From contig FR881937.1 in the NCBI GenBank assembly GCA_000435615.1, forward strand, positions 1 to 60,927: 60,927 bases of DNA. Direction: 5' to 3'. Shown piece by piece: positions 1-60,927 of the stretch; positions within the stretch are counted from its first letter, which is position 1, and every line of letters starts with the position of its first letter. Source of the DNA: Firmicutes bacterium CAG:238 (GTDB lineage Bacteria; Bacillota; Clostridia; Peptostreptococcales; Anaerovoracaceae). The notes beneath the pieces are model-generated. The model had not been told where the DNA came from. It did no database searches and worked only from the letters and a program-made list of their open reading frames with translations. The position numbers were made by a program, and so were the translations under genes.

Positions 1-109
1 GTTATGATTGGAGAACAGCGCTATTCTTTGTAATATTTTACATTGAATGTCATATATTGTCAATACATATTTTTACATTTGCTCGGATGTTTCGGAAGCC
101 CGTAGCAAA

Positions 110-393
110 AATCGCTTCCACCCGTCAAACGGGTGGTTCGCTCGGGGCTATAAGTCCTTATTACCGACCCGCGTCTAAAGGTGCGGGCTTTCACTTTGTT
201 CAAGCCTTATTGTCATTACCACTGTTGCTTGCCCCTCCAAGGGGCTACATTACTTTGTAAAAGGATCTTCATACTCCTTTACGCTTAATTTATCCAAGGC
301 AATGTCATGCTTCTCCTGTTCTCGTATATACTTTCTTATCGTTTCTTCGTTGAGTCCTACTGTACTGACATAACCTTCGACGCGCACCCGCAT
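110..393 (-). mobile_element. tnpA: IS200/IS605-family remnant: C-terminal tnpA fragment (250..393) plus structured right-end region
   Basis: Minus strand 393->250 translates to MRVRVEGYVSTVGLNEETIRKYIREQEKHDIALDKLSVKEYEDPFTK*. This matches the C-terminus of Y1 HUH transposases (GYYVSTVG...KYI.EQE). The HUH-containing N-terminal part is absent. Hairpins lie at 118-136 (CCACCCGT-caa-ACGGGTGG), 166-189 and 231-245. Confidence 0.85.
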
Positions 394-471
394 ATCAAAA
401 TCGATTGTCCTTTAACATAGTACAATCCCACAAGTAATTTTGGATACCCGTTTTTGTTTTTTGTCGAAACA

Positions 472-500
472 TTGCATTTTGAGGGGTAAGGTGCTATACT
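472..500 (+). promoter_or_regulatory. sigma-A type promoter
   Basis: TTGCAT-17 nt-TATACT with extended TGn, upstream of the ATG at 546. Confidence 0.6.
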
Positions 501-545
501 GTGCATAGAAAAAAAGAGAATATTTGAAGGAAAGTATGGGGGAAA

Positions 546-1637
546 ATGGAACAGAAGAAAAAATTCACAGAGCAATTTCGTAATCCAAACGGAGGGTATC
601 ATATCCCAACTTGGCTGATTGTGCTTACTTTTATTTGCGGCGGCTGGCCAATCGGTGTGTGTTTGATTGTAGCAAGGGCTTGTGAAGAAAAAGGTCCTGC
701 CAAGGAAAAGAAGCCGGGCAGTAGGAAGAAAATAAATACGCAGAATATATGGCTTGTTTTAGGAACGGTGCTTATCATTTTCAGCGCAGTGGGACTGCCG
801 GACTCGATTCAATACCTGGTTTGGTGTATGAACAACAACAGCGGCATCAGTTACGCACTTGAAGATTTGATAAGAGATTCCATATGGCTTGTATGCGGAA
901 TTGGGATGCTTTTTATATCGCTGGGGATGCGCTCTGCATCCAAAAAACGCAGACGTATTGTCGCAGTCGTGGGTGATGCGGATCATATTTCAATCGATGA
1001 GGTTGCGGCTGCACTGCCTGCATCCCATAGAAAAACAGCAAAAATGCTGCAGCGCTGCATTGATTTTGGAATGTTTGGTGAGAAGGCATATCTTGATATG
1101 CGCTCCGACTGCCTGGTGGTAAGAGGCGAGGCGCCGATTTCAAAAAAAGCAAAGGCTGAGCAGGAGGCGGCGCAAGCGGCAGCTAGGGCCGCCGCAGAGA
1201 ATCTGGATGAGTACGAAAGAATCCTGAAAGAGCTTCGCGACCTGAACGACCTGATACCGGGCGAGGAAATGAGCGCAAAAATCAGCCGCCTGGAGGATTT
1301 GACAGGCAAGATTTTTAAAATTGCAAAAGAACAACCGAAAAAACTCGGAAGCATGCGGAAATTCATGGATTATTATCTTCCGACAAGCCTGAAGCTGCTT
1401 CGCGGTTATGCGGAGCTTGATGCACAAGGTGTTGAAGGCACGAATATCGGTGACTCCAAACGGAAGATTGAAGACACCATGGACATGATGGTTACGGCTT
1501 TTGAGAAACAACTTGACAAAATGTTCCTTTCCGAGAGCATTGATATTTCAGCGGATATTGCAGCAATGCAGAATCTGATGCGTGCGGACGGATTGGTAGA
1601 AAATGAATTCTTGGAGGAGATACAGAGCGTTGAATAA
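546..1637 (+). CDS. Membrane protein with XpaC-like (5-bromo-4-chloroindolyl phosphate hydrolysis family) C-terminal domain
   Basis: N-terminal TM helices; C-terminal helical domain with KFMDYYLPTSLKLL..Y and AFEKQLDKMF...IDISADI motifs typical of the family. Confidence 0.75.
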   Translation: MEQKKKFTEQFRNPNGGYHIPTWLIVLTFICGGWPIGVCLIVARACEEKGPAKEKKPGSRKKINTQNIWLVLGTVLIIFSAVGLPDSIQYLVWCMNNNSGISYALEDLIRDSIWLVCGIGMLFISLGMRSASKKRRRIVAVVGDADHISIDEVAAALPASHRKTAKMLQRCIDFGMFGEKAYLDMRSDCLVVRGEAPISKKAKAEQEAAQAAARAAAENLDEYERILKELRDLNDLIPGEEMSAKISRLEDLTGKIFKIAKEQPKKLGSMRKFMDYYLPTSLKLLRGYAELDAQGVEGTNIGDSKRKIEDTMDMMVTAFEKQLDKMFLSESIDISADIAAMQNLMRADGLVENEFLEEIQSVE

Positions 1638-3042
1638 GGGAATCAGACAATTTTTGGAAGAACATGCGGCGCTTGAGCCGGTATCCTTTCACATGCCGGG
1701 GCACAAAGGCTCGCGGATTTACCGCGAAAACGGCTACGGAGAGTTTCTGGATATCATCATGGACTGCGATATTACGGAAATTCCGGGAGCGGACAATTTG
1801 TTTCAGACCGAAAGCATCATCGCCGAAACGATGGAAAAATACAGGCAGCTTTATGATGTAAAAAAATCTTACCTTTTGGTAAACGGAAGTTCCGGAGGTC
1901 TGATTTCAGCAATCCTCGCGACGGTAGGCAGGGGGAAAAAACTTGTAATGGCAAGGAACTGCCATAAGTCGGTCTTCAATGCACTGTCGCTTTCGGACAT
2001 CGCGCCGGTGTATGCATATCCGGAGATTATAGATGAATTTGGAGTCCTTGGCGGAGTCAGCGCACAGGAAATCGCAAAGTGTCTGGACGAAAACCAGGAG
2101 GCGGATGCGGTCCTTATTCCATCGCCGAATTACTATGGAATCTGCAGCGATATTAAAGCGATTGCGGATGAAGTACATAAACGCGGAAAAATTTTAATCG
2201 TTGACCAGGCTCACGGTGCGCATCTTAAGTTTTTCTCAAAATACGGTGTATGCGGTTTCCCGCAGGCGGCAGAAGAGCAAGGTGCGGATCTTGTGATAAA
2301 CAGCATACACAAAACACTCGCATCATGGACGCAGAGCGCACTTTTGAATGTCTGCACGGACAGAACGGATCTTAATGTATTGGAAGACAAACTTCAGACG
2401 ATTGAAAGCTCAAGCCCTTCCTATCCGATGATGGCAACGCTTGACATCAGTGCGGACCTTTTGCTCGAAAAAGGAGAGGAATTGATGCGTGCGTGGGCAG
2501 AGAATCTGGACTTTTTCTATGAAGAGGCTAAGAAGATTCCGGGGCTTGTGATTATGGAAGAAGAAACTCTTGACCGCACGAAAATGAACATAGATATGTC
2601 AGCATATAATATTAATGGAAACGAACTTGAAGAACTTTTGATGAAGAGAGGGATTTTTCTTGAGCTTGTTACCGGCAATATCATCATGTGCATGAGCGGA
2701 ATCGGCAATAGACGATGTGACTATGAGCGGCTCATTGAGGGGCTGAAGGCCACTGCTGCCGAGCGGAAAATGAGCGGCGAACGTGAAATGCGGCAGCCGG
2801 AGGCTTTGACAGAGAGATTGGAGAGGACTGAACTTCCGAAAGAGAAAATATATGTGCCGATTGACGAAGCATCTGGGAAGGTCTGTGCCGCTTCGATTAT
2901 TCCGTATCCGCCGGGTGTGCCGATTGCCTGTCCGGGAGAAATTTTGACGGCAGAAGTACTCGAATATGTAAAAGCAAGGCGGGCAGCGGATGAGAAGGTT
3001 ATCGGAATAACAGCAGACGGAAAGGTTTGCGTCGGGAAATAG
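1630..3042 (+). CDS. PLP-dependent Orn/Lys/Arg decarboxylase (YaaO-like)
   Basis: FHMPGHKG, LVNGSS, RNCHKS, DQAHGAH, PLP-lysine motif SIHKT, SSSPSY, PYPPGVP; TTG start chosen after GGAGGA. Confidence 0.9.
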   Translation: MNKGIRQFLEEHAALEPVSFHMPGHKGSRIYRENGYGEFLDIIMDCDITEIPGADNLFQTESIIAETMEKYRQLYDVKKSYLLVNGSSGGLISAILATVGRGKKLVMARNCHKSVFNALSLSDIAPVYAYPEIIDEFGVLGGVSAQEIAKCLDENQEADAVLIPSPNYYGICSDIKAIADEVHKRGKILIVDQAHGAHLKFFSKYGVCGFPQAAEEQGADLVINSIHKTLASWTQSALLNVCTDRTDLNVLEDKLQTIESSSPSYPMMATLDISADLLLEKGEELMRAWAENLDFFYEEAKKIPGLVIMEEETLDRTKMNIDMSAYNINGNELEELLMKRGIFLELVTGNIIMCMSGIGNRRCDYERLIEGLKATAAERKMSGEREMRQPEALTERLERTELPKEKIYVPIDEASGKVCAASIIPYPPGVPIACPGEILTAEVLEYVKARRAADEKVIGITADGKVCVGK

Positions 3043-3053
3043 GATGTATTAAG

Positions 3054-3605
3054 ATGGACGACGAGAGACTGTACAGGCAGTATGTGAACGGAAACCGAGA
3101 TGCGGCGGACATGCTTGTCGATCGGTATGCGGATGCATTGACTCTGTATATTAACGGATTCATAGGAGACATTCATGAGGCGGAGGACTTGATGATAGAA
3201 TCCTTTGCGCTTATTTTTGCAAAGGCAAGGCCGATCCGCGGAGAAAGAGGCTTCAGAGGTTATTTGTACAGAATCGCCAGGAATCTCGCATTCAGGCATA
3301 GAAAGGAGCGAAGAATCCGATTTGTCAGTGTGGAAGACATTCCTTTTGAATTGAGTGAAGAAGCGCTTGCGGAAACGCCGCTTTATCAAGAAGAGAGGAA
3401 GCGTCATTTGTATGAAGCGATGGAAGAACTGAAGAATGAGTATAAGGAAGCCTTGTATCTTGTTTACTTTGAAGAGATGAGCTATAGGCAGGCTGGCGGT
3501 GTAATGGGCAAAACGGAAAGCCAGATTACAAAACTCATCTACAGAGGAAAGCAGAACTTAAAGAAAATTTTGGACCGAAAAGGATTTACATATGAGGACA
3601 AATGA
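3054..3605 (+). CDS. ECF-type RNA polymerase sigma factor
   Basis: Region 2 (AEDLMIESF...YLYRIARN) and region 4 (L..FEEMSYRQAG..MGKTESQITKLIYRG); 183 aa. Confidence 0.9.
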   Translation: MDDERLYRQYVNGNRDAADMLVDRYADALTLYINGFIGDIHEAEDLMIESFALIFAKARPIRGERGFRGYLYRIARNLAFRHRKERRIRFVSVEDIPFELSEEALAETPLYQEERKRHLYEAMEELKNEYKEALYLVYFEEMSYRQAGGVMGKTESQITKLIYRGKQNLKKILDRKGFTYEDK

Positions 3606-3936
3606 AGAACGAAAAGAATTGATATTTGCACGAAGCGAAGAAATCAAGAGACATTCGGAACTGAAAAAAAGAAGAATTAAAAATATAGGAATCACTGCTG
3701 CAGCGGCGTGCATTTGTGTTTTTTTGATGACTGCGGTTTGTGATATTATGCCGGAAATACAGAAGCGTATCGGACAAAGCGAACTGTCGAACATACATGG
3801 AACCGCCAGCCTGATAGGAAACAGCGCGGCGGTCGGGTATATCATCACGGCTGTTTTTGCCTTTGCCTTGGGAGCATGTTTTGCGACGCTCTTATATTAC
3901 ATAAGCAGGAAGAACAAGAGAGCGGAAAGGAAATAG
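3592..3936 (+). CDS. Small membrane protein, putative anti-sigma factor
   Basis: Overlaps the sigma stop; basic N-terminus and two hydrophobic segments. Confidence 0.6.
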   Translation: MRTNEERKELIFARSEEIKRHSELKKRRIKNIGITAAAACICVFLMTAVCDIMPEIQKRIGQSELSNIHGTASLIGNSAAVGYIITAVFAFALGACFATLLYYISRKNKRAERK

Positions 3937-3943
3937 AATTCGT

Positions 3944-4588
3944 ATGAATAGCTTCGAAATCTCGGAAAACACATTTCAGGTTATAGCAATGTTTGCGGGC
4001 ATGACGATAGCGGGGATTGTTGGATTTAAATACAGGAGCAGAAGGGCAATTGTCCTGTCGTGCGCCTATGCGAGTTTTATGCTGGGAACATTGTTCTACA
4101 CTCTGCATATGAACATAATCGGGGATATTCCCCGGATTTTCTATGTGTCGGATATTTCATGGATGGCTTCGTATTTATTTCTGCTCCTGCTGATGTCGAT
4201 GAGAAAAAACAAGTCGGATAAGCCTGTTAGATTTGAGATTCTGCCGGCTGTCATCTCGGCAGTGACCTTTGCAATATCGGTGTACAACGAAATACTGGGG
4301 CCGTCGATTATTATGTCATGCGGCTTCGGAATCATCGCGGGCGGCATCGTATATTATGCGGCTCTGAACATCATGGATGAGAAAAAAGCGGAGCGGGAAA
4401 TTCGCCGCTTAGATGTTGGAGCGGCAGCCGCAATTTTCCTGCAGAATTTGTTGTACTTTGTGTCAGAATACACAACCGATTACACAAGCTTTAATCTATA
4501 CTTTGCAGTGGATATACTTCTCACGCTGAACTATGTCAGCCTTTCCTATTTCCTAGGAAAAGAGGTGAAACAAGATGGCACATATTGA
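3944..4588 (+). CDS. Polytopic membrane protein of unknown function
   Basis: About 7 hydrophobic segments; overlaps the start of the PrsW-family gene. Confidence 0.7.
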   Translation: MNSFEISENTFQVIAMFAGMTIAGIVGFKYRSRRAIVLSCAYASFMLGTLFYTLHMNIIGDIPRIFYVSDISWMASYLFLLLLMSMRKNKSDKPVRFEILPAVISAVTFAISVYNEILGPSIIMSCGFGIIAGGIVYYAALNIMDEKKAEREIRRLDVGAAAAIFLQNLLYFVSEYTTDYTSFNLYFAVDILLTLNYVSLSYFLGKEVKQDGTY

Positions 4589-5216
4589 AAATATTTTTAT
4601 ATGTATAACGGTACCTCTGCTTATTTCCTTGTTCTTCATAAAAGGAAAGCAACGCAGTTTTACGATGTTTATATGTATCGGAATGAGCATCTGCATGGCA
4701 TCGGCGTATGTAAACAGCTTCTTTATGACAATGTATGGGGCAGATGCCGTATCAACAGCGATTCAGATCGCACCTGTGTGTGAGGAAATCATGAAATTGC
4801 TTCCGTTGCTCTTTTTTATATTGATATTTGAACCTAGACCGGGGGAAATAATCCCTGCAGCAATTGCAATTGCTGCAGGATTTGCAACCTTTGAAAATGT
4901 GTGTTACCTTTCGGAAAACGGTGCCGGAGATATCGCTTTGCTTCTTGTAAGGGGGGTGTCGGCGGGTGCGCTGCATATCTTGTGCGGAATTGCCATGGGA
5001 TACGGCATTGCGTATGTGTTTAAGCAGCATTGGCTTGCGGCGGCTGGGACGCTTGGGATACTCGGAGCGAATATTGTTTTTCATGCGATATACAATCTGC
5101 TGGTGACATCGGACAGCGCATGGCAGGAGGTGGGATATATATTCCCTTCGTTATTGATCCTCTGCATCTTTGTGCTGAAGGGGCTTCTCCCCAAAATAAA
5201 TTTGAGACTTGAATAA
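4575..5216 (+). CDS. PrsW-family intramembrane glutamic protease
   Basis: APVCEEIMK, GFATFEN, GALH and FHAIYN motifs of the PrsW family. Confidence 0.88.
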   Translation: MAHIENIFICITVPLLISLFFIKGKQRSFTMFICIGMSICMASAYVNSFFMTMYGADAVSTAIQIAPVCEEIMKLLPLLFFILIFEPRPGEIIPAAIAIAAGFATFENVCYLSENGAGDIALLLVRGVSAGALHILCGIAMGYGIAYVFKQHWLAAAGTLGILGANIVFHAIYNLLVTSDSAWQEVGYIFPSLLILCIFVLKGLLPKINLRLE

Positions 5217-5353
5217 GGCAGCACGAATTATGTGCGATGCGAAACGACTGCGCTTGCGGTTGTTTTTTTTTGGAAAAAGGGTGGAAGTTTTTGCTTGAAT
5301 CGGTCTTTTATATGTTAAAGAGATTTTATTGAAGGGATTTTGCGAAGAAAGGG

Positions 5354-5722
5354 GTGAGAAAATATATGGATCATCGCACGAGAATGAACCGAATACGCAG
5401 CCTGACTGCAGTTTATCGCAGCAGGCATGAAAACAGAGTAATCGCGGCACTTTCGTGCATGTGTGCGGTGCTGCTTGGGGGATTGGGCTTGATACTTAGC
5501 GGTAAAATGAGTCCCGGCCTGTTTATGGTTCAGCAAAATTACGGAGCGGTACTCCTGCGCGGAAGCCAGAAACCATATTTCGTAATCGCACTGCTTGCGT
5601 TCCTCGCAGGAGTGACATTTACGCTGATTTGCATAAAAATAAATCAAAAAACAAGAAGACTCAGAGAGGAGGAAACGAAAGAATGCGAAAGGCAAAACGC
5701 CTCAAACCGGGCGACACAATAG
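5354..5722 (+). CDS. Small membrane protein, paralogue of 3592..3936
   Basis: Same architecture; YFVIALLAFLAGVTFTLICI resembles YIITAVFAFALGACFATLLY. Confidence 0.55.
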   Translation: MRKYMDHRTRMNRIRSLTAVYRSRHENRVIAALSCMCAVLLGGLGLILSGKMSPGLFMVQQNYGAVLLRGSQKPYFVIALLAFLAGVTFTLICIKINQKTRRLREEETKECERQNASNRATQ

Positions 5723-6630
5723 GCGTCGTATCACCGGCCAGTCCTTCTTCGGCACGAAGTGAAGTGACGAGAGCAAAGGAATATCTCGAAAGACTCGGGT
5801 ATCGTGTTGAAGTGGGCATGAATGTAAATCTGAAAAAAGGGTTTACGGCTGCAAGCGAGCAGGAGAGAGCGGATGACATCAATGAGATGTTTGCTCGTCC
5901 TGATATCGATGCGGTCTTCGTTACGCAGGGAGGCTACGGGTCGGCACAGATCATAGATAAAATTGATTTTGAGCAGATACGCAAAACGCCTAAAATTTTC
6001 ACGGGGTTCAGTGATATTACTTCTCTGCATCTTGCCATCCAAAAATTCTGCGATGTTGTAACATTTTACGGGCCGGGAATGACAAGATTCAATGAAGAGG
6101 ATTTGTCCGAGTATACGAAGGAAAGCTTTTTCCGGACACTTACCAATGCGGAGCCTGCAGGCGAAATAAAAAAAGTCAGCCCGAAGAATTGGCTGACGAC
6201 GATTGCAGGAGGCGTATGCGAAGCACCTGTTGTGGGTGGGTGTCTGACACTGATTTGCTCAAGCCTCGGAACACCGTATGAAATCGATTGTAAGGATAAG
6301 ATTTTATTTATTGAAGATGTGGATACGGAGCCATGGATTTTCGACCACATGCTCTGCCATCTTCGCAATGCGGGAAAGCTTGCGGACGCGGCGGGATTCG
6401 TAATCGCACACTGCGAAAACTGCGTTCCGTTTAAGTACGAACCGGGTTTTCTGTGTGACGATTCCATAGAGGATGTGCTCTTATACTACCTGGAGCCGCT
6501 GAAGAAGCCGGCATTGTTCGGACTTCCCATGGGACACGGAGAACATCTGGCGACGCTTCCTCTGGGAGTTATGTGCAGGCTGGATGCAGACCAAAAGACC
6601 TTTACCGTTTTGGAAAACGGAGTAATTTAA
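5683..6630 (+). CDS. S66-family LD-carboxypeptidase (LdcA/MccF-like)
   Basis: LKPGDTIGVVSPAS, GGYG, catalytic GFSDIT (Ser), ILFIEDV (Glu), PMGH (His). Confidence 0.9.
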   Translation: MRKAKRLKPGDTIGVVSPASPSSARSEVTRAKEYLERLGYRVEVGMNVNLKKGFTAASEQERADDINEMFARPDIDAVFVTQGGYGSAQIIDKIDFEQIRKTPKIFTGFSDITSLHLAIQKFCDVVTFYGPGMTRFNEEDLSEYTKESFFRTLTNAEPAGEIKKVSPKNWLTTIAGGVCEAPVVGGCLTLICSSLGTPYEIDCKDKILFIEDVDTEPWIFDHMLCHLRNAGKLADAAGFVIAHCENCVPFKYEPGFLCDDSIEDVLLYYLEPLKKPALFGLPMGHGEHLATLPLGVMCRLDADQKTFTVLENGVI

Positions 6631-6644
6631 TGGAGGAAAAGAAA

Positions 6645-8222
6645 ATGAGAAAACAAAAGAAGCTACTCGCCGTAATACTTTCAATCATTATGATTTTTTC
6701 ACTTGCGGCATGCGGAAACAACTCAAATGACGAAGAGACAATCTTCAATGTTGCGACAAGCGGCGGACACGATACGATGAACTTCTTTACAACAGAAAGT
6801 TCCCTCGTATATGACTGGCTCAATATCCTGTATGATTCTCTGATTGCGTACGATGACGAATACAATGCAATCCCGAGAGCGGCAAAGGACTGGACCGTTT
6901 ACGACGACGGCAAAACCTGGACATTCAACCTCAGAGACGATATTTATTTCTCGGACGGGGAGCAGCTTACTTCTGCGGATGTAAAATGGACTTATGAGCA
7001 TGCAATCGACAGTTATATGTACTCCACTCACGCAGACGGATTTGAGTCCATCGAGTGCCCGGATGAATTTACGGTTGTTTTCAATTGCAGCCACCCGAAG
7101 CCGGATATGCTATACCAGATTATTCCGATTTTGCCGGAACATGTATGGGCAAATGTAGAAGACCCGCTTACATACGAAACTACGGACATTGTCGGTTCCG
7201 GGCCGTTCAGATATGATTCGGCAAGAAGCGGCAGCGGAAGCACGGCATTCGTAAAGAACGGCGAATACTGGGGCGATGTTCCGAAACTCGATGTTTTGGT
7301 ATTCACCAAATATGACAATACGGATGCAATCGCTCAGGCACTGAAACTCGGAGAAGTGGATGCAGCTTATACGCTCGAAATCACGCAGAAAGAAACGCTT
7401 GAGGCGGCAGGCAATATCGATGTACAGACATTCGGAACCTATGATTTTGAATATGTGGGCTACAACCTGCTTGACGATATCTGCAAAGACAAGACAGTAA
7501 GACATGCCATCGACTATTGTATCGACAGAGATACCGTAATCGAAATGAGTTATGCCGGCCTTGCGGAAGTTGCGTACGGTGCGGTAACGCAGAAGGATTA
7601 CAGATATGATCCGGCAGACAAGAGAGATTTCAATATCAAGAAGGCAAACGAGATTCTTGACGCAGCAGGATACAAAGATACAAACGGAGACGGAATCCGT
7701 GAAATGAACGGCAAAAAGCTCAGTCTCGAAGTGATTACAGCTTCTGACAGAAGTTCATGGCAGAGTGCTACGGTTAATATGCTCATCACAAACTGTAAAG
7801 AAGCCGGAATCGAAATAACATGGAACCCGATGGAAAAAACAGCGATGTGGGATACCTGCTATGACGGAAATCCCGGATGGCAGCTCATCATTGACGGCTG
7901 GGGCGGAGACGCTGACCCAGGATTCATAATGTGTATTTTCAGAGACTATGAGGACACAGGATACGCGGGCGTTTCGTATCAGAGCAAAGCATTTGACAAT
8001 ATGTACGCAAAAGTATATCAGACAACCGATCACAAGGAACGCGCAAAATACATAAACGATTGTCAGGAAATTTTATATGAAGACTGTCCGTATTCCTATC
8101 TCTGCTTCCCTGAAGTCATTCAGGCAGTCAATTCCGAAAGATGGAAAGGATACAAAGCAGGGGAGAACGGTTTCTTCGGAAACGAACTCAATTACAACTA
8201 CTGCCACATCGAACTGAAATAA
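6645..8222 (+). CDS. oppA: Peptide ABC transporter substrate-binding lipoprotein (family 5)
   Basis: Lipobox LAAC; LRDDIYFSDGEQLTSADVKWT; VGSGPF; VRHAIDYCIDR. Confidence 0.9.
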   Translation: MRKQKKLLAVILSIIMIFSLAACGNNSNDEETIFNVATSGGHDTMNFFTTESSLVYDWLNILYDSLIAYDDEYNAIPRAAKDWTVYDDGKTWTFNLRDDIYFSDGEQLTSADVKWTYEHAIDSYMYSTHADGFESIECPDEFTVVFNCSHPKPDMLYQIIPILPEHVWANVEDPLTYETTDIVGSGPFRYDSARSGSGSTAFVKNGEYWGDVPKLDVLVFTKYDNTDAIAQALKLGEVDAAYTLEITQKETLEAAGNIDVQTFGTYDFEYVGYNLLDDICKDKTVRHAIDYCIDRDTVIEMSYAGLAEVAYGAVTQKDYRYDPADKRDFNIKKANEILDAAGYKDTNGDGIREMNGKKLSLEVITASDRSSWQSATVNMLITNCKEAGIEITWNPMEKTAMWDTCYDGNPGWQLIIDGWGGDADPGFIMCIFRDYEDTGYAGVSYQSKAFDNMYAKVYQTTDHKERAKYINDCQEILYEDCPYSYLCFPEVIQAVNSERWKGYKAGENGFFGNELNYNYCHIELK

Positions 8223-8253
8223 AGACTGAAATAGATTAAAGGAGGGAGAGGAA

Positions 8254-9222
8254 TTGGCAGCAAGGACTTTGAAGCGATTCATCTTCGCATGTATAACAAT
8301 ATTTTTTGTAATCGCATTTAACTTTTTTCTGTTCAGAGTAATGCCCGGCGATATCAGCACAATCATCGCAAAGGCAACGACATCGGATGCGGTAAAGGAA
8401 AGACTGCTTGCAGAGGCTGGCGTAGACCAGCCCCTGCTTACGCAGTTTTGGATTTATTTAAAGGATTTGCTTACCGGAGACTTCGGCGATTCCTTCTATA
8501 CCTATGACGGAAGTTCGAATGTATGGGAGATTATCGTGGGAAGAATCCCGAACACCGTAATTCTGCTGCTTTGTGCAGAGGTTGTTGCAATCGTACTCGG
8601 ACTTATCGTCGGTGTAGTATGCGCGCAGAAAAGAGGAACAAAACTGGATACAGGACTTCTTTCGGGGTCTTTGGTGCTTTATTCCATGCCGACATTCTGG
8701 TTTGCGATGCTCTTGATTTTCATTTTCTGCGTCGGAATCCAGATATTCCCGACAGGCGGAATCTCGACACCGGGAACGAATTACCACGGATTTATGCTGG
8801 TTCAGGATTATATCAAGCATATGATACTGCCGATGCTCTGCATGGGGCTTTTGATGGTAGGCTGCTATGCGGTAACGATGCGAAGCACCATGATCAACAT
8901 TCTGACAGAAGACTATATCAATACAGCCAGAGCAAAGGGCTTTTCGACGAAGTATATTTTGCTCCATCACGCGATTCCGAATGCGATGGTACCGATGGCT
9001 ACGATTATTGCACTTAACATTGCAGCGATTCTCGGCGGAGCGATTCAGCTTGAAACACTGTTCAGCTGGCAGGGACTGGGGCAGCTCATGTATGACGCTT
9101 TGAACAGGCGTGACTATCCGGTTCTGCAGGGGTGCTTTTTCGTTTCGACGATAGCGGTTGTGCTGGTTAACTTTATCATGGACGTGCTCTACGGATTTAT
9201 CGATCCGAGAGTAAAGAGTTAG
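8254..9222 (+). CDS. oppB: Peptide ABC transporter permease
   Basis: MPGD, GDFGDS, EAA loop EDYINTARAKG, DVLYGFIDPRV. Confidence 0.92.
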   Translation: MAARTLKRFIFACITIFFVIAFNFFLFRVMPGDISTIIAKATTSDAVKERLLAEAGVDQPLLTQFWIYLKDLLTGDFGDSFYTYDGSSNVWEIIVGRIPNTVILLLCAEVVAIVLGLIVGVVCAQKRGTKLDTGLLSGSLVLYSMPTFWFAMLLIFIFCVGIQIFPTGGISTPGTNYHGFMLVQDYIKHMILPMLCMGLLMVGCYAVTMRSTMINILTEDYINTARAKGFSTKYILLHHAIPNAMVPMATIIALNIAAILGGAIQLETLFSWQGLGQLMYDALNRRDYPVLQGCFFVSTIAVVLVNFIMDVLYGFIDPRVKS

Positions 9223-9233
9223 GAGGTTTGGTT

Positions 9234-10133
9234 ATGCGAAAACGATATGAATCGGAGCAGCTCAGACGAAATCTCCGAAAAGTAAAAACAAAAGAATTTC
9301 TAAGAGAAGTATGGTCGAATAAAATGGCGAGAGTCGGAGTCGTTATTATTGCTGTTTTTGCATTAATGGCAATCTTCGGACCGATTTTCATGCCTTTCAA
9401 AACAACCGACATAGCGATAACGAGAACCGCGGTTTTTAACCCGCCTTCGATGGAACATCTGCTGGGAACGGACAATCTGGGAAGAGATGTGCTTGCTTAC
9501 CTTGTAAACGGCTCGAGAAGTTCTCTGTTCGTCGGCCTTACGGCAACCCTCATATCGATGCTGCTGGGAACCGTAATCGGAATTTCCGCGGGTTATATCG
9601 GCGGATGGGTTGACAATCTTCTCATGCGTATTACAGACTTTTTCCTTGTACTGCCTTGGCTGCCGTTCTGTATGGTGCTCGCCTCGATTCTCGGCAACAG
9701 TATCTGGAACATCATTCTGGTAATCGGACTTACCGGATGGTGCGGAACCGCCAGAATCATCCGTGCACAGACACTTTCGGTAAAGGAACAGGCATATGTG
9801 GAAAGAACGAAGTCAATCGGAGCCGGCAAAGGATATATCATGATGAAGCATATCCTGCCGAATGTATTTCCGCTCGTGTTTGCTGAGGCAATTTTAATCG
9901 TATCTTCTTCGATATTGACGGAAACATCGCTTGCTTTTCTTGGCTTAGGCGACCCTACGAACCCAAGCTGGGGAACCATGCTTAACGACGCATACTGCAC
10001 CGGCGCCATGACGGTGGGTGCATGGTGGTACTTTATAACACCGGGCGTCTGCGTTATCCTTGTTGCACTTGGCTTCACGCTTATGGGATATGCATTCGAT
10101 GAAATACTCAATCCGAAGCTGAAAGAAAGATAG
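9234..10133 (+). CDS. oppC: Peptide ABC transporter permease
   Basis: HLLGTDNLGRD, KHILPN, LAFLGLG, PSWGTML. Confidence 0.92.
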   Translation: MRKRYESEQLRRNLRKVKTKEFLREVWSNKMARVGVVIIAVFALMAIFGPIFMPFKTTDIAITRTAVFNPPSMEHLLGTDNLGRDVLAYLVNGSRSSLFVGLTATLISMLLGTVIGISAGYIGGWVDNLLMRITDFFLVLPWLPFCMVLASILGNSIWNIILVIGLTGWCGTARIIRAQTLSVKEQAYVERTKSIGAGKGYIMMKHILPNVFPLVFAEAILIVSSSILTETSLAFLGLGDPTNPSWGTMLNDAYCTGAMTVGAWWYFITPGVCVILVALGFTLMGYAFDEILNPKLKER

Positions 10134-10143
10134 GAGGCCCGGC

Positions 10144-11121
10144 ATGCGTTTATTAGAAGTAAAAGATTTAAAAACATATTTTACAACATCAAAGGGCAAA
10201 GCAAAAGCTGTGGACGGAGTCTCTTTTTCTTTGGATTACGGGCAGTGCCTGGGACTTGTCGGCGAATCAGGCTGCGGCAAGACAACGACAGCTCTGTCAA
10301 TCTGCCATCTGCTTCCGAAAGAGGGAAAGGTTGAAAGCGGACAGATTCTTATGGAGGGCATCGATTACGGCACGCTCTCCGAAGAAGAAATCATGAAACA
10401 CAGATGGGAAGATGTGTCGATTATCTTCCAGGGCGCGATGAATGCGTTCAACCCCGTAAAGAAGGTCGGCTGGCAGATTGCCGAAGCCTGCATTCTCCAT
10501 CAGGGAATGTCCAAAGAAGAGGCGTGGAAGAGAGCCGGAGATCTTTTTGAAATGGTTGGAATTGCTCGTGAGAGAGTCAGCCAGTATCCGCATGAGTTTT
10601 CAGGCGGCATGAAGCAGAGGGCGATGATTGCAATGGCGCTTGCGTGCAACCCGAAGCTCATCATAGGCGACGAACCGACTACCGCACTTGATGTAATGAT
10701 ACAGGCTCAGATTCTCGAGCTTTTGGAAAAACTCAGAAAAGAACTGAACATGGGAATGATTCTCATAACCCACGACCTTTCGATTCTGAGTGAAACCTGC
10801 GACAAAATTGCGGTCATGTACGCAGGCAAGATTGCAGAGATGGGGACAGTGGATGACATTTTCAACCATCCGATGCATCCGTACACCAAGAAACTGCTGG
10901 CGTGCTTCCCGAACATAAGCAGCGGAAGCAGAGTGATTCCGGAAGGGATTCCGGGTTATCCGCCGAGTCTGATTGACCCGCCTGAAGGGTGCAGATTCTG
11001 TCCGAGATGTTCGGAAAGCACCGGGATTTGTTCGCAAAAAGAACCGGAATACATACAGGCAGGGCCGGAGCATTTCGTTTCGTGCCATCTGTGCGGGGAA
11101 GGCGGTGAGTATCATGGCTGA
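10144..11121 (+). CDS. oppD: Peptide ABC transporter ATP-binding protein
   Basis: GESGCGKT, FSGGMKQR, DEPTTALD, Cys-rich C-terminal oligo_HPY domain. Confidence 0.92.
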   Translation: MRLLEVKDLKTYFTTSKGKAKAVDGVSFSLDYGQCLGLVGESGCGKTTTALSICHLLPKEGKVESGQILMEGIDYGTLSEEEIMKHRWEDVSIIFQGAMNAFNPVKKVGWQIAEACILHQGMSKEEAWKRAGDLFEMVGIARERVSQYPHEFSGGMKQRAMIAMALACNPKLIIGDEPTTALDVMIQAQILELLEKLRKELNMGMILITHDLSILSETCDKIAVMYAGKIAEMGTVDDIFNHPMHPYTKKLLACFPNISSGSRVIPEGIPGYPPSLIDPPEGCRFCPRCSESTGICSQKEPEYIQAGPEHFVSCHLCGEGGEYHG

Positions 11122-12106
11122 GAAAATGCTTGAAGTAAGAGACTTAAAGGTATATTTTGAGGTAAAAAAGAGCCTTGCATCGTCACTCTTTGGGAAGCCG
11201 CAGGTTTTGAAGGCGGTTGACGGCGTGAGCTTCGATATAAACAGAGGCGAAATTCTGTCCCTGGTAGGAGAATCGGGTTCCGGAAAAACGACAACCGGCA
11301 AGGCCATTCTGCAGCTTGCACCGGTAACCGAAGGAAGCATTCGCTTTCACGGTGAGGAAATTGTCGGTAGGAAAGACCTTTCGGAGTTTCGGAAAAACGC
11401 GCAGATGATCTATCAGGACCCATATCAGTCCCTCAATCCGAGACAGTACATATCCGACATCGTCGGGGAAGCACTGGATGTAAACGGACTGGTTTCGACG
11501 CAGGAAGAACGTGAGTCCAAGATTAAGGAAGCGCTTGAAGATGCCGGACTGTCGCCTGCAGATGACTATATGTACAGAAGACCGTTTGAACTTTCCGGAG
11601 GTCAGCGGCAGAGAGCGGCAATCGCCGGCTCGCTGATAATGAAGCCGGAATTCGTGGTTGCGGACGAGCCGGTGTCGATGCTGGATGCAAGTATCCGAAC
11701 CGGAATCATCCGTTTGATGCTCAAAGAGAGGGACGAAAAAGGCGTTGCATATTTGTTCATAACCCACGACCTTTCCCTTGCGTGGCTCATTTCGGACAAA
11801 ATCGCGATCATGTATCTGGGTAAAATCATGGAAATCGGCACAGCGGATGAAATCGTAAACAATCCGAAGCACCCATACAGCAAAGCGCTTTTGGGAATCA
11901 TGCCGGTGCCGGGAAAAGTTCTGACCGAAAAACGAAAAATTCTTGAAGGCGAAACGCCGAATGCAGGCGTTGAAATCAAAGGCTGCAAATTCTGCGGAAG
12001 ATGTCCGGAAGTAATGCCGAAATGCCACGAGATTGAGCCGGAAAACATTGAAATCTCACCGGGACATTTCGTGATGTGCCATAAATATTCGGACAAACAA
12101 GAATAA
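11114..12106 (+). CDS. oppF: Peptide ABC transporter ATP-binding protein
   Basis: GESGSGKT, LSGGQRQR, DEPVSMLD, HPYS, Cys-rich tail. Confidence 0.92.
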   Translation: MAEKMLEVRDLKVYFEVKKSLASSLFGKPQVLKAVDGVSFDINRGEILSLVGESGSGKTTTGKAILQLAPVTEGSIRFHGEEIVGRKDLSEFRKNAQMIYQDPYQSLNPRQYISDIVGEALDVNGLVSTQEERESKIKEALEDAGLSPADDYMYRRPFELSGGQRQRAAIAGSLIMKPEFVVADEPVSMLDASIRTGIIRLMLKERDEKGVAYLFITHDLSLAWLISDKIAIMYLGKIMEIGTADEIVNNPKHPYSKALLGIMPVPGKVLTEKRKILEGETPNAGVEIKGCKFCGRCPEVMPKCHEIEPENIEISPGHFVMCHKYSDKQE

Positions 12107-12125
12107 AAGCAAAAGGAGAGCGGTC

Positions 12126-13370
12126 ATGAAAATACTGGATGATTTAAACACATTGATTTCCTATCCGAGCCGCAGCGAAGACGGTGAGTGCTGCAAGGAA
12201 GCACTGGGCTGTGTGCTTGGTCTTGCAAAAAGTTTCGGACTTGAGATCAAATGCGGCAGACACGGTGATGTCGGAATTGTTGAACTCGGGGAAGGAGAAA
12301 AAACGGTGGGGATTCTTGTCCATGTCGATGTCGTTTCCGAGGGAAACCTTTCCCTTTGGAAGCACGACCCGTTTAAACTTACTGAAGAAGACGGGATGCT
12401 TTACGGCCGGGGAATTATAGATGACAAAGGACCCGTAATCGCATGTCTTTACGCATTGAAGGAAATCAAAGAACAAAACATTCCACTGAAAAAACGGATT
12501 CGAATGATTATCGGCACTTCGGAAGAAATAGAGTGGACAGATATGGTGCACTACAAAGAGGAATTCAGCATTCCGGATTACGGGTTTACTCCTGATGGGA
12601 ACTTCCCTATTTATAATAGAGAAAACGGATTCATGGACATTGAACTGAGATTCCGGGAACAATTTACGGGAGATGTGCATTCTTTCAAGGGGGGAACGGT
12701 TACCAATTCGGTGCCTTCCTATGCCGAGTACAAGCTGGGAGAAAAGACAGTCGCGTTCAACGGGAAAGGGGCGCACAGTTCAGCTCCGGAACTCGGAGTC
12801 AATGCCATTAACCTGCTTTGCAAGGATGCGGAAAAATACGGATTCCGTTTTGCGAAGCTGATAAACAAATTTTTCCCGGATGGAAAGTTTGCATCCAATT
12901 TTACATTTGTAAGACGGGACGGAGAGCCCAATAAAAAAGAAGATTTAACGATTGTTCCTACTGTACTGAAACAGGAAGGCGATGTAATTACCGTGAATCT
13001 TAATGCAAGACAGGCATACGAAATTCCCGGAGACAACATCGTAGCCGCCTTGCGGGAAAAACAGGAAGAATACGGATATGAGGTCTTCCCGCAGGAAGTT
13101 AACGAAGCGGTGTATGTAGACGAAAATCAGCCGTGGCTGAAACGGATGCAGAAAGTAACCGCAGACTACGGCATGAGTGAGGAGTGCCTGCTTGCAAGCG
13201 GCTCGAGCTACGCAAAGTGCATGCCGGATGTGGTAAGCTGGGGGCCGGTTTTTCCGGGCGAGCCGGATTGTGCACATATGGAAAACGAGAGACAGAGCGT
13301 AGAGAGTTTCTTGAAAACGGTGGAAATATACAGAGATTACCTTATTGAGGAAGGAAGAAGTTCCGACTGA
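12126..13370 (+). CDS. M20 metallo-dipeptidase (PepV/Sapep-like)
   Basis: HVDVV, GRGIIDDKGP, GTSEE, FTPDG, AHMENE. Confidence 0.85.
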   Translation: MKILDDLNTLISYPSRSEDGECCKEALGCVLGLAKSFGLEIKCGRHGDVGIVELGEGEKTVGILVHVDVVSEGNLSLWKHDPFKLTEEDGMLYGRGIIDDKGPVIACLYALKEIKEQNIPLKKRIRMIIGTSEEIEWTDMVHYKEEFSIPDYGFTPDGNFPIYNRENGFMDIELRFREQFTGDVHSFKGGTVTNSVPSYAEYKLGEKTVAFNGKGAHSSAPELGVNAINLLCKDAEKYGFRFAKLINKFFPDGKFASNFTFVRRDGEPNKKEDLTIVPTVLKQEGDVITVNLNARQAYEIPGDNIVAALREKQEEYGYEVFPQEVNEAVYVDENQPWLKRMQKVTADYGMSEECLLASGSSYAKCMPDVVSWGPVFPGEPDCAHMENERQSVESFLKTVEIYRDYLIEEGRSSD

Positions 13371-13393
13371 AGTAAGAGCGGAGGAAACGGAAG

Positions 13394-14563
13394 ATGAAAA
13401 AAGATGCGGTTCAGCTTACGAAAGAGATGGTGAAAATTAAAAGCTATTCTTTCATGGAGAATCAAGAGGAAGAAATATCAAAATATATTTTGGATTTTTT
13501 CACGGAAAACGGAATAACATCGTACCGGACGGAAATCGTGCCGGGCAGATACAACACCTTTGCAATCCTGAAGGGAGAGGACTCGGAGAACAATCCGTCA
13601 CTTCTTCTCACGGGGCACATGGATACCGTTCCCGCATACGATTTCAAGGAGGCATTTACGGCACGGGAGGATGCGGATTATCTTTACGGGCGCGGAAGCT
13701 GCGACATGAAAGGCGCGCTCGCAGCGATGATGTGCGCCATGGTAAATATAAAGGAAAGCGGAACGAAGCTGAAAGGAGACTTGATTTTCTGCGGAGTTGC
13801 CGATGAAGAAGAAGCGGGAATCGGAACAGAGAGCTTGATTAAGACCGGGCCGGAAGCGACCTATGCGGTCATCGGGGAGCCTACCAAACTTGAAATCGCA
13901 TTGGGGCACAAAGGTCTCGAATGGATCGAGATATCCTTTAAAGGAAAGAAGGTTCACGGAGGCGCACAGAAGGACGGTGTGAATGCGATTATGATGGCAG
14001 GCAGATTTCTTCATAAACTGGAGACGGAATATCTGCCGAAGCTTGAAAAGCGGACGCATCCGGTTCTGGGAACCGCGACGCTGAATATCGGTACTATCAC
14101 AGGAGGTGACCAGCCGAGCACGGTTGCGGACAAGTGCAGCATAAGACTTGACAGAAGATGTCTTACGGATGAGACCATCGCACAGGTATATGAAGAACTT
14201 CAGGCGATTTGTGACGAACTACATGAAGAGGACCCGAAATTCGAGGCGGAAATCCGGGATGTGTTCAACGGCGAGACCATGCCGCATATTCCTTTCTGCA
14301 CAGACGGAAACTCGCCGCTTGTCAAGGCCGCAGAAAATGCGCTCGGCAGGGAAGGCATGACACCTGTGCTGACATGTTTTCCGGCATGGAGCGATGCGGG
14401 ATTCATGAATGCGCTTACAAAAAGCGAATGCATCGTGCTTGGACCGGGAGACCTATCCGTAGCACATTCGATACACGAAAAAATCAGCAAAAGGCAGCTT
14501 TTGAGTGCGGTTTCGGTATATGAAGAAATGGCAAGAGAAATCTGCAAAACGGTATGGACATAA
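13394..14563 (+). CDS. M20 ArgE/DapE-family deacylase
   Basis: GHMDTVP, GRGSCDMKG, ADEE, GEPT, GPG..AHSIHE. Confidence 0.88.
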   Translation: MKKDAVQLTKEMVKIKSYSFMENQEEEISKYILDFFTENGITSYRTEIVPGRYNTFAILKGEDSENNPSLLLTGHMDTVPAYDFKEAFTAREDADYLYGRGSCDMKGALAAMMCAMVNIKESGTKLKGDLIFCGVADEEEAGIGTESLIKTGPEATYAVIGEPTKLEIALGHKGLEWIEISFKGKKVHGGAQKDGVNAIMMAGRFLHKLETEYLPKLEKRTHPVLGTATLNIGTITGGDQPSTVADKCSIRLDRRCLTDETIAQVYEELQAICDELHEEDPKFEAEIRDVFNGETMPHIPFCTDGNSPLVKAAENALGREGMTPVLTCFPAWSDAGFMNALTKSECIVLGPGDLSVAHSIHEKISKRQLLSAVSVYEEMAREICKTVWT

Positions 14564-14575
14564 TGTGAAAACAGG

Positions 14576-14613
14576 CTCCGCAAGGCTGAAAACATGGCTT
14601 TGCGGAGTTTTTT
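14576..14613 (+). terminator. Rho-independent terminator of the peptide operon
   Basis: CTCCGCAAGGC...GCTTTGCGGAG followed by T-run. Confidence 0.8.
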
Positions 14614-14723
14614 CGACTTTTTTCGTGCTAAGAAATAATATTTTTAGTGATTTTTGTTTTTTGTTGTAGTATAATATATTGCGTATGATTTTATATAAAA
14701 TTTAGAAAGGAAGGTCTCACACA

Positions 14724-16034
14724 ATGAGTCAAAAACATTTACAAAGCATTCATGTGAGTCATTATAAGCACACTGCTGGATGTGCGACAGAGATAATGCC
14801 TACACCGGATGTTGTAAAGATTTCTATGTCTCAGCATATCGGAGCACCTTGTAAACCGCTGGTTGCAAAGGGCGACTATGTTAAAGTCGGCCAAAAGATC
14901 GGTGATACAGACGCTTTCGTAAGTGCACCTATCCACTCCGGTGTATCCGGCACGGTTACAGCCATTGAGGAGCAGAGAAATGCAGCAGGTGGATTTGAAA
15001 CGCTTGTTGTCATTGAAACAGACAAGAAACAAGAATTATCAGAGGAAGTTAAAGTTCCTGCAGAACCTAAGGATTTAGCCGAATTTGTAAAAGCGGTAAG
15101 AGAATCCGGACTGGTTGGTCTCGGAGGAGCTTCATTCCCGACACACATCAAATTTAACCCTAAGAATATAGATGATGTTCACGCTCTCATCGTAAACGCT
15201 GCAGAATGTGAACCGTTCATCACATCCGACCACAGATTAATGCTGGAAACACCGGATGCACTTCTTGACGGCTGCTTACTTATCATGAAGTATGTAGGAC
15301 TTGACAAAGGCTACATCGCAATTGAAGAAAACAAGCCGGATGCAATCGAGCTTCTTGACAAACGCATCAAAGAGCGCGGAATCACAAACATCGAAACATT
15401 CAAGCTTCAGGCAAGATACCCGAAGGGTGCTGAACGTGTACTGGTATATGAAATCACAGGCAAGACGATGGATGCAGGTGTTCTTCCTGCAGACATGGGC
15501 GTCATTCTTGACAACGTAACCACAGTTGCATTCGTTGGTCAGTACTTCAAGACAGGACGTCCTCTTACGACTAAGAGAGTAACTGTTGACGGCGATGCTG
15601 TTGCTCAGCCGAAGAACGTGATTGCACCAATCGGAACTTCCGTTCATGATGTAATCGAATTCTGCGGCGGCTATAAAGCTGAGCCTAAGAAGATTTTGAT
15701 GGGCGGACCTATGATGGGAAGAGCTATTTACTCCGACGCTATGCCGCTGGTAAAGAACAACAACGCAATCTTAGCGTTCTCCGGTCCGCAGAGCATTGTA
15801 AAAGAAGAAACAGCCTGCATCAACTGCGGAAGATGCCACCAGGCATGTCCGTTCAAGCTCATTCCGACAGCTTTGGCTAAGGCTTACGAAATGAGAGATG
15901 CACAGGCACTCAAAGACTTAAGGGTAATGCAGTGCATGAACTGCGGTTCCTGCTCCTACATCTGCCCTGCACACAGACCTTTGGGATTCATCAATACTTT
16001 AGGTAAAACAGTACTGAAGGAGGCGGGAATCTAA
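14724..16034 (+). CDS. rnfC: Rnf complex subunit C
   Basis: QHIGAP, GLVGLGGASFPTH, NAAECEP, MGGPMMG, two CxxCxxCxxxC motifs. Confidence 0.95.
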   Translation: MSQKHLQSIHVSHYKHTAGCATEIMPTPDVVKISMSQHIGAPCKPLVAKGDYVKVGQKIGDTDAFVSAPIHSGVSGTVTAIEEQRNAAGGFETLVVIETDKKQELSEEVKVPAEPKDLAEFVKAVRESGLVGLGGASFPTHIKFNPKNIDDVHALIVNAAECEPFITSDHRLMLETPDALLDGCLLIMKYVGLDKGYIAIEENKPDAIELLDKRIKERGITNIETFKLQARYPKGAERVLVYEITGKTMDAGVLPADMGVILDNVTTVAFVGQYFKTGRPLTTKRVTVDGDAVAQPKNVIAPIGTSVHDVIEFCGGYKAEPKKILMGGPMMGRAIYSDAMPLVKNNNAILAFSGPQSIVKEETACINCGRCHQACPFKLIPTALAKAYEMRDAQALKDLRVMQCMNCGSCSYICPAHRPLGFINTLGKTVLKEAGI

Positions 16035-17011
16035 TGGACAAGAAATATTATGACAATTTAATTGTATCCGCGTCTCCGCATCTCGTGACCGCAATGGATA
16101 CACAGAAGACGATGCTGATGGTTCTCATCGCACTCGTTCCTTCATTACTTGTTAGTACATATGTTTTCGGATTCAGAGTACTGATTCTGACTGCTGTATG
16201 TATCGCAGCTTCCATGTTCTTCGAATGGGCTTGGAACAAACTTATGAAGAGAAAGCAGACGGTATGCGACCTCAGTGCTGCACTTACAGGAACATTGATT
16301 GCATTCAATCTTCCTTCCGGACTTCCTTACTGGATTGCAATTGTTGGCTGCTTCGTAGCTATCATCGTAGTTAAACAGTTATTCGGAGGTATCGGCAAGA
16401 ACCTCGTTAACCCTGCAATCACAGCAAGAATCGTTCTGTTCATTTCCTTCGCAACGGAAATGACGACGTGGCCGCTTCCAAGAATGAACCAGACTGCAGA
16501 TGTCCTTACAGGCCCTACTCCGCTCGGAGTAATTCATGAAGGCGGACAGCTTCCTACAAACATGGAAATGTTCCTCGGATATATCGGCGGTTCCATGGGT
16601 GAAGTAAGTGCAATCGCACTTATCATCGGCGGACTTTTCCTTGTATGGAAAAAGATTATCAGCCCAATCATCCCTTGCTGCTTCATCGGTACGGTATTCG
16701 TATTCGCACTCATCTATTACAGTGCAACAGGAAACGGAGACGCTCTCCAGATGGCAGTCTTCCATATCCTTGCCGGCGGCGTAATGCTTGGTGCGATTTT
16801 CATGGCTACAGACTATGTAACTTCTCCGTTATTACCTGCAGGAAAAGTTGTATTCGGTATCGGATGCGGCGTTATCACAATGCTTATCAGACTGTTCGGT
16901 CAGTATCCGGAAGGCGTATCTTTCTCCATCCTGATTATGAACTGCCTGACACCGCTCATCGACAGCTTCTTCCAGAAGAGAATGTATGGAGGTGCTAAGA
17001 ATGAAAAGTAA
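16034..17011 (+). CDS. rnfD: Rnf complex subunit D
   Basis: SASPH, KQLFGGIGKN..NPA, FMN-Thr motif TGPTPL, FMATDYVTSP. Confidence 0.95.
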   Translation: MDKKYYDNLIVSASPHLVTAMDTQKTMLMVLIALVPSLLVSTYVFGFRVLILTAVCIAASMFFEWAWNKLMKRKQTVCDLSAALTGTLIAFNLPSGLPYWIAIVGCFVAIIVVKQLFGGIGKNLVNPAITARIVLFISFATEMTTWPLPRMNQTADVLTGPTPLGVIHEGGQLPTNMEMFLGYIGGSMGEVSAIALIIGGLFLVWKKIISPIIPCCFIGTVFVFALIYYSATGNGDALQMAVFHILAGGVMLGAIFMATDYVTSPLLPAGKVVFGIGCGVITMLIRLFGQYPEGVSFSILIMNCLTPLIDSFFQKRMYGGAKNEK

Positions 17012-17570
17012 TACATTTAAAGAATATATTCAGCCAAGCGTTGTTCTCGTAGCAATCTGTCTTGTAATCACATTTGCGCTTGCATATGTAAACTCGATTA
17101 CATCACCGATTATCGCTGAGAACACACGGAAAGCGGCTGAAGAAACAAGAAAAGTTCTTCTTCCTGCTGCTCAGTCATTCGAAGAATACACAGGCGACTT
17201 GGTTGAAGTTGAAAAAGATAAAATATATGTAGAAGACTGCTATATCGCAAATGACGGCGGAATGGTTGTTACCGTTAAATCCGCATCCTTTGGCGGCCTG
17301 CTTACTGAGATGGTTGGTATTGACGCAAACGGTGCCATCACCGGCGTTAAGGTAACCGCACATGCGGACACGAAGGGTCTTGGTACGAAAGCGCACGAAG
17401 GCAAATACGTTACACAGTATGAAGGCCTTGACACACTTGCATTTGCTGACAATGTAAAAGGCGACCCTGCTATAGAGCATGTCAGCGGTGCGACAATCTC
17501 CACAAACGGTGTTTACCAGGGAGTATGCGCTGCATTAAAGCAGTTTGAAGCAGTAGGAGGTGCTAACTAA
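17001..17570 (+). CDS. rnfG: Rnf complex subunit G
   Basis: N-terminal TM anchor, TKGLG, FMN-binding SGATIS. Confidence 0.92.
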   Translation: MKSNTFKEYIQPSVVLVAICLVITFALAYVNSITSPIIAENTRKAAEETRKVLLPAAQSFEEYTGDLVEVEKDKIYVEDCYIANDGGMVVTVKSASFGGLLTEMVGIDANGAITGVKVTAHADTKGLGTKAHEGKYVTQYEGLDTLAFADNVKGDPAIEHVSGATISTNGVYQGVCAALKQFEAVGGAN

Positions 17571-18331
17571 TGAAAGAAAAAGTAAATAGATTAGCCGTCC
17601 TCACGAAGGGCATCATTAAGGAAAACCCGAACCTTGTATTGCTGCTTGGTACTTGTCCGACACTCGCGACAACATCCTCTGCATTCAACGGTATGGGTAT
17701 GGGTATCGCAGCAACTGCAGTACTGATTTGCTCCAACATTGCAATTTCACTGCTCGCAAAGCTGATCCCCGATAAAGTAAGAATCCCGTGCTACATCGTA
17801 CTGATTGCAGGATTCGTAACACTCGTACAGTTCATCGTACAGGCATTCGCAGAACCGCTTTACAATTCACTCGGCGTGTTCCTGCCTCTTATTGTAGTTA
17901 ACTGTATCATCCTCGGAAGAGCCGAAATGTTTGCAAACAAGAACGGCGTTCTGGATTCCGCATTGGACGGTATCGGAATGGGTCTTGGTTTCACACTTTC
18001 CCTTACATGCATCGGTGCTGTAAGAGAAATCATCGGTAACGGAACGATTTTCTCCGGATTCTTCCTTGGCGGAGAGGACTTGGTTGCAAAAATTACAATT
18101 GCTATCCCGTTCATTTCCGAACATCCGATGCTCATCATCGCACTTGCTCCGGGCGGATTCTTCGTTTATGCGTGCGCTATCGCAGTTGTAAACAAGATTC
18201 TTGCTTCCAAGGGCAAGAAGCCGAGAGATTTCGGATGCCAGGGCTGCGCGCTTGCAAGCATGTGCAGCCAGGAAAAATGCCTGGAAGAATTAGACGGACT
18301 TAAGATTGAAACGAAAGGAGTTGAAGCATAA
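17570..18331 (+). CDS. rnfE: Rnf complex subunit E
   Basis: ENPNLVLLLGTCPTLA, PLIVVNCIILGRAE, APGGF. Confidence 0.95.
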   Translation: MKEKVNRLAVLTKGIIKENPNLVLLLGTCPTLATTSSAFNGMGMGIAATAVLICSNIAISLLAKLIPDKVRIPCYIVLIAGFVTLVQFIVQAFAEPLYNSLGVFLPLIVVNCIILGRAEMFANKNGVLDSALDGIGMGLGFTLSLTCIGAVREIIGNGTIFSGFFLGGEDLVAKITIAIPFISEHPMLIIALAPGGFFVYACAIAVVNKILASKGKKPRDFGCQGCALASMCSQEKCLEELDGLKIETKGVEA

Positions 18332-18906
18332 TGGCACAGTGGATTAGCATTTTAATCGCTATGATTTTGGTAAACAACTATGTATTGGCTCAATTCCTTG
18401 GTATCTGTCCATTCCTTGGCGTATCCAAGAAGTTAGATTCAGCGGTTGGTATGGGTGTTGCCGTTATTTTCGTAATGGTACTTGCAACTGCCGCTACATG
18501 GCCAATCATGCAGATTTTGAACGATTGGGAAATAGCGTACTTACAGACAATCGTATTTATCCTTATCATTGCTGCACTCGTACAGTTCGTAGAAATGGTA
18601 CTGAAGAAATTCATCCCGTCCTTACATAAAGCGCTCGGTGTATATCTTCCGCTTATCACTACAAACTGTGCAGTACTCGGTGTATGTATCAACAACATCG
18701 ACGCAGGATATAATTACGGATTAGCATTAATTAACTCTTTAGGCGCAGGTATCGGTTTCCTTCTTGCAATGGTTATCTTCTCCGGTATGAGAAGCAAACT
18801 TGAAGGAAATACTGACATTCCGGCACCTTTCCAGGGAGTACCTATCACTATGACTGCGGCCGCACTGTTATCCCTTGCATTCATGGGATTCGGCGGTTTA
18901 GTATAA
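18331..18906 (+). CDS. rnfA: Rnf complex subunit A
   Basis: NNYVLAQFLGICPFLGVS, YLPLITTNCAVLG. Confidence 0.95.
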   Translation: MAQWISILIAMILVNNYVLAQFLGICPFLGVSKKLDSAVGMGVAVIFVMVLATAATWPIMQILNDWEIAYLQTIVFILIIAALVQFVEMVLKKFIPSLHKALGVYLPLITTNCAVLGVCINNIDAGYNYGLALINSLGAGIGFLLAMVIFSGMRSKLEGNTDIPAPFQGVPITMTAAALLSLAFMGFGGLV

Positions 18907-18922
18907 GAAGGAGGCGAAAAAT

Positions 18923-19783
18923 ATGAATCCAATTTTAACACCTGTATTATTGGTAGTCGCAATGGGTCTTGTTTTCGCTGTGATCCTTACTATCGCAGCT
19001 AAGGTATTCTTCGTACCTGTTGACGAAACGGTTATCAAACTCAGAGAACAACTCCCGGGCGCAAACTGCGGCGGATGCGGATTCGCAGGATGTGACGACT
19101 ATGCATCAGCTCTTGCTGCTGATCCTGAGGGAGTTGGACCTAATAAATGTCCGGTAGGCGGAGCAGACTGTGCAGCAGCACTTGCTGCAATTTTAGGCAT
19201 TGAAGCCGGCTCTGCAGAACCACAGGTTGCAACTGTAATGTGTAACGGAAACTCACAGGCTGCTAAGTCCCTTCTTGAATATCAGGGTCTTACAACTTGT
19301 TCCGCAGCTTCCACACTTTACGGTGGAATGAACCAGTGTAAATACGGCTGCCTCGGTCTCGGAGACTGTACAAGAGCTTGTAATTTTGATGCAATCAAGA
19401 TTTGTGACGGTGTTGCCGTTGTAGCAAGAGACCTTTGCACAGGCTGCGGTGCATGCGCATCTGCATGTCCGAAGCATGTAATCAGAATTGCACCGGCTAA
19501 GAACAAAGTTGTTGTTCAGTGCCACTCGGAAGACAAAGGCGCTGCAACTCGCAAGGCATGCTCAAACGGATGTATCGCATGCGGAAAATGTACGAAAGTA
19601 TGTAAGTTCGAAGCAATCACCGTTGAAAACAATCACGCTTACATTGATCCTGAAAAATGTAAGAATTGCGGACTTTGCGCGAAAGAATGTCCTACAGGCG
19701 CTATCAATAACATGAGGGCGAAGAGAAAACCTGCTCAGGCTGCAGCTCCTGCACCAGCAGCAGAAGCGAAGGCTGAAGCTTAG
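18923..19783 (+). CDS. rnfB: Rnf complex subunit B (polyferredoxin)
   Basis: LPGANCGGCGFAGC and multiple CxxCxxCxxxC motifs. Confidence 0.95.
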   Translation: MNPILTPVLLVVAMGLVFAVILTIAAKVFFVPVDETVIKLREQLPGANCGGCGFAGCDDYASALAADPEGVGPNKCPVGGADCAAALAAILGIEAGSAEPQVATVMCNGNSQAAKSLLEYQGLTTCSAASTLYGGMNQCKYGCLGLGDCTRACNFDAIKICDGVAVVARDLCTGCGACASACPKHVIRIAPAKNKVVVQCHSEDKGAATRKACSNGCIACGKCTKVCKFEAITVENNHAYIDPEKCKNCGLCAKECPTGAINNMRAKRKPAQAAAPAPAAEAKAEA

Positions 19784-19810
19784 GATTGACCTTTCTAAAA
19801 TGTAATAATG

Positions 19811-19843
19811 AAACCCCGTCGGACTTTCTCCGACGGGGTTTTT
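19811..19843. terminator. Bidirectional terminator
   Basis: AAACCCCGTCGGA-ctttc-TCCGACGGGGTTT between convergent genes. Confidence 0.88.
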
Positions 19844-19863
19844 GTAAGTGCATATTTCTGAAG

Positions 19864-21411
19864 TTACTCTTCCACTTTTATCCCCTCAAGAATCTGTTCT
19901 ACCGAGCGTGACTGCGGATCAAGTTTCTTTTCAACCATTCCAACGACTCGGGTCAGAATGCCGGAAATCACGAAGTATATGACGGCCGTAAAAATCAAGG
20001 CAAAGAATGCCTGATAGGTACGGGCTCTCACAAGGTCGGAAATCTTCGTCAAATCCTGGATGGCAATATAGCCTGCGACCGAGGTTTCTTTGATCAGCGT
20101 GACAACCTCGCCTTTGTAAATCGGCAGGAAGTGCTTCGCCGCCTGCGGCAGCAGGATTTTGAAAAAGCTCTGGTTATTGCTGTATCCCATCGCGGTTGCA
20201 GCTTCATACTGACCGTTTCCGATCGCGCCGAAGCCCACCGAGAGCATATCATACATCGCACAGGCAAAGATCATCGTAAAGCCGACGATCGCGACAAGTG
20301 TGCCGCTCAGTCTGGTAGAGCCAAAGATGATATAGTAGAGGATCATCAGAAGCAGTACCGTCGGCATGCCCTGAATCAGCCAGAGCATGGCGTTTGTCGC
20401 GCCGTTGAGGATTGGGTTTCCTTTGCGGCAAAGCATGAAGACCGCAAAGCCGATGATGGTTCCGAGAATGATGGAACTCAGTGTGATGAGCAGCGTGATT
20501 CCTGCGCCGGAAGCAAACAGCTTCCAGCGGCTTTCCTTGATGAAGGTGTTTTCAAAATTGTCCTTCATGCGTTCAAAAAAGCCTGCCTGTTCATCGTTTT
20601 GGCCCGGTACGACCATGAAGATATCGCAGCTGTAATAAACATCGGAAAGGCATGCGTTGGCATCTCTTTCGTCGCTGAGGATGATGTTCATGCCGATATC
20701 GTCTTTGCCGGATTCTGCGCCCGGTGCGATGGATTCAAAAGCCACACGCTGGATGTTCGGCGTGTAGCCGTATTCGCGGCAGAACCGATAGACGAAATCC
20801 ACATCGTAGCCGCTGTCACCATCTTCGTTGACATAAGAAAACGGTTCGTATCCGCCTTCACAGGCAATGGTCAGCTCGCCGTTTTCGCCGGTGAAGCCGC
20901 CTTGCTCGGTTTTGCTGGTTTCCGCGTCAAAATTCTTGACCCAGTAAGTGTACATTTCGTCGAGCATACCGTCTCCGTTCGAGCCGTGGTTAGCGATAAA
21001 CTCGTTGACCTGCGCCAAGAGTTTTTCCTGTTTTTCATTGTTGCCGATGATGACAGCCGCTTCGCAAAGCCCGGCACTTTCTTTCATGGCCGCAAGCTCG
21101 GGATGCGCTGCCGCTGTAGCATAGTAGCCGACTTCCTCGATGAGGTAAGCGTCGATTTTCTGCGAATTCAAGGCCAGAATCATGTCCTGCGGCATGGTGA
21201 AATACTGGATTTCCGCATCCGGACATTTGTCCGCGATATGCGTTTCATAAAGGCAGCCGGTCTGCACGCCGATCTTTTTTCCGTTGAGGTCGGCAATGGT
21301 CTGATATTCCGCTGCGTAGGCAGTGGACAGGGTGTCGGTAAGCAGCAGACCGATCACAAACAGCACCAGAAGGATGGATGCATAGTTCTTCGTTATTTTG
21401 CTTTTTTTCAT
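19864..21411 (-). CDS. Polar amino-acid ABC transporter, substrate-binding (family 3) plus permease fusion
   Basis: Signal peptide; SBP_bac_3-type segments (DLNGKKIGVQTG; YEPFSY...GYDVD); permease with GQYEAATAMG and LIKETSV. Confidence 0.88.
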   Translation of the reverse strand: MKKSKITKNYASILLVLFVIGLLLTDTLSTAYAAEYQTIADLNGKKIGVQTGCLYETHIADKCPDAEIQYFTMPQDMILALNSQKIDAYLIEEVGYYATAAAHPELAAMKESAGLCEAAVIIGNNEKQEKLLAQVNEFIANHGSNGDGMLDEMYTYWVKNFDAETSKTEQGGFTGENGELTIACEGGYEPFSYVNEDGDSGYDVDFVYRFCREYGYTPNIQRVAFESIAPGAESGKDDIGMNIILSDERDANACLSDVYYSCDIFMVVPGQNDEQAGFFERMKDNFENTFIKESRWKLFASGAGITLLITLSSIILGTIIGFAVFMLCRKGNPILNGATNAMLWLIQGMPTVLLLMILYYIIFGSTRLSGTLVAIVGFTMIFACAMYDMLSVGFGAIGNGQYEAATAMGYSNNQSFFKILLPQAAKHFLPIYKGEVVTLIKETSVAGYIAIQDLTKISDLVRARTYQAFFALIFTAVIYFVISGILTRVVGMVEKKLDPQSRSVEQILEGIKVEE

Positions 21412-21415
21412 ATGT

Positions 21416-22522
21416 TTATGCTTCCTCCCATCTGAAATTGATTTGAATCAGGTTATTGTAAATGCCGAAAGGCGGCTCGACGATCTGGTCGAGCACATCG
21501 GTGGTCGGCTCCTCAAGCATTTCCAGGAACAATTCATTGTCCGAATCTTTCGGATCATGATGCTCACCTTGGTAGCGGATGCTGAGTGTGAGCAGGTCGA
21601 GCTTCTCTGAATAGTCGACGCGAACCAGAACCTGCGGCTCGTCCGTCATTTCCATGATATTATTGACCACGATTTCTTCGAGTGCGATTTGCAGGTCACT
21701 GATTCGCTCGTTTTCAATTAAGAGCTTTTCGGCGTACTGCTGCAGCTCGTCATAAGCCTCGGTAAAGTCGTAATCGACGGTTTCAATCTTATAAGTCAGC
21801 GAAGTGAGGCGCTTGATAAACTTAATGGTATTCGGTTTTTGCGGGTGCTCGAAAATCTCTTTCGGAGTCCCTTCTTCGTAGATGCCGCCCTCGTCCATGA
21901 AAAGCACGCGGCTCGCGATTTTCCTTGCAAAATCCATTTCGTGGGTCACGATCATCATCGTGATGCCGGATTTCGCCAGCATGCGGATAACTGCCTGAAC
22001 CTCTCCAATCATACCGGGATCCAGAGCACTGGTCGGCTCGTCGAAGAGGATGATGTCCGGATCCATGGCGAGCGTTCTGGCTATGGCGATACGCTGCTGC
22101 TGTCCGCCCGAAAGGTCCTCCGGATAATTGAAGGCCTTGGAATTGAGGCCGACGGTATTCAAGAGGGACATTGCCTTGTCATAGGCTTCCTGCCGGGAAC
22201 GGCCGAGCAGGGTAATCTGCGGATTCATGATGTTTTCGATGACCGTCAGATGTCCGAACAGATTAAAGGACTGGAATACCATGCCCATTTTTTTGCGAAT
22301 CTCGTTGAGATCGCAGCTGCCGTCGTTAATGACTTGTCCATCTACGATAATCTCCCCGGAAGTCGGCGGTTCCAGCATGTTGATGCACCGCAAAAGGGTG
22401 GACTTGCCGGTGCCGGAAGGCCCGATTACGGAAATCACATCGCCGGAATTGATGGTAACATTGACATCTTCCAAGGGGGTAATGTCTTCATATTCTTTTC
22501 TTAAGTGTCTGAGTTCGATCAT
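21416..22522 (-). CDS. GlnQ-type ABC ATPase with C-terminal RsbW/HATPase-like extension
   Basis: GPSGTGKST, LSGGQQQR, DEPTSALD, VTHEM; about 125 extra aa containing LQIALEEIVVNNI. Confidence 0.88.
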   Translation of the reverse strand: MIELRHLRKEYEDITPLEDVNVTINSGDVISVIGPSGTGKSTLLRCINMLEPPTSGEIIVDGQVINDGSCDLNEIRKKMGMVFQSFNLFGHLTVIENIMNPQITLLGRSRQEAYDKAMSLLNTVGLNSKAFNYPEDLSGGQQQRIAIARTLAMDPDIILFDEPTSALDPGMIGEVQAVIRMLAKSGITMMIVTHEMDFARKIASRVLFMDEGGIYEEGTPKEIFEHPQKPNTIKFIKRLTSLTYKIETVDYDFTEAYDELQQYAEKLLIENERISDLQIALEEIVVNNIMEMTDEPQVLVRVDYSEKLDLLTLSIRYQGEHHDPKDSDNELFLEMLEEPTTDVLDQIVEPPFGIYNNLIQINFRWEEA

Positions 22523-22577
22523 TTTGTCTATAGTGCTCCTTCCCTGTCGATTGATGCTTTCTGAGTCAGAACATCAC

Positions 22578-22666
22578 AAAAAGCCCAGAGTGAATCTGAG
22601 CTGTATTCAACTCCTAATCTGTAGCCTTATTTCGTCCAGTATACAACAGAATTCGACGTTTCGCAA
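22578..22666 (-). promoter_or_regulatory. sigma-A promoter followed by a leader with terminator/antiterminator
   Basis: Minus strand TTGCGA(22666-22661)-17-TATACT(22643-22638); leader hairpin AGCUCAGA-uucac-UCUGGGCU-UUUU. Confidence 0.6.
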
Positions 22667-22699
22667 TGAAAAATTCGAATATGCCTTCTAAAAACATCC

Positions 22700-22728
22700 T
22701 TGCCACAGAAAGCCTTTCCGAGTATACT
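22700..22728 (+). promoter_or_regulatory. sigma-A promoter for the flavodoxin-family gene
   Basis: TTGCCA-17-TATACT. Confidence 0.6.
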
Positions 22729-22809
22729 TAAAGTAAGAAGCACGGGCGGAAATGCACTCACACGGCCGCCGCACGAAGCACAAAGAGGGAAACAGGAGGC
22801 GGAGACAAA

Positions 22810-23349
22810 ATGAAGATTATAATGATGACAGGAAGTGCGCACAAGAACGGCACATCTGCGTATTTAGCAGAGCACTTCATGCGCGGCGCGAAGGAAGCGG
22901 GACATGAAGTTTCAAGATTTGACACGGCATTTATGGACATACATCCGTGCATCGGCTGCGACCACTGCCGCAGAAAGGACGGCGTGTGCGTATATCAGGA
23001 TGACATGAACCAAATCAATCCGGTGCTGAAAGAAGCCGATGCGGTGGTTTTTGTTTCGCCGATTTACTATTACGACATCAATGCGCAGCTGAAAACAGCG
23101 ATTGACCGCTTTTACGCAAGCAATGCGCAGATTCAGACCCCGAAGAAGGCAGCCCTGCTTTTAACCAGTGGGGATGCGGAATGGGATGTGACGGCAGGCG
23201 CAATCGGAACCTATAAGGGCATTTGCGGATATCTCGGCTGGTCGGACGCAGGCATTATCGCGGCAGGAGGATGCGGAGTACTCGAGGAAATCAAGCAGAC
23301 GGAATTCCCACAGAAGGCATATTTGCTCGGAAAAAATTTTGGAGCGTAA
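22810..23349 (+). CDS. Flavodoxin-family / NADPH-dependent FMN reductase (iron-sulfur flavoprotein-like)
   Basis: TGSAHKNGTS, PCIGCDHC...C...DDM, VSPIYY...LKTAIDR. Confidence 0.85.
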   Translation: MKIIMMTGSAHKNGTSAYLAEHFMRGAKEAGHEVSRFDTAFMDIHPCIGCDHCRRKDGVCVYQDDMNQINPVLKEADAVVFVSPIYYYDINAQLKTAIDRFYASNAQIQTPKKAALLLTSGDAEWDVTAGAIGTYKGICGYLGWSDAGIIAAGGCGVLEEIKQTEFPQKAYLLGKNFGA

Positions 23350-23355
23350 AAGTCT

Positions 23356-23371
23356 TGGCACACAATTTGCA
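23356..23371 (+). promoter_or_regulatory. sigma-54 (-24/-12) promoter
   Basis: TGGCAC-ACAAT-TTGCA, exact consensus and spacing, 40 nt upstream of the ATG at 23412. Confidence 0.85.
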
Positions 23372-23411
23372 TTTACTTGTTTCAAATAACTTCACAAGGA
23401 GGAAAAAAGTA

Positions 23412-24356
23412 ATGCTGAATCATAAGTTTGACATTGATGCAATCCCGGGAGAAAGATGGTTTCCAAAAGAGACAAGTTTTACGGAAGACATGAATGAATA
23501 CTGGGGAGACTGGGGAGTCTGCTCTGAGGTGGACACACTGAAGGCTGTTCTGATGCGCAGACCCGGCAAAGAAATCGAAAAATTCGATGCGCAGGCGGTG
23601 CGCTTTTCTGATGAACCGATTGATGTGGAGCTGATCAGAAAGCAACATGACGCTGTTGCGAAGATCTATACGGATTTTGGCGCGAAGGTATACTATGTTG
23701 AGGAACAGAGAGAGGACAGACCGAATGCGATTTTCTGCAGAGACCTGGTGTTTATGACGCCGGAAGGCGCGATTTTAGCAAGACCGGGCATGGCGGCAAG
23801 AAGAGGTGAAGAACGCTATGTCGCGCAGACACTTGCAAAAATCGGCGTTCCAATTGTGGCAACAGTCACAGGAGACGGTATTTTCGAAGGAGCATGCGGA
23901 ATGTGGGTAGACCGCCATACTGCAATTCTTTCAACGGGTTCAAGATGCAACGCAAGTGGCTATGCACAGGTGAAATACCAGCTTGAACGCATGGGAGTTG
24001 AGGTTTATCATATGCAGCAGCCTTACAGCAATATCCATATTGATGGGCTGATGAATGCAATCAGCGATGATATGGTTCTGGTTCATGCCGGTCAGGTACC
24101 GTATGACATTATCGATATGCTGAAAAAGAAAGGATATAAGATTCTTGAGGCACCGTCCAGAACGGAAGTCAGAGAGACATTCGGCATCAATTTTGTGACG
24201 CTGGAACCGGGACATATCGTAATGCCTGCGGGAAATCCGAGGACGCAGGAGCTTCTTGAGAAAAACGGTGTAAAGGTTGAAACGCCTGACATTTCAGAGA
24301 TTATGAAGGGCAGAGGGGCTTTGCACTGCATTACGGCATACCTGAAACGCGGATAG
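23412..24356 (+). CDS. Amidinotransferase/arginine deiminase/DDAH superfamily protein (paralogue 1)
   Basis: SEVDTLKAVLMRRPG, IFCRD, RRGEE, FEG, HIDG, catalytic Cys in GRGALHCIT. Confidence 0.88.
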   Translation: MLNHKFDIDAIPGERWFPKETSFTEDMNEYWGDWGVCSEVDTLKAVLMRRPGKEIEKFDAQAVRFSDEPIDVELIRKQHDAVAKIYTDFGAKVYYVEEQREDRPNAIFCRDLVFMTPEGAILARPGMAARRGEERYVAQTLAKIGVPIVATVTGDGIFEGACGMWVDRHTAILSTGSRCNASGYAQVKYQLERMGVEVYHMQQPYSNIHIDGLMNAISDDMVLVHAGQVPYDIIDMLKKKGYKILEAPSRTEVRETFGINFVTLEPGHIVMPAGNPRTQELLEKNGVKVETPDISEIMKGRGALHCITAYLKRG

Positions 24357-24379
24357 GATAGAATATAAGAGAGGAATCG

Positions 24380-25855
24380 ATGATCAGAAGATATGTGGAG
24401 CAGCTGCTCAGTATTTACAATTACATCGACGGCATTCTGGTGACAGACAGCAAAGGCTATATCGAGTATTTTGCGACTTACAGACCGGATGTAAACAAAT
24501 TAAAGGAAAAGAACATCCTGCATAAGCATATCACTGAGGTCTATCCGGAACTGACGGAAGAGACGAGCAGCATTATGAGGGTTTTGCGGAGCGGGGAATC
24601 GATTTCCAACGAATATCAGACGCTGAAAACCTATGACGGACAGAGCATTCGTGCGATTAACACGACGATGCCGATTAAGGAAAACAACCGAATCATAGGG
24701 GCAGTGGATGTTTCGCGTTACATTGATTCTCCGTACCGCAGACAGGACATTACGCTGGAGTCCAAGGAATTCAAGGCAAACAGCGGTGGACTTTATACCG
24801 TTGACGATATTATTACGGTGTCACCGCAGATGGAAGACATCAAGCAGAGAATTCCGCTGATTGCGGATACGGACTCGTCGGTGCTGATTTACGGTGAGAC
24901 GGGAACGGGCAAGGAACTTGTGGCGGAATCCATTCACACGGCAAGCAAGCGCGCGGGAAGGCGTTTTGTGGCGCAAAACTGCGCGGCAATACCGGGCAAT
25001 CTTCTCGAAAGTATCTTGTTCGGTACGAAGAAGGGCAGTTACACCGGAGCGGAAAACAAGCCCGGACTGTTCGAAATTGCAAACGGCGGGACTTTGTTCC
25101 TGGATGAAATCAACTCAATGGAGATGAATGTGCAGGCAAAGATTCTGAAGGCAATCGAAGAAAAACAGGTCGTGCGTCTGGGTGGTTATGAGCCAATCAA
25201 AACCGACATCAAAGTAATTTCAGCGGTCAACGAACGCCCGATGGACTGCGTGAAAGCAGGGAAACTGCGAGAGGATCTTTTTTACCGCTTGAGTGTGGTG
25301 CAGGTAAACATTCCGCCGCTCAGAGAGCGCAGAGACGACATTTTATATATGGCAAGCCGCTTTATCGAAGCTTACAATCAAAGCATGCATCGGGATATTA
25401 TGGGGCTTGATGAGCAGGTTGAAGAACTGTTTCGCAGCTATGCGTGGCCGGGCAATGTCCGCGAACTGAAAAACATCATCGAAGGGGCGTTTAATGTGGC
25501 GTCCACGCGTTTTATTCAGAAAAAAGACCTGCCGGAGTATTTGGCAAATCCCGTATGGCTTGAAGTTCCGCGGGAAGCGACCGAAGCCTTGGCAGCAGGA
25601 CGCGTGAAGGCCGGAGAAGGGGCAGGAAATGCATTTGCTGCGGAAGAAAGCGATACGAAGCGTTTCGGTGAATCGGAATGGGCTGAGGACATTTCCTTTG
25701 CCGGAAAGACGCTGAATCAGACCTTAGCAGAAGTAGAAGAAAGAATGATCCGAAATGCGCTTCGGGAGGCGGACAGTCTTGCGGGCGCAGCGCGGCTTTT
25801 AGGAATCACAAAGCAAAACCTTCATTACAAGCTCACAAAGTATAAAATAAAATAG
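24380..25855 (+). CDS. sigma-54 enhancer-binding activator, PAS-AAA+-HTH (RocR-like)
   Basis: PAS N-terminus, GETGTGKE, NCAAIP..LLESILFG, GSYTGA loop, FLDEI, LREDLFYRL, WPGNVREL, C-terminal HTH. Confidence 0.92.
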   Translation: MIRRYVEQLLSIYNYIDGILVTDSKGYIEYFATYRPDVNKLKEKNILHKHITEVYPELTEETSSIMRVLRSGESISNEYQTLKTYDGQSIRAINTTMPIKENNRIIGAVDVSRYIDSPYRRQDITLESKEFKANSGGLYTVDDIITVSPQMEDIKQRIPLIADTDSSVLIYGETGTGKELVAESIHTASKRAGRRFVAQNCAAIPGNLLESILFGTKKGSYTGAENKPGLFEIANGGTLFLDEINSMEMNVQAKILKAIEEKQVVRLGGYEPIKTDIKVISAVNERPMDCVKAGKLREDLFYRLSVVQVNIPPLRERRDDILYMASRFIEAYNQSMHRDIMGLDEQVEELFRSYAWPGNVRELKNIIEGAFNVASTRFIQKKDLPEYLANPVWLEVPREATEALAAGRVKAGEGAGNAFAAEESDTKRFGESEWAEDISFAGKTLNQTLAEVEERMIRNALREADSLAGAARLLGITKQNLHYKLTKYKIK

Positions 25856-25869
25856 GTAAACAAGAAGAA

Positions 25870-25934
25870 AGTACGCTGTAAAAAAATCTTTACTAAATAG
25901 TAAAAAAATTATTACGGCGTACTGTTTTTTTTAC
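25870..25934. promoter_or_regulatory. Putative upstream activating sequences (three 16-mers) inside a long imperfect palindrome
   Basis: GTAAAAAAATCTTTAC (25878), GTAAAAAAATTATTAC (25900) and inverted GTACTGTTTTTTTTAC (25919), about 85-140 nt upstream of the -24 box. Confidence 0.6.
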
Positions 25935-25984
25935 CGAAACTCGTGTAAACGTAAAGAAGTTGTAGGGAATTTGCGGCGGCATAT

Positions 25985-26013
25985 CGAAAATAAGCGAAAA
26001 TAAGCGAAAAAAA
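25985..26013 (+). repeat. 10-bp tandem repeat
   Basis: CGAAAATAAG x2 plus partial CGAAAAAAA directly before the sigma-54 box. Confidence 0.7.
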
Positions 26014-26016
26014 TTT

Positions 26017-26032
26017 TGGCATATTTATTGCT
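26017..26032 (+). promoter_or_regulatory. sigma-54 (-24/-12) promoter
   Basis: TGGCAT-ATTTA-TTGCT with correct GG/GC spacing, upstream of the ATG at 26080. Confidence 0.85.
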
Positions 26033-26079
26033 TTATAGTTATGCAAGAAGTATCAGAAGAAAAGACAGGAGGTTTAATT

Positions 26080-27024
26080 ATGAATGAAAAGGTGAGAGAC
26101 ATCGACGCCCTTGCCGGTGAAAGATGGTTTCCTCTGGAAACAAGTATTGTTGATGATATGAAAAATCTTTGGGGAGACTGGGGCGTTTGCTCCGAGGTTG
26201 ACACTTTGAGAGATGTCATTATGAGACGTCCGGGTAAAGAGATCGAAAACTTCGACTGGGAAGCGGCGCGCTTCAAGGCTCCGATCGACCCGGAAAAATT
26301 CAGAAAGCAGCATGACGGATTGGCGCAGGTTTACAAAGACCACGGCGTGAGAGTGCATTATATTGAAGAGCAGAGAGAGGACAGACCAAACGCGTTGTTC
26401 TGCAGAGACCTTTTGCTGATGACACCGGAAGGCGCAATCGTAACCAGACCGGCGATGGAGGCCAGAAGAGGGGAAGAACGCTACATGGCAAAGGCTTTGG
26501 CAGAGCTTGGAGTTCCGATTATCCGTACGATATGCGGTGATGCAACCTTTGAAGGTGCGATGGGCCTTTGGATTGACAGACACACGATTGTGCTGGCATC
26601 CGGCGTACGTACAAACCGCAGCGGTTATGAGATGGTAGAACAGGAACTGCGCCGCATGGGCGTGACTGACATTCTGCACATGCAGATCCCTTACGGACAT
26701 GCACACATTGACGGACTGCTGAATATGGCCAGCCACGATGTCGCGATGATTCACGCATCTCAGGTTCCTTACGATGTATGCGATGCGCTGAAGAAAAAAG
26801 GCATTAAGCTTCTGGAATGCCCGTCCAGAATCGAAGCAAAGGAATCCTTCGCGATTAACTTCGTCGCAATCGAACCGGGAACGATCGCAATGCCTGCGGG
26901 AAATCCTCGTTCCCAGGAACTTTTGGAAAAGAACGGAATTAAAGTTATTCCTGTTGAGTTTGATGAAATCATGAAAGGCTTCGGTGCAATTCACTGCTGT
27001 ACCGCATTCCTGAAGCGCGGATAA
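26080..27024 (+). CDS. Amidinotransferase/arginine deiminase/DDAH superfamily protein (paralogue 2)
   Basis: LFCRD, RRGEE, FEG, HIDG, GFGAIHCCT; long blocks identical to paralogue 1. Confidence 0.88.
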   Translation: MNEKVRDIDALAGERWFPLETSIVDDMKNLWGDWGVCSEVDTLRDVIMRRPGKEIENFDWEAARFKAPIDPEKFRKQHDGLAQVYKDHGVRVHYIEEQREDRPNALFCRDLLLMTPEGAIVTRPAMEARRGEERYMAKALAELGVPIIRTICGDATFEGAMGLWIDRHTIVLASGVRTNRSGYEMVEQELRRMGVTDILHMQIPYGHAHIDGLLNMASHDVAMIHASQVPYDVCDALKKKGIKLLECPSRIEAKESFAINFVAIEPGTIAMPAGNPRSQELLEKNGIKVIPVEFDEIMKGFGAIHCCTAFLKRG

Positions 27025-27036
27025 GGAGGAAAAGCG

Positions 27037-28764
27037 ATGGAACTTTACGAAAAATTGAAAGCAGAAATTTCCCTGGACAATATTTACAAAGACATGGCTT
27101 ACCTGATCGATGAGGTGGGCGAACGCCTTTCAGGCTCCAAGGAAATGGAAAAAGCAACGGAATATATATGCAAAAGACTGAACGAAAATATCGGAGAAGG
27201 CAGAATCGACCACTTTCCGATGTACATGAGCTATCCGGGAGAAGCGAGCCTCAGCGTCCTCAGCCCGAAAACCTATGAAATCCCGGCAAGACCTGTCTGC
27301 CACATCGATTCGACTCCGGCGGAAGGCCTTGAAGGTGAAGTACTCTATCTGGGAACCGGCGGTTACGACCGTTACGAAGGCGTTGACGCAAGGGGCAAAA
27401 TCATTCTCACGGACATGAACTGGAGTCCGGCACGTCCGGAAAAAGCAAGAATTGCCCAAGAGATGGGCGCAAAAGCTCTCATCATCATGAACTGGGGTGC
27501 TTCGGACAGCGACCTGATTCAGATGGGCGCGGTAAAAACCCAGTGGGGCAACCCGACACCGGAAAACGAGAACGAAATTCTTCACATAACGACAATCAGC
27601 ATCTCCAGAAAAGAGGGAGAAGCACTGCAGGCGCTTTGCGAGCAGGGAAAAGTCACCGTAAACATCAAGGCAAACGCAAGCCGCGAATGGATTACAGCAA
27701 GTCAGCCAATCGGAAGAGTGCGCGGCGGCAAGTCTAACGGCGAATACATTTTGATGGGAAGCCATGTTGACGCATGGGGAAAATCCGCTATCTGCAATGC
27801 ATCGGGAGACGCTTTGAACCTGGAAATCGCGAGAATCTGCTATGAAAACCGCGCAGAAATGAAGCGTGATGTGGAATTTGTTTTCTGGGACGGACACGAA
27901 ATCGCGGAAGGCGGCGGCTCGACATGGTACGCGGACCGCTACTGGCAGGATATGACGGAAAACTGCGTGGGCTATCTGAATTTGGATAATCTGGCAATTC
28001 AGGGAACGACGGTTCCGGGTGTGGAAGGACAACCGGAAATGAAGGATCTTTTGACAGAAGCTATTCAGGCGATCTTCGGTGAAGAGGGCGAATGGCATCA
28101 GGCGTACAAGGGCGGCGGAGATTCTTCCTTCTTCGGCGTAGGTGTACCATACGCATCCTTTGCGACGGAGTATACGGAGGAAAGGTTGAAAGAGCTGAAT
28201 TACGCATTTTACAGCCCTTGGCTGCACACACCGAACGACACCATCGATAAAATCGACCGGGAGCTTTTGCAAAAACACGCGGAATACTTCCTCTATGTGA
28301 TGAACAAACTCGCAAACAGCGATTTCGTCGGCTACAATATGAAGGCTTTGGCAGACGATGTGAAATGGCAGTGGGGCAAAGCAAAAGAAAATGCAGGAAA
28401 GGCACTTCCTTTGATTGCGGATCTTGACGACGTGGTTGAGAAATACGCATCGAAGATGGAGGCTTTACAGGCAATAAAGGAATCCGGAAAGGATGCGGAG
28501 CTGTTCAATGAGCTTGCGCTGGCATGCGAACGTCAGACCTCAATGTTCCGCTGCTACTCCGGAAAGTACGGACAGGATGCATGCGGATCGTACCTGACCG
28601 AGCAGCCGATTCCGGCTCTCGACCGGGCAATGCGTAAATACAACGCGGCTGAAGAAGGCTCCTATGACTATTACCTTTGGGAGACGGAGATTATGAGAAT
28701 TGCCAATATGATTTTTGATGAACTGAACATCAGTTTAAAGTATATGCAGCTTGCAGGGAGATAG
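27037..28764 (+). CDS. M28-family metallohydrolase with PA domain, atypical ligands
   Basis: RLSGS, PA insert (RGKIIL...EKARIAQEMGA), GSHVDAW, SAICNASG, FWDGHE, LNLD, LHTPND. Confidence 0.75.
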   Translation: MELYEKLKAEISLDNIYKDMAYLIDEVGERLSGSKEMEKATEYICKRLNENIGEGRIDHFPMYMSYPGEASLSVLSPKTYEIPARPVCHIDSTPAEGLEGEVLYLGTGGYDRYEGVDARGKIILTDMNWSPARPEKARIAQEMGAKALIIMNWGASDSDLIQMGAVKTQWGNPTPENENEILHITTISISRKEGEALQALCEQGKVTVNIKANASREWITASQPIGRVRGGKSNGEYILMGSHVDAWGKSAICNASGDALNLEIARICYENRAEMKRDVEFVFWDGHEIAEGGGSTWYADRYWQDMTENCVGYLNLDNLAIQGTTVPGVEGQPEMKDLLTEAIQAIFGEEGEWHQAYKGGGDSSFFGVGVPYASFATEYTEERLKELNYAFYSPWLHTPNDTIDKIDRELLQKHAEYFLYVMNKLANSDFVGYNMKALADDVKWQWGKAKENAGKALPLIADLDDVVEKYASKMEALQAIKESGKDAELFNELALACERQTSMFRCYSGKYGQDACGSYLTEQPIPALDRAMRKYNAAEEGSYDYYLWETEIMRIANMIFDELNISLKYMQLAGR

Positions 28765-28783
28765 ATCCCGGGAGGAAAGAAAA

Positions 28784-30487
28784 ATGAATAAGAAGATATC
28801 AGGAAGAAGATGGGTGCTTGCGGCAGTTTTCGTAATCGGAATGCTGGCGTTCACAGGCATGGCTTTCGCAGAAGGAGAGGATGCGCCGATTCACTACGGT
28901 GTTTTATCTTTGGTTGTGCCATTAATTGCTATCGTTTTGTCATTTATTACCAGACAAGTAATTCTTTCGCTGGCAACTGCGGTGTTCGTGGGTGCAGTGA
29001 TTTTAAACGGCGGAAATGTTTTCCATGGTTTCCTCAGAATGTGTGACCAATACATCGTCGGCACGGTGACGGATAGCTGGAATGTAACCTTAATGCTGTT
29101 CATCCTTTCAGTCGGAGGACTGATTGCGGTTATGGCGCGCATGGGCGGCACACAGGCGATGGCACTGGCTATGGCAAAAAAATCCAAAAACACAAAACAC
29201 GCTTTGGTTGTAACCTGGATTATGGGTATTATCATATTCTTTGAGGATATGGCAAACTCCTTAATCGTAGGTCCTACGATGAGACCGGTAACGGACGAGC
29301 TTCGGATTTCCAGAGAAAAACTTTCCTATGTTATCGACTCGACGGCAGGTCCTGTAACCGATATGGCATTCATTTCATCATGGGTTGCTTATGAAATCGG
29401 TATGATCGGCATCGCGCTGACAACAGCAGGTCTTGCGGTTGAAAACACTTACGGCATTTTCCTTGAGACGGTTCCGTATCGTTTCTATAACATCTTTGCG
29501 ATTGCTTTGGTAATTATTATCATTTTAACGCAAAAAGACTACGGTCCGATGTACGCGGCTGAAAAACGTGCCCGCCTTTCCGGCAATCTGGTAAATGAAG
29601 GCTCGACTCCGATGATGAGCAAAGAGCTTGATGCCATGAATGTAAAGGAAGGCACACCACTTCGTATCTGCAATGCAGTCGTACCAATTGTAACTTTTAT
29701 TGTGATTACTCTTTTTGCGATGTATTACACAGGCGGTGGTTTTGACAATACATTCAGCATCGAAACCATCAAAAATGCCTTTGGTGACTGCGATTCCGCT
29801 TCAAGTATTTTCTATGCGGTTATCATTGCTTCCGTTGTCAGCATTGTGATGGCTGTAGCTCAAAAAATTATGACACTTAGAGAAGCAATTGATGTTTGGA
29901 TGAACGGCTGCAAAGAGCTGCTTTTGACAGTTACGATTCTGCTGTTTGCATGGACATCCGGCAGCATCATGTCCGAACTCGGCACAGGTGCTTATATCGC
30001 TGAACTGGTTGGCGACACAGTTCCGGGAGTGATTCTTCCGGTTATCATCTTCGCGGTTTCCTGCCTGGTTTCCTTCTCAACAGGAACCTCCTACGGCACG
30101 ACTGCAATCATGATTCCGATTGCCTTCCCTCTGGCTATGGGCATAAACGGCGGCGTTCTGGATTCTTATGCTGTTCTGACTATCGCAGCAGTAACATGCG
30201 GCGCAATCTTCGGCGACCACTGCTCACCAATCTCTGATACGACAATCATGTCCTCCATGGGATCGGCGGCAGACCTTATGGACCATGTTCGTACACAGAT
30301 TCCGTATGCGGTTACGGCAGCAATTGTTGCAGCGGTATGCGGCTTCATTCCGGCGGCTCTCGGCGTTTCGGCATGGATCTGTCTTCCAATCGGTATCGTT
30401 GTTCTGTACTTGGTTGTAAGATTCCTCGGAAAGAGCACGAACGAAGAAGACCTGAAGAAAGAAGCTGCGCAGGAAGCGGCAGCGTAA
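28784..30487 (+). CDS. NhaC-family Na+/solute transporter
   Basis: ISREKLSYVIDST, FSTGTSYGT, GAIFGDHCSPISDTTIMSS, DHVRTQIPYA. Confidence 0.88.
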   Translation: MNKKISGRRWVLAAVFVIGMLAFTGMAFAEGEDAPIHYGVLSLVVPLIAIVLSFITRQVILSLATAVFVGAVILNGGNVFHGFLRMCDQYIVGTVTDSWNVTLMLFILSVGGLIAVMARMGGTQAMALAMAKKSKNTKHALVVTWIMGIIIFFEDMANSLIVGPTMRPVTDELRISREKLSYVIDSTAGPVTDMAFISSWVAYEIGMIGIALTTAGLAVENTYGIFLETVPYRFYNIFAIALVIIIILTQKDYGPMYAAEKRARLSGNLVNEGSTPMMSKELDAMNVKEGTPLRICNAVVPIVTFIVITLFAMYYTGGGFDNTFSIETIKNAFGDCDSASSIFYAVIIASVVSIVMAVAQKIMTLREAIDVWMNGCKELLLTVTILLFAWTSGSIMSELGTGAYIAELVGDTVPGVILPVIIFAVSCLVSFSTGTSYGTTAIMIPIAFPLAMGINGGVLDSYAVLTIAAVTCGAIFGDHCSPISDTTIMSSMGSAADLMDHVRTQIPYAVTAAIVAAVCGFIPAALGVSAWICLPIGIVVLYLVVRFLGKSTNEEDLKKEAAQEAAA

Positions 30488-30570
30488 GGCAGTGCGCAGA
30501 GCGCTGACTGACCTTGCGGACGCCGCAGGTGCTTGCTCGAAAATAGAACAATCAAATACGATTAAGGCAA

Positions 30571-30614
30571 ACATAATCAACTCCAAAGTTCATTAACTTT
30601 GGAGTTAATTATGT
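30571..30614. terminator. Long hairpin between convergent genes
   Basis: 20-bp arms ACATAATCAACTCCAAAGTT / AACTTTGGAGTTAATTATGT, one mismatch, 4-nt loop. Confidence 0.75.
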
Positions 30615-30625
30615 TAAGTAGAAAG

Positions 30626-31453
30626 CTACAAGTAAAAGCTGTTCTCGGCGCGTCTGCCGCCGTACATGGCTTCCAGCTCTTCTTTATGATAAAGCAAACC
30701 TGTGTCCGTAAAGAGTTTCGCTCCCTGCGGGCATTTTTTTATGCAGGCACAGCATTTGATGCAGATGCCGGGCGTCCTAGTGCAGTCATTCTTATCAATC
30801 GCGCCCATCGGACACACCTCGGCACAGAATCCGCATTGGGTGCAGGCTTTGGTTGTAACCGGTTTTACTTTGCGAATGTCGATGGAATCCCCATGACGGT
30901 CGCGAGGCTGATAATAAGCGGCATTCGGGTCACCGTCAACTTCAACCGGATTGATAGGCTGACAGAACGCAACCGATTTTACCATCTTTCCAAAGACGGA
31001 AAGCGCAAAGTTTTCGGCATCTTTTAAGTCATTTTCGTCCGGTCTGCCGCCGCCGAGCGTGGTTGAGAAGGAATGCTCGCACGAAAAAGCAGCGGCTGCA
31101 ATCGTGTGAAATTCATGTGCTTCCAAGAGGCTGCAAAGCTCGGCAAGGGAATTGTCAAAAGCACGGTTGCCGAAAGTGACAATCGGTATGGCATAAGCCC
31201 CGCCTCCGGTTATGGTATTTAAGTAGTTTAGCAGAAGATTCGGAAGCCTGCCCGCATAAGTCGGACATCCGAAAACCACCAAATCCGTTGCGGTTAATGA
31301 CGGAAACCCTTCGCGTTCCGGCGGCAGGGTGAAATCATATTCGGTGACCTCCACACCACAGCTTGCGGCGAGGCAGTCTGCAACCGTTCTCACGATTTTT
31401 TCGGTCGTGCCGGTCGCACTGAAAAAAATTTTCCATACTTTTTTAATTTCCAT
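30626..31453 (-). CDS. EFR1-family flavodoxin-ferredoxin fusion
   Basis: FFSATGTT, GCPTYAGR, TFGNRAFD, two CxxCxxCxxxCP motifs. Confidence 0.85.
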   Translation of the reverse strand: MEIKKVWKIFFSATGTTEKIVRTVADCLAASCGVEVTEYDFTLPPEREGFPSLTATDLVVFGCPTYAGRLPNLLLNYLNTITGGGAYAIPIVTFGNRAFDNSLAELCSLLEAHEFHTIAAAAFSCEHSFSTTLGGGRPDENDLKDAENFALSVFGKMVKSVAFCQPINPVEVDGDPNAAYYQPRDRHGDSIDIRKVKPVTTKACTQCGFCAEVCPMGAIDKNDCTRTPGICIKCCACIKKCPQGAKLFTDTGLLYHKEELEAMYGGRRAENSFYL

Positions 31454-31469
31454 GATTATGCATCCTTTC

Positions 31470-31958
31470 TCAGCATATATCGGCGGGAAGCCGTTTTTCG
31501 ACCGTATAGGCCAGTATTCCGATCAATATTCCACCGATTAATCCCGTAAAGAGAAGAATCGTAAAATAGCTCATGAGACTTGCAGTGGAAACGATCATGC
31601 ATGCGGCAATGAGCTGCCCGAAATTGTGAGCAACACCCCCCGCCATACTGACTCCCACCATGCTAAACAGGCCCGTGCGTTTCAGAAGATACATGACGGT
31701 GAGACTGAGTATGCCGCCGGCAAAGGAATAAATCATACCGAAGACACCGCTGAACAGAAGCCCGGCCATCACAATTCGAGCACAGTTTATTGAAAATGCA
31801 CGGCGAAACCCCATGCGATAAAGTGCGATAATGATGACAAGGTTTGCTATGCCGAGTTTTACGCCCGGGATGGGAATGGGAATGGGGATCAGGACCTCGA
31901 CATAGGAGAATATTAATGCAAGTGCTGCGAACATTGCGGAGAAAGCAAGCTCTTTCAT
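31470..31958 (-). CDS. Gx transporter family (heptaprenyl diphosphate synthase component I-like) membrane protein
   Basis: IPGVKLGIAN, GGVAHNFGQL. Confidence 0.85.
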   Translation of the reverse strand: MKELAFSAMFAALALIFSYVEVLIPIPIPIPGVKLGIANLVIIIALYRMGFRRAFSINCARIVMAGLLFSGVFGMIYSFAGGILSLTVMYLLKRTGLFSMVGVSMAGGVAHNFGQLIAACMIVSTASLMSYFTILLFTGLIGGILIGILAYTVEKRLPADIC

Positions 31959-31965
31959 TCTTGTA

Positions 31966-32343
31966 TCAGCCCGAGATGACATCGACATCACCTCCTTCGG
32001 GATTGTTCTTTCCGGCCTTGATTTCGACGATGACTCTGTTGGGAAGACAGGCGATGCTGTCCTTTGTATGAGAAATCGTACCGGTCTGCACGCAGACCTG
32101 ATTTTTGCAGGTGGAAGAAGTCATTGAAACTTTACCGTCTTTTATGGTAATATGATTAGAGTGGCCTGATTGCGTGACCTCAATTTCACGATCCTCGGCA
32201 AGCGGATATACACCGAAAACTTGACCGCCTGCTGTAACGACAACCTCATTGCCCTGACGGTCGAAGAAAGCGGCATGCCACGAAATGGCAAGGCCGAACA
32301 CCACAATACATAAAAACAAAACAATATCTGCTTTTTTTATCAT
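31966..32343 (-). CDS. NusG domain II-containing protein
   Basis: MIKKAD, TM anchor, STCKNQVCVQTG.I.....IACLPNRV. Confidence 0.88.
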   Translation of the reverse strand: MIKKADIVLFLCIVVFGLAISWHAAFFDRQGNEVVVTAGGQVFGVYPLAEDREIEVTQSGHSNHITIKDGKVSMTSSTCKNQVCVQTGTISHTKDSIACLPNRVIVEIKAGKNNPEGGDVDVISG

Positions 32344-32375
32344 ATAAAAACTCCTTATGAAAGGTTGGAATATCC

Positions 32376-33521
32376 ATGAACTTTAATAAAAAAACAATTC
32401 GCCGCATGCTCACACGGATGTGCACTCTGACGATATGTCTAATCCTTATTATAACACAAACGGCATGCACCGCCAATGAAAAAACAAACGGAAATACCGG
32501 AGTGAGCAAAACGGGATTTTTCCTGGATACCTTGTGCAGCATCACGATTTTCGGCATATATGATTTGAGTGGAGAGCTCTTGGAGCTTTCGGAAGACGAA
32601 CTTAATCAAAAACTTCTGCTGCTGATTACGGATGCCTTTAAACTTTGTGACAAGTATGAGAAGATGCTCAGCAAAACCATAGAAACATCGGATGTAGCCA
32701 GGATTAACGCAGCAGGCGGAAAAGCCGTAAAAGTCAGCGGTGAAACAGTTGAAGTAATCCGGAAAGGAATCCTGTACGGTGAAATGACGCAGGGTGCTTT
32801 TGACATTACCATCGGCAAAGCCACAGACCTTTGGGGTTTTCGTGAGGCCGAGGCCGGGGAAAGCACAGAATCCGGAATGGTGGGCAAAGTTCCGGAAAAG
32901 AGTGAACTTGCGGAAACGATGAAGCATGTGGATTATAGGAAGATAGAAATAAATGGCAGCAAAGTCAGACTGCTCGATCCTGAAATGGAAATTGACCTTG
33001 GGGGGATCGCAAAAGGATATATCGCGGACAAGGTGACACAGTTTCTTGAAGAGGCAGGCGTGACAAGTGCCATTGTTGACCTTGGCGGCAACATTGTTGC
33101 GATACGAGGGAAAGCAGGAGCACTGCTGAACGCAGAAGGAGAACCACTTGCATTCAAAGTGGGAATTAAAGACCCGCTCTCGGACAGCGGCGACATCATC
33201 GGAATCGTTTCCGCATACGACAAAACGGTTGTGACTTCCGGAACTTATGAAAGATACTTCGTTGAAGACGGAAAAAAATATCACCACATTCTCGACAGTA
33301 AAACAGGATTCCCTGCCGACACGGATGTACTTTCGGTAACGATAATTGCGGATAAGGGACACTCCGTGGACGGCGATGCGCTCTCAACGAGCTGTCTGGC
33401 ATTGGGAATCGAAAAAGGCACGGCGTTAATCCAAAAAATCGATGGCGCAGAGGCGGTGTTTGTGGATACGGACGGAAACATTCACACCACCTCAAATGAA
33501 ATCGCTTTTACGAAGGAATAG
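32376..33521 (+). CDS. apbE: FAD:protein FMN transferase lipoprotein
   Basis: Lipobox QTAC; GAFDITIG, IDLGGIAKGY, DLGGN, VVTSGTYERY, YHHILD. Confidence 0.92.
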   Translation: MNFNKKTIRRMLTRMCTLTICLILIITQTACTANEKTNGNTGVSKTGFFLDTLCSITIFGIYDLSGELLELSEDELNQKLLLLITDAFKLCDKYEKMLSKTIETSDVARINAAGGKAVKVSGETVEVIRKGILYGEMTQGAFDITIGKATDLWGFREAEAGESTESGMVGKVPEKSELAETMKHVDYRKIEINGSKVRLLDPEMEIDLGGIAKGYIADKVTQFLEEAGVTSAIVDLGGNIVAIRGKAGALLNAEGEPLAFKVGIKDPLSDSGDIIGIVSAYDKTVVTSGTYERYFVEDGKKYHHILDSKTGFPADTDVLSVTIIADKGHSVDGDALSTSCLALGIEKGTALIQKIDGAEAVFVDTDGNIHTTSNEIAFTKE

Positions 33522-33542
33522 AAACGCACGCTGCACGCTCTG

Positions 33543-34922
33543 TTATGAGCGCCAAAGCTCGATAAGTCCTTTTATGAGCGGCTCAATCCTTTCCAGCGGC
33601 AGGCGGCTGTAGTAAAAAATCAAAGCACTGGTTTCCTGGTCGGTTATTTCGGACAGGGGAACCATTTGAAGACCGAGTGACTTTGCCTCTTCGCAAAGCT
33701 GCTCGGCTTTTTTTCTTGAACGGACTTTTACCGTGAGGTTGATGCCGGAGTGGGTATCTATCGGAGAAGCGACGCCGCCTCCGTGTGCGGAAAATGCCGA
33801 CAGAGCCGCCTGAAGCTTCTGTGAATACAAACTCCGGAGCTTTCGGATTCCCGTGTAGTAATGGCCGTCCTCCATGAAAAATGCAAGCGTAAGCTGTTCC
33901 GCCTTAGAACAGGTCTGTGTATATTCATGCTTGATGGATCGGAATATCTGTGCCATCTTCTCCGGAAGCACCATGTACGAGATTTTTACAGCCGGAAAAA
34001 GGGTAGATGAGAAGGTTCCCAAATACACCACGCAGCTGCGATTGTCAAGGCCTTGGAGCGCAGGAACCGGCTTGCCGAAATAACGCAGCTCACTGTCGTA
34101 ATCATCTTCAATTATAATGCTGTTGTTTTGCGCGGCCCAATCAAGCAGTTCGTATCTCCTGCCTACAGGCATTACAGCACCGGTAGGAAATTGGTTTGAA
34201 GGATTTACATACACTGCGGATTGTATATTCGCAGGAAGTTTTGCAATTTCAATTCCGTCAGAGGCAACCGGGATGTGAGAAATCGTAAAGCCCGCATCAC
34301 GGAACATGCTTTGGACGGGGAGATAACCCGGCTCTTCCAGGCAGACTAAGCGCAGTCCCATTTTTATGAGAATTCTGGAAAGGTGGCTGGTGATCTGCTG
34401 TGTTCCGGCACCGATTACAATCTGTTCAGGACTTGCAGTAACACCGCGCGATGAATACAGATATTTTGAAATTTCGAAGCGCAGAATGGGTTCTCCCTGC
34501 GGGTCACTCTCGAAGAGAAGCTGGTCGGTGTAGTCATTAAAGACTCGGGCTGAGCATTTCTTCCACTTCACGAAGTCAAAACAACTCGGGTCACTTATAT
34601 AGGCGGATGGCTCGAAAGTAAAACCGCTGATTTCCGAAAGCGGTGCAGAGACTTTCGCGTGTGACGGAGAGGGAGAAATTTCCGCAATATAATAGCCGGA
34701 TTTTGGACGGCTGCTGATGTAGCCTTCAACAAGAAGCTGATTATAGGCGAGTTCGGCTGTAGTGATGCTGATGCCAAGGTCCTTCGACAAAGTGCGAAGG
34801 GAAGGAAGCTTTTCGCCGGATTTCATTTCTCCGGTGAGAATGCGTTGCTTAATTATGTCATACAACTGTAGGTATAAAAACTTCTCATTACTGTCATTTT
34901 GATTGATATAAATCGGTTTCAT
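33543..34922 (-). CDS. MocR/PdxR-type GntR regulator with aminotransferase domain
   Basis: wHTH LPSLR.LSKDLGIS..T...AY.QL..EGYI; NQFPTG, IIEDDYDSE, YLGTFS. Confidence 0.92.
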   Translation of the reverse strand: MKPIYINQNDSNEKFLYLQLYDIIKQRILTGEMKSGEKLPSLRTLSKDLGISITTAELAYNQLLVEGYISSRPKSGYYIAEISPSPSHAKVSAPLSEISGFTFEPSAYISDPSCFDFVKWKKCSARVFNDYTDQLLFESDPQGEPILRFEISKYLYSSRGVTASPEQIVIGAGTQQITSHLSRILIKMGLRLVCLEEPGYLPVQSMFRDAGFTISHIPVASDGIEIAKLPANIQSAVYVNPSNQFPTGAVMPVGRRYELLDWAAQNNSIIIEDDYDSELRYFGKPVPALQGLDNRSCVVYLGTFSSTLFPAVKISYMVLPEKMAQIFRSIKHEYTQTCSKAEQLTLAFFMEDGHYYTGIRKLRSLYSQKLQAALSAFSAHGGGVASPIDTHSGINLTVKVRSRKKAEQLCEEAKSLGLQMVPLSEITDQETSALIFYYSRLPLERIEPLIKGLIELWRS

Positions 34923-34964
34923 AATGTATATTTCCTCAAACTGTTCATATAAAAATAATTATTT

Positions 34965-34995
34965 TTGGATATTTTAATAATAACACATTGGATAT
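34965..34995 (+). promoter_or_regulatory. Putative PdxR operator (direct repeat)
   Basis: TTGGATAT at 34965 and 34988 in the divergent intergenic region. Confidence 0.45.
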
Positions 34996-35033
34996 ATAAT
35001 AGCAATATAAGAAGTGACAGAGAGGTGACAGAA

Positions 35034-35594
35034 ATGAACAGAAATGAAAAAACTTATACAATCGTGATGACGGCAATGATGACGTGCCTGGTGCTTCTCA
35101 CAACCTATACTTTCAAAATTCCGACGCCTTTCCAAGGGTATGTTCATTTGGGGGATGCAATGATTTTCCTGAGCGTGCTTGTCGTAGGAAGAAAGAACGG
35201 TGCTGTGGCGGCTGCATTTGGTTCGGCTCTTGCAGATCTCTTAGGCGGTTATGTGGCATTTGCACCATGGACCTTTGTAATCAAGGGACTTATGGCTTTG
35301 GTTATGGGATGGTTCATCGATTTTATGACAAAAAAACAGAGCAAATCTCTGAAAGTCTGCGGGGTACCGCTGATTGAAATCGTGGGTATGGTTATCGCAG
35401 GAGCGGTTATGGTTCTCGGATACGGCGTTGCGGATGCGGTCCTTGCGGGAAACATCATGACGGGAATCCTCAGCATGCCTGCAAACTGCGGACAGTTCGC
35501 AGCGGGAGTGGTAATTGCAAGTGTTCTTGCGGCGGCTCTCTACAAAACCCCGGCAAAGAAGTATTTCACATACAGACTGGATGAAGCAAGATAA
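35034..35594 (+). CDS. ECF transporter S component (probably vitamin B6-type)
   Basis: GYVHLGDA, GSALADL.GGY..APWTFVIKG; divergent from the MocR regulator. Confidence 0.8.
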   Translation: MNRNEKTYTIVMTAMMTCLVLLTTYTFKIPTPFQGYVHLGDAMIFLSVLVVGRKNGAVAAAFGSALADLLGGYVAFAPWTFVIKGLMALVMGWFIDFMTKKQSKSLKVCGVPLIEIVGMVIAGAVMVLGYGVADAVLAGNIMTGILSMPANCGQFAAGVVIASVLAAALYKTPAKKYFTYRLDEAR

Positions 35595-35615
35595 CAAATA
35601 ATAAGGATACACAAC

Positions 35616-35656
35616 AAAATCCGGCGGATTCACAAATCGGAAGCTGCCGGATTTTT
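35616..35656. terminator. Bidirectional terminator
   Basis: AAAATCCGGCGG...CTGCCGGATTTT. Confidence 0.7.
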
Positions 35657-35682
35657 AGTGGAATAAGATTTATTTCGTTCTG

Positions 35683-36213
35683 TTAGTTTTTCTTTAACTT
35701 TCCTTCAACAATCATACGTGCAATTTTTTCGGCACAATATGCAACGGCTGTAGCACAGTGGAAAGTTCCGTTGTGATCCATGTATCCCTGGTCACCTTCC
35801 GGTGTCTTCCAGTCATATACAGCACCCATGTTGTGAATCATTACTTCCGAGCATAAGATTCCGTCGTATTCTTTGCGGAAGTCTTCAACGAGCTCACGAA
35901 TCATTTCGTGACATTTTTCATAATCACCGCCAAGATCGTTAATCGGTCTTCCGCAGCAAAGGCTGATTGCCCATGCAGCAGCGTTTAATGCACCGCAGGT
36001 TCCAAGGAGCGAGCATCCGCATCCGCCTGCAATGCCGAAGCAAGCCTGAAGCATATCTTCCGTAATTCCTAAATCAGGAAAAGCAGTATATAAACCGTTT
36101 AAGCAGCTCTGAATACAGTTGCCGTAATCCGTTTCCGTCTGGAAACCCACATCCATGGCTTTCTTCACGAGAGCTTCTTTTTCTTCATGAGATAATTTCG
36201 TATAATCCTGCAT
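35683..36213 (-). CDS. C-GCAxxG-C-C family putative redox protein
   Basis: NCIQS, GIAGGCG...GTCGALNA, GILCSE, C-terminal Cys. Confidence 0.8.
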   Translation of the reverse strand: MQDYTKLSHEEKEALVKKAMDVGFQTETDYGNCIQSCLNGLYTAFPDLGITEDMLQACFGIAGGCGCSLLGTCGALNAAAWAISLCCGRPINDLGGDYEKCHEMIRELVEDFRKEYDGILCSEVMIHNMGAVYDWKTPEGDQGYMDHNGTFHCATAVAYCAEKIARMIVEGKLKKN

Positions 36214-36440
36214 ATCTATTCGCCTTCTTTCTTTTGCATTTACCGTTTTCGATATCATTCGCCTAAAACGGCGGATTGTAGCTACATTTTAATTTATACA
36301 TACGCAAAAAACAAGCAAATCAAGAAAATAACAAGATAATTAGCAAACGGGTAGATTGTAATCAGGTTTTGGAAATGGTACTATAATCTCAGTTAAACGA
36401 AAAAAGATGCCATACGGGCATTTGAGAGGGAGGAAATAAT

Positions 36441-38141
36441 ATGAAGTTACTGGTTATCGGAGGTTCTGCGGGCGGTGCATCCACTGCGGCCAGAGTACGC
36501 AGATTGAATGAAGAAGCAGAAATTACGATTTTTGAAAAAGGCAGAGATGTATCGTTCTCCAACTGTTCACTCCCGTATTATACAGGCGGAGTTGTAGAGA
36601 GCAGTGAAGATTTGATTATGATGTTCCCGGAAGACTTCAAGGCAAAACACAATATTGATGTTTATACGCAGACAGAGGTTTTGAAGATTAACAGGGCAGA
36701 GAAAACAATTACCGTAAAAGATTTGAAAAACGGAGAAACAAGGAATGAAGCTTATGACAAGCTTGTACTCGCAACCGGGACGGAGCCGGTTATGCCGGGA
36801 AGTATTGAGGGCATTCATTCCCCGCATGTTTTTACAATTCGTAATGTGGTGGATATTGAACGGCTTCAGGCGAAACTTGACGAAGAAAGCACAAAAAACA
36901 TTGCAGTAGTCGGCGGGGGATTTATCGGTGTGGAAGTTGCCGAGAACTTAAGAAAAATCGGAAAAGAAGTTACCCTGATAGAAGGCACGAAGCAAATATT
37001 GGCACCTTACGATTATGATATGGTGCAGATTCTGCACAAAGAACTGGACGACAACGGCATTACACTTCATGTTTCGGCGACGGTAACCGCCATAGAGAGC
37101 AAGCAGGTAAAGGCTGTAAAAGACGGAAAAGAATTTACGGTTGCCGCAGATGCTGTGGTTATGGCAGTCGGTGCAAGACCGAAGACCGAACTTGCAAAAG
37201 ATGCCGGTCTTGAAATCGGAACCACGGGTGGAATTTGGGTTGATCACAACTACCGGACAAGCGATGCGGATATTTACGCAGTGGGAGATGCCATCGAATC
37301 CTATAATATGCTTGCACATGCGCCGGGCAGGATTGCACTTGCAGGCCCTACGCAGAGACAGGCACGTGCGGCGGCTGACCATATTTGCGGAATGTATAAC
37401 ACAAACAAGGGTTATATTGGTTCTTCCTGCATCAAAGTCTTCGGACAGAATGCGGCATGCACGGGACTTAACGAAAGAGAAGCCAAACGCCTTGGATATT
37501 CCTACGATTCTGTTATGATTTTCCCTATGGACAGAGTGGGTCTGATGCCGGGTGCAAACTATATGGTTTTCAAGCTGGTATTTGAGATTCCTACGGGACG
37601 AATTCTCGGCGCACAAGCAATCGGAACAGGCGAGTGCGATAAGCGCGTGGATGTAATTGCGGCCATGATTACAATGGGTGGCAGGCTTGAAGACTTGAAA
37701 GAACTGGAGCTCTGCTATGCACCGCCGTTCTCAACCGCAAAAGATGTTGTAAACTTAGCGGCATTGGTGGCACTTAATGTATTAAACGGACGAATCAAAC
37801 AAGTCCATGTGGACAAAGTAAGAGAACTTGTTGAACAGGGTGCGTATATTATCGATGTCAGAGGAGCCGGTGAACTGAAAACGGGTCACCTTAAGGGGGC
37901 ACATCATATTCCTCTTAATGAGCTCAGAGACAGACTGGATGAAATTCCAAGGGATATTCCGGTATACCTGCACTGCAGATCCAGCCAGCGCTCCTATTAC
38001 GCAACCTGCACTTTGATCGAAAACGGTTTCACGAATGTGTACAATATCAGCGGATCTTTCCTCGGCATCAGTCTTTATGAGTATTTCAACGACAAAACAC
38101 AAGGAAGAGAACCGATTGTGACACAATATAATTTTGAATAA
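36441..38141 (+). CDS. CoA-disulfide/persulfide reductase with C-terminal rhodanese domain
   Basis: GGSAGG, redox Cys SFSNC, GGGFIG, YAPPFS..KD, rhodanese IDVR...HCRSSQRS. Confidence 0.88.
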   Translation: MKLLVIGGSAGGASTAARVRRLNEEAEITIFEKGRDVSFSNCSLPYYTGGVVESSEDLIMMFPEDFKAKHNIDVYTQTEVLKINRAEKTITVKDLKNGETRNEAYDKLVLATGTEPVMPGSIEGIHSPHVFTIRNVVDIERLQAKLDEESTKNIAVVGGGFIGVEVAENLRKIGKEVTLIEGTKQILAPYDYDMVQILHKELDDNGITLHVSATVTAIESKQVKAVKDGKEFTVAADAVVMAVGARPKTELAKDAGLEIGTTGGIWVDHNYRTSDADIYAVGDAIESYNMLAHAPGRIALAGPTQRQARAAADHICGMYNTNKGYIGSSCIKVFGQNAACTGLNEREAKRLGYSYDSVMIFPMDRVGLMPGANYMVFKLVFEIPTGRILGAQAIGTGECDKRVDVIAAMITMGGRLEDLKELELCYAPPFSTAKDVVNLAALVALNVLNGRIKQVHVDKVRELVEQGAYIIDVRGAGELKTGHLKGAHHIPLNELRDRLDEIPRDIPVYLHCRSSQRSYYATCTLIENGFTNVYNISGSFLGISLYEYFNDKTQGREPIVTQYNFE

Positions 38142-38161
38142 CTTATAAATTATGACTTGAG

Positions 38162-38197
38162 CCCCTTGCTGCTTCCGTGCGGCAGGGGGATTGTTTT
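38162..38197 (+). terminator. Rho-independent terminator
   Basis: CCCCTTGCTGC-ttccgt-GCGGCAGGGGG then T-rich tail. Confidence 0.7.
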
Positions 38198-38394
38198 CGA
38201 TTTGTACAGGCTCACAAAGGTGTAAAAAATGTCAAAATAGCAAAAAAGTTAACAAAAATAGCAAAAAAATTAAATACATTTGTTTTTATTTTGTTAAAAT
38301 GACAATAGATATAACAATATTTACATTTTTTAGGGGGATTGTTTTATACGACAATCTTGGTATTATCACTTATTTTATTTAGGAGGTTTTAGTT

Positions 38395-39927
38395 ATGGCA
38401 GAAACCAAAAAGGCTGAACGTCTGCCTAATAAGTTTGAGGCTTGTTTACCGGTTCTCGTGCTGTTAGGCCTGATGGTAGCAAATTCCGTATTAGAGTGGG
38501 GAAATGACCCGCACTTATACGTATTGATGGCAGTTATTACCGTTGTGCTTGTTGCAAAACGCTGCGGCATATGCTATAAGGATATGTTAGCCGCAGGTTT
38601 CGACTCGCTTTTTCAGTCACTTGAAGCAATGTTCATTCTGTTATTCGTAGGATGCTTGGTTGGTACATTTGAATATGCCGGAACAATTCCTGCCCTTGTA
38701 TATTACGGATTGAAGTTATTCACGCCGGCTATTTTCTTACCGGCAGTATGCTTGCTTTGCGCAATCGTAGCGATGGCATTGGGTTCCGCTTATACAGTAA
38801 GTGCAACATTAGGTATTGCGTTCCTGACAATCGGTGCAACCATGGGTGTTAACCCGGCACTCATCTGCGGTGCGGTTCTCTCCGGTGCTTGCACAGGCGA
38901 CAAATTCTCCCCGTTATCCGATACAACAAACCTTGCGTCTGCATCTGCACAGACAGGATTATTTGACCACGTTAAGGCAATGATCGGAACCACATTCCCG
39001 ACATTCCTTATCGGTTTCTTAATCTTCTGCGGAATTTCATTTGCAGGTGAAACAGGTGCTTACGATCCGGAACTCGTAGACGGATTATCCAATGCAATCA
39101 AGGATCACTTCCAGTACATGAGCCCTGTTCTGTTAATCCCTGTACTTGTTATCCTTGCAGTTTCCGTATTACAGATATCTGCAATTCCTGGTATCCTGCT
39201 CGTTGTATTAACAGCCGGTATCTTCATGGTTATCTTCCAGGGTGCAGGCTTCCCTGAATTCATTTCAGCGGCACACTACGGTTACTCCGCAGAAACAGGC
39301 AACGAATTAGCTGACCAGTTACTTAACAGAGGTGGAATGGATTCCATGCTGTGGACCATCAACATGGCATTGATCGCAATCGGTTTCGGCGGCATGTATG
39401 CTAGAGCAGGCTGTGTTGAATCCTTATTAGGAAACCTCATCAAGGATATCAGAACACCGTTCCAGATGGCTGTTGCGGTTATCTGTACCGCAATGTTCAC
39501 AATCCTGACGATGTGCGACCAGTACTTAAGTTTAATCATTCCTGCAACCATGTACAAAGAAAAATTCGACGAACTCGGACTTTCCAGAAACATGTTGTCA
39601 AGATGTATGGAAGACGGCGGAACATTGTTCTCACCACTGGTTCCATGGTCAACTTGCGGTGTATACCACTCCGGCATGTTAGGTGTTCCTACATTATCAT
39701 ATTTACCGTACTGCTTCGTAAACATTTTGAACCCACTGATTTCCATGGGTACGGCAGCTATCGGCGGCAACATCCTGTATGCTGACGGTTCCAAGACCGG
39801 ATTCTTCGGCGGCAAGGTAAAGAAAGGCCACTTCGTTGCGGCGGCTCCGGAAGAAGCACACGAAATCGCTATGAAGGCTCTGGAAGCAAAGAGAGCAAGC
39901 GGCGAATACAAGCAGATTAGTGCTTAA
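38395..39927 (+). CDS. NhaC-family transporter (MleN/amino-acid type)
   Basis: AGTIPAL.YYG, GDKFSPLSDTTNLAS, RGGMDSM, LSRCMEDGGT..SPLVPW. Confidence 0.88.
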   Translation: MAETKKAERLPNKFEACLPVLVLLGLMVANSVLEWGNDPHLYVLMAVITVVLVAKRCGICYKDMLAAGFDSLFQSLEAMFILLFVGCLVGTFEYAGTIPALVYYGLKLFTPAIFLPAVCLLCAIVAMALGSAYTVSATLGIAFLTIGATMGVNPALICGAVLSGACTGDKFSPLSDTTNLASASAQTGLFDHVKAMIGTTFPTFLIGFLIFCGISFAGETGAYDPELVDGLSNAIKDHFQYMSPVLLIPVLVILAVSVLQISAIPGILLVVLTAGIFMVIFQGAGFPEFISAAHYGYSAETGNELADQLLNRGGMDSMLWTINMALIAIGFGGMYARAGCVESLLGNLIKDIRTPFQMAVAVICTAMFTILTMCDQYLSLIIPATMYKEKFDELGLSRNMLSRCMEDGGTLFSPLVPWSTCGVYHSGMLGVPTLSYLPYCFVNILNPLISMGTAAIGGNILYADGSKTGFFGGKVKKGHFVAAAPEEAHEIAMKALEAKRASGEYKQISA

Positions 39928-39970
39928 TTTCTTTTTGCACAGACATATTTGTAAGCAAAGGGGAGGCAGA

Positions 39971-40501
39971 ATGGTTTTTAAAGGAATTAATATGCGCGAA
40001 AGAAGCAAGCGAAAACGCATACTCATGTTTTTCGGCTGCCTTGGCATCACAGCTTTGGAAATTTGGCAGAAAAATTATTTTTTTGCCGTAGTGGCATTGA
40101 TTTTAGCATTCTTTTGTATAGGATACAACAAGGAACACGTGATTTCGGAAGAGGGCGTGGATATTCGATATGTTTTCTTGGGAATACCATACAACTATCG
40201 CTGGACCTGGGATCAGATTACGGCAATGCGTCCCGACTATAAAAAGGCCAAACCGAACATCATGATGGAAATCGCAAAGGATGTGTCCGTAAGAGCCTTT
40301 GTTTTTACCCCTGAAGATGCGGTTAAAGTTATGGAGTTCGCTCAAAGAATGAATCCGGAGGCGTATGTCGACAGTCGTACGGAAGCAGAAAGAGAAGCCT
40401 ACAAAGAAGAGCGCGACAGAATGATTGCCGAAAAACAAATGCAGATTCGCCGCCAGAAACAAGCCGAGAAAGCAAGAAAGAAAAAACACAAAAACAGATA
40501 A
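39971..40501 (+). CDS. Hypothetical membrane protein
   Basis: RBS GGGAGG; TM hairpin, beta-rich region and charged tail. Confidence 0.65.
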   Translation: MVFKGINMRERSKRKRILMFFGCLGITALEIWQKNYFFAVVALILAFFCIGYNKEHVISEEGVDIRYVFLGIPYNYRWTWDQITAMRPDYKKAKPNIMMEIAKDVSVRAFVFTPEDAVKVMEFAQRMNPEAYVDSRTEAEREAYKEERDRMIAEKQMQIRRQKQAEKARKKKHKNR

Positions 40502-40511
40502 ACCCAAAAAG

Positions 40512-40560
40512 AAAGCCGGTCATCCGCATGATTAATCAGCATTCGGAAACAACCGGCTTT
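40512..40560. terminator. Bidirectional terminator
   Basis: AAAGCCGGT...ACCGGCTTT between convergent genes. Confidence 0.65.
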
Positions 40561-40574
40561 TGTTGTACGTTTTG

Positions 40575-41099
40575 TTATTTTTCAAGTATGCCGCCTACGA
40601 GGAGGTAATATTCCGGTATACTGGTACCGTCAGACCACAGAATATCGAATCCGAAGCAGTCTTTAACCATCTTTACGGCAAGCATCCCGAGGGATTCAAG
40701 TGCGTAGCGCATCTTATCCGGATGAACGCAAGGGTGACCACTAAGGCGTGCACACTTTTTGCACAATGTGCATTCTTGTGCAGCAAGGGCTTTGCTGCCG
40801 GGGCAGACTTCCTCCATGGCGAGCATTTCTTCATCGTGGATTTTTTTCTCTGCAAAAAGACGGTCTTGCGCTTCCGCTACCGTTGAGGCGCCTTCGTTTG
40901 AAATGCGGTCGACGATGAAATGAAAGCGTGAAAACTGCAGCCAATAGTCTTTGGGATCGAAATTGAAGTCCGGGCACGCCCATGTTTCGCCAAAGCCCGG
41001 GCATTGCGAGCATTTGCGATAGGTTTCGTCGTAGTTGTAATATTTGTCAAGCATTTCGTCTACATCAAGATATGTTTCAAAGCGTTCTTTATAATACAT
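40575..41099 (-). CDS. DUF2284-family Cys-rich metal-binding protein
   Basis: CSQCPGFG..WACP, CTLCKKC......CVHPDKMRYALESLG; RBS AGGAGG. Confidence 0.8.
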   Translation of the reverse strand: MYYKERFETYLDVDEMLDKYYNYDETYRKCSQCPGFGETWACPDFNFDPKDYWLQFSRFHFIVDRISNEGASTVAEAQDRLFAEKKIHDEEMLAMEEVCPGSKALAAQECTLCKKCARLSGHPCVHPDKMRYALESLGMLAVKMVKDCFGFDILWSDGTSIPEYYLLVGGILEK

Positions 41100-41109
41100 T
41101 GGATGCCTC

Positions 41110-41319
41110 CTATTCTTTCGCATTGAAAAGTCTGAATTTTTTCCAAAATACGAGGCCCAAAGCCACCGCAGCGGCAGCAAACCGTATGGAAATGATGTAG
41201 AAGGTTGGGCAGTCCTCAACATACTTTGTAAGGGGGTAACTGAGTCCCCATAGAATTGCTGCAATAACAAGTCCGGTAAATGCTACGCCTTCAGACGGCC
41301 GATGTTTTTTACTTGTCAT
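41110..41319 (-). pseudogene. Truncated EamA/DMT transporter (first two TMs only)
   Basis: AILWGLSYPLTK and SIRFAAAA are EamA N-terminal motifs; only 69 aa, stop abuts the next gene's RBS. Confidence 0.7.
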
Positions 41320-43189
41320 TTTTTGAATCTCCTTTTAGTGCTATCAGTGCCAGCTGCACACCGACACCCTTCATCGAAAAGTTTATATGAAAATTGGTTC
41401 GTACATCCTCTTGATAAACATCAAGCTGAGGCGAAGTCGGAATCAGATCGTGCAAAACGCTCAATGTATCCGAGCCGTCAGAGAAGTTTAAAGAGGAAAA
41501 ATATGTGAAAATATCTGATGAACGGTTCATCGTATATTTCATTACGGAATAAATGCCCGGCGGCAGATTCAGGTTGAAGCTGAAGTCTATCTCGTCCTTG
41601 AATTCATTTAACACCGTTCGCACCTGGTGCAGCGACGAGTCCTTTTTGCAAAGGCTTTGGATGCTGTCGTTGTAATTATAGACAATTACAGCAAATGCTG
41701 CAGGCACCGTATCATTGATGCGAATGACACAATAGTGCTTACCCCAGCAGATAATGTCGCCATGCACAAAGGAGGCTGCCTGATATACATAGAAAGATGA
41801 CTTTTTGATTGCGTTTGATGTTACAAGCGACGGAAGACCCTTCAGAAGAGTTCCATCCTGCTCTCTGTCTCGCAGCCGAAGTGTCAGCCACGGGTCGGAT
41901 GAGCGCAAAAGCTGGCTCAACACATAAATCGGAGCTGCAATTGTATCGTTTCCGTAGGATATAAACGGCTGTGCATTGATTGTTACTGCTTGCTTCAGCA
42001 CAACCGAAAACCCGGCGGCAGTGAGCATCATGCGCAGTCGATCGACCTCCGTGGAAGAGTCCGTGGGATAAAACAAAAGGGTTACCCTGGACGGATGCAG
42101 ACAGTCCAGTATATGAAAAAGATTAAATTTCATCTCCCGAAAATCTTCCAGGGTGATTTGAATGTTTAATTTATAGTCAATGAAGGTAATGGGTTTGCCG
42201 CTTCTGTCGACATTTATCTCCAGCTTCAGGCTGTTCACCACGGAAGAACTGTTCTTCTGTGAGTTCAAAGAAGACAAAGTAGACTTAATCAAATATGTGG
42301 CTTTGTTGGCAGAAATCGGGGTAATGATTTCGGGACGCAGTTCGCTCTTGACCATAGGCTTGAAATGTGCACGGTGCTCTTCCGGCGTCCGCTTAAACCA
42401 TTTATAAAAATATTTTTCGTAATACGCAGTGGTTGAAAATCCGACATCTCTGGCAATCTGGCTGATTTTCTTGTTTGTGTCAAGCAGCTGAATTTCCGAC
42501 CATTCCACGCGTGCAAAGCACAGAAATTCACGGAAATTCATGCCGGTGCAGTCTTTGATGATATGCGAAATGTAAAATTCGCTGAGGTGTTCCATCGACG
42601 CCAAATCTTCCAGCGTGATTTTTTCGGCATAATACTGATAAATATATGTAATAATTCGGCTGATGCGCTCGGTTGTGGTTTGGTCACCGTTTTCAAAATT
42701 GATGACAACATCGTTTTCAAACGCAAATAGATTGAAGTACTTGTCCAAATACTTGATGATGTCAACGATGAGATAAGTACACTCGCTTTTGTAGTTGAAA
42801 CTCTTAATCTCGTATGCGAGCAGGATCTGCAGAAGCTTTTCGCGCAGATTGTCGTGCCGCTTCGTCGTCGGCTTGTTGGAATAGGTACGATAGCAGGCTT
42901 TGCTGAGCGACGGAAAATACTGCGAAAAATAATGCGTGCTGATCTGAATCAGTGCAACGATATTTTCTTTGCCGGTTGAGGTCAGGCTGTGTACTTCATG
43001 ACCTGCATTGGTAAAAATATCGCCTTCCTTCAATGTGTAATGGCAGTACCCGTTTTTCAGTGTCACTTCTCCTTTCAGGACATAGACAAACTCAATATCC
43101 TGATGGTAGTGCAGCGGATACTCTTCTATTGACGCAATCGTAATATTGATCGGGAAATCATCCTGATAAGTAATTTTTTCAAATAACAT
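41309..43189 (-). CDS. Large AraC-family regulator (cupin + HTH + degenerate GH39-like C-terminal domain)
   Basis: PLHYHQDIEF cupin; HLSEFYISH...ISQIARDVGFS HTH; LVTSNAIKKSSFYVY resembles GH39 C-termini. Confidence 0.85.
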   Translation of the reverse strand: MLFEKITYQDDFPINITIASIEEYPLHYHQDIEFVYVLKGEVTLKNGYCHYTLKEGDIFTNAGHEVHSLTSTGKENIVALIQISTHYFSQYFPSLSKACYRTYSNKPTTKRHDNLREKLLQILLAYEIKSFNYKSECTYLIVDIIKYLDKYFNLFAFENDVVINFENGDQTTTERISRIITYIYQYYAEKITLEDLASMEHLSEFYISHIIKDCTGMNFREFLCFARVEWSEIQLLDTNKKISQIARDVGFSTTAYYEKYFYKWFKRTPEEHRAHFKPMVKSELRPEIITPISANKATYLIKSTLSSLNSQKNSSSVVNSLKLEINVDRSGKPITFIDYKLNIQITLEDFREMKFNLFHILDCLHPSRVTLLFYPTDSSTEVDRLRMMLTAAGFSVVLKQAVTINAQPFISYGNDTIAAPIYVLSQLLRSSDPWLTLRLRDREQDGTLLKGLPSLVTSNAIKKSSFYVYQAASFVHGDIICWGKHYCVIRINDTVPAAFAVIVYNYNDSIQSLCKKDSSLHQVRTVLNEFKDEIDFSFNLNLPPGIYSVMKYTMNRSSDIFTYFSSLNFSDGSDTLSVLHDLIPTSPQLDVYQEDVRTNFHINFSMKGVGVQLALIALKGDSKNDK

Positions 43190-43438
43190 GCTGATACCTA
43201 CCTTGCAATATTCACAACAATATCATCCCATAGAAAAATTATATAATGAAACCCACCCCAAAAGTAATAAGAATAATTAGATTTTATAGCAAAATAATTA
43301 TATTTTCAGACAATGTAATAGTTGTAATTAACTTTGCGGGACATTAAAATATGGTGTAAGAGTAAAAGTTCAATATGGGACAGCCTGCGGGAATGCAGGA
43401 CGAATTCAAAATACAAAGGAAAATCAGGAGGTATAATC

Positions 43439-44188
43439 ATGAGTAATGCAAGAGTATGTGTAATCACGGGAGCATCCGGCGGTATCGGTACGGAAGTTGT
43501 AAAAAAATATTACAATAACGGCTATGATGTAGTCATGCTCGACATTAACGAAGACACACTTAAGAAATTGATGGAGAAGGAAAACCTGGATCCTACAAGA
43601 GTTATCTATAAGGTACTAGATGTTTCCAGTGAACAGCAGGTAATCGATACAATCGCTGCAATCAAAGAAGAAAAAGGTAAGATTGACGTTCTGGTAAATA
43701 CTGCGGGAATCATAGGAAAATATGATGAAACGATTGATTACAGCTTTGAAATATTCAGAAAAATTTATGAAATCAATGTATTTGGTACTTTCCTTATGAT
43801 GAAGTACACCCTCCCTATCATGCTTGAACAGGGAAAAGGTGCAATCGTAAACTTCGGTTCCTGCTCCGGCATGACGGGATACACTTCCGAAATCGGATAC
43901 GGCTCCAGCAAATGGGCGGTTATCGGCATGACGAAGAATGTTGCAAATGAATATGCACGCCGCGGCATTCGAGCAAATTCCATTTCTCCGGGATGGGTTA
44001 ATACGGATATGCTCAAACAGTCACTTGAGGAATATAAGGAAACAGGTGACACTGTGAACTTCGGATGCATCGGTCGTCCGGGTGAACCAAGCGAAATGGC
44101 AGATGCTGTTTATTATCTCAGCTCTGACGAAGCGTCCTTCGTAAACGGAATCAACCTTCTCGTAGACGGCGGTAAGATGCTCGACTAA
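43439..44188 (+). CDS. Short-chain dehydrogenase/reductase (probably NAD-dependent)
   Basis: TGASGGIG, LDIN, NTAG, YGSSK, PGWVNT, LLVDGG. Confidence 0.92.
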   Translation: MSNARVCVITGASGGIGTEVVKKYYNNGYDVVMLDINEDTLKKLMEKENLDPTRVIYKVLDVSSEQQVIDTIAAIKEEKGKIDVLVNTAGIIGKYDETIDYSFEIFRKIYEINVFGTFLMMKYTLPIMLEQGKGAIVNFGSCSGMTGYTSEIGYGSSKWAVIGMTKNVANEYARRGIRANSISPGWVNTDMLKQSLEEYKETGDTVNFGCIGRPGEPSEMADAVYYLSSDEASFVNGINLLVDGGKMLD

Positions 44189-44219
44189 TTCAATGTTTAA
44201 ATAATAGGGGGAAAACGAA

Positions 44220-46595
44220 ATGTTAAATGAAAGACTGCAAAAAATGAGAACGAAACTGTGGAACTCCAGACCTTGCATCACAGCGGAGAGACTTGTTTTG
44301 GCAACAGAAGCATATCAGAAATTTGCGGGGGACGCAATTCCGATCTTCCGCGCGGAAGTTGTAAAATACATCATGGAGCACATGACGACTTTGATCATGG
44401 AAGATGAACTCATCGTCGGCACTCCAACCAATAAATACAGAGGCGCAAACCTTCATCCGGAATTCCAATCCAGCTCCTGGTATATCAGCGATATCGATGA
44501 TTTTCCGGTAAGAACGAAGGATCCGTATGACATCTCGCCGGAAGACAGAGAACTGATTCTCAAAACACTCCCGTATTGGGAAGGCAAGTCCATGGAAGAT
44601 ATGTCCAAGACTGCGCTTCCGCCGCATACGGAAGAATGCATCCGGGACGATATTATTACGGTCGGTCTCAGAAACGGTGTTTCCGGTGAAACAACCTGCG
44701 ACCACGAAAAAATCCTTACGGTAGGTCTTAAGGGCTATATGGATGAATGCCGCGAGAACATTGCAAAAACTCCGGGAACAAGCAAGGAAGACCAGGAAAA
44801 GATTAATTACTGGAAGGCATGCATCATCCAGTGCGAAGGTCTGATTATCTATGCACACAGAATGGCAGAAGAAGCAGAAAGACAGGCTGCTTGCTGCACA
44901 GACGAAAAGCGTAAGAAAGAACTCCTTACAATTGCCGAAAACTGCAGAGTTGTTCCGGAACTTCCGCCGCAGAGTTTCCAGCAGGCATTACAGTCTATCT
45001 GGTTCGTACATGTATATTTCCACATCGAAGTATGTACAACCGCTAACGGTTTCGGAAGATTCGACCAGTACATGTGGCCTTATTACAAGAAAGATGTAAT
45101 CGACGAAAAGAACATCACGCAGGATGAGGCACTTGAAATGCTCGAATGCTTCTACCTTAAGGCATGCGAGGTATTTGAAGTAAGAGATAAATGGTATGCG
45201 ACATCCTTCGCAGGCTACCCGATGTGGGAAATCCTCATCGTCGGCGGACAGACCCGTGACGGCAAAGACGCTACAAACGAGTTATCCTACCTCTGCCTGG
45301 AAGCTGCAAACCAGCTCAAAACAACGCAGCCGGTAATGGCAGTCAGAGTTTGGGATGGAACTCCGGAAGAACTTGTACGCAAGGGCTGCAAGATGATTCA
45401 GGAAGGACAGGCAAATCCGGGCTTCTTTAATGACTATGCAGCTATGCAGATGACGCAGGGCAAGGGCTGTACGATTGAAGAGGCAAGAGACTGGACAATC
45501 GTTGGCTGCATCCAGCCGGGACCGGGAGGCGGAACGACAGACGGTTCCCCTGACGCAGGTTATGTCAACATGGGCAAAATGCTCGAATTCGTTCTCCACA
45601 ACGGTGTTGATCCGTCAACAGGTAAGCTTATGGGACTTCAGACAGGAGACCCGAGAGACTTCAAGAACATCGAAGAGTTTAAAGATGCGTTAAAGAAACA
45701 GATCCTTCATCACTACAAACTTGTAACCGAAGGCTATAAGATTATGCAGAGCATGCATATGCTCAGATTCCCGGTTATCTTCGCATCCATGGTTACGAAG
45801 GGCTGTGTGGAAAGCGGCAGATCCGTTCAGGAGGGCGGTGCAAAGTACAGCACTGCGGGCCTTTACATCACAGGTGCAGCCAATATGGCAGACTCAATTG
45901 AAGCAATTCAGAAGTGCGTATTCGAAGATAAGGACATCACAATGGATGAACTCATCAAAGCACTTGATAATAATTTTGAAGGCGAAGAACGTATGCGCCA
46001 GCTTCTTTTGAACAAACCTGAAAAATTCGGAAACGACAAAGCTCATGTAGACGGAATTTACAGAGAAATGATGCACTTCATCGCAGACAATGTTCAGACA
46101 TGGCCGGACGCAAGAGGCGGCTGGTTCTCGTTCAATGTTCACTCACAGACCGTAAACGTATCACACGGTGCGGTATGCGGTGCAACGCCTGACGGAAGAC
46201 TTGCAGGAGAACCTTTCTGCGATAACGCTTCACCAATGATGGGACGCGATAAGAGTGGTCCTACCGCAACGGTTAAGTCCGTAGCATCCATGGGACAGGA
46301 AGCATTCCACGACGGTGCATTGTTCAACCTTCGTTTCGACCCGAAGGGCGTTGAAGGCGAAAAAGGTCTGGAAAGCATTGAAGGCGTAATCAGAACCTAT
46401 TTCGACCACGGCGGCGAACACATTCAGATCAACGTTGTTGATACAGAAACACTCAAGGATGCACAGAAACATCCTGAAAACTATAAAGGGCTGATGGTTC
46501 GTGTAGCAGGCTACATGGCTTACTTCACCGAGCTCGACAAGAGTGCTCAGGATACCATTATCTACAGAACCGCACACTTCGAAAAGGCTGAATAG
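44220..46595 (+). CDS. Glycyl radical enzyme of unknown substrate
   Basis: 791 aa PFL2-like; GRFDQY, Cys loop GCIQP (45504-45518), ATPDGR, HIQINV, glycyl loop LMVRVAGY. Confidence 0.93.
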   Translation: MLNERLQKMRTKLWNSRPCITAERLVLATEAYQKFAGDAIPIFRAEVVKYIMEHMTTLIMEDELIVGTPTNKYRGANLHPEFQSSSWYISDIDDFPVRTKDPYDISPEDRELILKTLPYWEGKSMEDMSKTALPPHTEECIRDDIITVGLRNGVSGETTCDHEKILTVGLKGYMDECRENIAKTPGTSKEDQEKINYWKACIIQCEGLIIYAHRMAEEAERQAACCTDEKRKKELLTIAENCRVVPELPPQSFQQALQSIWFVHVYFHIEVCTTANGFGRFDQYMWPYYKKDVIDEKNITQDEALEMLECFYLKACEVFEVRDKWYATSFAGYPMWEILIVGGQTRDGKDATNELSYLCLEAANQLKTTQPVMAVRVWDGTPEELVRKGCKMIQEGQANPGFFNDYAAMQMTQGKGCTIEEARDWTIVGCIQPGPGGGTTDGSPDAGYVNMGKMLEFVLHNGVDPSTGKLMGLQTGDPRDFKNIEEFKDALKKQILHHYKLVTEGYKIMQSMHMLRFPVIFASMVTKGCVESGRSVQEGGAKYSTAGLYITGAANMADSIEAIQKCVFEDKDITMDELIKALDNNFEGEERMRQLLLNKPEKFGNDKAHVDGIYREMMHFIADNVQTWPDARGGWFSFNVHSQTVNVSHGAVCGATPDGRLAGEPFCDNASPMMGRDKSGPTATVKSVASMGQEAFHDGALFNLRFDPKGVEGEKGLESIEGVIRTYFDHGGEHIQINVVDTETLKDAQKHPENYKGLMVRVAGYMAYFTELDKSAQDTIIYRTAHFEKAE

Positions 46596-46605
46596 GGAGA
46601 CCGTG

Positions 46606-47544
46606 ATGGAAAATAACACACGCAAGGCACTCGTGGGAGCGATACAGAAGTTCAGCACGGAGGACGGTCCGGGCATCAGAGCGACTGTGTTCCTCAAGGG
46701 CTGCCCGCTAAGCTGCAGATGGTGTCATAACCCCGAGCTTATCAGCTTCAAACAACAAATTATCGAAATGCCGAACAGCTGCATTAAATGCGGGTACTGC
46801 CTTACGCACTGCCCGCAGAATGCAATCTTTGTCGGTGAAGAAGATCAAAGAATACATGTGGACCGCGCGCTTTGCGATTGTTGTCTTGCTTGTACGAAAT
46901 TCTGCTATGCCGAAGCACTGAAGGCCGTAGCAAAGGAAATGACCGCAGAAGAGATTATGGCAGAAGTTCTGCAGGACAAAGGCTTTTATGAGCATACGGG
47001 CGGCGGAATGACTATCAGCGGAGGCGAAATGCTTTCGCAGGCGGATTTTGCCGAAGAACTTATAGAACTGGCACGCAAAAACGGTGTGCATGTGTGTCTT
47101 GACACATCGGGTTTCGGAGACGGCGACCGACTCATGAAACTTGCGGAATATGAAAACATCACCAACATTCTGTATGACATGAAGGCAATCGATAATGATG
47201 TTCATAAGGAATATGTGGGACAGAGCAACGAAGTGATTCTCGAAAATTTGAAAAGACTCGCGAACAATCCCGTTACGAATTCAAAAATCCAAATGAGAAT
47301 GCCTCTTATGCACGATGTAAATGACAAATGGGATATTATAGAGAAGACCGCAGAATTTTACAAAGAAAACGGAATCACGCATTTAACGCTCCTGCCTTAT
47401 CATAATTTGGGTTTTGCAAAGAAGAGAAACCTCGGACAGAAGCCTGTGGATTTCGTAACACCTTCCGATGATTACGTAGATAAGATAAAAAAATTTTTTG
47501 AGGAAGAAGCGGGAATGCTGGTAGAGGTTTTGGGAAAAACATAA
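46606..47544 (+). CDS. Glycyl radical activating enzyme (radical SAM with ferredoxin insert)
   Basis: DGPGIR..VFLKGCPLSCRWCHNPE, two extra CxxCxxCxxxC, SGGE, DTSG, LLPYH. Confidence 0.95.
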   Translation: MENNTRKALVGAIQKFSTEDGPGIRATVFLKGCPLSCRWCHNPELISFKQQIIEMPNSCIKCGYCLTHCPQNAIFVGEEDQRIHVDRALCDCCLACTKFCYAEALKAVAKEMTAEEIMAEVLQDKGFYEHTGGGMTISGGEMLSQADFAEELIELARKNGVHVCLDTSGFGDGDRLMKLAEYENITNILYDMKAIDNDVHKEYVGQSNEVILENLKRLANNPVTNSKIQMRMPLMHDVNDKWDIIEKTAEFYKENGITHLTLLPYHNLGFAKKRNLGQKPVDFVTPSDDYVDKIKKFFEEEAGMLVEVLGKT

Positions 47545-47557
47545 TAAATGCTTTTAG

Positions 47558-47620
47558 AAAACAATGAAGCTCGGCGACATTGGACATCAACCGGTCCTTT
47601 GCACCGAGCTTTGTTGTTTT
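47558..47620. terminator. Bidirectional terminator
   Basis: AAAACAATGAAGCTCGG...CCGAGCTTTGTTGTTTT. Confidence 0.7.
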
Positions 47621-48767
47621 ATATGAGTTGATATTTCACCAGGAAGCTTGCCGCATGGATAATGTCAGGCAGCAGCTTTACTGCGGCACGGGAAAGGAAA
47701 ATGCTCTGCGTGCCTTTTTCCTTGAGGTTGTATGCGATGAGGAACGTGAGGGCACGCGGATTTGCGACATTTCTGATATTTGTCAGAAGCTCCTTCGGAG
47801 ATTGTAAGGAGAAAACATCGCCGTACTTATCCAAAGCTTCCTTCGCCTCGTGATTGAATGTACGGGCGGCATCGGAAATTTTTTCGAGGAATATTTCGTT
47901 GGTGTACAGCACAAGCGGATCAAGCTCGAAAATCTTTGCACAGGCATCGGCCTCTTTTAATATTGTCTTAGGGAATGTGCCTTTTGCAAAAGAAAAATAA
48001 GTACCGTCGATAAGACCGAGAGCTTTCATCGCGTCAAGGTATCCAAGACGCAGGATACGCTTGGAATTAGCCTTGTCGAAGATCAGGATGCTGCCAAGAT
48101 CCCACTTCGGTTCTATATATACAAGATTCGGTGCCGTTTCGAGGGTTTCGTGTCTTACGACGCCCATGCCCTTAAGATTGACGGCTATGACATGAGTTGC
48201 GCCTTTTTTGACCGCCATCCCAACGGGGATTTCATCTGCATATCCGCCGTCGATATAATCCACACCATCTATCTCGCAGCTGTGTATTGCCGGGAAAGCC
48301 GAGGCACTTGCGATAATAAAATCAATCATTTTGCCGCTTGGGATATCTTCCTTATAAAGATAATGTGCATCAAAGGTCGGAAGCGAGACAACCGGAATCC
48401 CGTATACCATAGGCGAGTTTCGTACCACGTCTTCATCAATATACTTGGTGAGAAGTCCTTTCAACCCGGATGTTCCCGCACCGTGATTGAATACAATTTC
48501 GCGGGCATATTCGATCGGCTGGCTTCCTTCCGGCACATCAAAGACCATGTGCGTTTCGATCTCACGCCAAAGCTGTGCGGTAAGATCGACATTTCCCTGC
48601 ACAACCATTGCGGCGTTGATGGCTCCGACTGAGCAGCCTGTTACAATATCAATTTCAATCCCAAGTTCCGTGAGAGCCTGCCACACGCCCGCTTCATATG
48701 CGCCGCGGGAACCGCCGCCACCCAAAACAAGAGCAACCTTTTTTTGTTTTTTTGATCTCATAGCCAT
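47619..48767 (-). CDS. Patatin-like phospholipase
   Basis: GGGGSRG, GCSVG (catalytic Ser), ASASAFP, YIDGG. Confidence 0.9.
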   Translation of the reverse strand: MAMRSKKQKKVALVLGGGGSRGAYEAGVWQALTELGIEIDIVTGCSVGAINAAMVVQGNVDLTAQLWREIETHMVFDVPEGSQPIEYAREIVFNHGAGTSGLKGLLTKYIDEDVVRNSPMVYGIPVVSLPTFDAHYLYKEDIPSGKMIDFIIASASAFPAIHSCEIDGVDYIDGGYADEIPVGMAVKKGATHVIAVNLKGMGVVRHETLETAPNLVYIEPKWDLGSILIFDKANSKRILRLGYLDAMKALGLIDGTYFSFAKGTFPKTILKEADACAKIFELDPLVLYTNEIFLEKISDAARTFNHEAKEALDKYGDVFSLQSPKELLTNIRNVANPRALTFLIAYNLKEKGTQSIFLSRAAVKLLPDIIHAASFLVKYQLI

Positions 48768-48851
48768 AATCTCCTTCACTTTTCACTACCAAAATTTTAT
48801 CATAAATGGTATACTGTAATCAAGAAAAACCAAAAAATCGGAGGCATACGA

Positions 48852-49580
48852 ATGGATAAGCGATTAAAAGAGATAATAGATAACAGTAGTAATGTGGTCT
48901 TCTTCGGCGGGGCGGGAGTTTCAACCGAAAGCAATATACCCGACTTTCGTTCCGAAAAGGGCTTGTACAACGCACAGCAGCAATACGGAAGAAGTCCCGA
49001 AGAAATGCTTTCGCACAGCTTCTTCATGCAGCAGCCCGATACTTTCTTTGACTATTACAAAAAGAATTTGATTTACAGAGACGCACAGCCAAACAATGCA
49101 CACAAGGCACTTGCGTATCTTGAAAAAGAAGGCAGACTCAAGGCTGTAATCACACAAAACATTGACGGCCTTCATCAAAAAGCCGGAAGCAAAAAAGTAT
49201 ACGAACTTCATGGCTCGGTTCTTCGCAATCATTGTATGGATTGCGGGGAATTCTATGACACGGATTTCATCATGGATGAGGCAAACTGCAGAGGAAATAT
49301 TCCGATCTGCCCGAAATGCGGCGGCATCATCAAACCGGACGTCGTTCTTTACGAAGAAGCGCTGGACGAGGCCTGCATGATGGGAGCAATCAATGCGATT
49401 GAGAAGGCAGATACCATGATTATAGGAGGAACTTCGCTGGTTGTTTATCCGGCGGCGGGTTTGATTCGCTATTTTTGTGGTAAGAAATTGGTACTGATAA
49501 ACAAACAGCCTACCCCGTATGACGGCAAGGCTGACTTGGTAATTAATGACGCAATCGGGAAAGTTATGGAGGTAGAATAA
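48852..49580 (+). CDS. cobB: Sir2-family NAD-dependent protein deacylase
   Basis: GAGVSTESNIPDFRS, TQNIDGLH, HGS, CxxC..CxxC, GTSL.VYPA. Confidence 0.92.
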   Translation: MDKRLKEIIDNSSNVVFFGGAGVSTESNIPDFRSEKGLYNAQQQYGRSPEEMLSHSFFMQQPDTFFDYYKKNLIYRDAQPNNAHKALAYLEKEGRLKAVITQNIDGLHQKAGSKKVYELHGSVLRNHCMDCGEFYDTDFIMDEANCRGNIPICPKCGGIIKPDVVLYEEALDEACMMGAINAIEKADTMIIGGTSLVVYPAAGLIRYFCGKKLVLINKQPTPYDGKADLVINDAIGKVMEVE

Positions 49581-49581
49581 A

Positions 49582-50154
49582 ATGGCAGGATTGTTTAACA
49601 GATTGAAACAGCTTAAAATAGAAAGAGATGATGCAATTTTTGTGGCGATTGACTTTCAGGAAAGACTTTTGCCGGCAATGCATGACTGCGAACAGCTTGA
49701 AGCGCGTGTTGTCAAACTTGTAAAGGGAATGCGCGAGCTTGGCATTCCGATGATTGTAACGCAGCAGTATACGAAGGGACTTGGCCCAACGGTGCCATCA
49801 ATCGCAGAGGCAATCGGAGACTTTACACCGGTTGAAAAAACTTCCTTCAGCTGCCTGGGCGAAAACACTTTCGTCGAAGCGATCGAGGCAAGCGACAAGG
49901 GAACCGTAATCCTGGCAGGCATTGAAGCACATATCTGCGTGGAGCAGACGGCAATTGATCTTCTCCGGGATGGCTACGAGGTAGCTTTGGTAACTGACTG
50001 TGTGCAGTCCAGAGATCCGAAGAATAAAGAAATTACATTGCAGAGGCTTGCACAGGCAGGCGTAATTTTGACAAGTTTTGAAAGCGTATTGTATGAACTT
50101 CTGGGAGGCGCTAAGGCACCGGAGTTTAAGGCAATTTCTGCGCTTGTAAAATAA
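49582..50154 (+). CDS. Isochorismatase-family cysteine hydrolase
   Basis: IDFQERL, QYTKGLG.T, EKTSFSC, GIEAHICV. Confidence 0.88.
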   Translation: MAGLFNRLKQLKIERDDAIFVAIDFQERLLPAMHDCEQLEARVVKLVKGMRELGIPMIVTQQYTKGLGPTVPSIAEAIGDFTPVEKTSFSCLGENTFVEAIEASDKGTVILAGIEAHICVEQTAIDLLRDGYEVALVTDCVQSRDPKNKEITLQRLAQAGVILTSFESVLYELLGGAKAPEFKAISALVK

Positions 50155-50200
50155 GCGGCGACAGGCTGACACGAAAAAACAGCAACAGGCAGGAGACAGG

Positions 50201-51151
50201 ATGATATTTGAGAGAACTTTTGATAATTTGTCCGAGGAGGACATCAACCTGCTGAATTCGTACTTTGACGGATATGATTATAAATCCTCAGGACATACAT
50301 TCATAGCAAATTATATGTGGAGAAACACACATAAGATCAGCTGGCAGATAATCGGGGACTACCTTTGCATAGGTGCTCTCGGCGAGCTGGATCCGGAGGA
50401 AGACAAAAGATATTTTATGTCTTTTCCTCTGACAAGGACCGGTTCCTATGACGTAGAGTCCCTCCGCGAAACGCTCCTTGAGGCGAAAAAATTGTTTCAT
50501 GCCAAGGGGCAGGACTTATATTTGAGTTTGATTCCGAAATCGCTTGTGCCATACCTCGAAGAGTGTTTTCCCGGAAAAGTTTTCGTCGAACATGACAGAG
50601 ATGAGGACGATTATATTTACCTGAAAGAGGACCTGATCAATCTGAGCGGGCGCAAGCTCCATCAGAAAAAGAATCATTTAAACTTTTTCCTCAAGAATTA
50701 CGAGTTTGCGTATGAGGAAGCGAAACCCGAAGATGCCGGAGAAATCATGGCATACATTGAAAGCAAGAATGAATACAAGCTCGGAGAAACGCCGGAAGAA
50801 TGGAAAGAAATCCTTGAAATGGAAACGGAAGCGATACGGGAACTGCTTAAGTTCCTCGGAAAGGGGCTTTTGTCAGGTGTGATTCGCATCGACGGCAGAA
50901 TCGAAGCCGTAACGCTTGGCGAATTTGCGAAAACAAACAGCAAAGAGACCGTCTTGGTGCATGTGGAAAAGGCCGACGACAGAATCAGAGGGCTTTATCA
51001 GGCAATCAACAATGAATTTTGCAGACGGCTTCCGGAGGAAACGATTTATGTGAATCGTGAAGAGGACATGGGCCTTCAGAATCTCAGACAGACCAAACTT
51101 TCCTACAAGCCGGTGATGATGGGGGAAAAATATTTTGCTATAATACGGTAA
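50201..51151 (+). CDS. DUF2156-domain protein (GNAT-like aminoacyl-transferase fold)
   Basis: DYIY...L..LSGRKLHQKKNH, VHVEKA...RGLY, VNREEDMG..NLRQTKLSYKP. Confidence 0.85.
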   Translation: MIFERTFDNLSEEDINLLNSYFDGYDYKSSGHTFIANYMWRNTHKISWQIIGDYLCIGALGELDPEEDKRYFMSFPLTRTGSYDVESLRETLLEAKKLFHAKGQDLYLSLIPKSLVPYLEECFPGKVFVEHDRDEDDYIYLKEDLINLSGRKLHQKKNHLNFFLKNYEFAYEEAKPEDAGEIMAYIESKNEYKLGETPEEWKEILEMETEAIRELLKFLGKGLLSGVIRIDGRIEAVTLGEFAKTNSKETVLVHVEKADDRIRGLYQAINNEFCRRLPEETIYVNREEDMGLQNLRQTKLSYKPVMMGEKYFAIIR

Positions 51152-51174
51152 GAACTTTGAAACAGAAGTGTACA

Positions 51175-51219
51175 GTAAGAGTGCAGGGTGATATTATTAA
51201 GGTCACTCTGCGCTTTTAC
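51175..51219 (+). terminator. Terminator-like hairpin
   Basis: GTAAGAGTGCAGGGTGA...TCACTCTGCGCTTTTAC. Confidence 0.6.
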
Positions 51220-51383
51220 AGAAAATGCAAGCACTTTCCAAGCCCGCAGAAAGCCGATTAAACCGAAGTAAACATGCTCGCCTCAAACACCTTGTTAAAT
51301 AAACTACTTTTACGCCGGACCTTGCATTTTTCAGGTGGTATGGTAATATATACGGTAGATGTATTTCAAAAAATACAAGGGTT

Positions 51384-51401
51384 TTGTTAAAATTTTAACC
51401 A
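51384..51401 (+). promoter_or_regulatory. Rex operator
   Basis: TTGTTAAAATTTTAACCA, one mismatch to TTGTTAA-N4-TTAACAA, upstream of thiolase. Confidence 0.75.
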
Positions 51402-51508
51402 AAATTTCTTGATTTTTGTGTTATTGTGTGATTAAATAGAACTGCATACAGAAAGAGACGCGGTATGCGGTGAAAAGAAACAATATATCTTAAGGAGGAT
51501 ACATAAGA

Positions 51509-52687
51509 ATGAGAGAAGTTGTAATTGTAAGTGCAGCAAGAACACCAATCGGAAGCTTTGGCGGTTCCTTAAAGGGAATCCCTACAAGAAAATTAGGCGC
51601 TATCGCTATCAAGGCTGCCGTTGAAAGAGCAGGAATTAAGCCTGAAATGGTTGAAGAAGTTATCATGGGTGCTGTTCTTCAGGGCGGATTAGGCCAGAAT
51701 GTTGCAAGACAGATGACACTTGATGCAGGCCTTCCGATCGAAGTTCCTGCAATGACAATTAATAAAGTTTGCGGTTCCGGATTAAGAGCTGTTGAACTTG
51801 CTGCTCAGATCATCAAAGCAGGCGATGCTGATATCGTAGTTGCAGGCGGTGCAGAAAACATGTCCGCTACAGCTTACGCTATGCCGGCTGCAAGATGGGG
51901 CGCAAGAATGAACAACGCTCAGATGGTTGACATGATGGTTAACGACGGTCTTTGGGATGCATTCAACGGATACCACATGGGTATCACTGCTGAAAATGTT
52001 GCTGAACAGTGGGGAATCACAAGAGAAGAATTAGACGAATTCTCCGTAATCTCCCAGAACAGAGCTGAAGAAGCAATCAAGGCAGGCAAGTTCAAAGATG
52101 AAATCGTTCCGGTTGAAATTCCGCAGAGAAAGGGCGATCCAATCATCTTCGATACAGATGAATTCCCTAAGTTTGGAACAACTATCGAAAAAGTTGCTAA
52201 ATTAAAAGGCGCTTTCAAGAAGGACGGTATTGTTACAGCTGCTAACGCTTCCGGTATCAACGATGCAGGTGCTGCTGTAGTAGTAATGAGCAAGGAAAAG
52301 GCTGACGAATTGGGAATCAAGCCGCTTTGTACAATCAAGTCCTATGCTTCCGCAGGCGTTGACCCATCCATCATGGGCGTTGGTCCTGTACCTGCTTCCG
52401 AAAAAGCATTAAAGAAGGCCGGCCTTACAGTTGCTGATATGGACTTAGTAGAAGCAAACGAAGCTTTCGCAGCTCAGTCCCTGGCAGTAAGAAAAGACTT
52501 AGGATTAGATCCTGAAAAGACAAACGTAAACGGCGGAGCTATCGCTATCGGACACCCAATCGGAGCTTCCGGCTGCAGAATCTTAATCTCCCTGATTTAC
52601 GAAATGATGAAGAGAGATTCCAAGTACGGTCTTGCTACATTGTGCATCGGCGGCGGTATGGGAACTGCACTCGTAGTTGAAAGATAA
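51509..52687 (+). CDS. thlA: Acetyl-CoA C-acetyltransferase (thiolase)
   Basis: [34 protein letters not shown]. Confidence 0.97.
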
Positions 52688-52720
52688 TTGCACGCACAGA
52701 TAATTACGAAATGAACGATA

Positions 52721-52753
52721 TCAAGGCACCTCGCAAGGGGTGCCTTGAGTTTT
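52721..52753 (+). terminator. Rho-independent terminator
   Basis: TCAAGGCACCTC-gcaa-GGGGTGCCTTGA then GTTTT. Confidence 0.85.
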
Positions 52754-52766
52754 AGAGGTAAGCAAA

Positions 52767-53264
52767 ATGAAAACAAAAGTAGAAAAAACGAACGCCATGC
52801 GTAGACTGGACGCGCTGAAAATTAAATATAAGGAGCATACCTATACTGATACGGACGCGGTCAGCGGCGTGGAAGTTGCCGAGGTACTGAACCAAGAACC
52901 TGGAAGAGTGTTTAAAACACTCGTTACGCAGGGGAAAAGCAAGAATTATTATGTTTTCATGGTTCCGGTGGCAGAAGAACTGGACTTAAAGAAGGCGGCG
53001 AAAGCGGTCGGAGAGAAGTCGATTGAGATGATAAAATCAAAAGAACTGCTGCCGCTCACGGGATATATTCACGGCGGATGCAGTCCGATTGGAATGAAGA
53101 AATTCTTTACGACGACGATACACAAAACCGCCGCTGATTACGAAACGATTTTCTTCAGCGGCGGTCGTATTGGTTTTCAGATTGAACTTGCTTTCAGCGA
53201 TTTGCAAAAGGCAATTAAAATTCAGACAGCGGATATTATCTCTTCAGATATTCTTCCAGAGTAA
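52767..53264 (+). CDS. ybaK: Cys-tRNA(Pro) deacylase
   Basis: KTNAMRRL, VFKTLV, TGYIHGGCSPIGMKK, SGGRIG. Confidence 0.93.
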   Translation: MKTKVEKTNAMRRLDALKIKYKEHTYTDTDAVSGVEVAEVLNQEPGRVFKTLVTQGKSKNYYVFMVPVAEELDLKKAAKAVGEKSIEMIKSKELLPLTGYIHGGCSPIGMKKFFTTTIHKTAADYETIFFSGGRIGFQIELAFSDLQKAIKIQTADIISSDILPE

Positions 53265-54096
53265 TGCCCTGCTCTGTGATTTCCTCAGCGGCATCAACAC
53301 CGACATAGCGCAGATGCCAAGGCTCATAATCGTAGCCTGTAATGTCGGTTTTGCCCTTCGGGTAGCGGATGATGAAGCCGTATTCTGCACAGTGCTTGTT
53401 AATCCACTTGCCTTCGGAAGTCTTCGCGAAGTCCTGCGTGAGAGTCCAGCCTGTGGACTTCGTTACAAGGTCGATGGCATAACCCGTGTGGTGCTCGCTT
53501 CTGCCCGGATATGCGGAGCGGATGTCGCGGAGCTTCTTGCCCATGGTGTTCAGATAGTTGTTGTAAAGCCATTTCTGCGTGCTGTAGGTACGGTATGCAG
53601 AGCAGATTTTGAAACGGATGCCGTCAGCTTTGGCGGCTTTTCTCATTTTTTTGAAGGCTTTGTAAGCGTCAGCCTTCATTTCCAGTCCCTGATTTGTCGT
53701 GTAGCTGCCTTTGATTGCAACCATATCGGTCGGCTTGTAGTTCTTCGATACGGCGTGGAGCTTGTTTACGAGAACGAGCACATCGCCCTTATCTTTCTTC
53801 AGAAGGTCGAGCTTATCCGGCAGACCGTACATGTCGAAGGACTCCCAAGGAGCCTCTTCATTATATTTTTTCTTTTTCTTGGTTGTTTTGGTCGTTGATT
53901 TCTTAGTCGTTGTTTTCGCAGCGGTCGCGACAACTTCTCCCTGTGAATCCGCAGGCTCGTCGACATTGACTACGGTATCAACCGCGCCTGATGAGCCGGA
54001 TGCCTGCTGCGAACTGTCCCGGCAGCCGCAGAAAAATATAACAGCAGCGGTGCAAAGCACCACCATGCCTATCATTAACAAGTGTTTCTTCCTCAC
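53236..54096 (-). CDS. M15B D-Ala-D-Ala carboxypeptidase (VanY/LdcB-like), probable lipoprotein
   Basis: LVLVNK, SAYRTY..Q, SAYPGRSEHHTGYAID, GFIIRYP, YEPWHLRYVG. Confidence 0.9.
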   Translation of the reverse strand: MRKKHLLMIGMVVLCTAAVIFFCGCRDSSQQASGSSGAVDTVVNVDEPADSQGEVVATAAKTTTKKSTTKTTKKKKKYNEEAPWESFDMYGLPDKLDLLKKDKGDVLVLVNKLHAVSKNYKPTDMVAIKGSYTTNQGLEMKADAYKAFKKMRKAAKADGIRFKICSAYRTYSTQKWLYNNYLNTMGKKLRDIRSAYPGRSEHHTGYAIDLVTKSTGWTLTQDFAKTSEGKWINKHCAEYGFIIRYPKGKTDITGYDYEPWHLRYVGVDAAEEITEQGITLEEYLKR

Positions 54097-54235
54097 TTTC
54101 GGTATTCCTCCTATATGTATATTAACTTTAGTATACTTTATTTCCGCAATTTAGTCAAATGGGCATTTTTTGCTGGATAAATGGCTTAAATAGTGATATT
54201 ATATAGAATAGAATATTTTTTGAGAGGAAAAAACT

Positions 54236-55867
54236 ATGGGAGAAACCAATTTTATTCACAACATTATTGAAAAAGACTTAGAAAGTCACAAATACGGGGA
54301 TAAGGTGCGCACGCGTTTCCCGCCGGAGCCGAACGGCTACCTGCATATCGGACACGCGAAATCCATCTGCCTGAACTTTTCCACGGCGGCGAAGTACGGC
54401 GGCACCTGCAACCTCAGATATGACGACACGAACCCGGTAAAAGAGGATGTTGAATACATCAACTCCATTGAAGAAGATGTGAAATGGCTTGGTTTCCGGT
54501 GGGATAAGAGACTCTGGGCGTCCGATTATTTCGACAAAATGTACGAAGCGGCGCTTGAACTGATAAAGAAGGGCAAAGCCTATGTCTGCGACCTTACGCC
54601 TGAGGAAATCAAGGAGTACAGAGGTACGCTCACACAGCCGGGCAAAGAGAGCCCTTACAGAAACAGAAGCGTAGAGGAAAATCTTGCGCTTTTCGAGGAA
54701 ATGAAGGAAGGCAGATATGCGGACGGCGAAAAGGTGCTCAGAGCGAAGATTGACATGGCATCGCCGAATATCAATATGAGAGACCCGATTATCTACCGTA
54801 TCGCGCATGCGACACATCATAACACAGGGGACAAGTGGTGCATTTATCCGATGTACGACTTCGCGCACCCGATTGAAGATGCGATTGAAGGAATCACGCA
54901 TTCCATCTGCACGCTCGAGTTCGAGGACCACAGACCGCTTTACGACTGGGTTCTTGCGGAAGTTGGCTGGTGGAGCGCTCCTCCGCAGCAGATTGAATTT
55001 GCGAGACTGAACCTGACGAATACGGTAATGTCGAAGAGATATTTGAAGAGACTTGTGGATGACGGCGTGGTTGACGGCTGGGATGACCCGAGAATGCCGA
55101 CCATTGCGGGAATCCGCCGCAGAGGATATACACCGGAGGCAATCCGCAGATTTTGCGAGGAAATCGGTGTTTCCAAAGCAAACAGCACGGTTGATGTTTC
55201 CCTTTTGGAGCACTGCGTGCGTGACGACCTCAAGGAAAAGGTTGAGACGAGAAACGTTGTTTTCGACCCGATTAAGGTTGTTATTACGAACTATCCTGAG
55301 GGACAGAGCGAGCTTTGCGAAGTGGAAAACAATCCGGCAGTACCGGAAATGGGCGTTCGTGATATTCCGTTCTCGAGAGAAATCTGGGTGGACGGCGAGG
55401 ACTTCATGGAAGTGCCCGCAAAGAAGTATTTCAGACTTTTCCCGGGCAACGAAGTCCGTCTGAAAGGCGCATATTTCATCACCTGTCAGGAAGCAGTAAA
55501 GAACGAAGACGGCTCGATTAAAGAGCTGCACTGCACATACGACCCGGAGACCAAGTCCGGAAGCGGATTTGAGGGACGCAAGGTCAAGGGTACGATTCAC
55601 TTCGTAGACGCGGCGACCGCAGTTCCGATTAAGATTCGCCAGTTCGACTATCTTATGAGCGAAGGCGAGGACGGCAAAATGGTGGCAAACGAAGACACGA
55701 TGCGTGAAATTGTATGCTATGCAGAGCCGAAGGTGCTTGAGGCTCAGCCGGGCGAAAGATTCCAGTTCTTCAGACACGGATATTTCGTGGCGGACTCGAA
55801 GCTTTACAGAAAAGAAAATCCGGTGTTCAACGAGATTATCGGTCTTAAGAGCAGCTGGAAGAAATAA
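54236..55867 (+). CDS. glnS: Glutamine--tRNA ligase
   Basis: [53 protein letters not shown]. Confidence 0.95.
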
Positions 55868-55912
55868 ATATTAATAATGGTTATCGTGTGCTTGTAAGAA
55901 AGGATGTTTGAA

Positions 55913-57400
55913 ATGAGAAAGCTTTTGAAGAAGGCTGCCTGCCTGTTTTTGGCGGCGGCAGTGATGACAGCTTTCCTGCCGGAAGGCTTCGGGCTTGGGT
56001 TTGGCGGTGCAGAGACCGCGCAGGCGGCGAGCGTGAAATCGATTTCGAGTGCTTCGACTCTTCGAAAAGCGCTGACTTCCGCTGAAGGAGGCTCGTACAA
56101 GCTGACTGCGGACATCAAGGGATTAACCAAAGCGATTGTCATGCGGAGCAAAACCAAGAGTCTTGACTTAAACGGACATACCATCAAAGGAAATGTCGGG
56201 ATTGACGCTTTGATTACGGTCGAGGGCGGCAGGCTGATGATTTCCGACAGCAAGGGCGGCGGTCTTGTTCGAAACACGGGAAGCCGTGGGGCAATCAGTG
56301 TTCTCGGTTCCACGAAAACGACCGTCAAAATCAGCGGCGGTACTTTCAGCAGCGTATATAGCTGCTGCGATGTGACAGGCGGCAGACTTTTGATCAGCGG
56401 AGGAACTTTCAAATCCGAAAAATCCTGCGCTGTGGCGGGCTATTCCGGACTCTACAGTTCCGAAATCCAAATCTCGGGTGGCAGTTTCACGGGATATGAT
56501 GCGCTCTCTGTGCAGGGCGATTTGGATCTGACGGTGACGGGCGGAACCTATAAAGGAAGCCACGCGGATCTTGCGGTTTATGACACCTTCAAGGGCAAGT
56601 TTGATGTTGACAAAAGCCTTTTTGCAAACATCTGGGACGATACTCCGGCGGGGCACGGTGTTTATGAAACGGAATTCAAACGCGTTCCCGTGACTTACAC
56701 GGAGGGCATGACAGTCAGCGACGCGGATACTTTGTATTCGGTGTACATGCATGCGAAGGAAAATCTGCTTCCGAAGCTTAAAATTGTCACGACCGAGCAT
56801 TTGTATGAGGTTTTAAATGTATATTCCTTAAAATGGGGCGATTCCGTCAGCACACAGATGAACACGGCAATTGAAGAAGATGTCGCAAAGATCGATGTGG
56901 ATTTCAAATACGGCACGGAGTATCAGGTTGAGCGGCTGATTCTCAATCCCGCTGTGAAATCGAACGCTTCGGCGAAGGCGGTGAAGTATTACAAGAAGAT
57001 TTGCAGCATTACAAAAACCGCGACGAAAGGCTGTAAGACCAAAAAGGAAAAGGTCAAAGGCATCAATAAATACATCGTGCGCAGCTATTCGTATGATTAC
57101 AAATACCGGAAAGCATCTTACAGCTTCCTCGGGCTTTTGGACAATAAGAAGGCTGTGTGTCAGGGCTTCGCAGGGCTTTTCCGTCTAATGTGCATACGGG
57201 CGGGAATTGAAACGGAATCGATTGGTGGCATGGCAACCTCCGGTCCGGGCAAAACAGATTTTGAGCCGCATATGTGGAACCGCAGCAAAATCGGAAGCAA
57301 ATGGTACTACACGGATGTGACCTACAACGAAGGTACCGGAACTAACAAATTCCTCCTCCTGAGCGAAAAGAGCTTTTATGGGAAGGGATATCATTATTAA
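55913..57400 (+). CDS. Secreted protein with transglutaminase-like C-terminal domain
   Basis: Signal peptide; repeated ISGG[TS]F beta-helix-like motifs; triad AVCQGFA / HMWN / WYYTDVT. Confidence 0.8.
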   Translation: MRKLLKKAACLFLAAAVMTAFLPEGFGLGFGGAETAQAASVKSISSASTLRKALTSAEGGSYKLTADIKGLTKAIVMRSKTKSLDLNGHTIKGNVGIDALITVEGGRLMISDSKGGGLVRNTGSRGAISVLGSTKTTVKISGGTFSSVYSCCDVTGGRLLISGGTFKSEKSCAVAGYSGLYSSEIQISGGSFTGYDALSVQGDLDLTVTGGTYKGSHADLAVYDTFKGKFDVDKSLFANIWDDTPAGHGVYETEFKRVPVTYTEGMTVSDADTLYSVYMHAKENLLPKLKIVTTEHLYEVLNVYSLKWGDSVSTQMNTAIEEDVAKIDVDFKYGTEYQVERLILNPAVKSNASAKAVKYYKKICSITKTATKGCKTKKEKVKGINKYIVRSYSYDYKYRKASYSFLGLLDNKKAVCQGFAGLFRLMCIRAGIETESIGGMATSGPGKTDFEPHMWNRSKIGSKWYYTDVTYNEGTGTNKFLLLSEKSFYGKGYHY

Positions 57401-57405
57401 AAAAC

Positions 57406-57456
57406 AGGAGCTGACGGCTTAGTTGATTGAGAAATCGACCGGGGCGGCAGCTCCTT
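57406..57456. terminator. Hairpin between convergent genes
   Basis: AGGAGCTG...CAGCTCCT. Confidence 0.55.
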
Positions 57457-57463
57457 ATTGTGG

Positions 57464-58804
57464 TTATTCATGCAGTATGTTCAGCGCAAGGCCAAGTAGT
57501 CTGTCGGTGTGGTCTGCCATAAACAGTGGAATATTCAGCACATCTTCGTCCAGCTTTAGGTTATCCAAAGAAAAGCGCACACGAAGCTTTACTTTATCAG
57601 GGAAAAGCTCCTTGAATTTTTTGAGACTTTTGCTTCTGATGTTGCCTTCTGCTTTGACTTCCACAGGAAAAATTTCATTTTCACGCTGAATCAGGAAGTC
57701 TACTTCATATGGCGGGTTGTTTTGCGCCCAGTATCGCGGAGTGACCTCGAATTGTGTGAGCAGCGTCTGCAAAACAAAATTTTCCGTCAAAGAACCTTTG
57801 AATTCGGTAAACAAACGGTTGCCCTCTGTGAACGCAGTTGGAGCAAGCTGTGCTAAACGGCGGAGGACTCCGACATCAGCCAGATAAATTTTAAAAGCGG
57901 AAAGGTCGTCATAGGCACTCATCGGAAGTCCCGGAGTGCTGCTGCGGTAAATCTTATGCACCAAACGGGCATCTACGAGCCACTGCAGAGCATTTTCATA
58001 TTCTCTCGCCCTCGCACCTTCTTTAACGACTTTATAAAGAAACTTTTTGTTTTCCCGTGCAAGCTGAGACGGGATGGATTTCCATATCATTGAAATTTTC
58101 GGAAATTCACTGACATCGGGATGCTTTGCAAAGTCACGTTCGTAGGCATCAATAATGTCCGACAGGGTATTTTGCATAGCTGAAACATCGCGCGCCTGGG
58201 TCCACATCAAAACAGATTCAGGCATGCCTCCGGTGACATAGTACATTTTTAGCTTCTCATACAGCGGATTAAAGAACGCATCGGGAAGCGGTTCAATGCG
58301 TTCAATATTTTCCATATATTTCACAAGGTTTTCATCACCGTTCGCTGTCAGAAACTCTGTAAAGGTCATCGGGTCGATTTGCATGAAATTAACCTTGCCG
58401 ACAGGGAAAGAAGACGGTTTTGCCAAAGCGATGCCGAGCAGCGAACCGGCACATGCAATGTGGTATTCCGGTGCATTCTCGCAAAAATACTTCATGGAAT
58501 TGATGACCTTCGGACAGTCCTGCACTTCATCAAAGATAATCAAGGTTTTTTCGGGTTTAATGCTCTGACCGCTTGCAAACATCAGGTTTTGCAAAATTCG
58601 GTTGACATCCTTGCTGGTTTCAAAAAATTGTTTATATTCTTCGTTTTCATCAAAGTTAAAATAAGCGGTATTCTCATAGCAGCGATTCCCAAATTCCTTT
58701 AAAATCCAAGTTTTCCCTACCTGGCGAACACCTTTTAGAATCAGAGGTTTGCGATAGGGTGAATTCTTCCATGCAATAAGATCCTTTAAAATTAATCGTT
58801 CCAC
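57464..58804 (-). CDS. AAA_14 ATPase with DUF4143 / PD-(D/E)XK-like C-terminus
   Basis: GVRQVGKT, IFDEVQ, AGSLLG, GGMPE, KIYLADVG, EVDF.....IFPVEVK; GTG start after GAGGTG. Confidence 0.88.
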   Translation of the reverse strand: MERLILKDLIAWKNSPYRKPLILKGVRQVGKTWILKEFGNRCYENTAYFNFDENEEYKQFFETSKDVNRILQNLMFASGQSIKPEKTLIIFDEVQDCPKVINSMKYFCENAPEYHIACAGSLLGIALAKPSSFPVGKVNFMQIDPMTFTEFLTANGDENLVKYMENIERIEPLPDAFFNPLYEKLKMYYVTGGMPESVLMWTQARDVSAMQNTLSDIIDAYERDFAKHPDVSEFPKISMIWKSIPSQLARENKKFLYKVVKEGARAREYENALQWLVDARLVHKIYRSSTPGLPMSAYDDLSAFKIYLADVGVLRRLAQLAPTAFTEGNRLFTEFKGSLTENFVLQTLLTQFEVTPRYWAQNNPPYEVDFLIQRENEIFPVEVKAEGNIRSKSLKKFKELFPDKVKLRVRFSLDNLKLDEDVLNIPLFMADHTDRLLGLALNILHE

Positions 58805-58814
58805 GAAACACACC

Positions 58815-58859
58815 TCACATTTTTATTGAATATTATGTGATAATAATCACATTTTTATT
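58815..58859. promoter_or_regulatory. Repeated operator-like element
   Basis: TCACATTTTTATT at 58815 and 58847 plus palindrome ATGTGAT-N4-ATCACAT (58835-58852). Confidence 0.45.
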
Positions 58860-58909
58860 ATAAATCATCGGCGAAAAAATTTCAACATTTAATATTTTTT
58901 CATTTATCC

Positions 58910-58936
58910 TGTCACAAATTCTATGGTATAGTGTTT
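58910..58936 (+). promoter_or_regulatory. Putative ECF autoregulatory promoter
   Basis: TGTCACA...TGTT directly upstream of the sigma gene RBS. Confidence 0.35.
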
Positions 58937-58961
58937 AGTAAGTAGAAGGGGAGAACGGCAG

Positions 58962-59462
58962 ATGAATAAAAGCGGACTGATTGAACAACTTTATAGCAGA
59001 TACTACGAACCGCTCATGATCATTGCCTGTTCATATACACATGATAGGCAGGCGGCAGAGGACTTGGTGCAGAACGCATTTCTGAAGGCGATTTTGTCGT
59101 ATAAGCCTTCGGGGAGCTTCCTTTCATGGGCGAACCGCGTAATCCGAAATGATTTTCTGAATTCGATTCGAGCGGAAAAATATCGCGCAGACAATGAGCC
59201 GGAAATGATGGATTTAGCGGATTGTTATGACATACTGGAAAGATTGATTCACAACGAGAAAAAAGCCCGGCTTGCGGCTATGATTGCGTCACTGCCACTG
59301 CGGCAGAGGACGATTATGATTGAAAGCGTTTATCTGGAGCTCGACGATGCACAGATTGCGAAAGCGCACGCAATGACGGAGGCGAATATAAGGCAGATAC
59401 GGTCGCGCGCAAAGAAGGCGCTGATAAAAATGATGGAAAATGAGGAGGACGCAAATGAATAA
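58962..59462 (+). CDS. ECF-type RNA polymerase sigma factor
   Basis: AEDLVQNAFLKA, FLSWANRVIRN, LPLRQR...IA...RSRAKK. Confidence 0.88.
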   Translation: MNKSGLIEQLYSRYYEPLMIIACSYTHDRQAAEDLVQNAFLKAILSYKPSGSFLSWANRVIRNDFLNSIRAEKYRADNEPEMMDLADCYDILERLIHNEKKARLAAMIASLPLRQRTIMIESVYLELDDAQIAKAHAMTEANIRQIRSRAKKALIKMMENEEDANE

Positions 59463-60498
59463 TACCGAAAAGAAAAGAGATGAATTTGACCTTGTTCTGG
59501 AAGATATGAAGATGGAGCCGGAAGTGGATTTAGACCGTCTGATCGAAATAAGAGTGAAACAGATGATGGTTCGGACTTCGCTGAAAGTTGTGCTGGTTGT
59601 TTTGCTTATCGTCGCTCTTATTTTTCTCGGGGTGAATCCGATTATGAATCTATGCAACACAAATCCGGCTAAGGCAGATGAGGCGAAGGACGGGTATGCA
59701 AGCCGGCTGTTTCAGACGCTTTCGGCATATGTCGAGACCGTATACCCGCAGACGAGGCTGTATATGATTGGCGAAATTGAGAAAAAAGGCTTCGGAAAGT
59801 ATGAAATTCCGCTGTGCTTAGGTACGCGCACGCAGCGGCTTCTTGTGGGGAAAATGAATGCTTCTTTAGAAATGGTGCGTGGAGAGTTGTCCGTGAAAAG
59901 CGATACCGACGGAGTGCTTATTCATACTGCTCACACAACCATTGCAAATGCAGGTGATGGAGGCATAACGGACTTTGCAAAATACAGTGACAGTGAGCTT
60001 GAAGATTTGGCGGAGCTGCCGAAATCAGCACGAATCCTGCTTCAGGTGCAGCTTCATAAATCTGTAAAACTCGAAGATGTGCTTGCGCTTCAAGTGGGAA
60101 CACTGGAACCCGTGTGGGCGCAGATGGATACGAAAAGTGAGGGCTTCATGGGCGGCATTTCTTTTAAGGGTGCAGTTCTGTATGAAGGTGACAAAGACCG
60201 TGCCGATATGAACGCATCGCAGCTTCGGGAAGTCTATATTAAGAATCTGAAGACACTATCCGAGAATTATGAATTGTGGAACGGGCTGGGAATCAGCTGG
60301 GGAAGCTCTTGGGCTCCCGGTGAAGTTGCGCTTCGGCATATCAATGATGCGCTTGCAGACGCAGAAAATACAGAGACATTTATGACGAAGAACTTCTATC
60401 TCTACGGCTCACGGGATGACATTATGAAGTACATCGAGGATAATAAAGAAGAATTTTGCACAATTGAGGATGTGCGGCTGTCGGAGCTGGTGGGGTAA
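59455..60498 (+). CDS. Membrane-anchored anti-sigma factor
   Basis: Overlaps sigma stop; short cytoplasmic N-terminus, single TM, large extracytoplasmic domain (LAELP, Sigma_reg_C-like). Confidence 0.7.
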   Translation: MNNTEKKRDEFDLVLEDMKMEPEVDLDRLIEIRVKQMMVRTSLKVVLVVLLIVALIFLGVNPIMNLCNTNPAKADEAKDGYASRLFQTLSAYVETVYPQTRLYMIGEIEKKGFGKYEIPLCLGTRTQRLLVGKMNASLEMVRGELSVKSDTDGVLIHTAHTTIANAGDGGITDFAKYSDSELEDLAELPKSARILLQVQLHKSVKLEDVLALQVGTLEPVWAQMDTKSEGFMGGISFKGAVLYEGDKDRADMNASQLREVYIKNLKTLSENYELWNGLGISWGSSWAPGEVALRHINDALADAENTETFMTKNFYLYGSRDDIMKYIEDNKEEFCTIEDVRLSELVG

Positions 60499-60596
60499 AA
60501 GAACCCGCCGGGCTTTCGGATTATCTGTTGTTTCTTTTCAGCAAATCAAGTATACTATGAAGAGAAAGGGATGAGAAAATTCGGGAATTCCGAATT

Positions 60597-60695
60597 TTCT
60601 ACAAAGAAATGGACGGCGTTATTCGCGAGATTTTTGCTTTGACGCTCAAGGCGAACCAATACCTTGAAAAATGTGTGATTACAGGCTGTTTTTAA
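60597..60695 (+). pseudogene. Fragment of an AAA-ATPase-like / PD-(D/E)XK nuclease-associated gene
   Basis: FYKEMDGVIREIFALTLKANQYLEKCVITGCF* resembles the 'Y.EM..FIR......LK.N..L...V.TGC' segment of that family; no start or continuation. Confidence 0.55.
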
Positions 60696-60751
60696 GAAAA
60701 TCGCACCTGCAATAAACTGCAAGTGCGAAGTACGCCATCAATATATAGTGC

Positions 60752-60927
60752 TTATAGTTCTTCAACTTCTTCGGCAGAAAGCCCAGTTATCTCTGCGATG
60801 TCAGCAATCGGGATTTTTTTCGCCTTCATACTTTTCGCAATTTCGAGTTTTTCCTGCGCGGCGCCTTTTTCAAATCCAATGGCCTCGCTTTCCCGCTTGT
60901 GCTCGTTCAAAATATACTCGAATGTCA
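60752..60927 (-). CDS. C-terminal end of an Rpn/YhgA-like (PD-(D/E)XK transposase-like) protein, runs off window
   Basis: TFEYILNEHKRESEAIGFEKGAAQEKLEIAKSMKAKKIPIADIAEITGLSAEEVEEL* is the typical G.E.G..EIAK.M...IA..TGLS..E tail. Confidence 0.75.
   Translation of the reverse strand, partial: TFEYILNEHKRESEAIGFEKGAAQEKLEIAKSMKAKKIPIADIAEITGLSAEEVEEL

Follow-up and report, generated by a model that had tools for sequence, protein, structure and literature searches.

A five-gene block behind two sigma-54 promoters

The locus, from a gut anaerobe, consists of five genes arranged in one block, all on the forward strand. ParA (23412-24356) and ParB (26080-27024) each encode a "mini-ADI" pentein enzyme of 314 residues, belonging to the ParA and the ParB clade, respectively, and between them lies the gene of a 491-residue sigma-54 enhancer-binding activator (EBP; 24380-25855). 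ParB is followed by the genes of a 575-residue M28 hydrolase (27037-28764), which is GCPII-like and has an altered metal site, and of a 567-residue membrane carrier of the NhaC family (PF03553; 28784-30487, with an alternative TTG start at 28751). The first-pass annotation had described this same order, with the activator between the paralogues and the hydrolase and carrier after them. A hairpin with a 12-bp stem (30579-30606), detected by a consensus scan only, stands between the convergent NhaC and ferredoxin genes and is likely the end of the operon.

Each paralogue is preceded by its own -24/-12 element, as first proposed: P1 (TGGCACACAATTTGCA, 23356-23371, TGGCAC-N5-TTGCA) before ParA, and P2 (TGGCATATTTATTGCT, 26017-26032, TGGCAT-N5-TTGCT) before ParB, M28 and NhaC. 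The pattern TGGCAYN5TTGCW has exactly these two matches on both strands of the window (the whole stretch of DNA analysed, 60,927 bases), for which 0.26 matches are expected and two were reached in 1 of 100 shuffles. Both elements share the strand of the genes and precede the start codons of ParA and ParB by 56 and 63 nt, so that each gene begins 40-50 nt past a perfect sigma-54 element; P1 itself begins 6 nt past the stop codon of the FMN-reductase gene upstream. The genome encodes rpoN (462.6 bits, cut-off 277).

The arrangement, including its promoters, was found again in dozens of genomes; one cultured carrier is Emergencia timonensis (locus L020). ParA is preceded by a sigma-54 element within 200 nt in 29 of the 33 evaluable related loci, and ParB has one before it in 22 of 51; the P2-type element is kept wherever the EBP gene stands between ParA and ParB. 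No such element precedes the EBP (0/43), M28 (0/19) or NhaC (0/24) genes of the related loci, so M28 and NhaC would depend on the ParB promoter. The activator gene begins 23 nt past ParA with no terminator-like site in the gap, and it is therefore probably transcribed by read-through from P1.

The activator contains the Pfam domains Sigma54_activat (AAA+), AAA lid and HTH_8, while its N-terminal sensor region has no Pfam match. It had been called RocR-like, a label that we replace by generic sigma-54 EBP, since the curated model that it matches best, PrdR, gives 329 bits (cut-off 795). Three GTAAA-N6-TTTAC palindromes spaced by about 21 nt (25878-25934), 83-139 nt upstream of P2, form a candidate binding array for this protein. 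The motif, allowing up to one substitution, recurs upstream of 9 of the 16 ParB promoters examined; it was not found near P1, and in loci ordered ParA-EBP-ParB none of 12 ParA promoters has it.

Among the nearest described precedents are the Clostridiales sigma-54 regulons for amino-acid fermentation, which in the available text of PMC6615313 include OrdR with ord-ort-ora-orr-nhaC, PrdR, LeuR and others. There too a -24/-12 promoter with an EBP next to it controls an operon for amino-acid catabolism that includes an nhaC-type carrier, and PrdR is the top curated match of our activator. The target enzymes of the locus, however, differ from those of all the regulons in that text, and the main text of that paper has no mention of amidinotransferase, dimethylarginin-, citrulline or peptidase. 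Our literature searches found no published operon matching the locus, in line with the earlier view of a candidate novel catabolism, and no curated model claims the ParA/ParB clade or the M28 subfamily of the locus.

ParA and ParB as arginine deiminase cores

Aligned from end to end, ParA and ParB share 64% identity (BLASTP E 6e-159), and their alignment contains the shared segments WGDWGVCSEVDTL, EEQREDRPNA, ARRGEERY and MPAGNPR that had marked them as close paralogues, together with the reported difference next to the catalytic His (QPYSNIHIDG in ParA, IPYGHAHIDG in ParB). Both match PF02274 (ADI) and PF19420 (DDAH_eukar). The predicted model (pLDDT 88) has ADI, NnhA and DDAH as its nearest structures, and the best Foldseek matches, 2aci, 2a9g and 4bof (E ~1e-20), share the pentein fold of ArcA (EC 3.5.3.6; PF02274, TIGR01078). 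As had been observed, the paralogues are shorter than ArcA (314 against about 410 residues); the helical insert that ArcA has between propeller modules one and two is missing from them. Their identity to solved ADIs is 16-17%, and the top sequence matches among solved structures are Pseudomonas DDAH 3rhy and 1h70 (E ~1e-11), single-domain penteins of comparable size that also have a Cys-His-acid catalytic set and two carboxylate-binding Arg. The curated models of these families are matched far below every cut-off: 57-68 bits for ADI (cut-off 489), 75-99 for DDAH (NF045658/NF045660; cut-offs 340-450) and 29-36 for the ArgZ/AgrE dihydrolase-ornithine cyclodeaminases (NF052231, NF052232; cut-offs 450-1025).

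The residue inventory is that of ADI. In a profile alignment with the genome's own ArcA (hhalign probability 99.2%), each catalytic and arginine-binding residue of ADI is matched in ParA and ParB, by the motifs PN..F.RD (N104, F107, R109, D110), RRGEE, FEGA (E158), xRxN (R177), H209-x-D211 and H305-C306. Among 30 ParA/ParB sequences D110, R129, R130, E158, R177, H209, D211, H305 and C306 are invariant, which bears out the first reading of the Cys/His/acid residues as retained, and the conservation of N104 and F107 is 90% or higher. Both proteins are thus ADI cores minus the helical insert, with the full ADI catalytic and arginine-binding set.

Two of the substrates that had been suggested fit poorly with this inventory. 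Methylarginines appear unlikely, since D211, the second Asp with which ADI binds the guanidinium, is retained in ParA and ParB, whereas Pseudomonas DDAH has Lys there; ParA and ParB also have the Asn and Arg of ADI (N104, R109) where that enzyme has Asp and Glu. This combination suits a guanidino group without substituents. A free amino acid, and not an Arg-peptide, is indicated as the direct substrate by the invariance of both carboxylate-binding Arg and of the Asn that in ADI holds the alpha-amino group.

The two enzymes form old clades, one of 36 sequences (SH-like support 0.985) and the other of 49 (0.706), and the identity of 73-93% within clades suggests that both are kept under purifying selection. 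Of the ten differences fixed between them, six lie beside the catalytic His or Cys. Five residues before the Cys, ParA has R/K and ParB an aromatic residue, and the loop of ParB bears an extra His207. The proposal that the paralogues differ in specificity is strengthened to the extent that the differences lie mostly beside catalytic residues.

The first-pass annotation had also noted that ADI pathway genes are absent here. This holds for the sigma-54 locus, which has no arcB, arcA or arcC, but not for the genome, in which a normal arcB-arcA-arcC cluster lies on another contig. Besides being separate from this bona fide cluster, the locus differs from it in that its two paralogues have diverged and are controlled by sigma-54. 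A different guanidino amino acid (homoarginine, canavanine, hydroxy- or methyl-arginine, or D-arginine), handled by the same architecture, would explain dedicated enzymes in a genome that already holds ArcA. The selection on ParA and ParB despite ArcA, ArcB and ArcC, the clustering of fixed differences around the catalytic residues, as altered specificity would give, and a racemase-like gene in two related loci of the Amidohydro_3 type (L035, L044) speak for it. We nevertheless consider this somewhat unlikely, as ParA and ParB retain every ADI residue that holds the alpha-amino group, the alpha-carboxylate or either terminal nitrogen of arginine and lack the DDAH-type Lys, Asp and Glu substitutions tied to methylated substrates; chain length and stereochemistry are not addressed by anything in the sequence.

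An atypical M28 hydrolase and the changing partners of ParB

The hydrolase, with the Pfam domains Peptidase_M28 and PA, combines an M28 catalytic domain, a PA apical domain and a C-terminal helical domain. Its whole-chain model (pLDDT 95) matches the GCPII/GCPIII exopeptidases (TMq 0.78-0.82), which, together with NAALADase-L and the transferrin receptor, are named as MEROPS M28B in the available text of PMC9768917. It differs from that group in its sequence (about 16% identity) and in its N-terminus, in which neither a membrane anchor nor a signal sequence was recognized, and we predict a cytoplasmic GCPII-like hydrolase. Among solved structures its sequence is nearest to PA-domain aminopeptidases, of which one was deposited as "Arg Lys Leu preference". 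The protein had been described as atypical and truly is so: C253 replaces the bridging Asp and H287 the general-base Glu. Both replacements are strictly kept in 19 of 19 sequences (58-99% identity); in a large prokaryotic subfamily, His287 occurs in all 132 members examined and Cys253 in 25. Because the canonical general base is missing, peptidase chemistry is not assured. The conservation of the altered site argues that selection maintains some function of the protein.

ParB is the constant member of every module type, and the adjoining hydrolase and transporter vary by locus. Among the 47 ParB genes with at least 1.5 kb of sequence downstream, 18 are followed directly by M28 and 8 by an Amidohydro_3; the next gene is for an Opp-type binding protein in another 5, for a second type of NhaC in 4 and for a carrier of the APC or NhaC kind in 2. 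Where M28 is present and enough sequence is available, the NhaC-family carrier gene follows it in all related loci. In a further family the order is EBP, a ParB-like gene, the genes of an unknown 532-residue protein and of an MBL hydrolase, and Opp. An unchanging deiminase combined with hydrolases and carriers that vary would suit one common amino acid freed from different conjugates. The hydrolase is not required for ParA and ParB to be useful, given that a sister strain has another NhaC-family gene in place of M28 and the 5' part of NhaC and that four further loci have no hydrolase at all.

These hydrolase-free loci bear on whether ParA and ParB are redundant arginine deiminases for free arginine brought in by the NhaC-family carrier, with M28 a general peptidase or a non-catalytic passenger. 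A minimal recurring unit of EBP, pentein gene(s) and NhaC-family carrier that includes no hydrolase (L002, L005, L028, L031, L050, G118), the complete ADI residue set, and the NhaC-family carriers predicted as arginine/ornithine transporters in the available text on the Clostridiales sigma-54 regulons (PMC6615313) would all agree with such a role. We regard it as decidedly unlikely in view of the old duplication into two clades with fixed active-site differences, the conserved M28 site and the repeated linkage of ParB to different amide hydrolases.

The occurrence of the paralogues also speaks to the proposed heteromer. In 27 of 38 evaluable loci a ParA gene is found no more than 3.5 kb upstream of ParB, often with a gap of only 10-35 nt in the EBP-ParA-ParB layout, and a conserved N-terminal arm (DIDAxPGERWFP), predicted at low confidence (residues 1-18 at pLDDT below 50 in the monomer model), could pack on a partner. 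Still, ParB occurs without ParA in the other 11, including the full operons L037 and L047 (EBP-ParB-M28-NhaC), L009 and L015, and is also without ParA in Opp-type loci, and the catalytic set is complete in each protein. An obligate hetero-oligomer is thus very improbable.

In two loci (L048, L049), near-identical and hence a single observation, a ParB-like gene with no adjacent ParA is directly beside a gene for an ArgZ C-terminal-type ornithine cyclodeaminase (587.8 bits, cut-off 440), as if the ArgZ fusion were split into two genes. ParA and ParB together, or ParB alone, might accordingly act like ArgZ/AgrE as an arginine dihydrolase, converting arginine, with citrulline as the intermediate, into ornithine, CO2 and two ammonia and bypassing ArcB and ArcC; ParA may perform the first hydrolysis and ParB the second. 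The basic residue before the Cys of ParA, equivalent to the Arg of ArcA, against the aromatic residue and His207 of ParB, would suit such a division, as would an Orr-like (ornithine-racemase-like) gene in L044. A genome with a ParA-type gene (G059; 97% complete, fragmented), in which neither arcA nor arcC was found, points the same way, but its contig ends 163 nt past ParA and the locus is therefore incomplete. This activity seems unlikely: the curated arginine dihydrolase model gives 33-36 bits (cut-off 450), both guanidinium-binding Asp are present in both paralogues, which argues against ParB seeing only a neutral ureido group, and losing the ATP of carbamate kinase would be costly to a fermenter with arcC. 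The locus in the window has no cyclodeaminase; the genome has an ArgZ C-terminal-type copy on another contig, adjoining a PutP-like carrier, as well as Orr.

A possible route and its place in arginine metabolism

The explanation that we tentatively favour, at somewhat less than even chances, is the inducible uptake of small conjugates and the release from them of an arginine-type amino acid, followed by its deimination or dihydrolysis. The activator would respond to a signal, bind the GTAAA-N6-TTTAC array and open both sigma-54 promoters, with P1 yielding ParA and probably the activator itself, and P2 yielding ParB, the hydrolase and the carrier. The carrier would import the substrate, a small conjugate or peptide of an arginine-type guanidino amino acid, from which the cytoplasmic M28 exopeptidase would release a terminal amino acid. 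ParA and ParB would then attack the unsubstituted guanidino group by the Cys-His-acid mechanism of arginine deiminase, releasing ammonia and leaving citrulline, or ornithine after a second hydrolysis, and the product would pass to the arcB/arcC or ornithine routes of the host. If the freed amino acid is plain arginine, the need for ParA and ParB is unexplained, since the genome's ArcA could handle it.

Several observations tie the module to arginine and ornithine metabolism. Within the family of the window's organism, arcA is present in 10 of the 11 genomes that carry ParA/ParB and in 51 of 140 others. The cyclodeaminase gene next to ParB-like genes in L048 and L049, the Orr-like gene of L044, and the arcBAC cluster, cyclodeaminase and Orr of the genome itself agree with such a tie, whereas the carrier genome G059, in which neither arcA nor arcC was found, counts against the favoured route. 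As a normal arcB-arcA-arcC cluster lies elsewhere in the genome, the sigma-54 locus is an add-on and not the ADI pathway. Our results support the view that this catabolic locus is real and conserved, and that it is built on an as yet uncharacterised branch of the guanidino-modifying (pentein) fold.

Gene order and predicted sigma-54 control of the locus

The locus spans positions 23356-30606 of the window and consists of five genes, all co-directional. Its first gene encodes ParA (23412-24356), one of two pentein paralogues with Pfam matches to ADI (arginine deiminase) and DDAH_eukar, and is followed by the gene of a sigma-54 enhancer-binding activator (EBP, 24380-25855; Sigma54_activat, AAA lid and HTH_8), by that of the second paralogue, ParB (26080-27024; the same two Pfam families as ParA), by a hydrolase gene with Peptidase_M28 and PA domains (27037-28764), and by a carrier gene of the NhaC family PF03553 (28784-30487). 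The intergenic gaps measure 23 nt between ParA and EBP, 224 nt between EBP and ParB, 12 nt between ParB and M28, and 19 nt between M28 and NhaC. At the family level the carrier scores 183.5 bits against the PF03553 cut-off of 23, and it remains below the equivalog cut-offs of both NhaC (TIGR00931, 42.3 vs 370 bits) and ArcD (NF052307, 35.6 vs 650). A true NhaC is encoded elsewhere in the window, at 38395-39924 (373.5 bits), with ArcD as its runner-up model (335.9 bits, cut-off 650). Positions 6573-19780 hold an Opp/Dpp-type ABC system, a PepV-like M20 dipeptidase, an ArgE/DapE deacylase and the Rnf complex (rnfCDGEAB); together with the gene at 38395-39924, they fit the surroundings of a peptide and amino-acid fermenter.

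The pattern TGGCAYN5TTGCW, searched on both strands, has only two matches in the window, where 0.26 would be expected: TGGCACACAATTTGCA at 23356-23371 (promoter P1) and TGGCATATTTATTGCT at 26017-26032 (promoter P2), both on the coding strand and directly upstream of ParA and ParB, respectively. The genome carries rpoN and about ten more EBP genes. The correct spacing of the -24 GG and -12 GC elements, the presence of rpoN, the adjacent cognate EBP and the conservation of the element across loci all argue for sigma-54 control of each paralogue, as the first-pass annotation had proposed. Homologues number roughly 2100 in all; for the comparison, we sampled 53 related loci from public genomes and used a relaxed form of the element located at most 200 nt upstream of the gene. 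This form was found before ParA in 29 of the 33 evaluable loci and before ParB in 22 of 51, and it preceded none of the EBP (0/43), M28 (0/19) or NhaC (0/24) genes of the related loci. A separate promoter precedes ParB if the EBP gene sits between ParA and ParB, and loci with the order EBP-ParA-ParB have a single promoter, before ParA.

Three GTAAA-N6-TTTAC palindromes, spaced by about 21 nt, lie upstream of P2 at 25878-25934. The same palindrome occurs upstream of 9 of the 16 ParB promoters examined and of 3/19 ParA promoters, those three all belonging to the EBP-first layout; it is absent within 300 nt of P1 and of all 12 ParA promoters in the ParA-EBP-ParB layout. Judged by this distribution, the palindrome is likely the EBP site, and we treat it as a candidate. 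Since the FMN-reductase gene (22810-23349) ends 6 nt before P1, an activator site for P1, if there is one, would have to sit within the FMN-reductase coding sequence or act remotely. We rejected the FMN-reductase gene itself as a member of the locus because it keeps this company only in near-identical genomes (L002, L003 and L022) and precedes P1. Both promoter regions also share the short repeats AGGGMATTTGCGG and CGRAAAAAATTTTGG, which may be due to chance. Between the candidate activator sites and P2, at 25976-25995, there is a tandem GCGAAAATAA GCGAAAATAA; the contigs of two sequencing runs (X1 and X3) lack one 10-nt unit, so that the distance from the sites to P2 differs among strains.

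Three RNA-labelled libraries from three studies contain short, low-depth contigs with 95-99% identity to parts of all five genes; these are assembled contigs for which DNA carry-over is possible. One of them crosses the ParB/M28 junction (26461-27141). The contigs give no reading of transcript starts or levels and so do not establish transcription.

Two paralogous clades related to arginine deiminase

ParA and ParB are 64% identical across all 314 residues, and they form the only such pair in the genome. None of the curated NCBIfam models claims either protein. With the ArcA models (TIGR01078 / NF002381, equivalog cut-off 489.1 bits), ParA and ParB score 57.3 and 67.9 bits, while the genome's real ArcA scores 514.9. 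Their best NCBIfam scores, 98.6 and 75.4 bits, are obtained with the Streptomyces-type dimethylarginine dimethylaminohydrolase (DDAH; cut-off 340); neither reaches the cut-offs of 300-450 bits of the DDAH models NF045658, NF045659 and NF045660, nor that of the arginine dihydrolase model NF052232 (33.3 and 36.0 bits, cut-off 450). The names in the ESM Atlas are automatic only (“amidinotransferase family” and, for the hydrolase, “M28 family peptidase”). By sequence, the closest solved structure is Pseudomonas DDAH (E ~1e-11), and the ParB model (pLDDT 88.2) is structurally nearest to ADI, followed by 2-nitroimidazole nitrohydrolase, DDAH and the amidinotransferases, with 16-22% identity throughout. 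The 17 records of a plasmid collection that match ParB stay under 60% identity (27.6-34.1% for the ten listed) and give no sign of a plasmid-borne ParB copy.

According to PMC11659421, the ADIs carry an alpha-helical domain inserted in the propeller, and the similarity network of the superfamily contains large uncharacterised groups beside ADI, DDAH and the ADI-cyclodeaminase fusions. In the hhalign profile alignment with the genome's own ArcA, ParA and ParB match the core of ADI but lack its helical domain: a gap of some 85 residues faces ArcA residues ~83-150, and the lengths are 314 vs 414 aa. The ArcA motifs PN..F.RD, RRGEE, FEGA, xRxN, H-x-D and H-C are retained, and the alignment places the complete ADI catalytic and binding set at C306, H209 and E158, D110 and D211, and R129/R130 and R177. 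Among 30 family members, D110, R129, R130, E158, R177, H209, D211, H305 and C306 are invariant, and N104 and F107 show at least 90% conservation.

These residues also separate the paralogues from DDAH. In the Pseudomonas enzyme a Lys instead of the second Asp leaves the active site open on one terminal nitrogen; in ParB, D211 stands opposite the Lys of 3rhy and 3bpb, Asn104 opposite an Asp, and Arg109 opposite a Glu, so the DDAH-type open site is missing. We take the roles in ADI and DDAH to be that the two Asp hold both terminal nitrogens, the two Arg the alpha-carboxylate, and the Asn the alpha-amino group. If these roles hold in ParA and ParB, the enzymes should act on a free alpha-amino acid whose guanidino group carries no substituent.

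A tree of 87 sequences resolves ParA (36 sequences) and ParB (49) as two monophyletic clades (SH-like support 0.985 and 0.706, respectively). The clades differ at ten fixed positions, defined as at least 90% conservation within each, and six of these flank His209 (203, 206, 207, 208 and 214) or Cys306 (307), which confirms and extends the earlier observation of a difference next to the catalytic His. ParB has an extra His at 207. The residue five places ahead of the Cys is basic in ParA (Arg or Lys, as in ArcA) and aromatic or otherwise non-basic in ParB. In 27 of the 38 evaluable loci, ParA lies upstream of ParB at a distance of up to 3.5 kb. ParB occurs without ParA in the remaining 11, full operons among them, and the suggestion that the paralogues form a heteromer is therefore not borne out for an obligate complex. 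The two clades, their active-site differences and this pattern of co-occurrence indicate that ParA and ParB are an old pair, usually retained together and diverged at the active site, with no obligate association.

A GCPII-architecture hydrolase with an altered metal site

The hydrolase encoded after ParB matches Peptidase_M28 (PF04389) with 69.7 bits against a gathering threshold of 21.3, and its PA domain scores 29.8 against 23.9. The canonical M28 site consists of a His, a bridging Asp, a Glu-Glu pair (general base and ligand), an Asp and a His. In an alignment to the PA-domain aminopeptidases 2ek8, 3iib and 6hc6, the ligands H243, E288, D317 and H397 are kept, while Cys253 occupies the position of the bridging Asp and His287 that of the general-base Glu, so that the canonical co-catalytic site is not conserved. 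Both changes are present in all 19 M28 sequences from these loci, which are 58-99% identical, and the enzyme, first described as atypical, is indeed so. A search of 1.84 billion representative proteins returned 318 relatives at E <=1e-30. In the 132 full-length relatives aligned, position 287 is always His, position 253 is Cys in 25 and Asp in most others, and position 288 holds Glu (70 sequences), Ser (58) or Thr (4). The family of ~580-aa proteins with PA, M28 and helical domains (window 27037-28764, proteins P0121-P0270) is large and prokaryotic.

The structural model of the hydrolase (pLDDT 95) matches glutamate carboxypeptidase II (GCPII), GCPIII, NAALADase-L and the transferrin receptor over the whole chain (TMq ~0.8), and unites the protease-like, apical PA and helical domains of the GCPII / M28B architecture in one chain. 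Its top Foldseek matches are 3fee, 4twe and 2c6c (E ~1e-34, ~710 alignment columns), and no signal or membrane segment is found in the sequence of its N-terminus. This whole-chain match, the signal-free N-terminus and the metal-site changes together mark the protein, at the level of its predicted structure, as a prokaryotic representative of the GCPII architecture that resides in the cytoplasm and whose metal site is conserved but non-canonical; it is a putative peptidase. In the literature as far as it was accessible, we found no paper on such prokaryotic enzymes.

Distribution, cassette variation and proposed function

ParA/ParB are present in 11 of the 151 sampled genomes of the window's family and in 10 of the 121 genera sampled there, and in 6 of the 399 genomes sampled across the class. 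Within the family, arcA is found in 10/11 carriers vs 51/140 non-carriers, a contrast given as plain counts with no statistic claimed, since the genomes are akin. Given the arcA of the carriers, we rejected the idea that ParA/ParB replace a missing ArcA. The exception is the carrier genome G059, in which neither arcA nor arcC was found; its ParA contig stops just past the ParA gene. The genome of the window also has arcB-arcA-arcC, a cyclodeaminase of the ArgZ C-terminal type and an ornithine racemase. The absence of ADI pathway genes noted in the first-pass annotation consequently holds for the locus and does not extend to the genome.

ParB is the constant part of the modules, and the genes after it vary. 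For the 47 ParB genes with enough downstream sequence, the gene that follows most often encodes M28 (18 cases), with lower counts for Amidohydro_3 (8), an Opp-type binding protein (5), a second NhaC type (4) and an APC or NhaC carrier (2). Loci of the Amidohydro_3 type form a cluster of eight genes that includes two EBPs, a second Amidohydro_3, a CE4 deacetylase and an APC permease. Another family has the order EBP, ParB-like, a 532-aa protein without a family, an MBL hydrolase and Opp. The 532-aa protein (L077 5531-7126, with a counterpart in L076) has no Pfam or NCBIfam match, and its gene lies between the ParB-like and MBL-fold hydrolase genes in an EBP-controlled Opp operon. In two further loci (L048, and L049 at 6972-9730), the ParB-like gene directly adjoins a stand-alone ornithine cyclodeaminase of the ArgZ C-terminal type (587.8 bits vs a cut-off of 440), a split counterpart of the arginine dihydrolase-ornithine cyclodeaminase fusion ArgZ/AgrE; this pair adjoins a branched-chain-type ABC transporter. 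The cyclodeaminase family is cited as nickel-pincer dependent in PMC13524815.

The variation extends to a sister strain whose flanks have 95-96% DNA identity to the window. There, 27033-29885, which holds the M28 gene together with ~1.1 kb from the 5' end of the NhaC gene, is replaced by another NhaC-family gene (L002 9953-11812), and a 258-aa remnant of the original carrier remains; the comparison of the two sequences indicates a cassette swap within one species. A sister genome has a second ParB copy (L044, ~8995-10050) whose tblastn match contains an in-frame stop, either a pseudogene or an assembly error.

The best-supported reading of the locus is an inducible module in which a small arginine-bearing compound would be taken up, a cassette-specific hydrolase would release the arginine-type amino acid, and ParA and ParB would hydrolyse the guanidino group of the freed amino acid, the product, citrulline or ornithine, then entering pathways already in the cell. 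A more far-reaching combination of these proposals is possible, and we put it forward tentatively, as an improbable rather than an expected outcome. ParA/ParB would be a new class of guanidino hydrolases, a “mini-ADI” without the helical domain, in which two old paralogues carry out distinct steps (for example, a deimination and then a ureido hydrolysis that yields ornithine, or an attack on the C-terminal arginine of an imported peptide). They would work with the first prokaryotic GCPII-type enzyme to be given a defined role, its Cys/His-modified metal centre releasing the modified residue. Together they would give amino-acid fermenters of the gut and the mouth a hitherto unknown way to obtain arginine from peptides or conjugates, and this route would be plug-compatible with other cassettes of hydrolases and transporters.

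The locus is a compact, well-delimited operon that brings together two enzyme families of putative function: a pentein clade between ADI and DDAH and, within the GCPII/transferrin-receptor fold, a large prokaryotic branch whose metal site is altered. Because the deiminase is constant while the hydrolase and the carrier vary, the layout offers a comparative handle on substrate range, and the existence of cultured carriers, such as Emergencia timonensis (locus L020), makes a direct functional test possible. Members of the family such as Emergencia, Eubacterium nodatum, Ihubacter and Aminipila are asaccharolytic amino-acid fermenters, and the breakdown of arginine by anaerobes of the gut and the mouth shapes their output of ammonia, ornithine, polyamines and short-chain acids.

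Follow-up and report, generated by a model that had tools for sequence, protein, structure and literature searches.

A tandem repeat with a 21-bp period precedes both the glycyl radical enzyme (GRE) operon and the NhaC-type transporter operon in a stretch of 60,927 nucleotides from Firmicutes bacterium CAG:238 (the window), and a variant of it precedes a gene for a CoA-disulfide-reductase-like flavoprotein (CoADR). From sequence comparison, we consider it likely that these repeats serve as operator for the AraC-family regulator (626 aa) whose gene lies in the same block; its targets would be the GRE operon, the NhaC operon and, less certainly, the CoADR gene. That this neighbouring AraC-type protein docks at the 21-bp-spaced motif is very likely. 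An initial annotation had proposed that a single operator ties the block to this regulator; genome-wide specificity, phylogenetic footprints, negative controls, and conserved synteny support this proposal. The regulator gene and the adjacent SDR-GRE-activase operon comprise the following features:

40575..41270, minus strand: DUF2284 predicted metal-binding protein (PF10050), 3' of the AraC gene on the same strand; at related loci it comes after either AraC or C_GCAxxG_C_C
41309..43189, minus strand: 626-aa AraC-family regulator (Pfam HTH_18, Cupin_2, AraC_binding)
43238..43243, minus strand: ATTATA (TATAAT on the minus strand), putative -10 box of the AraC gene, from conserved columns of 18 aligned intergenic regions
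43264..43281, plus strand: distal clade-specific motif copy, its 3' half (GAATAATT) retained at just 7 of the 18 loci aligned
43285..43323, plus strand: conserved tandem operator of the operon, 18-mers 43285-43302 and 43306-43323 (scores 22.5 and 12.2)
43322..43350, plus strand: promoter TTGTAA, 17 nt, TAAAAT, from a promoter scan, with TTG and TAnAAT conserved in the alignment
43439..44188, plus strand: SDR-family oxidoreductase, first gene of the operon (adh_short, adh_short_C2)
44220..46595, plus strand: glycyl radical enzyme, 791 aa (PFL-like, Gly_radical)
46543..47544, plus strand: GRE-activating radical-SAM enzyme, start codon uncertain (Radical_SAM, Fer4)

The conserved element is a tandem direct repeat of half-sites of about 18 bp, with the A/T-rich core AGCAA-NN-(T/A)AAT. 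The half-sites of a pair are 21 bp (two helical turns) apart and are oriented toward the regulated gene. This spacing is exact in all SDR-first (22/22), AKR-first (8/8), and NhaC (8/8) operators and in 24/25 of the GRE-first type. All six 16-mer copies on which the initial annotation was built are present at their positions. The copies at 38237 and 38258 (15/16 identical) indeed have the claimed 21-bp spacing. This also applies to the copies at 43265 and 43286, but these are not the conserved pair of the GRE operon: the copy at 43265 scores -5.5 against the conserved half-site, i.e., it is no match, and the conserved partner of 43286 is an overlooked copy at 43307, which abuts the -35 box. The copy at 36328 and its weaker companion at 36308 were confirmed, with a spacing of 20 bp rather than 21. 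None of the Rfam families matches in the region 33000-48000, which is thus devoid of a competing RNA element.

Tandem pairs were ranked over both strands of the complete 2.1-Mb genome. The main weight matrix was built from 24 GRE-upstream sites at 11 other loci, with the window and its near-identical relatives excluded from training. In this comparison of the motif to background, which had been suggested as a check, the three promoters of the window and a paralogous locus on contig C112 are on top. The GRE operator (43285, score 34.8) has rank 2, the pair before NhaC (38236, 31.5) rank 4, and the pair before CoADR (36307, 26.1) rank 5; ranks 1 and 3 belong to the C112 locus, itself training data. 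Apart from GRE loci, no tandem pairs in the genome score higher with the main matrix than those before NhaC and CoADR. The next pair (C46:33886, 24.9) is located within the coding sequence of rpmJ. Upon local shuffling of the genome (n = 40), pairs scoring at least 26 occurred in 2 shuffles (0.05 per genome) and pairs scoring at least 30 in none. A matrix built on no more than 9 sites, taken from four other genomes, returned the same top group, and a leave-clade-out matrix placed the CoADR pair at rank 4 genome-wide.

Conservation in orthologous loci had been named as a further check, and it was found for all three promoters. Up to 400 bp upstream of the AraC gene and pointing away from it, a pair scoring at least 20 is present at 53 of the 77 related loci (a further 6 reach 14-20, and 18 score below 14), while the corresponding counts are 9/14 for NhaC and, for CoADR, 6/13 in one count (7/13 being below threshold) or 8 in another, with L071 and L074; these counts overstate the support because related genomes are non-independent samples. 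Over 1.385 Mb of related loci there are 86 operator clusters vs. an expectation of 0.8 by shuffling (at most 4 in 30 shuffles). The tandem operator is kept in 18/18 aligned AraC-SDR intergenic regions (AraC identity 57-100%), where conserved columns correspond to both GCAA..AAT cores, the -35 TTG, the -10 box, and the minus-strand TATAAT. Negative controls were clean. Pairs scoring at least 20 are found at 0/27 NhaC-paralogue loci, and the operator was found before 0/4 CoADR homologues (53-59% identity) from genomes where the AraC gene was not found and before 0/3 distant CoADR paralogues. Scanning in gene orientation yielded it for 0/20 internal activating-enzyme genes, 0/9 permease genes, and 0/18 C_GCAxxG_C_C genes. 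Synteny of the whole block is kept in the Anaerovoracaceae, and that of AraC-GRE with CoADR/C_GCAxxG_C_C in the Oscillospiraceae.

At the GRE promoter, the proximal half-site ends at 43323 and the -35 box begins at 43322, an overlap of 2 nt. The GRE is assigned to the glycyl radical enzymes (PFL2/glycerol dehydratase subfamily) by its PFL-like barrel (PF02901, 642 bits), its Gly_radical domain with an RVxG motif (PF01228, 113 bits; RVAGY at 761-765), and its Cys loop (G-C430-I-Q432-P). Against TIGR01774 it stays just below the cut-off (669.2 vs. 678.2); among solved structures, glycerol dehydratase 1r8w comes closest to it (E 2e-177). The activating enzyme exceeds the cut-off of TIGR02494 (296 vs. 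174 bits); the SDR reached none of the NCBIfam equivalog cut-offs. The transporter operon and its control region consist of:

38162..38189, plus strand: terminator-like hairpin 3' of CoADR, 11-bp stem followed by a T-run
38236..38274, plus strand: tandem operator before NhaC, 18-mers 38236-38253 and 38257-38274, 21 bp apart (12.7 + 18.8 = 31.5)
38292..38300, plus strand: possible extended -10 box (TGTTAAAAT) of the NhaC promoter, read from the sequence
38395..39927, plus strand: NhaC-family transporter (PF03553)
39920..40501, plus strand: bPH_7 (bacterial PH domain) protein of the same operon, 3' of NhaC (PF20794)

The hairpin after CoADR is terminator-like, and NhaC should therefore have its own promoter in this genome. 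From the start of the proximal site to the -10 box the distance is 38 bp at the NhaC promoter vs. 39 bp at the GRE promoter. The transporter marginally qualifies as an NhaC family member (TIGR00931, 373.5 bits vs. a cut-off of 370), and four further NhaC paralogues are encoded in the genome. The gene order NhaC-bPH7 is kept in L054 and L058-L069. When the score limit is lowered to 16, 10/14 NhaC loci have a pair; the remaining four (L054, L061, L062, L122) score below 14. The 21-bp pair is found before NhaC orthologues of 67-71% identity (L060, L063-L067/L069) and is visible before NhaC in L058, L060, L063-L066, and L069. The CoADR region contains:

35683..36258, minus strand: C_GCAxxG_C_C putative redox protein, divergent from CoADR (Pfam PF09719, 58 bits)
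36307..36344, plus strand: tandem variant sites before CoADR, 18-mers 36307-36324 and 36327-36344 (11.8 + 14.3 = 26.1)
36356..36387, plus strand: likely CoADR promoter TTGTAA, 17 nt, TACTAT (or TATAAT at 36382), read from the sequence
36441..38141, plus strand: CoA-disulfide-reductase-like flavoprotein with C-terminal rhodanese domain (Pfam Pyr_redox_2, Rhodanese)

The CoADR operator is situated in the 182-bp intergenic region common to CoADR and the C_GCAxxG_C_C gene, which adjoins CoADR/AraC loci in 18 related loci. Because this element is a variant, with an AACAAG core and a 20-bp spacing (in 6/8 CoADR operators), the link of CoADR to the regulator is weaker. The sites are also 13-16 bp further from the likely -10 box, and the candidate promoter is below the promoter-scan threshold. 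The element is conserved in four genomes (G006, G008, G013, G018), and a related pattern is seen in 12 further loci. The Pfam domains of the protein are, in order, Pyr_redox_2, dimerisation, and rhodanese, which we take to be the CoADR-rhodanese/persulfide-reductase type; with 451 bits vs. a cut-off of 578.8, the protein is below the CoA-disulfide reductase equivalog TIGR03385. In L071, chaining of open reading frames joins CoADR with the GRE; a tblastn map puts CoADR on the far side of AraC.

The regulator consists of a cupin (residues 23-80), a DNA-binding region with two helix-turn-helix (HTH) motifs (about 170-280), and a GH39-like C-terminal domain (285-626). It belongs to the AraC/XylS family according to both its double HTH (HTH_18, 53.2 bits vs. 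33.6, residues 196-274) and its cupin-type ligand domain (Cupin_2, 40.3 vs. 27.2; AraC_binding, 29.7 vs. 21.1). The C-terminal model has a pLDDT of 88 and the GH39 beta-xylosidase 2bs9 as best fold match (E 6e-15, TMq 0.49). Both HTH regions are nearly invariant among 10 homologues of 43-100% identity, which fits the conserved core motif. A regulator dimer would occupy the pair, with the two HTH motifs of the protein reading each half-site. As the proximal half-site abuts or overlaps the -35 box, the bound regulator may bring in RNA polymerase in the way known for AraC at araBAD. Effector sensing would fall to the N-terminal cupin domain, perhaps with participation of the GH39-like domain. Predicted targets are the divergent SDR-GRE-activase operon, the NhaC-bPH7 operon and, less certainly, CoADR via its 20-bp-spaced variant element, which may serve the divergent C_GCAxxG_C_C gene too. 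Since the AraC promoter is overlapped by the operator region, control of the regulator's own gene and of DUF2284 is also probable.

This overlap with the divergent AraC promoter (minus-strand TATAAT at 43238-43243) is one reason to ask whether the regulator mainly represses, or switches between repression and activation, rather than being a simple co-activator. The distal copy at 43264-43281 covers the -35 region of the AraC promoter, and the GRE promoter hexamers are fairly good unaided, matching 9 of 12 positions. We nevertheless regard predominant repression as unlikely, since the GRE and NhaC sites are upstream of, and abut, the -35 box and do not cover the -10 box or the start site. A site in this position is the usual activator geometry (AraC, RhaS, XylS). 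Chance resemblance of AT-rich intergenic DNA, a caveat of the initial annotation, is highly improbable. It could draw on the A/T-richness of the motif, the 17 genome sites with at most 2 mismatches from one 16-mer, and the high-scoring pair inside rpmJ, but it is contradicted by the genome-wide ranking and the shuffles, by the 21-bp register (exact in 71/72 non-CoADR operators), by conservation across genera while the flanks diverge, and by the negative controls.

It is possible, although we favor it much less than the shared operator, that the regulator targets only the GRE operon and NhaC and that the CoADR/C_GCAxxG_C_C element serves another regulator or binding mode, the sulfur-redox genes being neighbours rather than regulon members. 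The AACAAG core instead of AGCAA, the 20-bp spacing, the 7/13 orthologues below threshold with a GRE-derived matrix, and a different architecture, with a third overlapping GCAAAT..AAATTG element at the CoADR sites in many genomes, are in line with this. Yet the CoADR pair ranks fifth and fourth genome-wide with the main and leave-clade-out matrices, the GRE operator of G006 itself has AACAAGATAATTA, and CoADR adjoins AraC-GRE in two bacterial families. The element also tracks the regulator: the CoADR orthologue of G013 keeps the pair (27.9) although AraC is on another contig, and the pair is absent in all four genomes where AraC was not found. Less probable still is that the sites are bound by, or common to, a 44%-identical AraC paralogue encoded on C112, whose locus has almost the same motif, so that NhaC and CoADR would be in the regulon of the other GRE module or in both. 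Compared with the window's GRE operator, which is of the TAAT type, the C112 operators (AGCAA-NN-AAAT type) are closer to the NhaC sites (GCAAAAAAAT), and a matrix from the distant paralogue clade gives 30.1 for NhaC and 26.8 for CoADR vs. 22.9 for the window's own GRE operator. However, core position 7 is T or A among the NhaC sites of other genomes, AKR-type modules have their own amino-acid permease, and it is the SDR-type AraC, rather than the AKR-type module, with which NhaC and CoADR share synteny across the Anaerovoracaceae.

An AraC regulon is a known kind of system, of which the GRE regulon predicted here is a new member. Escherichia coli AraC acts at araBAD via the I1-I2 half-sites, and XylS at Pm is comparable. 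As in E. coli AraC, a cupin-type ligand domain is combined with a double-HTH domain; as at araBAD, the two half-sites (about 17-18 bp each) form a direct repeat with a 21-bp period, the one nearer the promoter extends into the -35 box, and the regulator gene and the operon under its control are transcribed divergently, the regulator's promoter being in the intergenic region between them. The window protein is, however, twice as long as E. coli AraC and carries a GH39-like domain of 340 aa at its C-terminus, there is no relation between the motif (AGCAA-NN-TAAT) and the AraC half-sites, and the match to NCBIfam AraC (NF007860) is 45 bits vs. a cut-off of 208. The best NCBIfam match is of the AryK/Rsp type of Staphylococcus (NF047455, NF033869; residues 16-328, E 1e-29), which likewise has a large additional C-terminal region after its AraC module; with 103 bits vs. 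850 for AryK, the window regulator is not a member. AryK and Rsp are virulence or stress regulators and, to our knowledge, have not been linked to a glycyl radical enzyme. PocR, the pdu/cob activator associated with B12-dependent diol dehydratase, likewise exemplifies AraC-type control of a radical 1,2-eliminase pathway plus accessory genes. Its match over the HTH region is weak (NF047788, 64 bits vs. 500, not a member), and the system of the window differs in sensor domain, operator, and enzyme class (glycyl radical, not B12).

With GRE 1,2-eliminase clusters (glycerol/propanediol dehydratase, CutC, IslA, HypD/HplG) the locus shares a GRE with activase, an SDR/AKR carbonyl reductase, and a dedicated transporter, and the closest solved structures of the GRE are glycerol dehydratase, propanediol dehydratase, HplG, and CutC. 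Unlike in known 1,2-eliminases, the Cys loop is C-I-Q, not C-x-E, and a Glu is aligned to the position of the glycerol dehydratase His. The GRE falls well short of every such NCBIfam equivalog, e.g., HypD (603 vs. 1100 bits), CutC (539 vs. 1050), and HpsG (546 vs. 1000). As a further difference, no microcompartment genes were seen, and the literature searched contained no report of a GRE associated with CoADR-rhodanese and C_GCAxxG_C_C.

Through this motif, a transporter and a disulfide reductase of gut and rumen bacteria are connected with an uncharacterised, oxygen-sensitive radical enzyme in a small, predicted co-regulated set. The conserved regulon would comprise the GRE, its activase, an SDR or AKR, a transporter (NhaC, an amino-acid permease, or DcuC with M20 hydrolases), and CoADR-rhodanese; some genomes add a PatB C-S lyase or Pyl-type methylamine methyltransferases. 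Regulon membership narrows the search for the GRE substrate, and the operator offers a practical read-out to screen candidate inducers as well as a sequence rule to find further members in metagenomes.

Only tentatively, we propose that the regulon handles an N-methylated (quaternary or tertiary) hydroxy-amino compound. The Cys-x-Gln GRE would be a new C-N lyase releasing trimethylamine (TMA) or dimethylamine (DMA), the SDR/AKR would reduce the carbonyl product, and CoADR-rhodanese and C_GCAxxG_C_C would keep thiols reduced against a reactive product. If true, this has a bearing on TMA production in the gut. A hint of methylamine chemistry is that, in three rumen or gut genomes, the operator precedes pyrrolysine-type TMA/DMA methyltransferase genes, an operon for a corrinoid protein, MttB, and MtbB (the latter two with in-frame TAG), which in one of the three is the divergent partner of the AraC gene. 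The window's genome also has a corrinoid-MttB-MtbB methyltransferase operon, and one NhaC paralogue is beside a non-Pyl MttB-family gene. Carnitine is disfavoured as GRE substrate because E. timonensis, which carries two such loci, makes no TMA from DL-carnitine (PMC8364193). The Cys-x-Gln GRE family occurs in assemblies of Anaerovoracaceae and some Oscillospiraceae, of which many are labelled as isolates from gut or rumen.

The gene block under study lies in a genome of 2.12 Mb with a G+C content of 45.5%, in which the window represents contig C27. It comprises the following genes, with GRE denoting a glycyl radical enzyme, SDR a carbonyl reductase, and CoADR a CoA-disulfide-reductase-like flavoprotein.

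Genes of the block (window coordinates)
35683-36258, minus strand, C_GCAxxG_C_C protein
36441-38141, plus strand, CoADR-like flavoprotein with rhodanese domain
38395-39927, plus strand, NhaC-family transporter
39920-40501, plus strand, bPH_7 protein
40575-41270, minus strand, DUF2284 protein
41309-43189, minus strand, AraC-family regulator, 626 aa
43439-44188, divergent from the regulator gene, SDR
44220-46595, divergent from the regulator gene, GRE, 791 aa
46543-47544, divergent from the regulator gene, GRE activase

Directly to the left of the block (33543-35594), the gene for a MocR-type regulator (GntR plus aminotransferase fold) is divergent from that for an ECF S-component of the riboflavin-transporter family. 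In the related genome G011, this gene pair borders directly on AraC. An Rfam scan of window 33000-48000 for riboswitches gave no match at E <= 0.1.

The initial annotation had proposed a single AraC regulon based on six 16-bp repeats ahead of CoADR, NhaC, and the SDR-GRE operon, and all six were located at their positions. The two NhaC copies are identical at 15/16 positions, the copy at 38258 shares 14/16 with that at 43286, and the latter shares 13/16 with that at 36328. The copies at 43265 and 36308 show only 8-10/16 and 7-11/16 identity to the others, respectively. Seventeen sites in the genome have at most two mismatches to the 38258 copy. A single 16-mer is thus too common to carry the argument, which requires pairs and outside information.

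A weight matrix of 18 columns was built from 24 sites at 11 loci, leaving out the window and three near-identical relatives and down-weighting close clades. The whole genome was scanned on both strands for tandem pairs with a spacing of 20-22 bp; the score thresholds are our own choice.

Highest-scoring tandem pairs in the genome (score: sum over both half-sites; C112 and C46 are other contigs of this genome)
Rank 1, C112:5397, score 35.5, training data
Rank 2, window 43285, score 34.8, GRE operator
Rank 3, C112:5033, score 33.3, training data
Rank 4, window 38236, score 31.5, before NhaC
Rank 5, window 36307, score 26.1, before CoADR
Rank 6, C46:33886, score 24.9, within the rpmJ coding sequence

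Below rank 6, every pair in the genome scores 22.1 or less. After local shuffling of the genome (40-bp blocks, n=40), a pair of at least 26 occurred in 2/40 cases and one of at least 30 in 0/40. A nine-site matrix from four other genomes, containing none of this genome's sequence, again placed the C112, NhaC, and CoADR pairs on top. Ranking, shuffles, and nine-site matrix therefore argue against a motif that is no more frequent here than in random intergenic DNA, and the window pairs (ranks 2, 4, and 5), which shuffles rarely match, are beyond chance in this genome. The pair at C46:33886-33924 falls within the coding sequence of rpmJ (L36), a gene flanked by map and rpsM, and was taken as chance. 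The same applies to C99:5737 on another contig, a near-exact 16-mer upstream of an ABC-transporter ATPase gene, which is lone, inverted, and located between co-directional genes.

Relatives of the regulator were found in 20/61 related genomes (E <= 1e-30), one of them being a paralogue on C112 with 44% identity. The AraC gene is divergent from the GRE-activase operon at 13/13 loci of a first comparison, the gene ahead of GRE being an SDR in the close clade and an aldo-keto reductase (AKR) in two distant-clade loci. CAA-NN-(T/A)AAT copies in a 21-bp register are present in all AraC-GRE intergenic regions of these 13 loci and persist at 43-45% regulator identity, where the spacer can otherwise not be aligned. 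We refer to two such direct half-sites of 18 bp as the operator.

A wider set was obtained by scanning species-representative genomes with a ten-regulator alignment, which resulted in 80 loci (1.385 Mb). These are mostly from Anaerovoracaceae (Emergencia, Ihubacter, Senimuribacter, Hornefia, Eubacterium minutum, Bacilliculturomica, Aminicella), with some from Oscillospiraceae (Flavonifractor, Oscillibacter). They carry 86 operator clusters of at least 20, versus 0.8 expected from shuffles (maximum 4, n=30), related genomes being non-independent samples. At 53 of the 77 loci with sufficient upstream sequence, the 400 bp next to the AraC start contain a pair of at least 20 that is directed away from AraC; at the remaining loci, six pairs score 14-20 and 18 lower. 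The spacing is exactly 21 bp for 22/22 SDR-first, 8/8 AKR-first, and 24/25 GRE-first operators, as well as for those ahead of NhaC (8/8), M20 genes (2/2), and other genes (7/7).

Aligning 18 intergenic regions of the SDR type, with regulator identities of 57-100%, reveals five conserved islands: a minus-strand TATAAT, which is the likely -10 of the AraC gene, two GCAA..AAT cores, a -35 TTG directly 3' of the second core, and a TAnAAT -10 located 17-18 nt beyond this TTG. The corresponding features of the window are:
43285-43302 and 43306-43323, half-sites of the GRE operator
43322-43350, GRE operon promoter TTGTAA-17-TAAAAT
The copy at 43265, originally counted among the repeats, could not be upheld as a conserved half-site: it scores -5.5, and only 7/18 aligned loci retain its 3' half. 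Judged from the alignment, it is a clade-specific distal copy overlapping the -35 region of the AraC gene's promoter.

The regulator has Pfam domains Cupin_2/AraC_binding (residues 23-80) and HTH_18 (196-274) and stays below all NCBIfam equivalog cut-offs (AryK 103/850, PocR 64/500, AraC 45/208). Both HTH motifs have residues that are invariant in homologues of 43-100% identity. Residues 285-626 (window 41312-42337, minus strand) have no Pfam match; this C-terminal domain is kept at full length in all aligned homologues. A model of the C-terminal 342 residues based on 40 sequences (pLDDT 88.1, pTM 0.81) resembles GH39 beta-xylosidases (2bs9, E 6e-15) for part of the fold only (TMq 0.49, 13% identity). 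In our reading, this part of the protein has no catalytic role and may serve in sensing or oligomerisation.

It is a textbook arrangement that an AraC-type protein governs a small local regulon through tandem half-sites 21 bp apart, and AraC (at I1-I2) and XylS are known to bind paired half-sites as dimers and to activate by polymerase contact at -35. The half-sites described here are direct repeats two helical turns apart which face the gene, the proximal one touching the -35. By analogy with these two systems, a regulator dimer would occupy the pair and activate by contacting RNA polymerase at -35, and activation would be controlled by an effector that the cupin domain binds. Autoregulation is proposed because the operator overlaps the regulator's own promoter. 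Less probably, the sites may serve repression instead of activation, and there may be cross-talk with the C112 paralogue.

For NhaC, 14 loci with an orthologue (at least 55% identity) were compared. A pair in gene orientation within 450 bp upstream scores at least 20 at 9/14 loci and at least 16 at 10/14. No pair of at least 16 was detected in this range at four loci (L054, L061, L062, L122); at L061, a pair made up of a weak and a strong site in register can be recognized by eye, and at L054, L061, and L062 NhaC is located downstream of CoADR on the same strand. Sequences between and flanking the half-sites vary between genomes. In the window's genome and related ones, 0/27 loci holding NhaC paralogues (38-65% identity) have a pair of at least 20; all three close NhaC orthologues in the same scan have one. 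When TGTTAAAAT (38292-38300) is taken as extended -10, which is our own reading (a promoter scan gives another, weaker candidate), the proximal NhaC site begins 38 bp before it, versus 39 bp at the GRE promoter. A 98%-identical relative (L029, G012:C148) retains only fragments of NhaC at 4635-5104 (residues 1-43 and 96-159), and a scan of this locus did not find the NhaC operator. The accessory transporter is thus dispensable or being lost.

Ahead of CoADR, pairs of at least 20 occur 96-131 bp upstream at 6/13 loci, three of which are near-identical to the window. A separate count gave eight operators with CoADR as first gene, adding L071 and L074 from Oscillospiraceae; the spacing is 20 bp in 6/8. 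The pair is kept (score 27.9) for the orthologue in G013 (86% identity), though AraC is on another contig. Pairs were found for 0/4 CoADR homologues (53-59% identity) in genomes that were AraC-negative by search and for 0/3 distant CoADR paralogues. Fourteen further loci share an upstream pattern, consisting of AAAAACAAG, about 17 nt, and (A/G)CAA(G/T)ATA(A/G)T(T/C)AGCAAA, which in many of them is followed by AAATTG at -35. For CoADR of the window, the promoter scan lists no candidate, and the promoter hexamers are our own reading. On this comparative evidence, the CoADR-upstream sequence is a real conserved element, but a variant one with an AACAAG core, a 20-bp spacing, and a greater distance from the likely -10. 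We therefore assign it to this regulator with less confidence than the NhaC element.

The whole block is kept at six related loci (L054, L061-L065) as AE-GRE-SDR (AE, activase), divergent AraC, bPH7-NhaC-CoADR, and divergent C_GCAxxG_C_C-DUF2284. At Oscillospiraceae loci, AE-GRE and divergent AraC are retained along with CoADR, to which C_GCAxxG_C_C is divergently oriented; an SDR comes next in L072 and L073. The accessory part is fluid inside the window's own genus: it is not adjacent to AraC in G011, NhaC is mostly deleted in G012, and CoADR is the sole accessory neighbour in G006. In G018 and G008 (L031:7640-12900, L032), NhaC-bPH7-DUF2284 is replaced by an operator-preceded operon between AraC and CoADR, which codes for a DcuC/YfcC-type carrier and three M20 hydrolases, of which one is ArgE/DapE-like and two are of the amidohydrolase type.

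The GRE has the loop C430-I-Q432 and a Glu at the position of glycerol dehydratase His164; among solved structures, 1,2-eliminases come closest to it (glycerol dehydratase, propanediol dehydratase, HplG, CutC). Genes linked to the operator in the various genomes can be sorted into four groups.

Operator-linked gene groups
Group 1: carbonyl reductase, SDR or AKR
Group 2: amino-acid-type carriers NhaC, APC permease, AgcS, DcuC/YfcC
Group 3: M20 amidohydrolases
Group 4, thiol/sulfur: CoADR-rhodanese; C_GCAxxG_C_C (L121); PatB-family C-S lyase and glyoxalase-fold protein (L072); DsbA-like protein (L074)

At L072:15280-18609 (titled Flavonifractor) and L079:15096-17171 (uncultured Clostridia MAG), a glyoxalase-fold protein and an AgcS carrier are encoded downstream of pairs scoring 22.9 and 21.7, respectively; the PatB-family C-S lyase comes next in L072 (TIGR04350, 344.7 bits versus a cut-off of 340). 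The data agree with two interpretations of the thiol genes: the substrate may contain sulfur, or the proteins may protect low-molecular-weight thiols from a reactive carbonyl product.

In three rumen/gut genomes, this same operator with its 21-bp spacing is located ahead of a corrinoid-protein gene (L060:291-3700, L066:1100-1420, L099:786-3960). In L060 and L099, this gene is followed by MttB (one in-frame TAG, codon 325) and MtbB, which are pyrrolysine-type TMA/DMA methyltransferases; MtbB of L060 has a TAG at codon 353, and the L066 contig stops after the second gene. In L099, it is the methyltransferase operon that lies divergent to AraC. The methyltransferase link suggests that a methylamine is released. 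The window's genome also has a corrinoid protein-MttB-MtbB operon with one in-frame TAG in MttB (C61:7467-16800; L126, L128, L188), ahead of which lie a non-Pyl MttB-superfamily gene and, next to it, a paralogue of NhaC with 65% identity to that of the window. This operon has no operator pair, the best pair of the region (14.1) being located downstream. Pyrrolysine decoding and methylamine demethylation are probable in this organism.

Carnitine is disfavoured as substrate because E. timonensis carries two of the AraC loci and, according to section 5 of PMC8364193, cannot make TMA from DL-carnitine. A passage in PMC8571420 reports that Anaerovoracaceae rose with choline chloride in a rumen simulation. 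No description of the operator, the regulon, or a GRE linked to CoADR was found in full-text literature searches, which also covered GREs in connection with AraC, pyrrolysine, and Anaerovoracaceae. A textbook-type regulatory arrangement is here attached to an uncharacterised GRE family.

In the second module of this genome (C112; L044:1-7633), the AraC gene (624 aa) is divergent from the genes for GRE, activase, and an amino-acid permease, with two tandem operators. Its GRE (791 aa) is identical to that of the window at 696/791 positions. The 600-bp spacer contains apparent remnants of an aldo-keto reductase gene, which is intact at the loci L036 and L038.

What the first reader, a model, noticed from the sequence alone, without database searches (positions are those of the whole stretch)
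43439..47544. SDR-glycyl radical enzyme-activase operon with a non-canonical GCIQP active-site loop: candidate new GRE chemistry
Seen: an intact GRE (RVAGY glycyl loop), a ferredoxin-insert activase and an SDR, co-oriented and closed by a terminator. The Cys loop reads GCIQP. Known: eliminase GREs (CutC, propanediol/glycerol dehydratases, HypD) have C-x-E, where Glu is the catalytic base, and PFL has CC. Here Gln replaces Glu. Other substrate-contact segments also look unlike those enzymes (VSGETTCD, IEVCTTANG, AGYPMWEIL, DGSPDAG, VHSQT). No microcompartment, P5C reductase, PTS or small Fe-S subunit genes are adjacent. Inference: an uncharacterised GRE class whose substrate or product is oxidised or reduced by the SDR.
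Basis: partly seen in the sequence, partly recalled or inferred. Interest (0 to 1): 0.85.

Follow-up and report, generated by a model that had tools for sequence, protein, structure and literature searches.

The report
Uncharacterised gut glycyl radical enzyme operon
A reductase, a glycyl radical enzyme and its activating enzyme form one operon in a gut amino-acid-fermenting bacterium, and the radical enzyme belongs to a widespread, unstudied family that lacks the active-site glutamate its closest relatives need, so its substrate and exact chemistry are still open.

Summary
Window 43439-47544 encodes an NAD-type SDR, an intact 791-aa PFL-like glycyl radical enzyme (Cys430-Ile-Gln432; Gly764 in RVAGY) and a ferredoxin-insert activase. 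A strong hairpin closes the operon and an AraC gene diverges from it.

The enzyme reaches no NCBIfam equivalog cut-off. Its best solved relatives are about 40% identical and all are C-x-E. I found no paper on it.

It belongs to a monophyletic clade inside the HplG-containing branch. All 102 distinct full-length sequences at 53-100% identity carry Glu157, Gln432 and Asp445. Outgroups at 43-51% keep C-x-E, two of the four with His157 and His274.

Context is conserved in 49 full-flank loci: activase 45, AraC 42, SDR 25 or an aldo/keto reductase in the same slot 13, amino-acid-type transporters 28.

My best reading: radical elimination or ring-opening on a cationic amino-acid-like substrate, with acid/base catalysis moved off the Cys loop, and a carbonyl or imine product reduced by the partner reductase. 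The substrate is unknown.

C-x-Q is not unique, since PhdB has it. A recurring CoA-disulfide-reductase/rhodanese neighbour is unexplained.

The parts
41309..43189 (-). AraC-family regulator, 626 aa: N-terminal cupin sensor, HTH_18, and a long C-terminal domain with no family match. Transcribed divergently from the operon.
   Evidence: Pfam Cupin_2, AraC_binding and HTH_18. A homologue lies beside the GRE in 42 of 49 full-flank loci. Median identity is 49%, against 83% for the GRE in the same loci.
43439..44188 (+). Classical short-chain dehydrogenase/reductase, 249 aa, probably NAD(H)-dependent. First gene of the operon.
   Evidence: Pfam adh_short E 3.5e-53. No NCBIfam equivalog cut-off reached. 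Motifs TGxxxGxG, NTAG, YxxxK and Asp35. RBS AGGAGG before ATG 43439. An SDR is present in 25 of 49 full-flank loci and is replaced by an AKR in 13.
44220..46595 (+). PFL-like glycyl radical enzyme, 791 aa. Cys430-Ile-Gln432 loop and Gly764 radical site. Pocket signature Glu157, Thr274, Trp336, Asp445, Tyr448, His641, Gln643.
   Evidence: Clade support 1.0 and HplG-containing clade support 0.999.
46606..47544 (+). Radical-SAM GRE-activating enzyme, 312 aa, with a two-cluster ferredoxin insert.
   Evidence: TIGR02494 scores 296 bits against a cut-off of 174. CX3CX2C at 33-40 and CX2CX2CX3C at 59-69 and 90-100. The start follows GGGAG, 10 nt after the GRE stop. An activase is present in 45 of 49 full-flank loci.
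47558..47620 (.). Hairpin with a U-rich 3' end between the convergent activase and patatin genes. Likely a bidirectional intrinsic terminator.
   Evidence: RNA fold -32.6 kcal/mol, z -6.87, 0 of 200 shuffles as stable. Sequence.
38395..39927 (+). NhaC-family transporter, 510 aa. Candidate substrate importer; the link is inferred.
   Evidence: TIGR00931 scores 373.5 bits against a cut-off of 370; the ArcD arginine/ornithine antiporter model scores 336 bits, below its cut-off. Homologues lie near the GRE in 15 of 81 sources. A transporter of the NhaC, APC or EamA type is present in 28 of 49 full-flank loci.
36441..38141 (+). CoA-disulfide-reductase-like flavoprotein with a C-terminal rhodanese domain. 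A recurrent neighbour whose role is unexplained.
   Evidence: Pfam Pyr_redox_2 and Rhodanese; TIGR03385 scores 451 bits, below its 579 cut-off. Present in 9 of 49 full-flank loci. Lies inside the operon in L042 and L049.
35683..36258 (-). C_GCAxxG_C_C putative redox protein, divergent from the flavoprotein gene. A recurrent neighbour whose role is unexplained.
   Evidence: Pfam PF09719. Homologues lie beside the GRE or the CoADR gene in L042, L044, L049, L054, L057 and L076.
39920..41270 (.). bPH_7 protein (39920-40501, +) and DUF2284 metal-binding protein (40575-41270, -). Recurrent neighbours of unknown role.
   Evidence: Pfam. Homologue clusters are present in 12 and 11 of 81 sources respectively.

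Best explanation
SDR, GRE and activase form one operon under a divergent AraC-type sensor. It encodes a member of an uncharacterised, monophyletic clade of PFL-like glycyl radical enzymes.

Shown:
- The enzyme is intact. It has the glycyl site (Gly764), the thiyl site (Cys430) and a cognate radical-SAM activase.
- It belongs to the branch that holds HplG. Within that branch, two of the four outgroups (L124, L128) and the HplG-like representative carry His157 / His274 / Glu432. The clade instead carries Glu157 / Thr274 / Gln432 plus Asp445; one member keeps His274.
- The clade travels with an NAD(P)H-type reductase and with amino-acid-type transporters.

Inferred mechanism:
1. The activase installs the Gly764 radical, which makes the Cys430 thiyl radical.
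2. [quoted passage not shown] Two pocket carboxylates (Glu157, Asp445) and Trp336/Tyr448 hold the substrate.
3. Acid/base steps that the Cys-loop Glu performs in relatives are taken over by Glu157 and/or Asp445. Gln432 only hydrogen-bonds.
4. The substrate radical undergoes a 1,2-elimination or ring-opening with C-N or C-O cleavage.
5. This gives a carbonyl product, or a cyclic imine in equilibrium with it. The SDR reduces it with NADH as an electron sink. In other genomes an aldo/keto reductase does this step, or possibly a P5C-reductase or KARI homologue.

The substrate itself is not identified. Hydroxylated basic amino acids such as 5-hydroxylysine, or beta-hydroxy-amino acids, are my leading guesses.
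For: Intact GRE and activase.

Not a known family:
- Every NCBIfam equivalog cut-off is missed.
- The best PDB hits are GD 1r8w, PD 5i2a and HplG 7vua at about 40% identity, all C-x-E.

Phylogeny (FastTree):
- The clade of 19 sampled sequences has support 1.0.
- It sits inside a clade with the HplG-cluster representative P0130 at support 0.999.

Coordinated residue switch:
- 102 of 102 distinct clade sequences have Glu157, Gln432 and Asp445.
- Of the 4 outgroups, all are C-x-E. L124 and L128 have His157 and His274. L125 and L127 have Ala157 and Tyr274.
- The combination is rare. Of 142 cluster representatives, column 432 is Glu in 106 and Gln in 6, and column 157 is His in 101 and Glu in 3. 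Only P0126 has both Gln and Glu.

These columns line the pocket:
- Column 157 aligns with GD His164 and HypD His160, and with or next to CutC Asp216.
- Column 274 aligns with HypD Asp278.
- Column 432 is the C-x-E Glu. Roles are taken from review sections 5.6-5.7 and partly recalled.

Reductase partner:
- SDR in 25 and AKR in 13 of 49 full-flank loci, in the same slot.
- A P5CR homologue lies upstream in L035.
- A KARI-like reductase follows the activase in L085, and ORFs of the same size and position stand in L088 and L113.
- SDRs also flank the C-x-E outgroups L124, L127 and L128 and the sister loci L081 and L082. This argues for continuity of carbonyl-forming chemistry.

Amine-type substrate:
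- APC amino-acid permease, NhaC and EamA transporters recur.
- A BCCT transporter stands beside outgroup L127.
- The nearest characterised relative acts on hydroxyproline.

Strong constraint: median GRE identity is 83%, against 63% for the activase, 62% for the SDR and 49% for AraC in the same loci.
Against: - Glu-to-Gln at this position abolishes activity in HypD and CutC (passages of PMC7079210). Eliminase chemistry here therefore needs a compensating base, which I infer from alignment only. No structural model was obtained.
- 11 of 49 full-flank loci have neither SDR nor AKR within 6 kb. The loci I checked of the 74-76% 'GID' subgroup show a transporter but no SDR or AKR.
- The direction of the reductase step is unknown. 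It could make the substrate rather than consume the product.
- The transporter families are broad.
- The CoADR-rhodanese and GCAxxG neighbours are not explained by this scheme.
- Position 641 varies between subgroups (His, Leu, Asp, Met), so one substrate for the whole clade is not assured.
- Asp445 also occurs in GD and PD, which keep Glu.
Confidence: 0.45

Rival explanations
1. Reductase-first pathway. The SDR, or the AKR elsewhere, reduces an imported keto-amine or keto-acid to the vicinal amino-alcohol or hydroxy compound. That compound is the true GRE substrate, and the GRE then eliminates the amine or other leaving group. The model is sulfoacetaldehyde reductase acting before isethionate sulfite-lyase.
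For: - The reductase gene is the first gene of the operon.
- Non-homologous reductases occupy the same slot, as is known for sulfoacetaldehyde reductases. That rests on the abstract of PMC6616044 seen in the listing, plus recall.
- The best SDR and AKR family hits are sugar or keto-acid reductases, all below cut-off.
- An aminotransferase stands in L044, L022 and L128.
Against: - Most loci have no enzyme that would make a keto precursor.
- In characterised eliminase systems the reductase often follows the GRE, for example glycerol dehydratase with 1,3-propanediol dehydrogenase and HypD with P5C reductase (recalled).
- The P5CR and KARI homologues in some loci suit an imine or carbonyl product.
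Confidence: 0.2
2. PhdB-like chemistry. Gln432 hydrogen-bonds a substrate carboxylate, and hydrogen abstraction occurs next to it without acid/base help from the Cys loop. The reaction is a decarboxylation or other C-C cleavage, not an elimination.
For: - PhdB is the one characterised GRE with C-x-Q. Its Q484E, Q484A and Q484L variants are inactive, and the authors argue the Gln is not an acid/base (passages of PMC7079210).
- Gln432 is invariant in the clade.
Against: - The clade is nested among eliminases and isomerases, with HplG as the nearest characterised enzyme.
- Decarboxylase models score lower: IAD 467 of 1100 and HPAD 340 of 1150.
- The pocket is polar and acidic, not aromatic-hydrophobic.
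- Known arylacetate decarboxylase products need no reductase, yet a reductase is the most conserved partner after the activase and AraC.
- By numbering only, PhdB's essential Trp495 (Cys+13) corresponds to Ser443 here. I held no PhdB sequence, so this is not a real alignment.
Confidence: 0.12
3. Sulfur substrate. The GRE cleaves a C-S or C-N bond of an amino-thiol or thioether such as cysteamine or a cysteine derivative. A thiol on the radical carbon would need no strong base, hence Gln. The CoA-disulfide-reductase/rhodanese and GCAxxG proteins would reduce the disulfide precursor or handle persulfide products.
For: - CoADR-rhodanese lies beside the GRE in 9 of 49 full-flank loci in several arrangements.
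- It lies inside the operon in L042 and L049, ordered GRE, activase, M20 peptidase, CoADR, GCAxxG, SDR.
- L054 has SDR, GCAxxG, CoADR, AraC, GRE.
- In the window both genes lie 5-8 kb upstream.
Against: - 40 of 49 full-flank loci lack the CoADR gene.
- No sulfur-specific enzyme or transporter is otherwise conserved.
- The known C-S-cleaving GREs keep C-x-E and use Arg/Gln sulfonate anchors (review section 5.6.3).
- The flavoprotein could be a general redox or protection function.
Confidence: 0.1
4. The enzyme is simply an orthologue of a characterised GRE, such as glycerol or propanediol dehydratase, HplG, HypD or CutC, with a tolerated Glu-to-Gln change. Alternatively it is an inactive relic.
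For: - Full-length similarity to GD, PD and HplG, E 1e-170 to 1e-177.
- TIGR01774 subfamily score of 669 is close to its 678 cut-off.
Against: - Identity is only about 40%.
- Four pocket positions differ in a coordinated way, conserved across 102 distinct sequences.
- Glu-to-Gln kills HypD and CutC.
- Very strong purifying constraint, 83% median identity across genera, and two paralogues in this genome argue against a relic.
Confidence: 0.03

Closest known systems
HplG, trans-4-hydroxy-D-proline C-N-cleaving GRE isomerase (PDB 7VUA)
   Same: - Nearest characterised enzyme in the tree. Its cluster representative P0130 scores 1372 bits to 7vua and shares a 0.999-supported clade with this family.
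- 39% identity over the full length.
- Shares Trp336, Tyr448 and Gln643.
- Acts on an amino acid (review section 5.7).
   Different: - HplG has His157(-His158), His274, Glu at the C-x-E position and Asn445. This family has Glu157, Thr274, Gln432 and Asp445.
- From memory, HplG loci use a thiolase for the product rather than a reductase; I did not check this.
B12-independent glycerol dehydratase (PDB 1R8W) and propanediol dehydratase (5I2A)
   Same: - Best-scoring solved structures, E 2e-177 and 4e-174, aligned end to end.
- Same Asp at column 445.
- Same operon logic of dehydratase plus activase plus an NADH-dependent product reductase (logic recalled).
   Different: - GD has His164, His281, Tyr339, Glu435 and Tyr640. 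This enzyme has Glu157, Thr274, Trp336, Gln432 and His641.
- No amino-acid transporters are expected for diol dehydratases (recalled).
Choline trimethylamine-lyase CutC
   Same: - An acidic residue follows a Gly in the beta-1 loop (CutC GGGDT against GET here). It also has Thr at column 274, an aromatic at 336 and Tyr at 448.
- This is the pocket that holds a cationic nitrogen in CutC (role recalled; Glu491 from review section 5.6.2).
   Different: - CutC keeps the essential Cys-loop Glu491, and E491Q is dead.
- About 35% identity; TIGR04394 scores 539 of 1050.
- CutC is usually microcompartment-linked. Here the genome's BMC genes lie on another contig.
Phenylacetate decarboxylase PhdB
   Same: It is the only characterised GRE with Cys-x-Gln on the Cys loop, and that Gln is essential.
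   Different: - I could not obtain a PhdB sequence, so no alignment was made.
- The review describes no reductase partner or amino-acid transporter for PhdB.
- This clade groups with eliminases and isomerases, not with the decarboxylase models.
HypD with P5C reductase (anaerobic hydroxyproline use)
   Same: The pathway logic is the same: a GRE makes an imine or carbonyl from a hydroxylated amino acid, and an adjacent NAD(P)H reductase reduces it as an electron sink (review section 5.6.1). A P5CR homologue lies upstream of the GRE in L035.
   Different: - NF043068 scores 603 of 1100.
- HypD has His160, Asp278 and Glu436.
- The reductase here is an SDR or an AKR.

Membership tests
PFL-like glycyl radical enzyme superfamily | PFL-like barrel domain plus a C-terminal glycine-radical domain with the RVxG[FWY] motif | tested here: met
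   PF02901 E 1.8e-192 over residues 4-650 and PF01228 E 1.1e-32. RVAGY at 761-765.
PFL-like glycyl radical enzyme superfamily | Conserved catalytic Cys on the Cys loop | tested here: met
   Cys430 aligns with GD Cys433 and the HplG and CutC cysteines. The column is invariant in alignment A1.
PFL-like glycyl radical enzyme superfamily | Cognate radical-SAM activase encoded alongside | tested here: met
   TIGR02494 scores 296 bits against a cut-off of 174. CX3CX2C motif present. The gene starts 10 nt after the GRE stop.
PFL-like glycyl radical enzyme superfamily | Forms a stable glycyl radical (EPR) | not testable with these tools
   Needs anaerobic reconstitution.
GRE 1,2-eliminases and isomerases (GD, PD, HypD, CutC, IslA, HplG, YbiW/PflD) | C-x-E motif on the Cys loop, with the Glu hydrogen-bonded to substrate | tested here: not met
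   The loop reads C430-I-Q432. The review states that all eliminases and isomerases retain CXE. 102 of 102 distinct clade sequences have Gln.
GRE 1,2-eliminases and isomerases (GD, PD, HypD, CutC, IslA, HplG, YbiW/PflD) | Phylogenetic placement within the eliminase/isomerase branch | tested here: met
   FastTree places it in a 0.999-supported clade with HplG-like P0130 and C-x-E sequences. These are SH-like supports only, because IQ-TREE timed out.
HplG (trans-4-hydroxy-D-proline lyase/isomerase) | High identity and the same pocket residues (His157/158, His274, Glu, Asn445) | tested here: not met
   39% identity. Four pocket columns differ.
HypD, CutC, HpsG/HpfG, IAD, HPAD, PflD, PFL (NCBIfam equivalogs) | Score at or above the curated equivalog cut-off | tested here: not met
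   Scores against cut-offs: 603/1100, 539/1050, 546/1000, 513/1000, 467/1100, 340/1150, 541/1109, 133/994.
TIGR01774 PFL2/glycerol dehydratase subfamily | Score at or above the subfamily cut-off of 678.2 bits | tested here: not met
   669.2 bits, just below the cut-off.
PhdB-type phenylacetate decarboxylase | Cys-x-Gln on the Cys loop | tested here: met
   C430-I-Q432 here. PhdB has C482 and Q484.
PhdB-type phenylacetate decarboxylase | Sequence kinship and PhdB's other essential residues (His327, Trp495, Tyr691) | not testable with these tools
   No tool gave a PhdB sequence. None of the 6 C-x-Q representatives has PhdB's numbering. The figure and supplements of PMC7079210 were not visible.
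Glycyl-radical microcompartment (GRM) systems | BMC shell genes beside the GRE | tested here: not met
   No BMC family among the window ORFs scanned. The genome's PF00936 hits are all on contig C125, next to EutB.

The most novel reading that the evidence does not exclude
This clade is a second kind of C-N-cleaving glycyl radical lyase after CutC. It would be a B12-independent radical ammonia- or amine-lyase, or a ring-opening isomerase, for a hydroxylated basic amino acid or amino-alcohol acid; 5-hydroxylysine is the lead candidate.

It would work without the Cys-loop glutamate that had seemed obligatory, using a relocated catalytic carboxylate (Asp445 or Glu157). Its amino-carbonyl or cyclic-imine product would be reduced as a fermentative electron sink.

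This would give gut Clostridia a previously unknown route for a host- or diet-derived amino compound.
Probability: 0.2. Interest if true: 0.8.

Novelty: new variant of a known kind. Interest (0 to 1): 0.62.

Why it matters
Glycyl radical enzymes carry out much of the difficult anaerobic chemistry in gut microbes, including formation of trimethylamine, H2S precursors, p-cresol and skatole. Reviews state that many abundant gut GREs still have no known function (review outlook).

This clade is a well-defined target:
- Relatives were found in 279 of the species genomes scanned, from human, ruminant, pig and chicken gut sources.
- It is often present in two or more copies per genome.
- It is under unusually strong constraint.
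- It breaks the C-x-E rule that holds for every characterised eliminase and isomerase.

Finding its substrate would add a gut metabolic pathway. It would also show either that the catalytic base in this enzyme class can move, or that a new radical reaction type exists. Cultured carriers are available for testing: Emergencia timonensis, Hornefia butyriciproducens, Anaerovorax odorimutans and Aminicella lysinilytica.

Tried and rejected
I therefore have no model, no fold search and no pocket geometry. All pocket statements rest on sequence alignment.
- IQ-TREE with ultrafast bootstrap timed out. I used FastTree instead.
- RNA evidence: no RNA holder listed. No reads were laid.
- Rfam E-value scan of 34000-49000 found no riboswitch or other RNA family.
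- The ESM Atlas gave only generic GRE clusters.
- PDB searches with the SDR and an AKR gave only generic reductases.
- Literature: nine searches found no paper on this family.
  - The 'HplG' search returned unrelated papers.
  - The original HplG and AAD papers are not in the library.
  - Subscription journals are largely missing, so 'not in print' is limited to these searches plus the June 2026 review. I read its sections 4.3, 5.4, 5.6, 5.7 and 7.
- Plain ethanolamine as substrate is weakened. The genome already has EutB next to BMC shell genes.
- The promoter-like hexamers in the AraC-SDR spacer are not above shuffle expectation: 7 found in the scanned region 43100-47750, against 7.5 expected. 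I make no promoter claim.
- Contigs labelled Bacteroides, Bacteroidaceae, Alistipes and Succinivibrio were not treated as gene transfer. The first three (L004, L005, L013) carry a 95%-identical GRE and share the window's flanking genes. L091 (Succinivibrio label) carries a 72%-identical clade GRE, and its flanks were not compared with the window's. All look like binning errors.

Full report
**1. The observation**

Between 43439 and 47544 the + strand carries three tightly packed genes.

- The SDR runs from ATG 43439 to 44188 (249 aa). AGGAGG lies 8 nt upstream. It has TGxxxGxG, NTAG, YxxxK and Asp35, which points to NAD(H).
- The GRE runs from 44220 to 46595 (791 aa).
- The activase starts at ATG 46606, 10 nt after the GRE stop, and ends at 47544. 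It has CX3CX2C plus two ferredoxin-type CX2CX2CX3C motifs.

Pfam gives PFL-like (E 1.8e-192) and Gly_radical (E 1.1e-32) for the GRE. TIGR02494 is above its cut-off for the activase.

Fourteen bases after the activase stop lies a hairpin at 47558-47620. It folds at -32.6 kcal/mol (z -6.9, 0 of 200 shuffles as stable) and ends in a U-rich run. It sits between the convergent activase and patatin genes. The simple terminator scan missed it because of its long loop. An AraC-family gene (41309-43189, -) diverges from the operon.

**2. Not a member of a characterised family**

- The GRE misses every NCBIfam equivalog cut-off: HypD 603/1100, HpsG 546/1000, PflD 541/1109, CutC 539/1050, IAD 467/1100, HPAD 340/1150, PFL 133/994. 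It even falls just under the PFL2/glycerol-dehydratase subfamily cut-off, 669 against 678.
- The best solved relatives are glycerol dehydratase 1r8w, propanediol dehydratase 5i2a, HplG 7vua, an unnamed 'glycyl radical protein' 9rco, and CutC. E-values run from 1e-177 to 1e-162, and all read C-x-E where this protein reads C-I-Q.
- A full scan of 1.84 billion cluster representatives found the next clusters at 54, 44 and 41% identity.
- I read sections 4.3, 5.4, 5.6, 5.7 and 7 of the June 2026 superfamily review. It states that all eliminases and isomerases retain CXE and lists no enzyme of this kind.
- Nine literature searches found nothing on this family. The library lacks most subscription journals.

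**3. C-x-Q is real but not unique**

- 120 of 120 close homologues (83-99% identity) read GC[IV]QP.
- PhdB has Cys482-x-Gln484. Its Q484E, Q484A and Q484L variants are inactive. The same paper reports that Glu-to-Gln abolishes HypD and CutC activity (passages of PMC7079210).
- I aligned the 142 cluster representatives of at least 700 aa, dropping 8 shorter ones. Of the 141 that have the Cys, the C-x-E column is Glu in 106 and Gln in 6. The column of GD His164 is His in 101 and Glu in 3. Only P0126, the 54% sister cluster, has both Gln and Glu.

**4. A clade with a re-wired pocket**

From 132 fetched loci I took 123 full-length GRE matches and dropped partial ones. These gave 106 distinct sequences.

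| Group | Number | Pocket residues |
|---|---|---|
| Clade, 53-100% identical | 102 | Glu157, Trp336, Cys430-x-Gln432, Asp445, Tyr448, Gln643 in all; Thr274 in all but one readable sequence (L081_765 has His; one more is masked there) |
| Outgroups L124 and L128, 51 and 43% | 2 | C-x-E, His157, His274, Thr445 |
| Outgroups L125 and L127, 44 and 43% | 2 | C-x-E, Ala157, Tyr274, Val or Thr at 445 |

FastTree gives the clade support 1.0 (19 sampled members). It places the clade inside a 0.999-supported group with P0127, P0128 and P0130. P0130 is the HplG cluster, scoring 1372 bits to 7vua, and is 39% identical to the query.

The changed columns are pocket positions in known structures:
- Column 157 is GD His164 and HypD His160, and lies at or next to CutC Asp216.
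- Column 274 is HypD Asp278.
- Column 432 is the catalytic Glu.
- Column 445 is GD Asp447. Roles come from review sections 5.6-5.7 and partly from memory.

Positions 639-641 and 337 differ between subgroups: NVH, SNL, GID or TLM, and Glu, Gln or Ala. The subgroups may therefore differ in substrate.

**5. Conserved company**

I clustered ORFs from 80 loci plus the window. I then counted only the 49 with at least 2.5 kb upstream and 3.5 kb downstream of the GRE, dropping 32 shorter ones.

| Neighbour within 6 kb | Loci of 49 |
|---|---|
| Activase | 45 |
| AraC | 42 |
| SDR | 25 |
| Aldo/keto reductase in the SDR's slot | 13 |
| SDR or AKR | 38 |
| NhaC, APC amino-acid permease or EamA transporter | 28 |
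| CoADR-rhodanese | 9 |

- Other reductase types also appear. A P5C-reductase homologue lies upstream in L035 and a D-2-hydroxyacid dehydrogenase in L022. A KARI-like reductase follows the activase in L085, and ORFs of the same size and position stand in L088 and L113.
- SDRs also flank the C-x-E outgroups L124, L127 and L128 and the sister loci L081 and L082. L127 adds a BCCT transporter.
- The 70-72% subgroup, in Anaerovorax, Hominibacterium and Lentihominibacter, shows GRE, activase, APC, EamA, AraC and AKR.

**6. The genome**

- The 2.1-Mb assembly holds four glycyl-radical proteins: PFL (C113), NrdD (C65), this GRE, and an 88%-identical paralogue on C112. The paralogue has its own AraC, activase and APC permease.
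- The paralogue's listed pocket residues differ only at N276C and T439A.
- BMC shell genes and EutB sit together on C125, away from both copies.
- In a sample of 121 genomes of the same family, 16 carry a homologue of at least 56% identity. The count is 17 with a 261-residue fragment.
- Within shared loci the GRE is far more conserved than its neighbours: median 83%, against 63% for the activase, 62% for the SDR and 49% for AraC.

**7. How it most likely works**

Shown:
- an intact GRE with its activase
- descent from C-x-E eliminase/isomerase stock
- a coordinated switch to two pocket carboxylates with Gln on the Cys loop
- a persistent NAD(P)H-reductase partner
- amino-acid-type transporters

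Inferred:
- The Gly764 radical makes the Cys430 thiyl radical, which abstracts a hydrogen from a cationic, amino-acid-like substrate.
- Glu157 and/or Asp445 supply the acid/base steps.
- C-N or C-O cleavage gives a carbonyl or cyclic imine.
- The SDR reduces that product as an electron sink.

I put this at 0.45. Within it, 5-hydroxylysine or another hydroxylated basic amino acid is only a lead.

Rivals:
- reductase-first pathway (0.2)
- PhdB-like carboxylate-directed chemistry (0.12)
- an amino-thiol or thioether substrate, which would explain the CoADR-rhodanese and GCAxxG neighbours (0.1)
- a plain orthologue of a known enzyme, or a relic (0.03)

Points against my reading:
- E-to-Q is lethal in HypD and CutC.
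- 11 of 49 loci lack both SDR and AKR.
- The sulfur-type neighbours are unexplained.
- I have no structural model.

**8. Verdict**

I would temper the claim of new chemistry. What is established is an uncharacterised, strongly conserved GRE clade with a non-canonical, re-wired active site and a conserved reductase/transporter/AraC context. Whether the reaction type is new remains to be tested.

Noticed in passing
own genome contig C112:2-7376 (outside the window): A second copy of the same GRE, 88% identical. Its listed pocket residues differ only at N276C and T439A. It has its own activase, a divergent AraC (53% identical to an AraC of the loci set) and an APC amino-acid permease cut by the contig end. 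No AKR was found in this genome by tblastn at E 1e-20.
   Followed up: partly
window 35683-38141: A divergent pair: a C_GCAxxG_C_C redox protein and a CoA-disulfide-reductase-like flavoprotein with a rhodanese domain. The pair recurs next to this GRE family in other genomes, and lies inside the operon in L042 and L049. Its role is unexplained.
   Followed up: partly
window 23223-30487: Two paralogous DDAH/arginine-deiminase-like (guanidino-modifying) genes flank a sigma-54 activator. They are followed by an M28 peptidase and an NhaC-family transporter. This may be a separate guanidino-compound or arginine-derivative catabolic unit. DDAH-like genes also lie near the GRE in L022, L052 and L073.
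   Followed up: no
window 14724-19783: A complete Rnf-type operon (RnfC, D, G, E, A, B domains). Upstream lie a peptide ABC transporter and two M20 peptidases (6573-14563). This fits an amino-acid or peptide fermenter.
   Followed up: no
own genome contig C125:70896-80014: EutB, the large subunit of B12-dependent ethanolamine ammonia-lyase, lies directly upstream of six BMC shell-domain hits. This looks like a canonical eut microcompartment, unlinked to any GRE.
   Followed up: partly
L004, L005, L013, L091 (public MAG contigs): Contigs binned as Bacteroides stercoris, Bacteroidaceae and Alistipes communis (L004, L005, L013) carry a 95%-identical GRE with the window's own flanking genes (Sir2, isochorismatase, thiolase). 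L091, binned as Succinivibrio, carries a 72%-identical clade GRE; I did not compare its flanks with the window's. These are more likely binning errors than gene transfer.
   Followed up: partly
L127 and L125 (C-x-E outgroup, 43-44% identical): In L127 a GRE, activase, SDR and BCCT (betaine/carnitine/choline) transporter stand on one strand. This is another uncharacterised GRE, probably acting on a quaternary amine.
   Followed up: no
L085, L088, L113 (62-63% subgroup): In L085 the GRE and activase are followed by a KARI-like reductase and a 926-aa molybdopterin oxidoreductase, with a 4Fe-4S protein on the opposite strand (Pfam). L088 and L113 have ORFs of matching size and position that were not scanned. 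This is a different downstream context from the main family.
   Followed up: no
L021 (public MAG contig): Two clade GREs, 86% and 74% identical to the query, lie 2.2 kb apart. A CitMHS transporter and a methyltransferase stand between them. No activase was found in the 13.8-kb locus.
   Followed up: no
L046 and L051; also L026, L034, L047, L048: In L046 and L051 a corrinoid-binding protein and a non-Pyl MttB-family methyltransferase lie downstream of the activase on the same strand. In L046 they follow directly; in L051 one ORF intervenes. In L026, L034, L047 and L048 one or both lie further downstream, after intervening genes, two of them on the opposite strand. This hints at a link to methylated-amine metabolism in some Anaerovoracaceae.
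   Followed up: no
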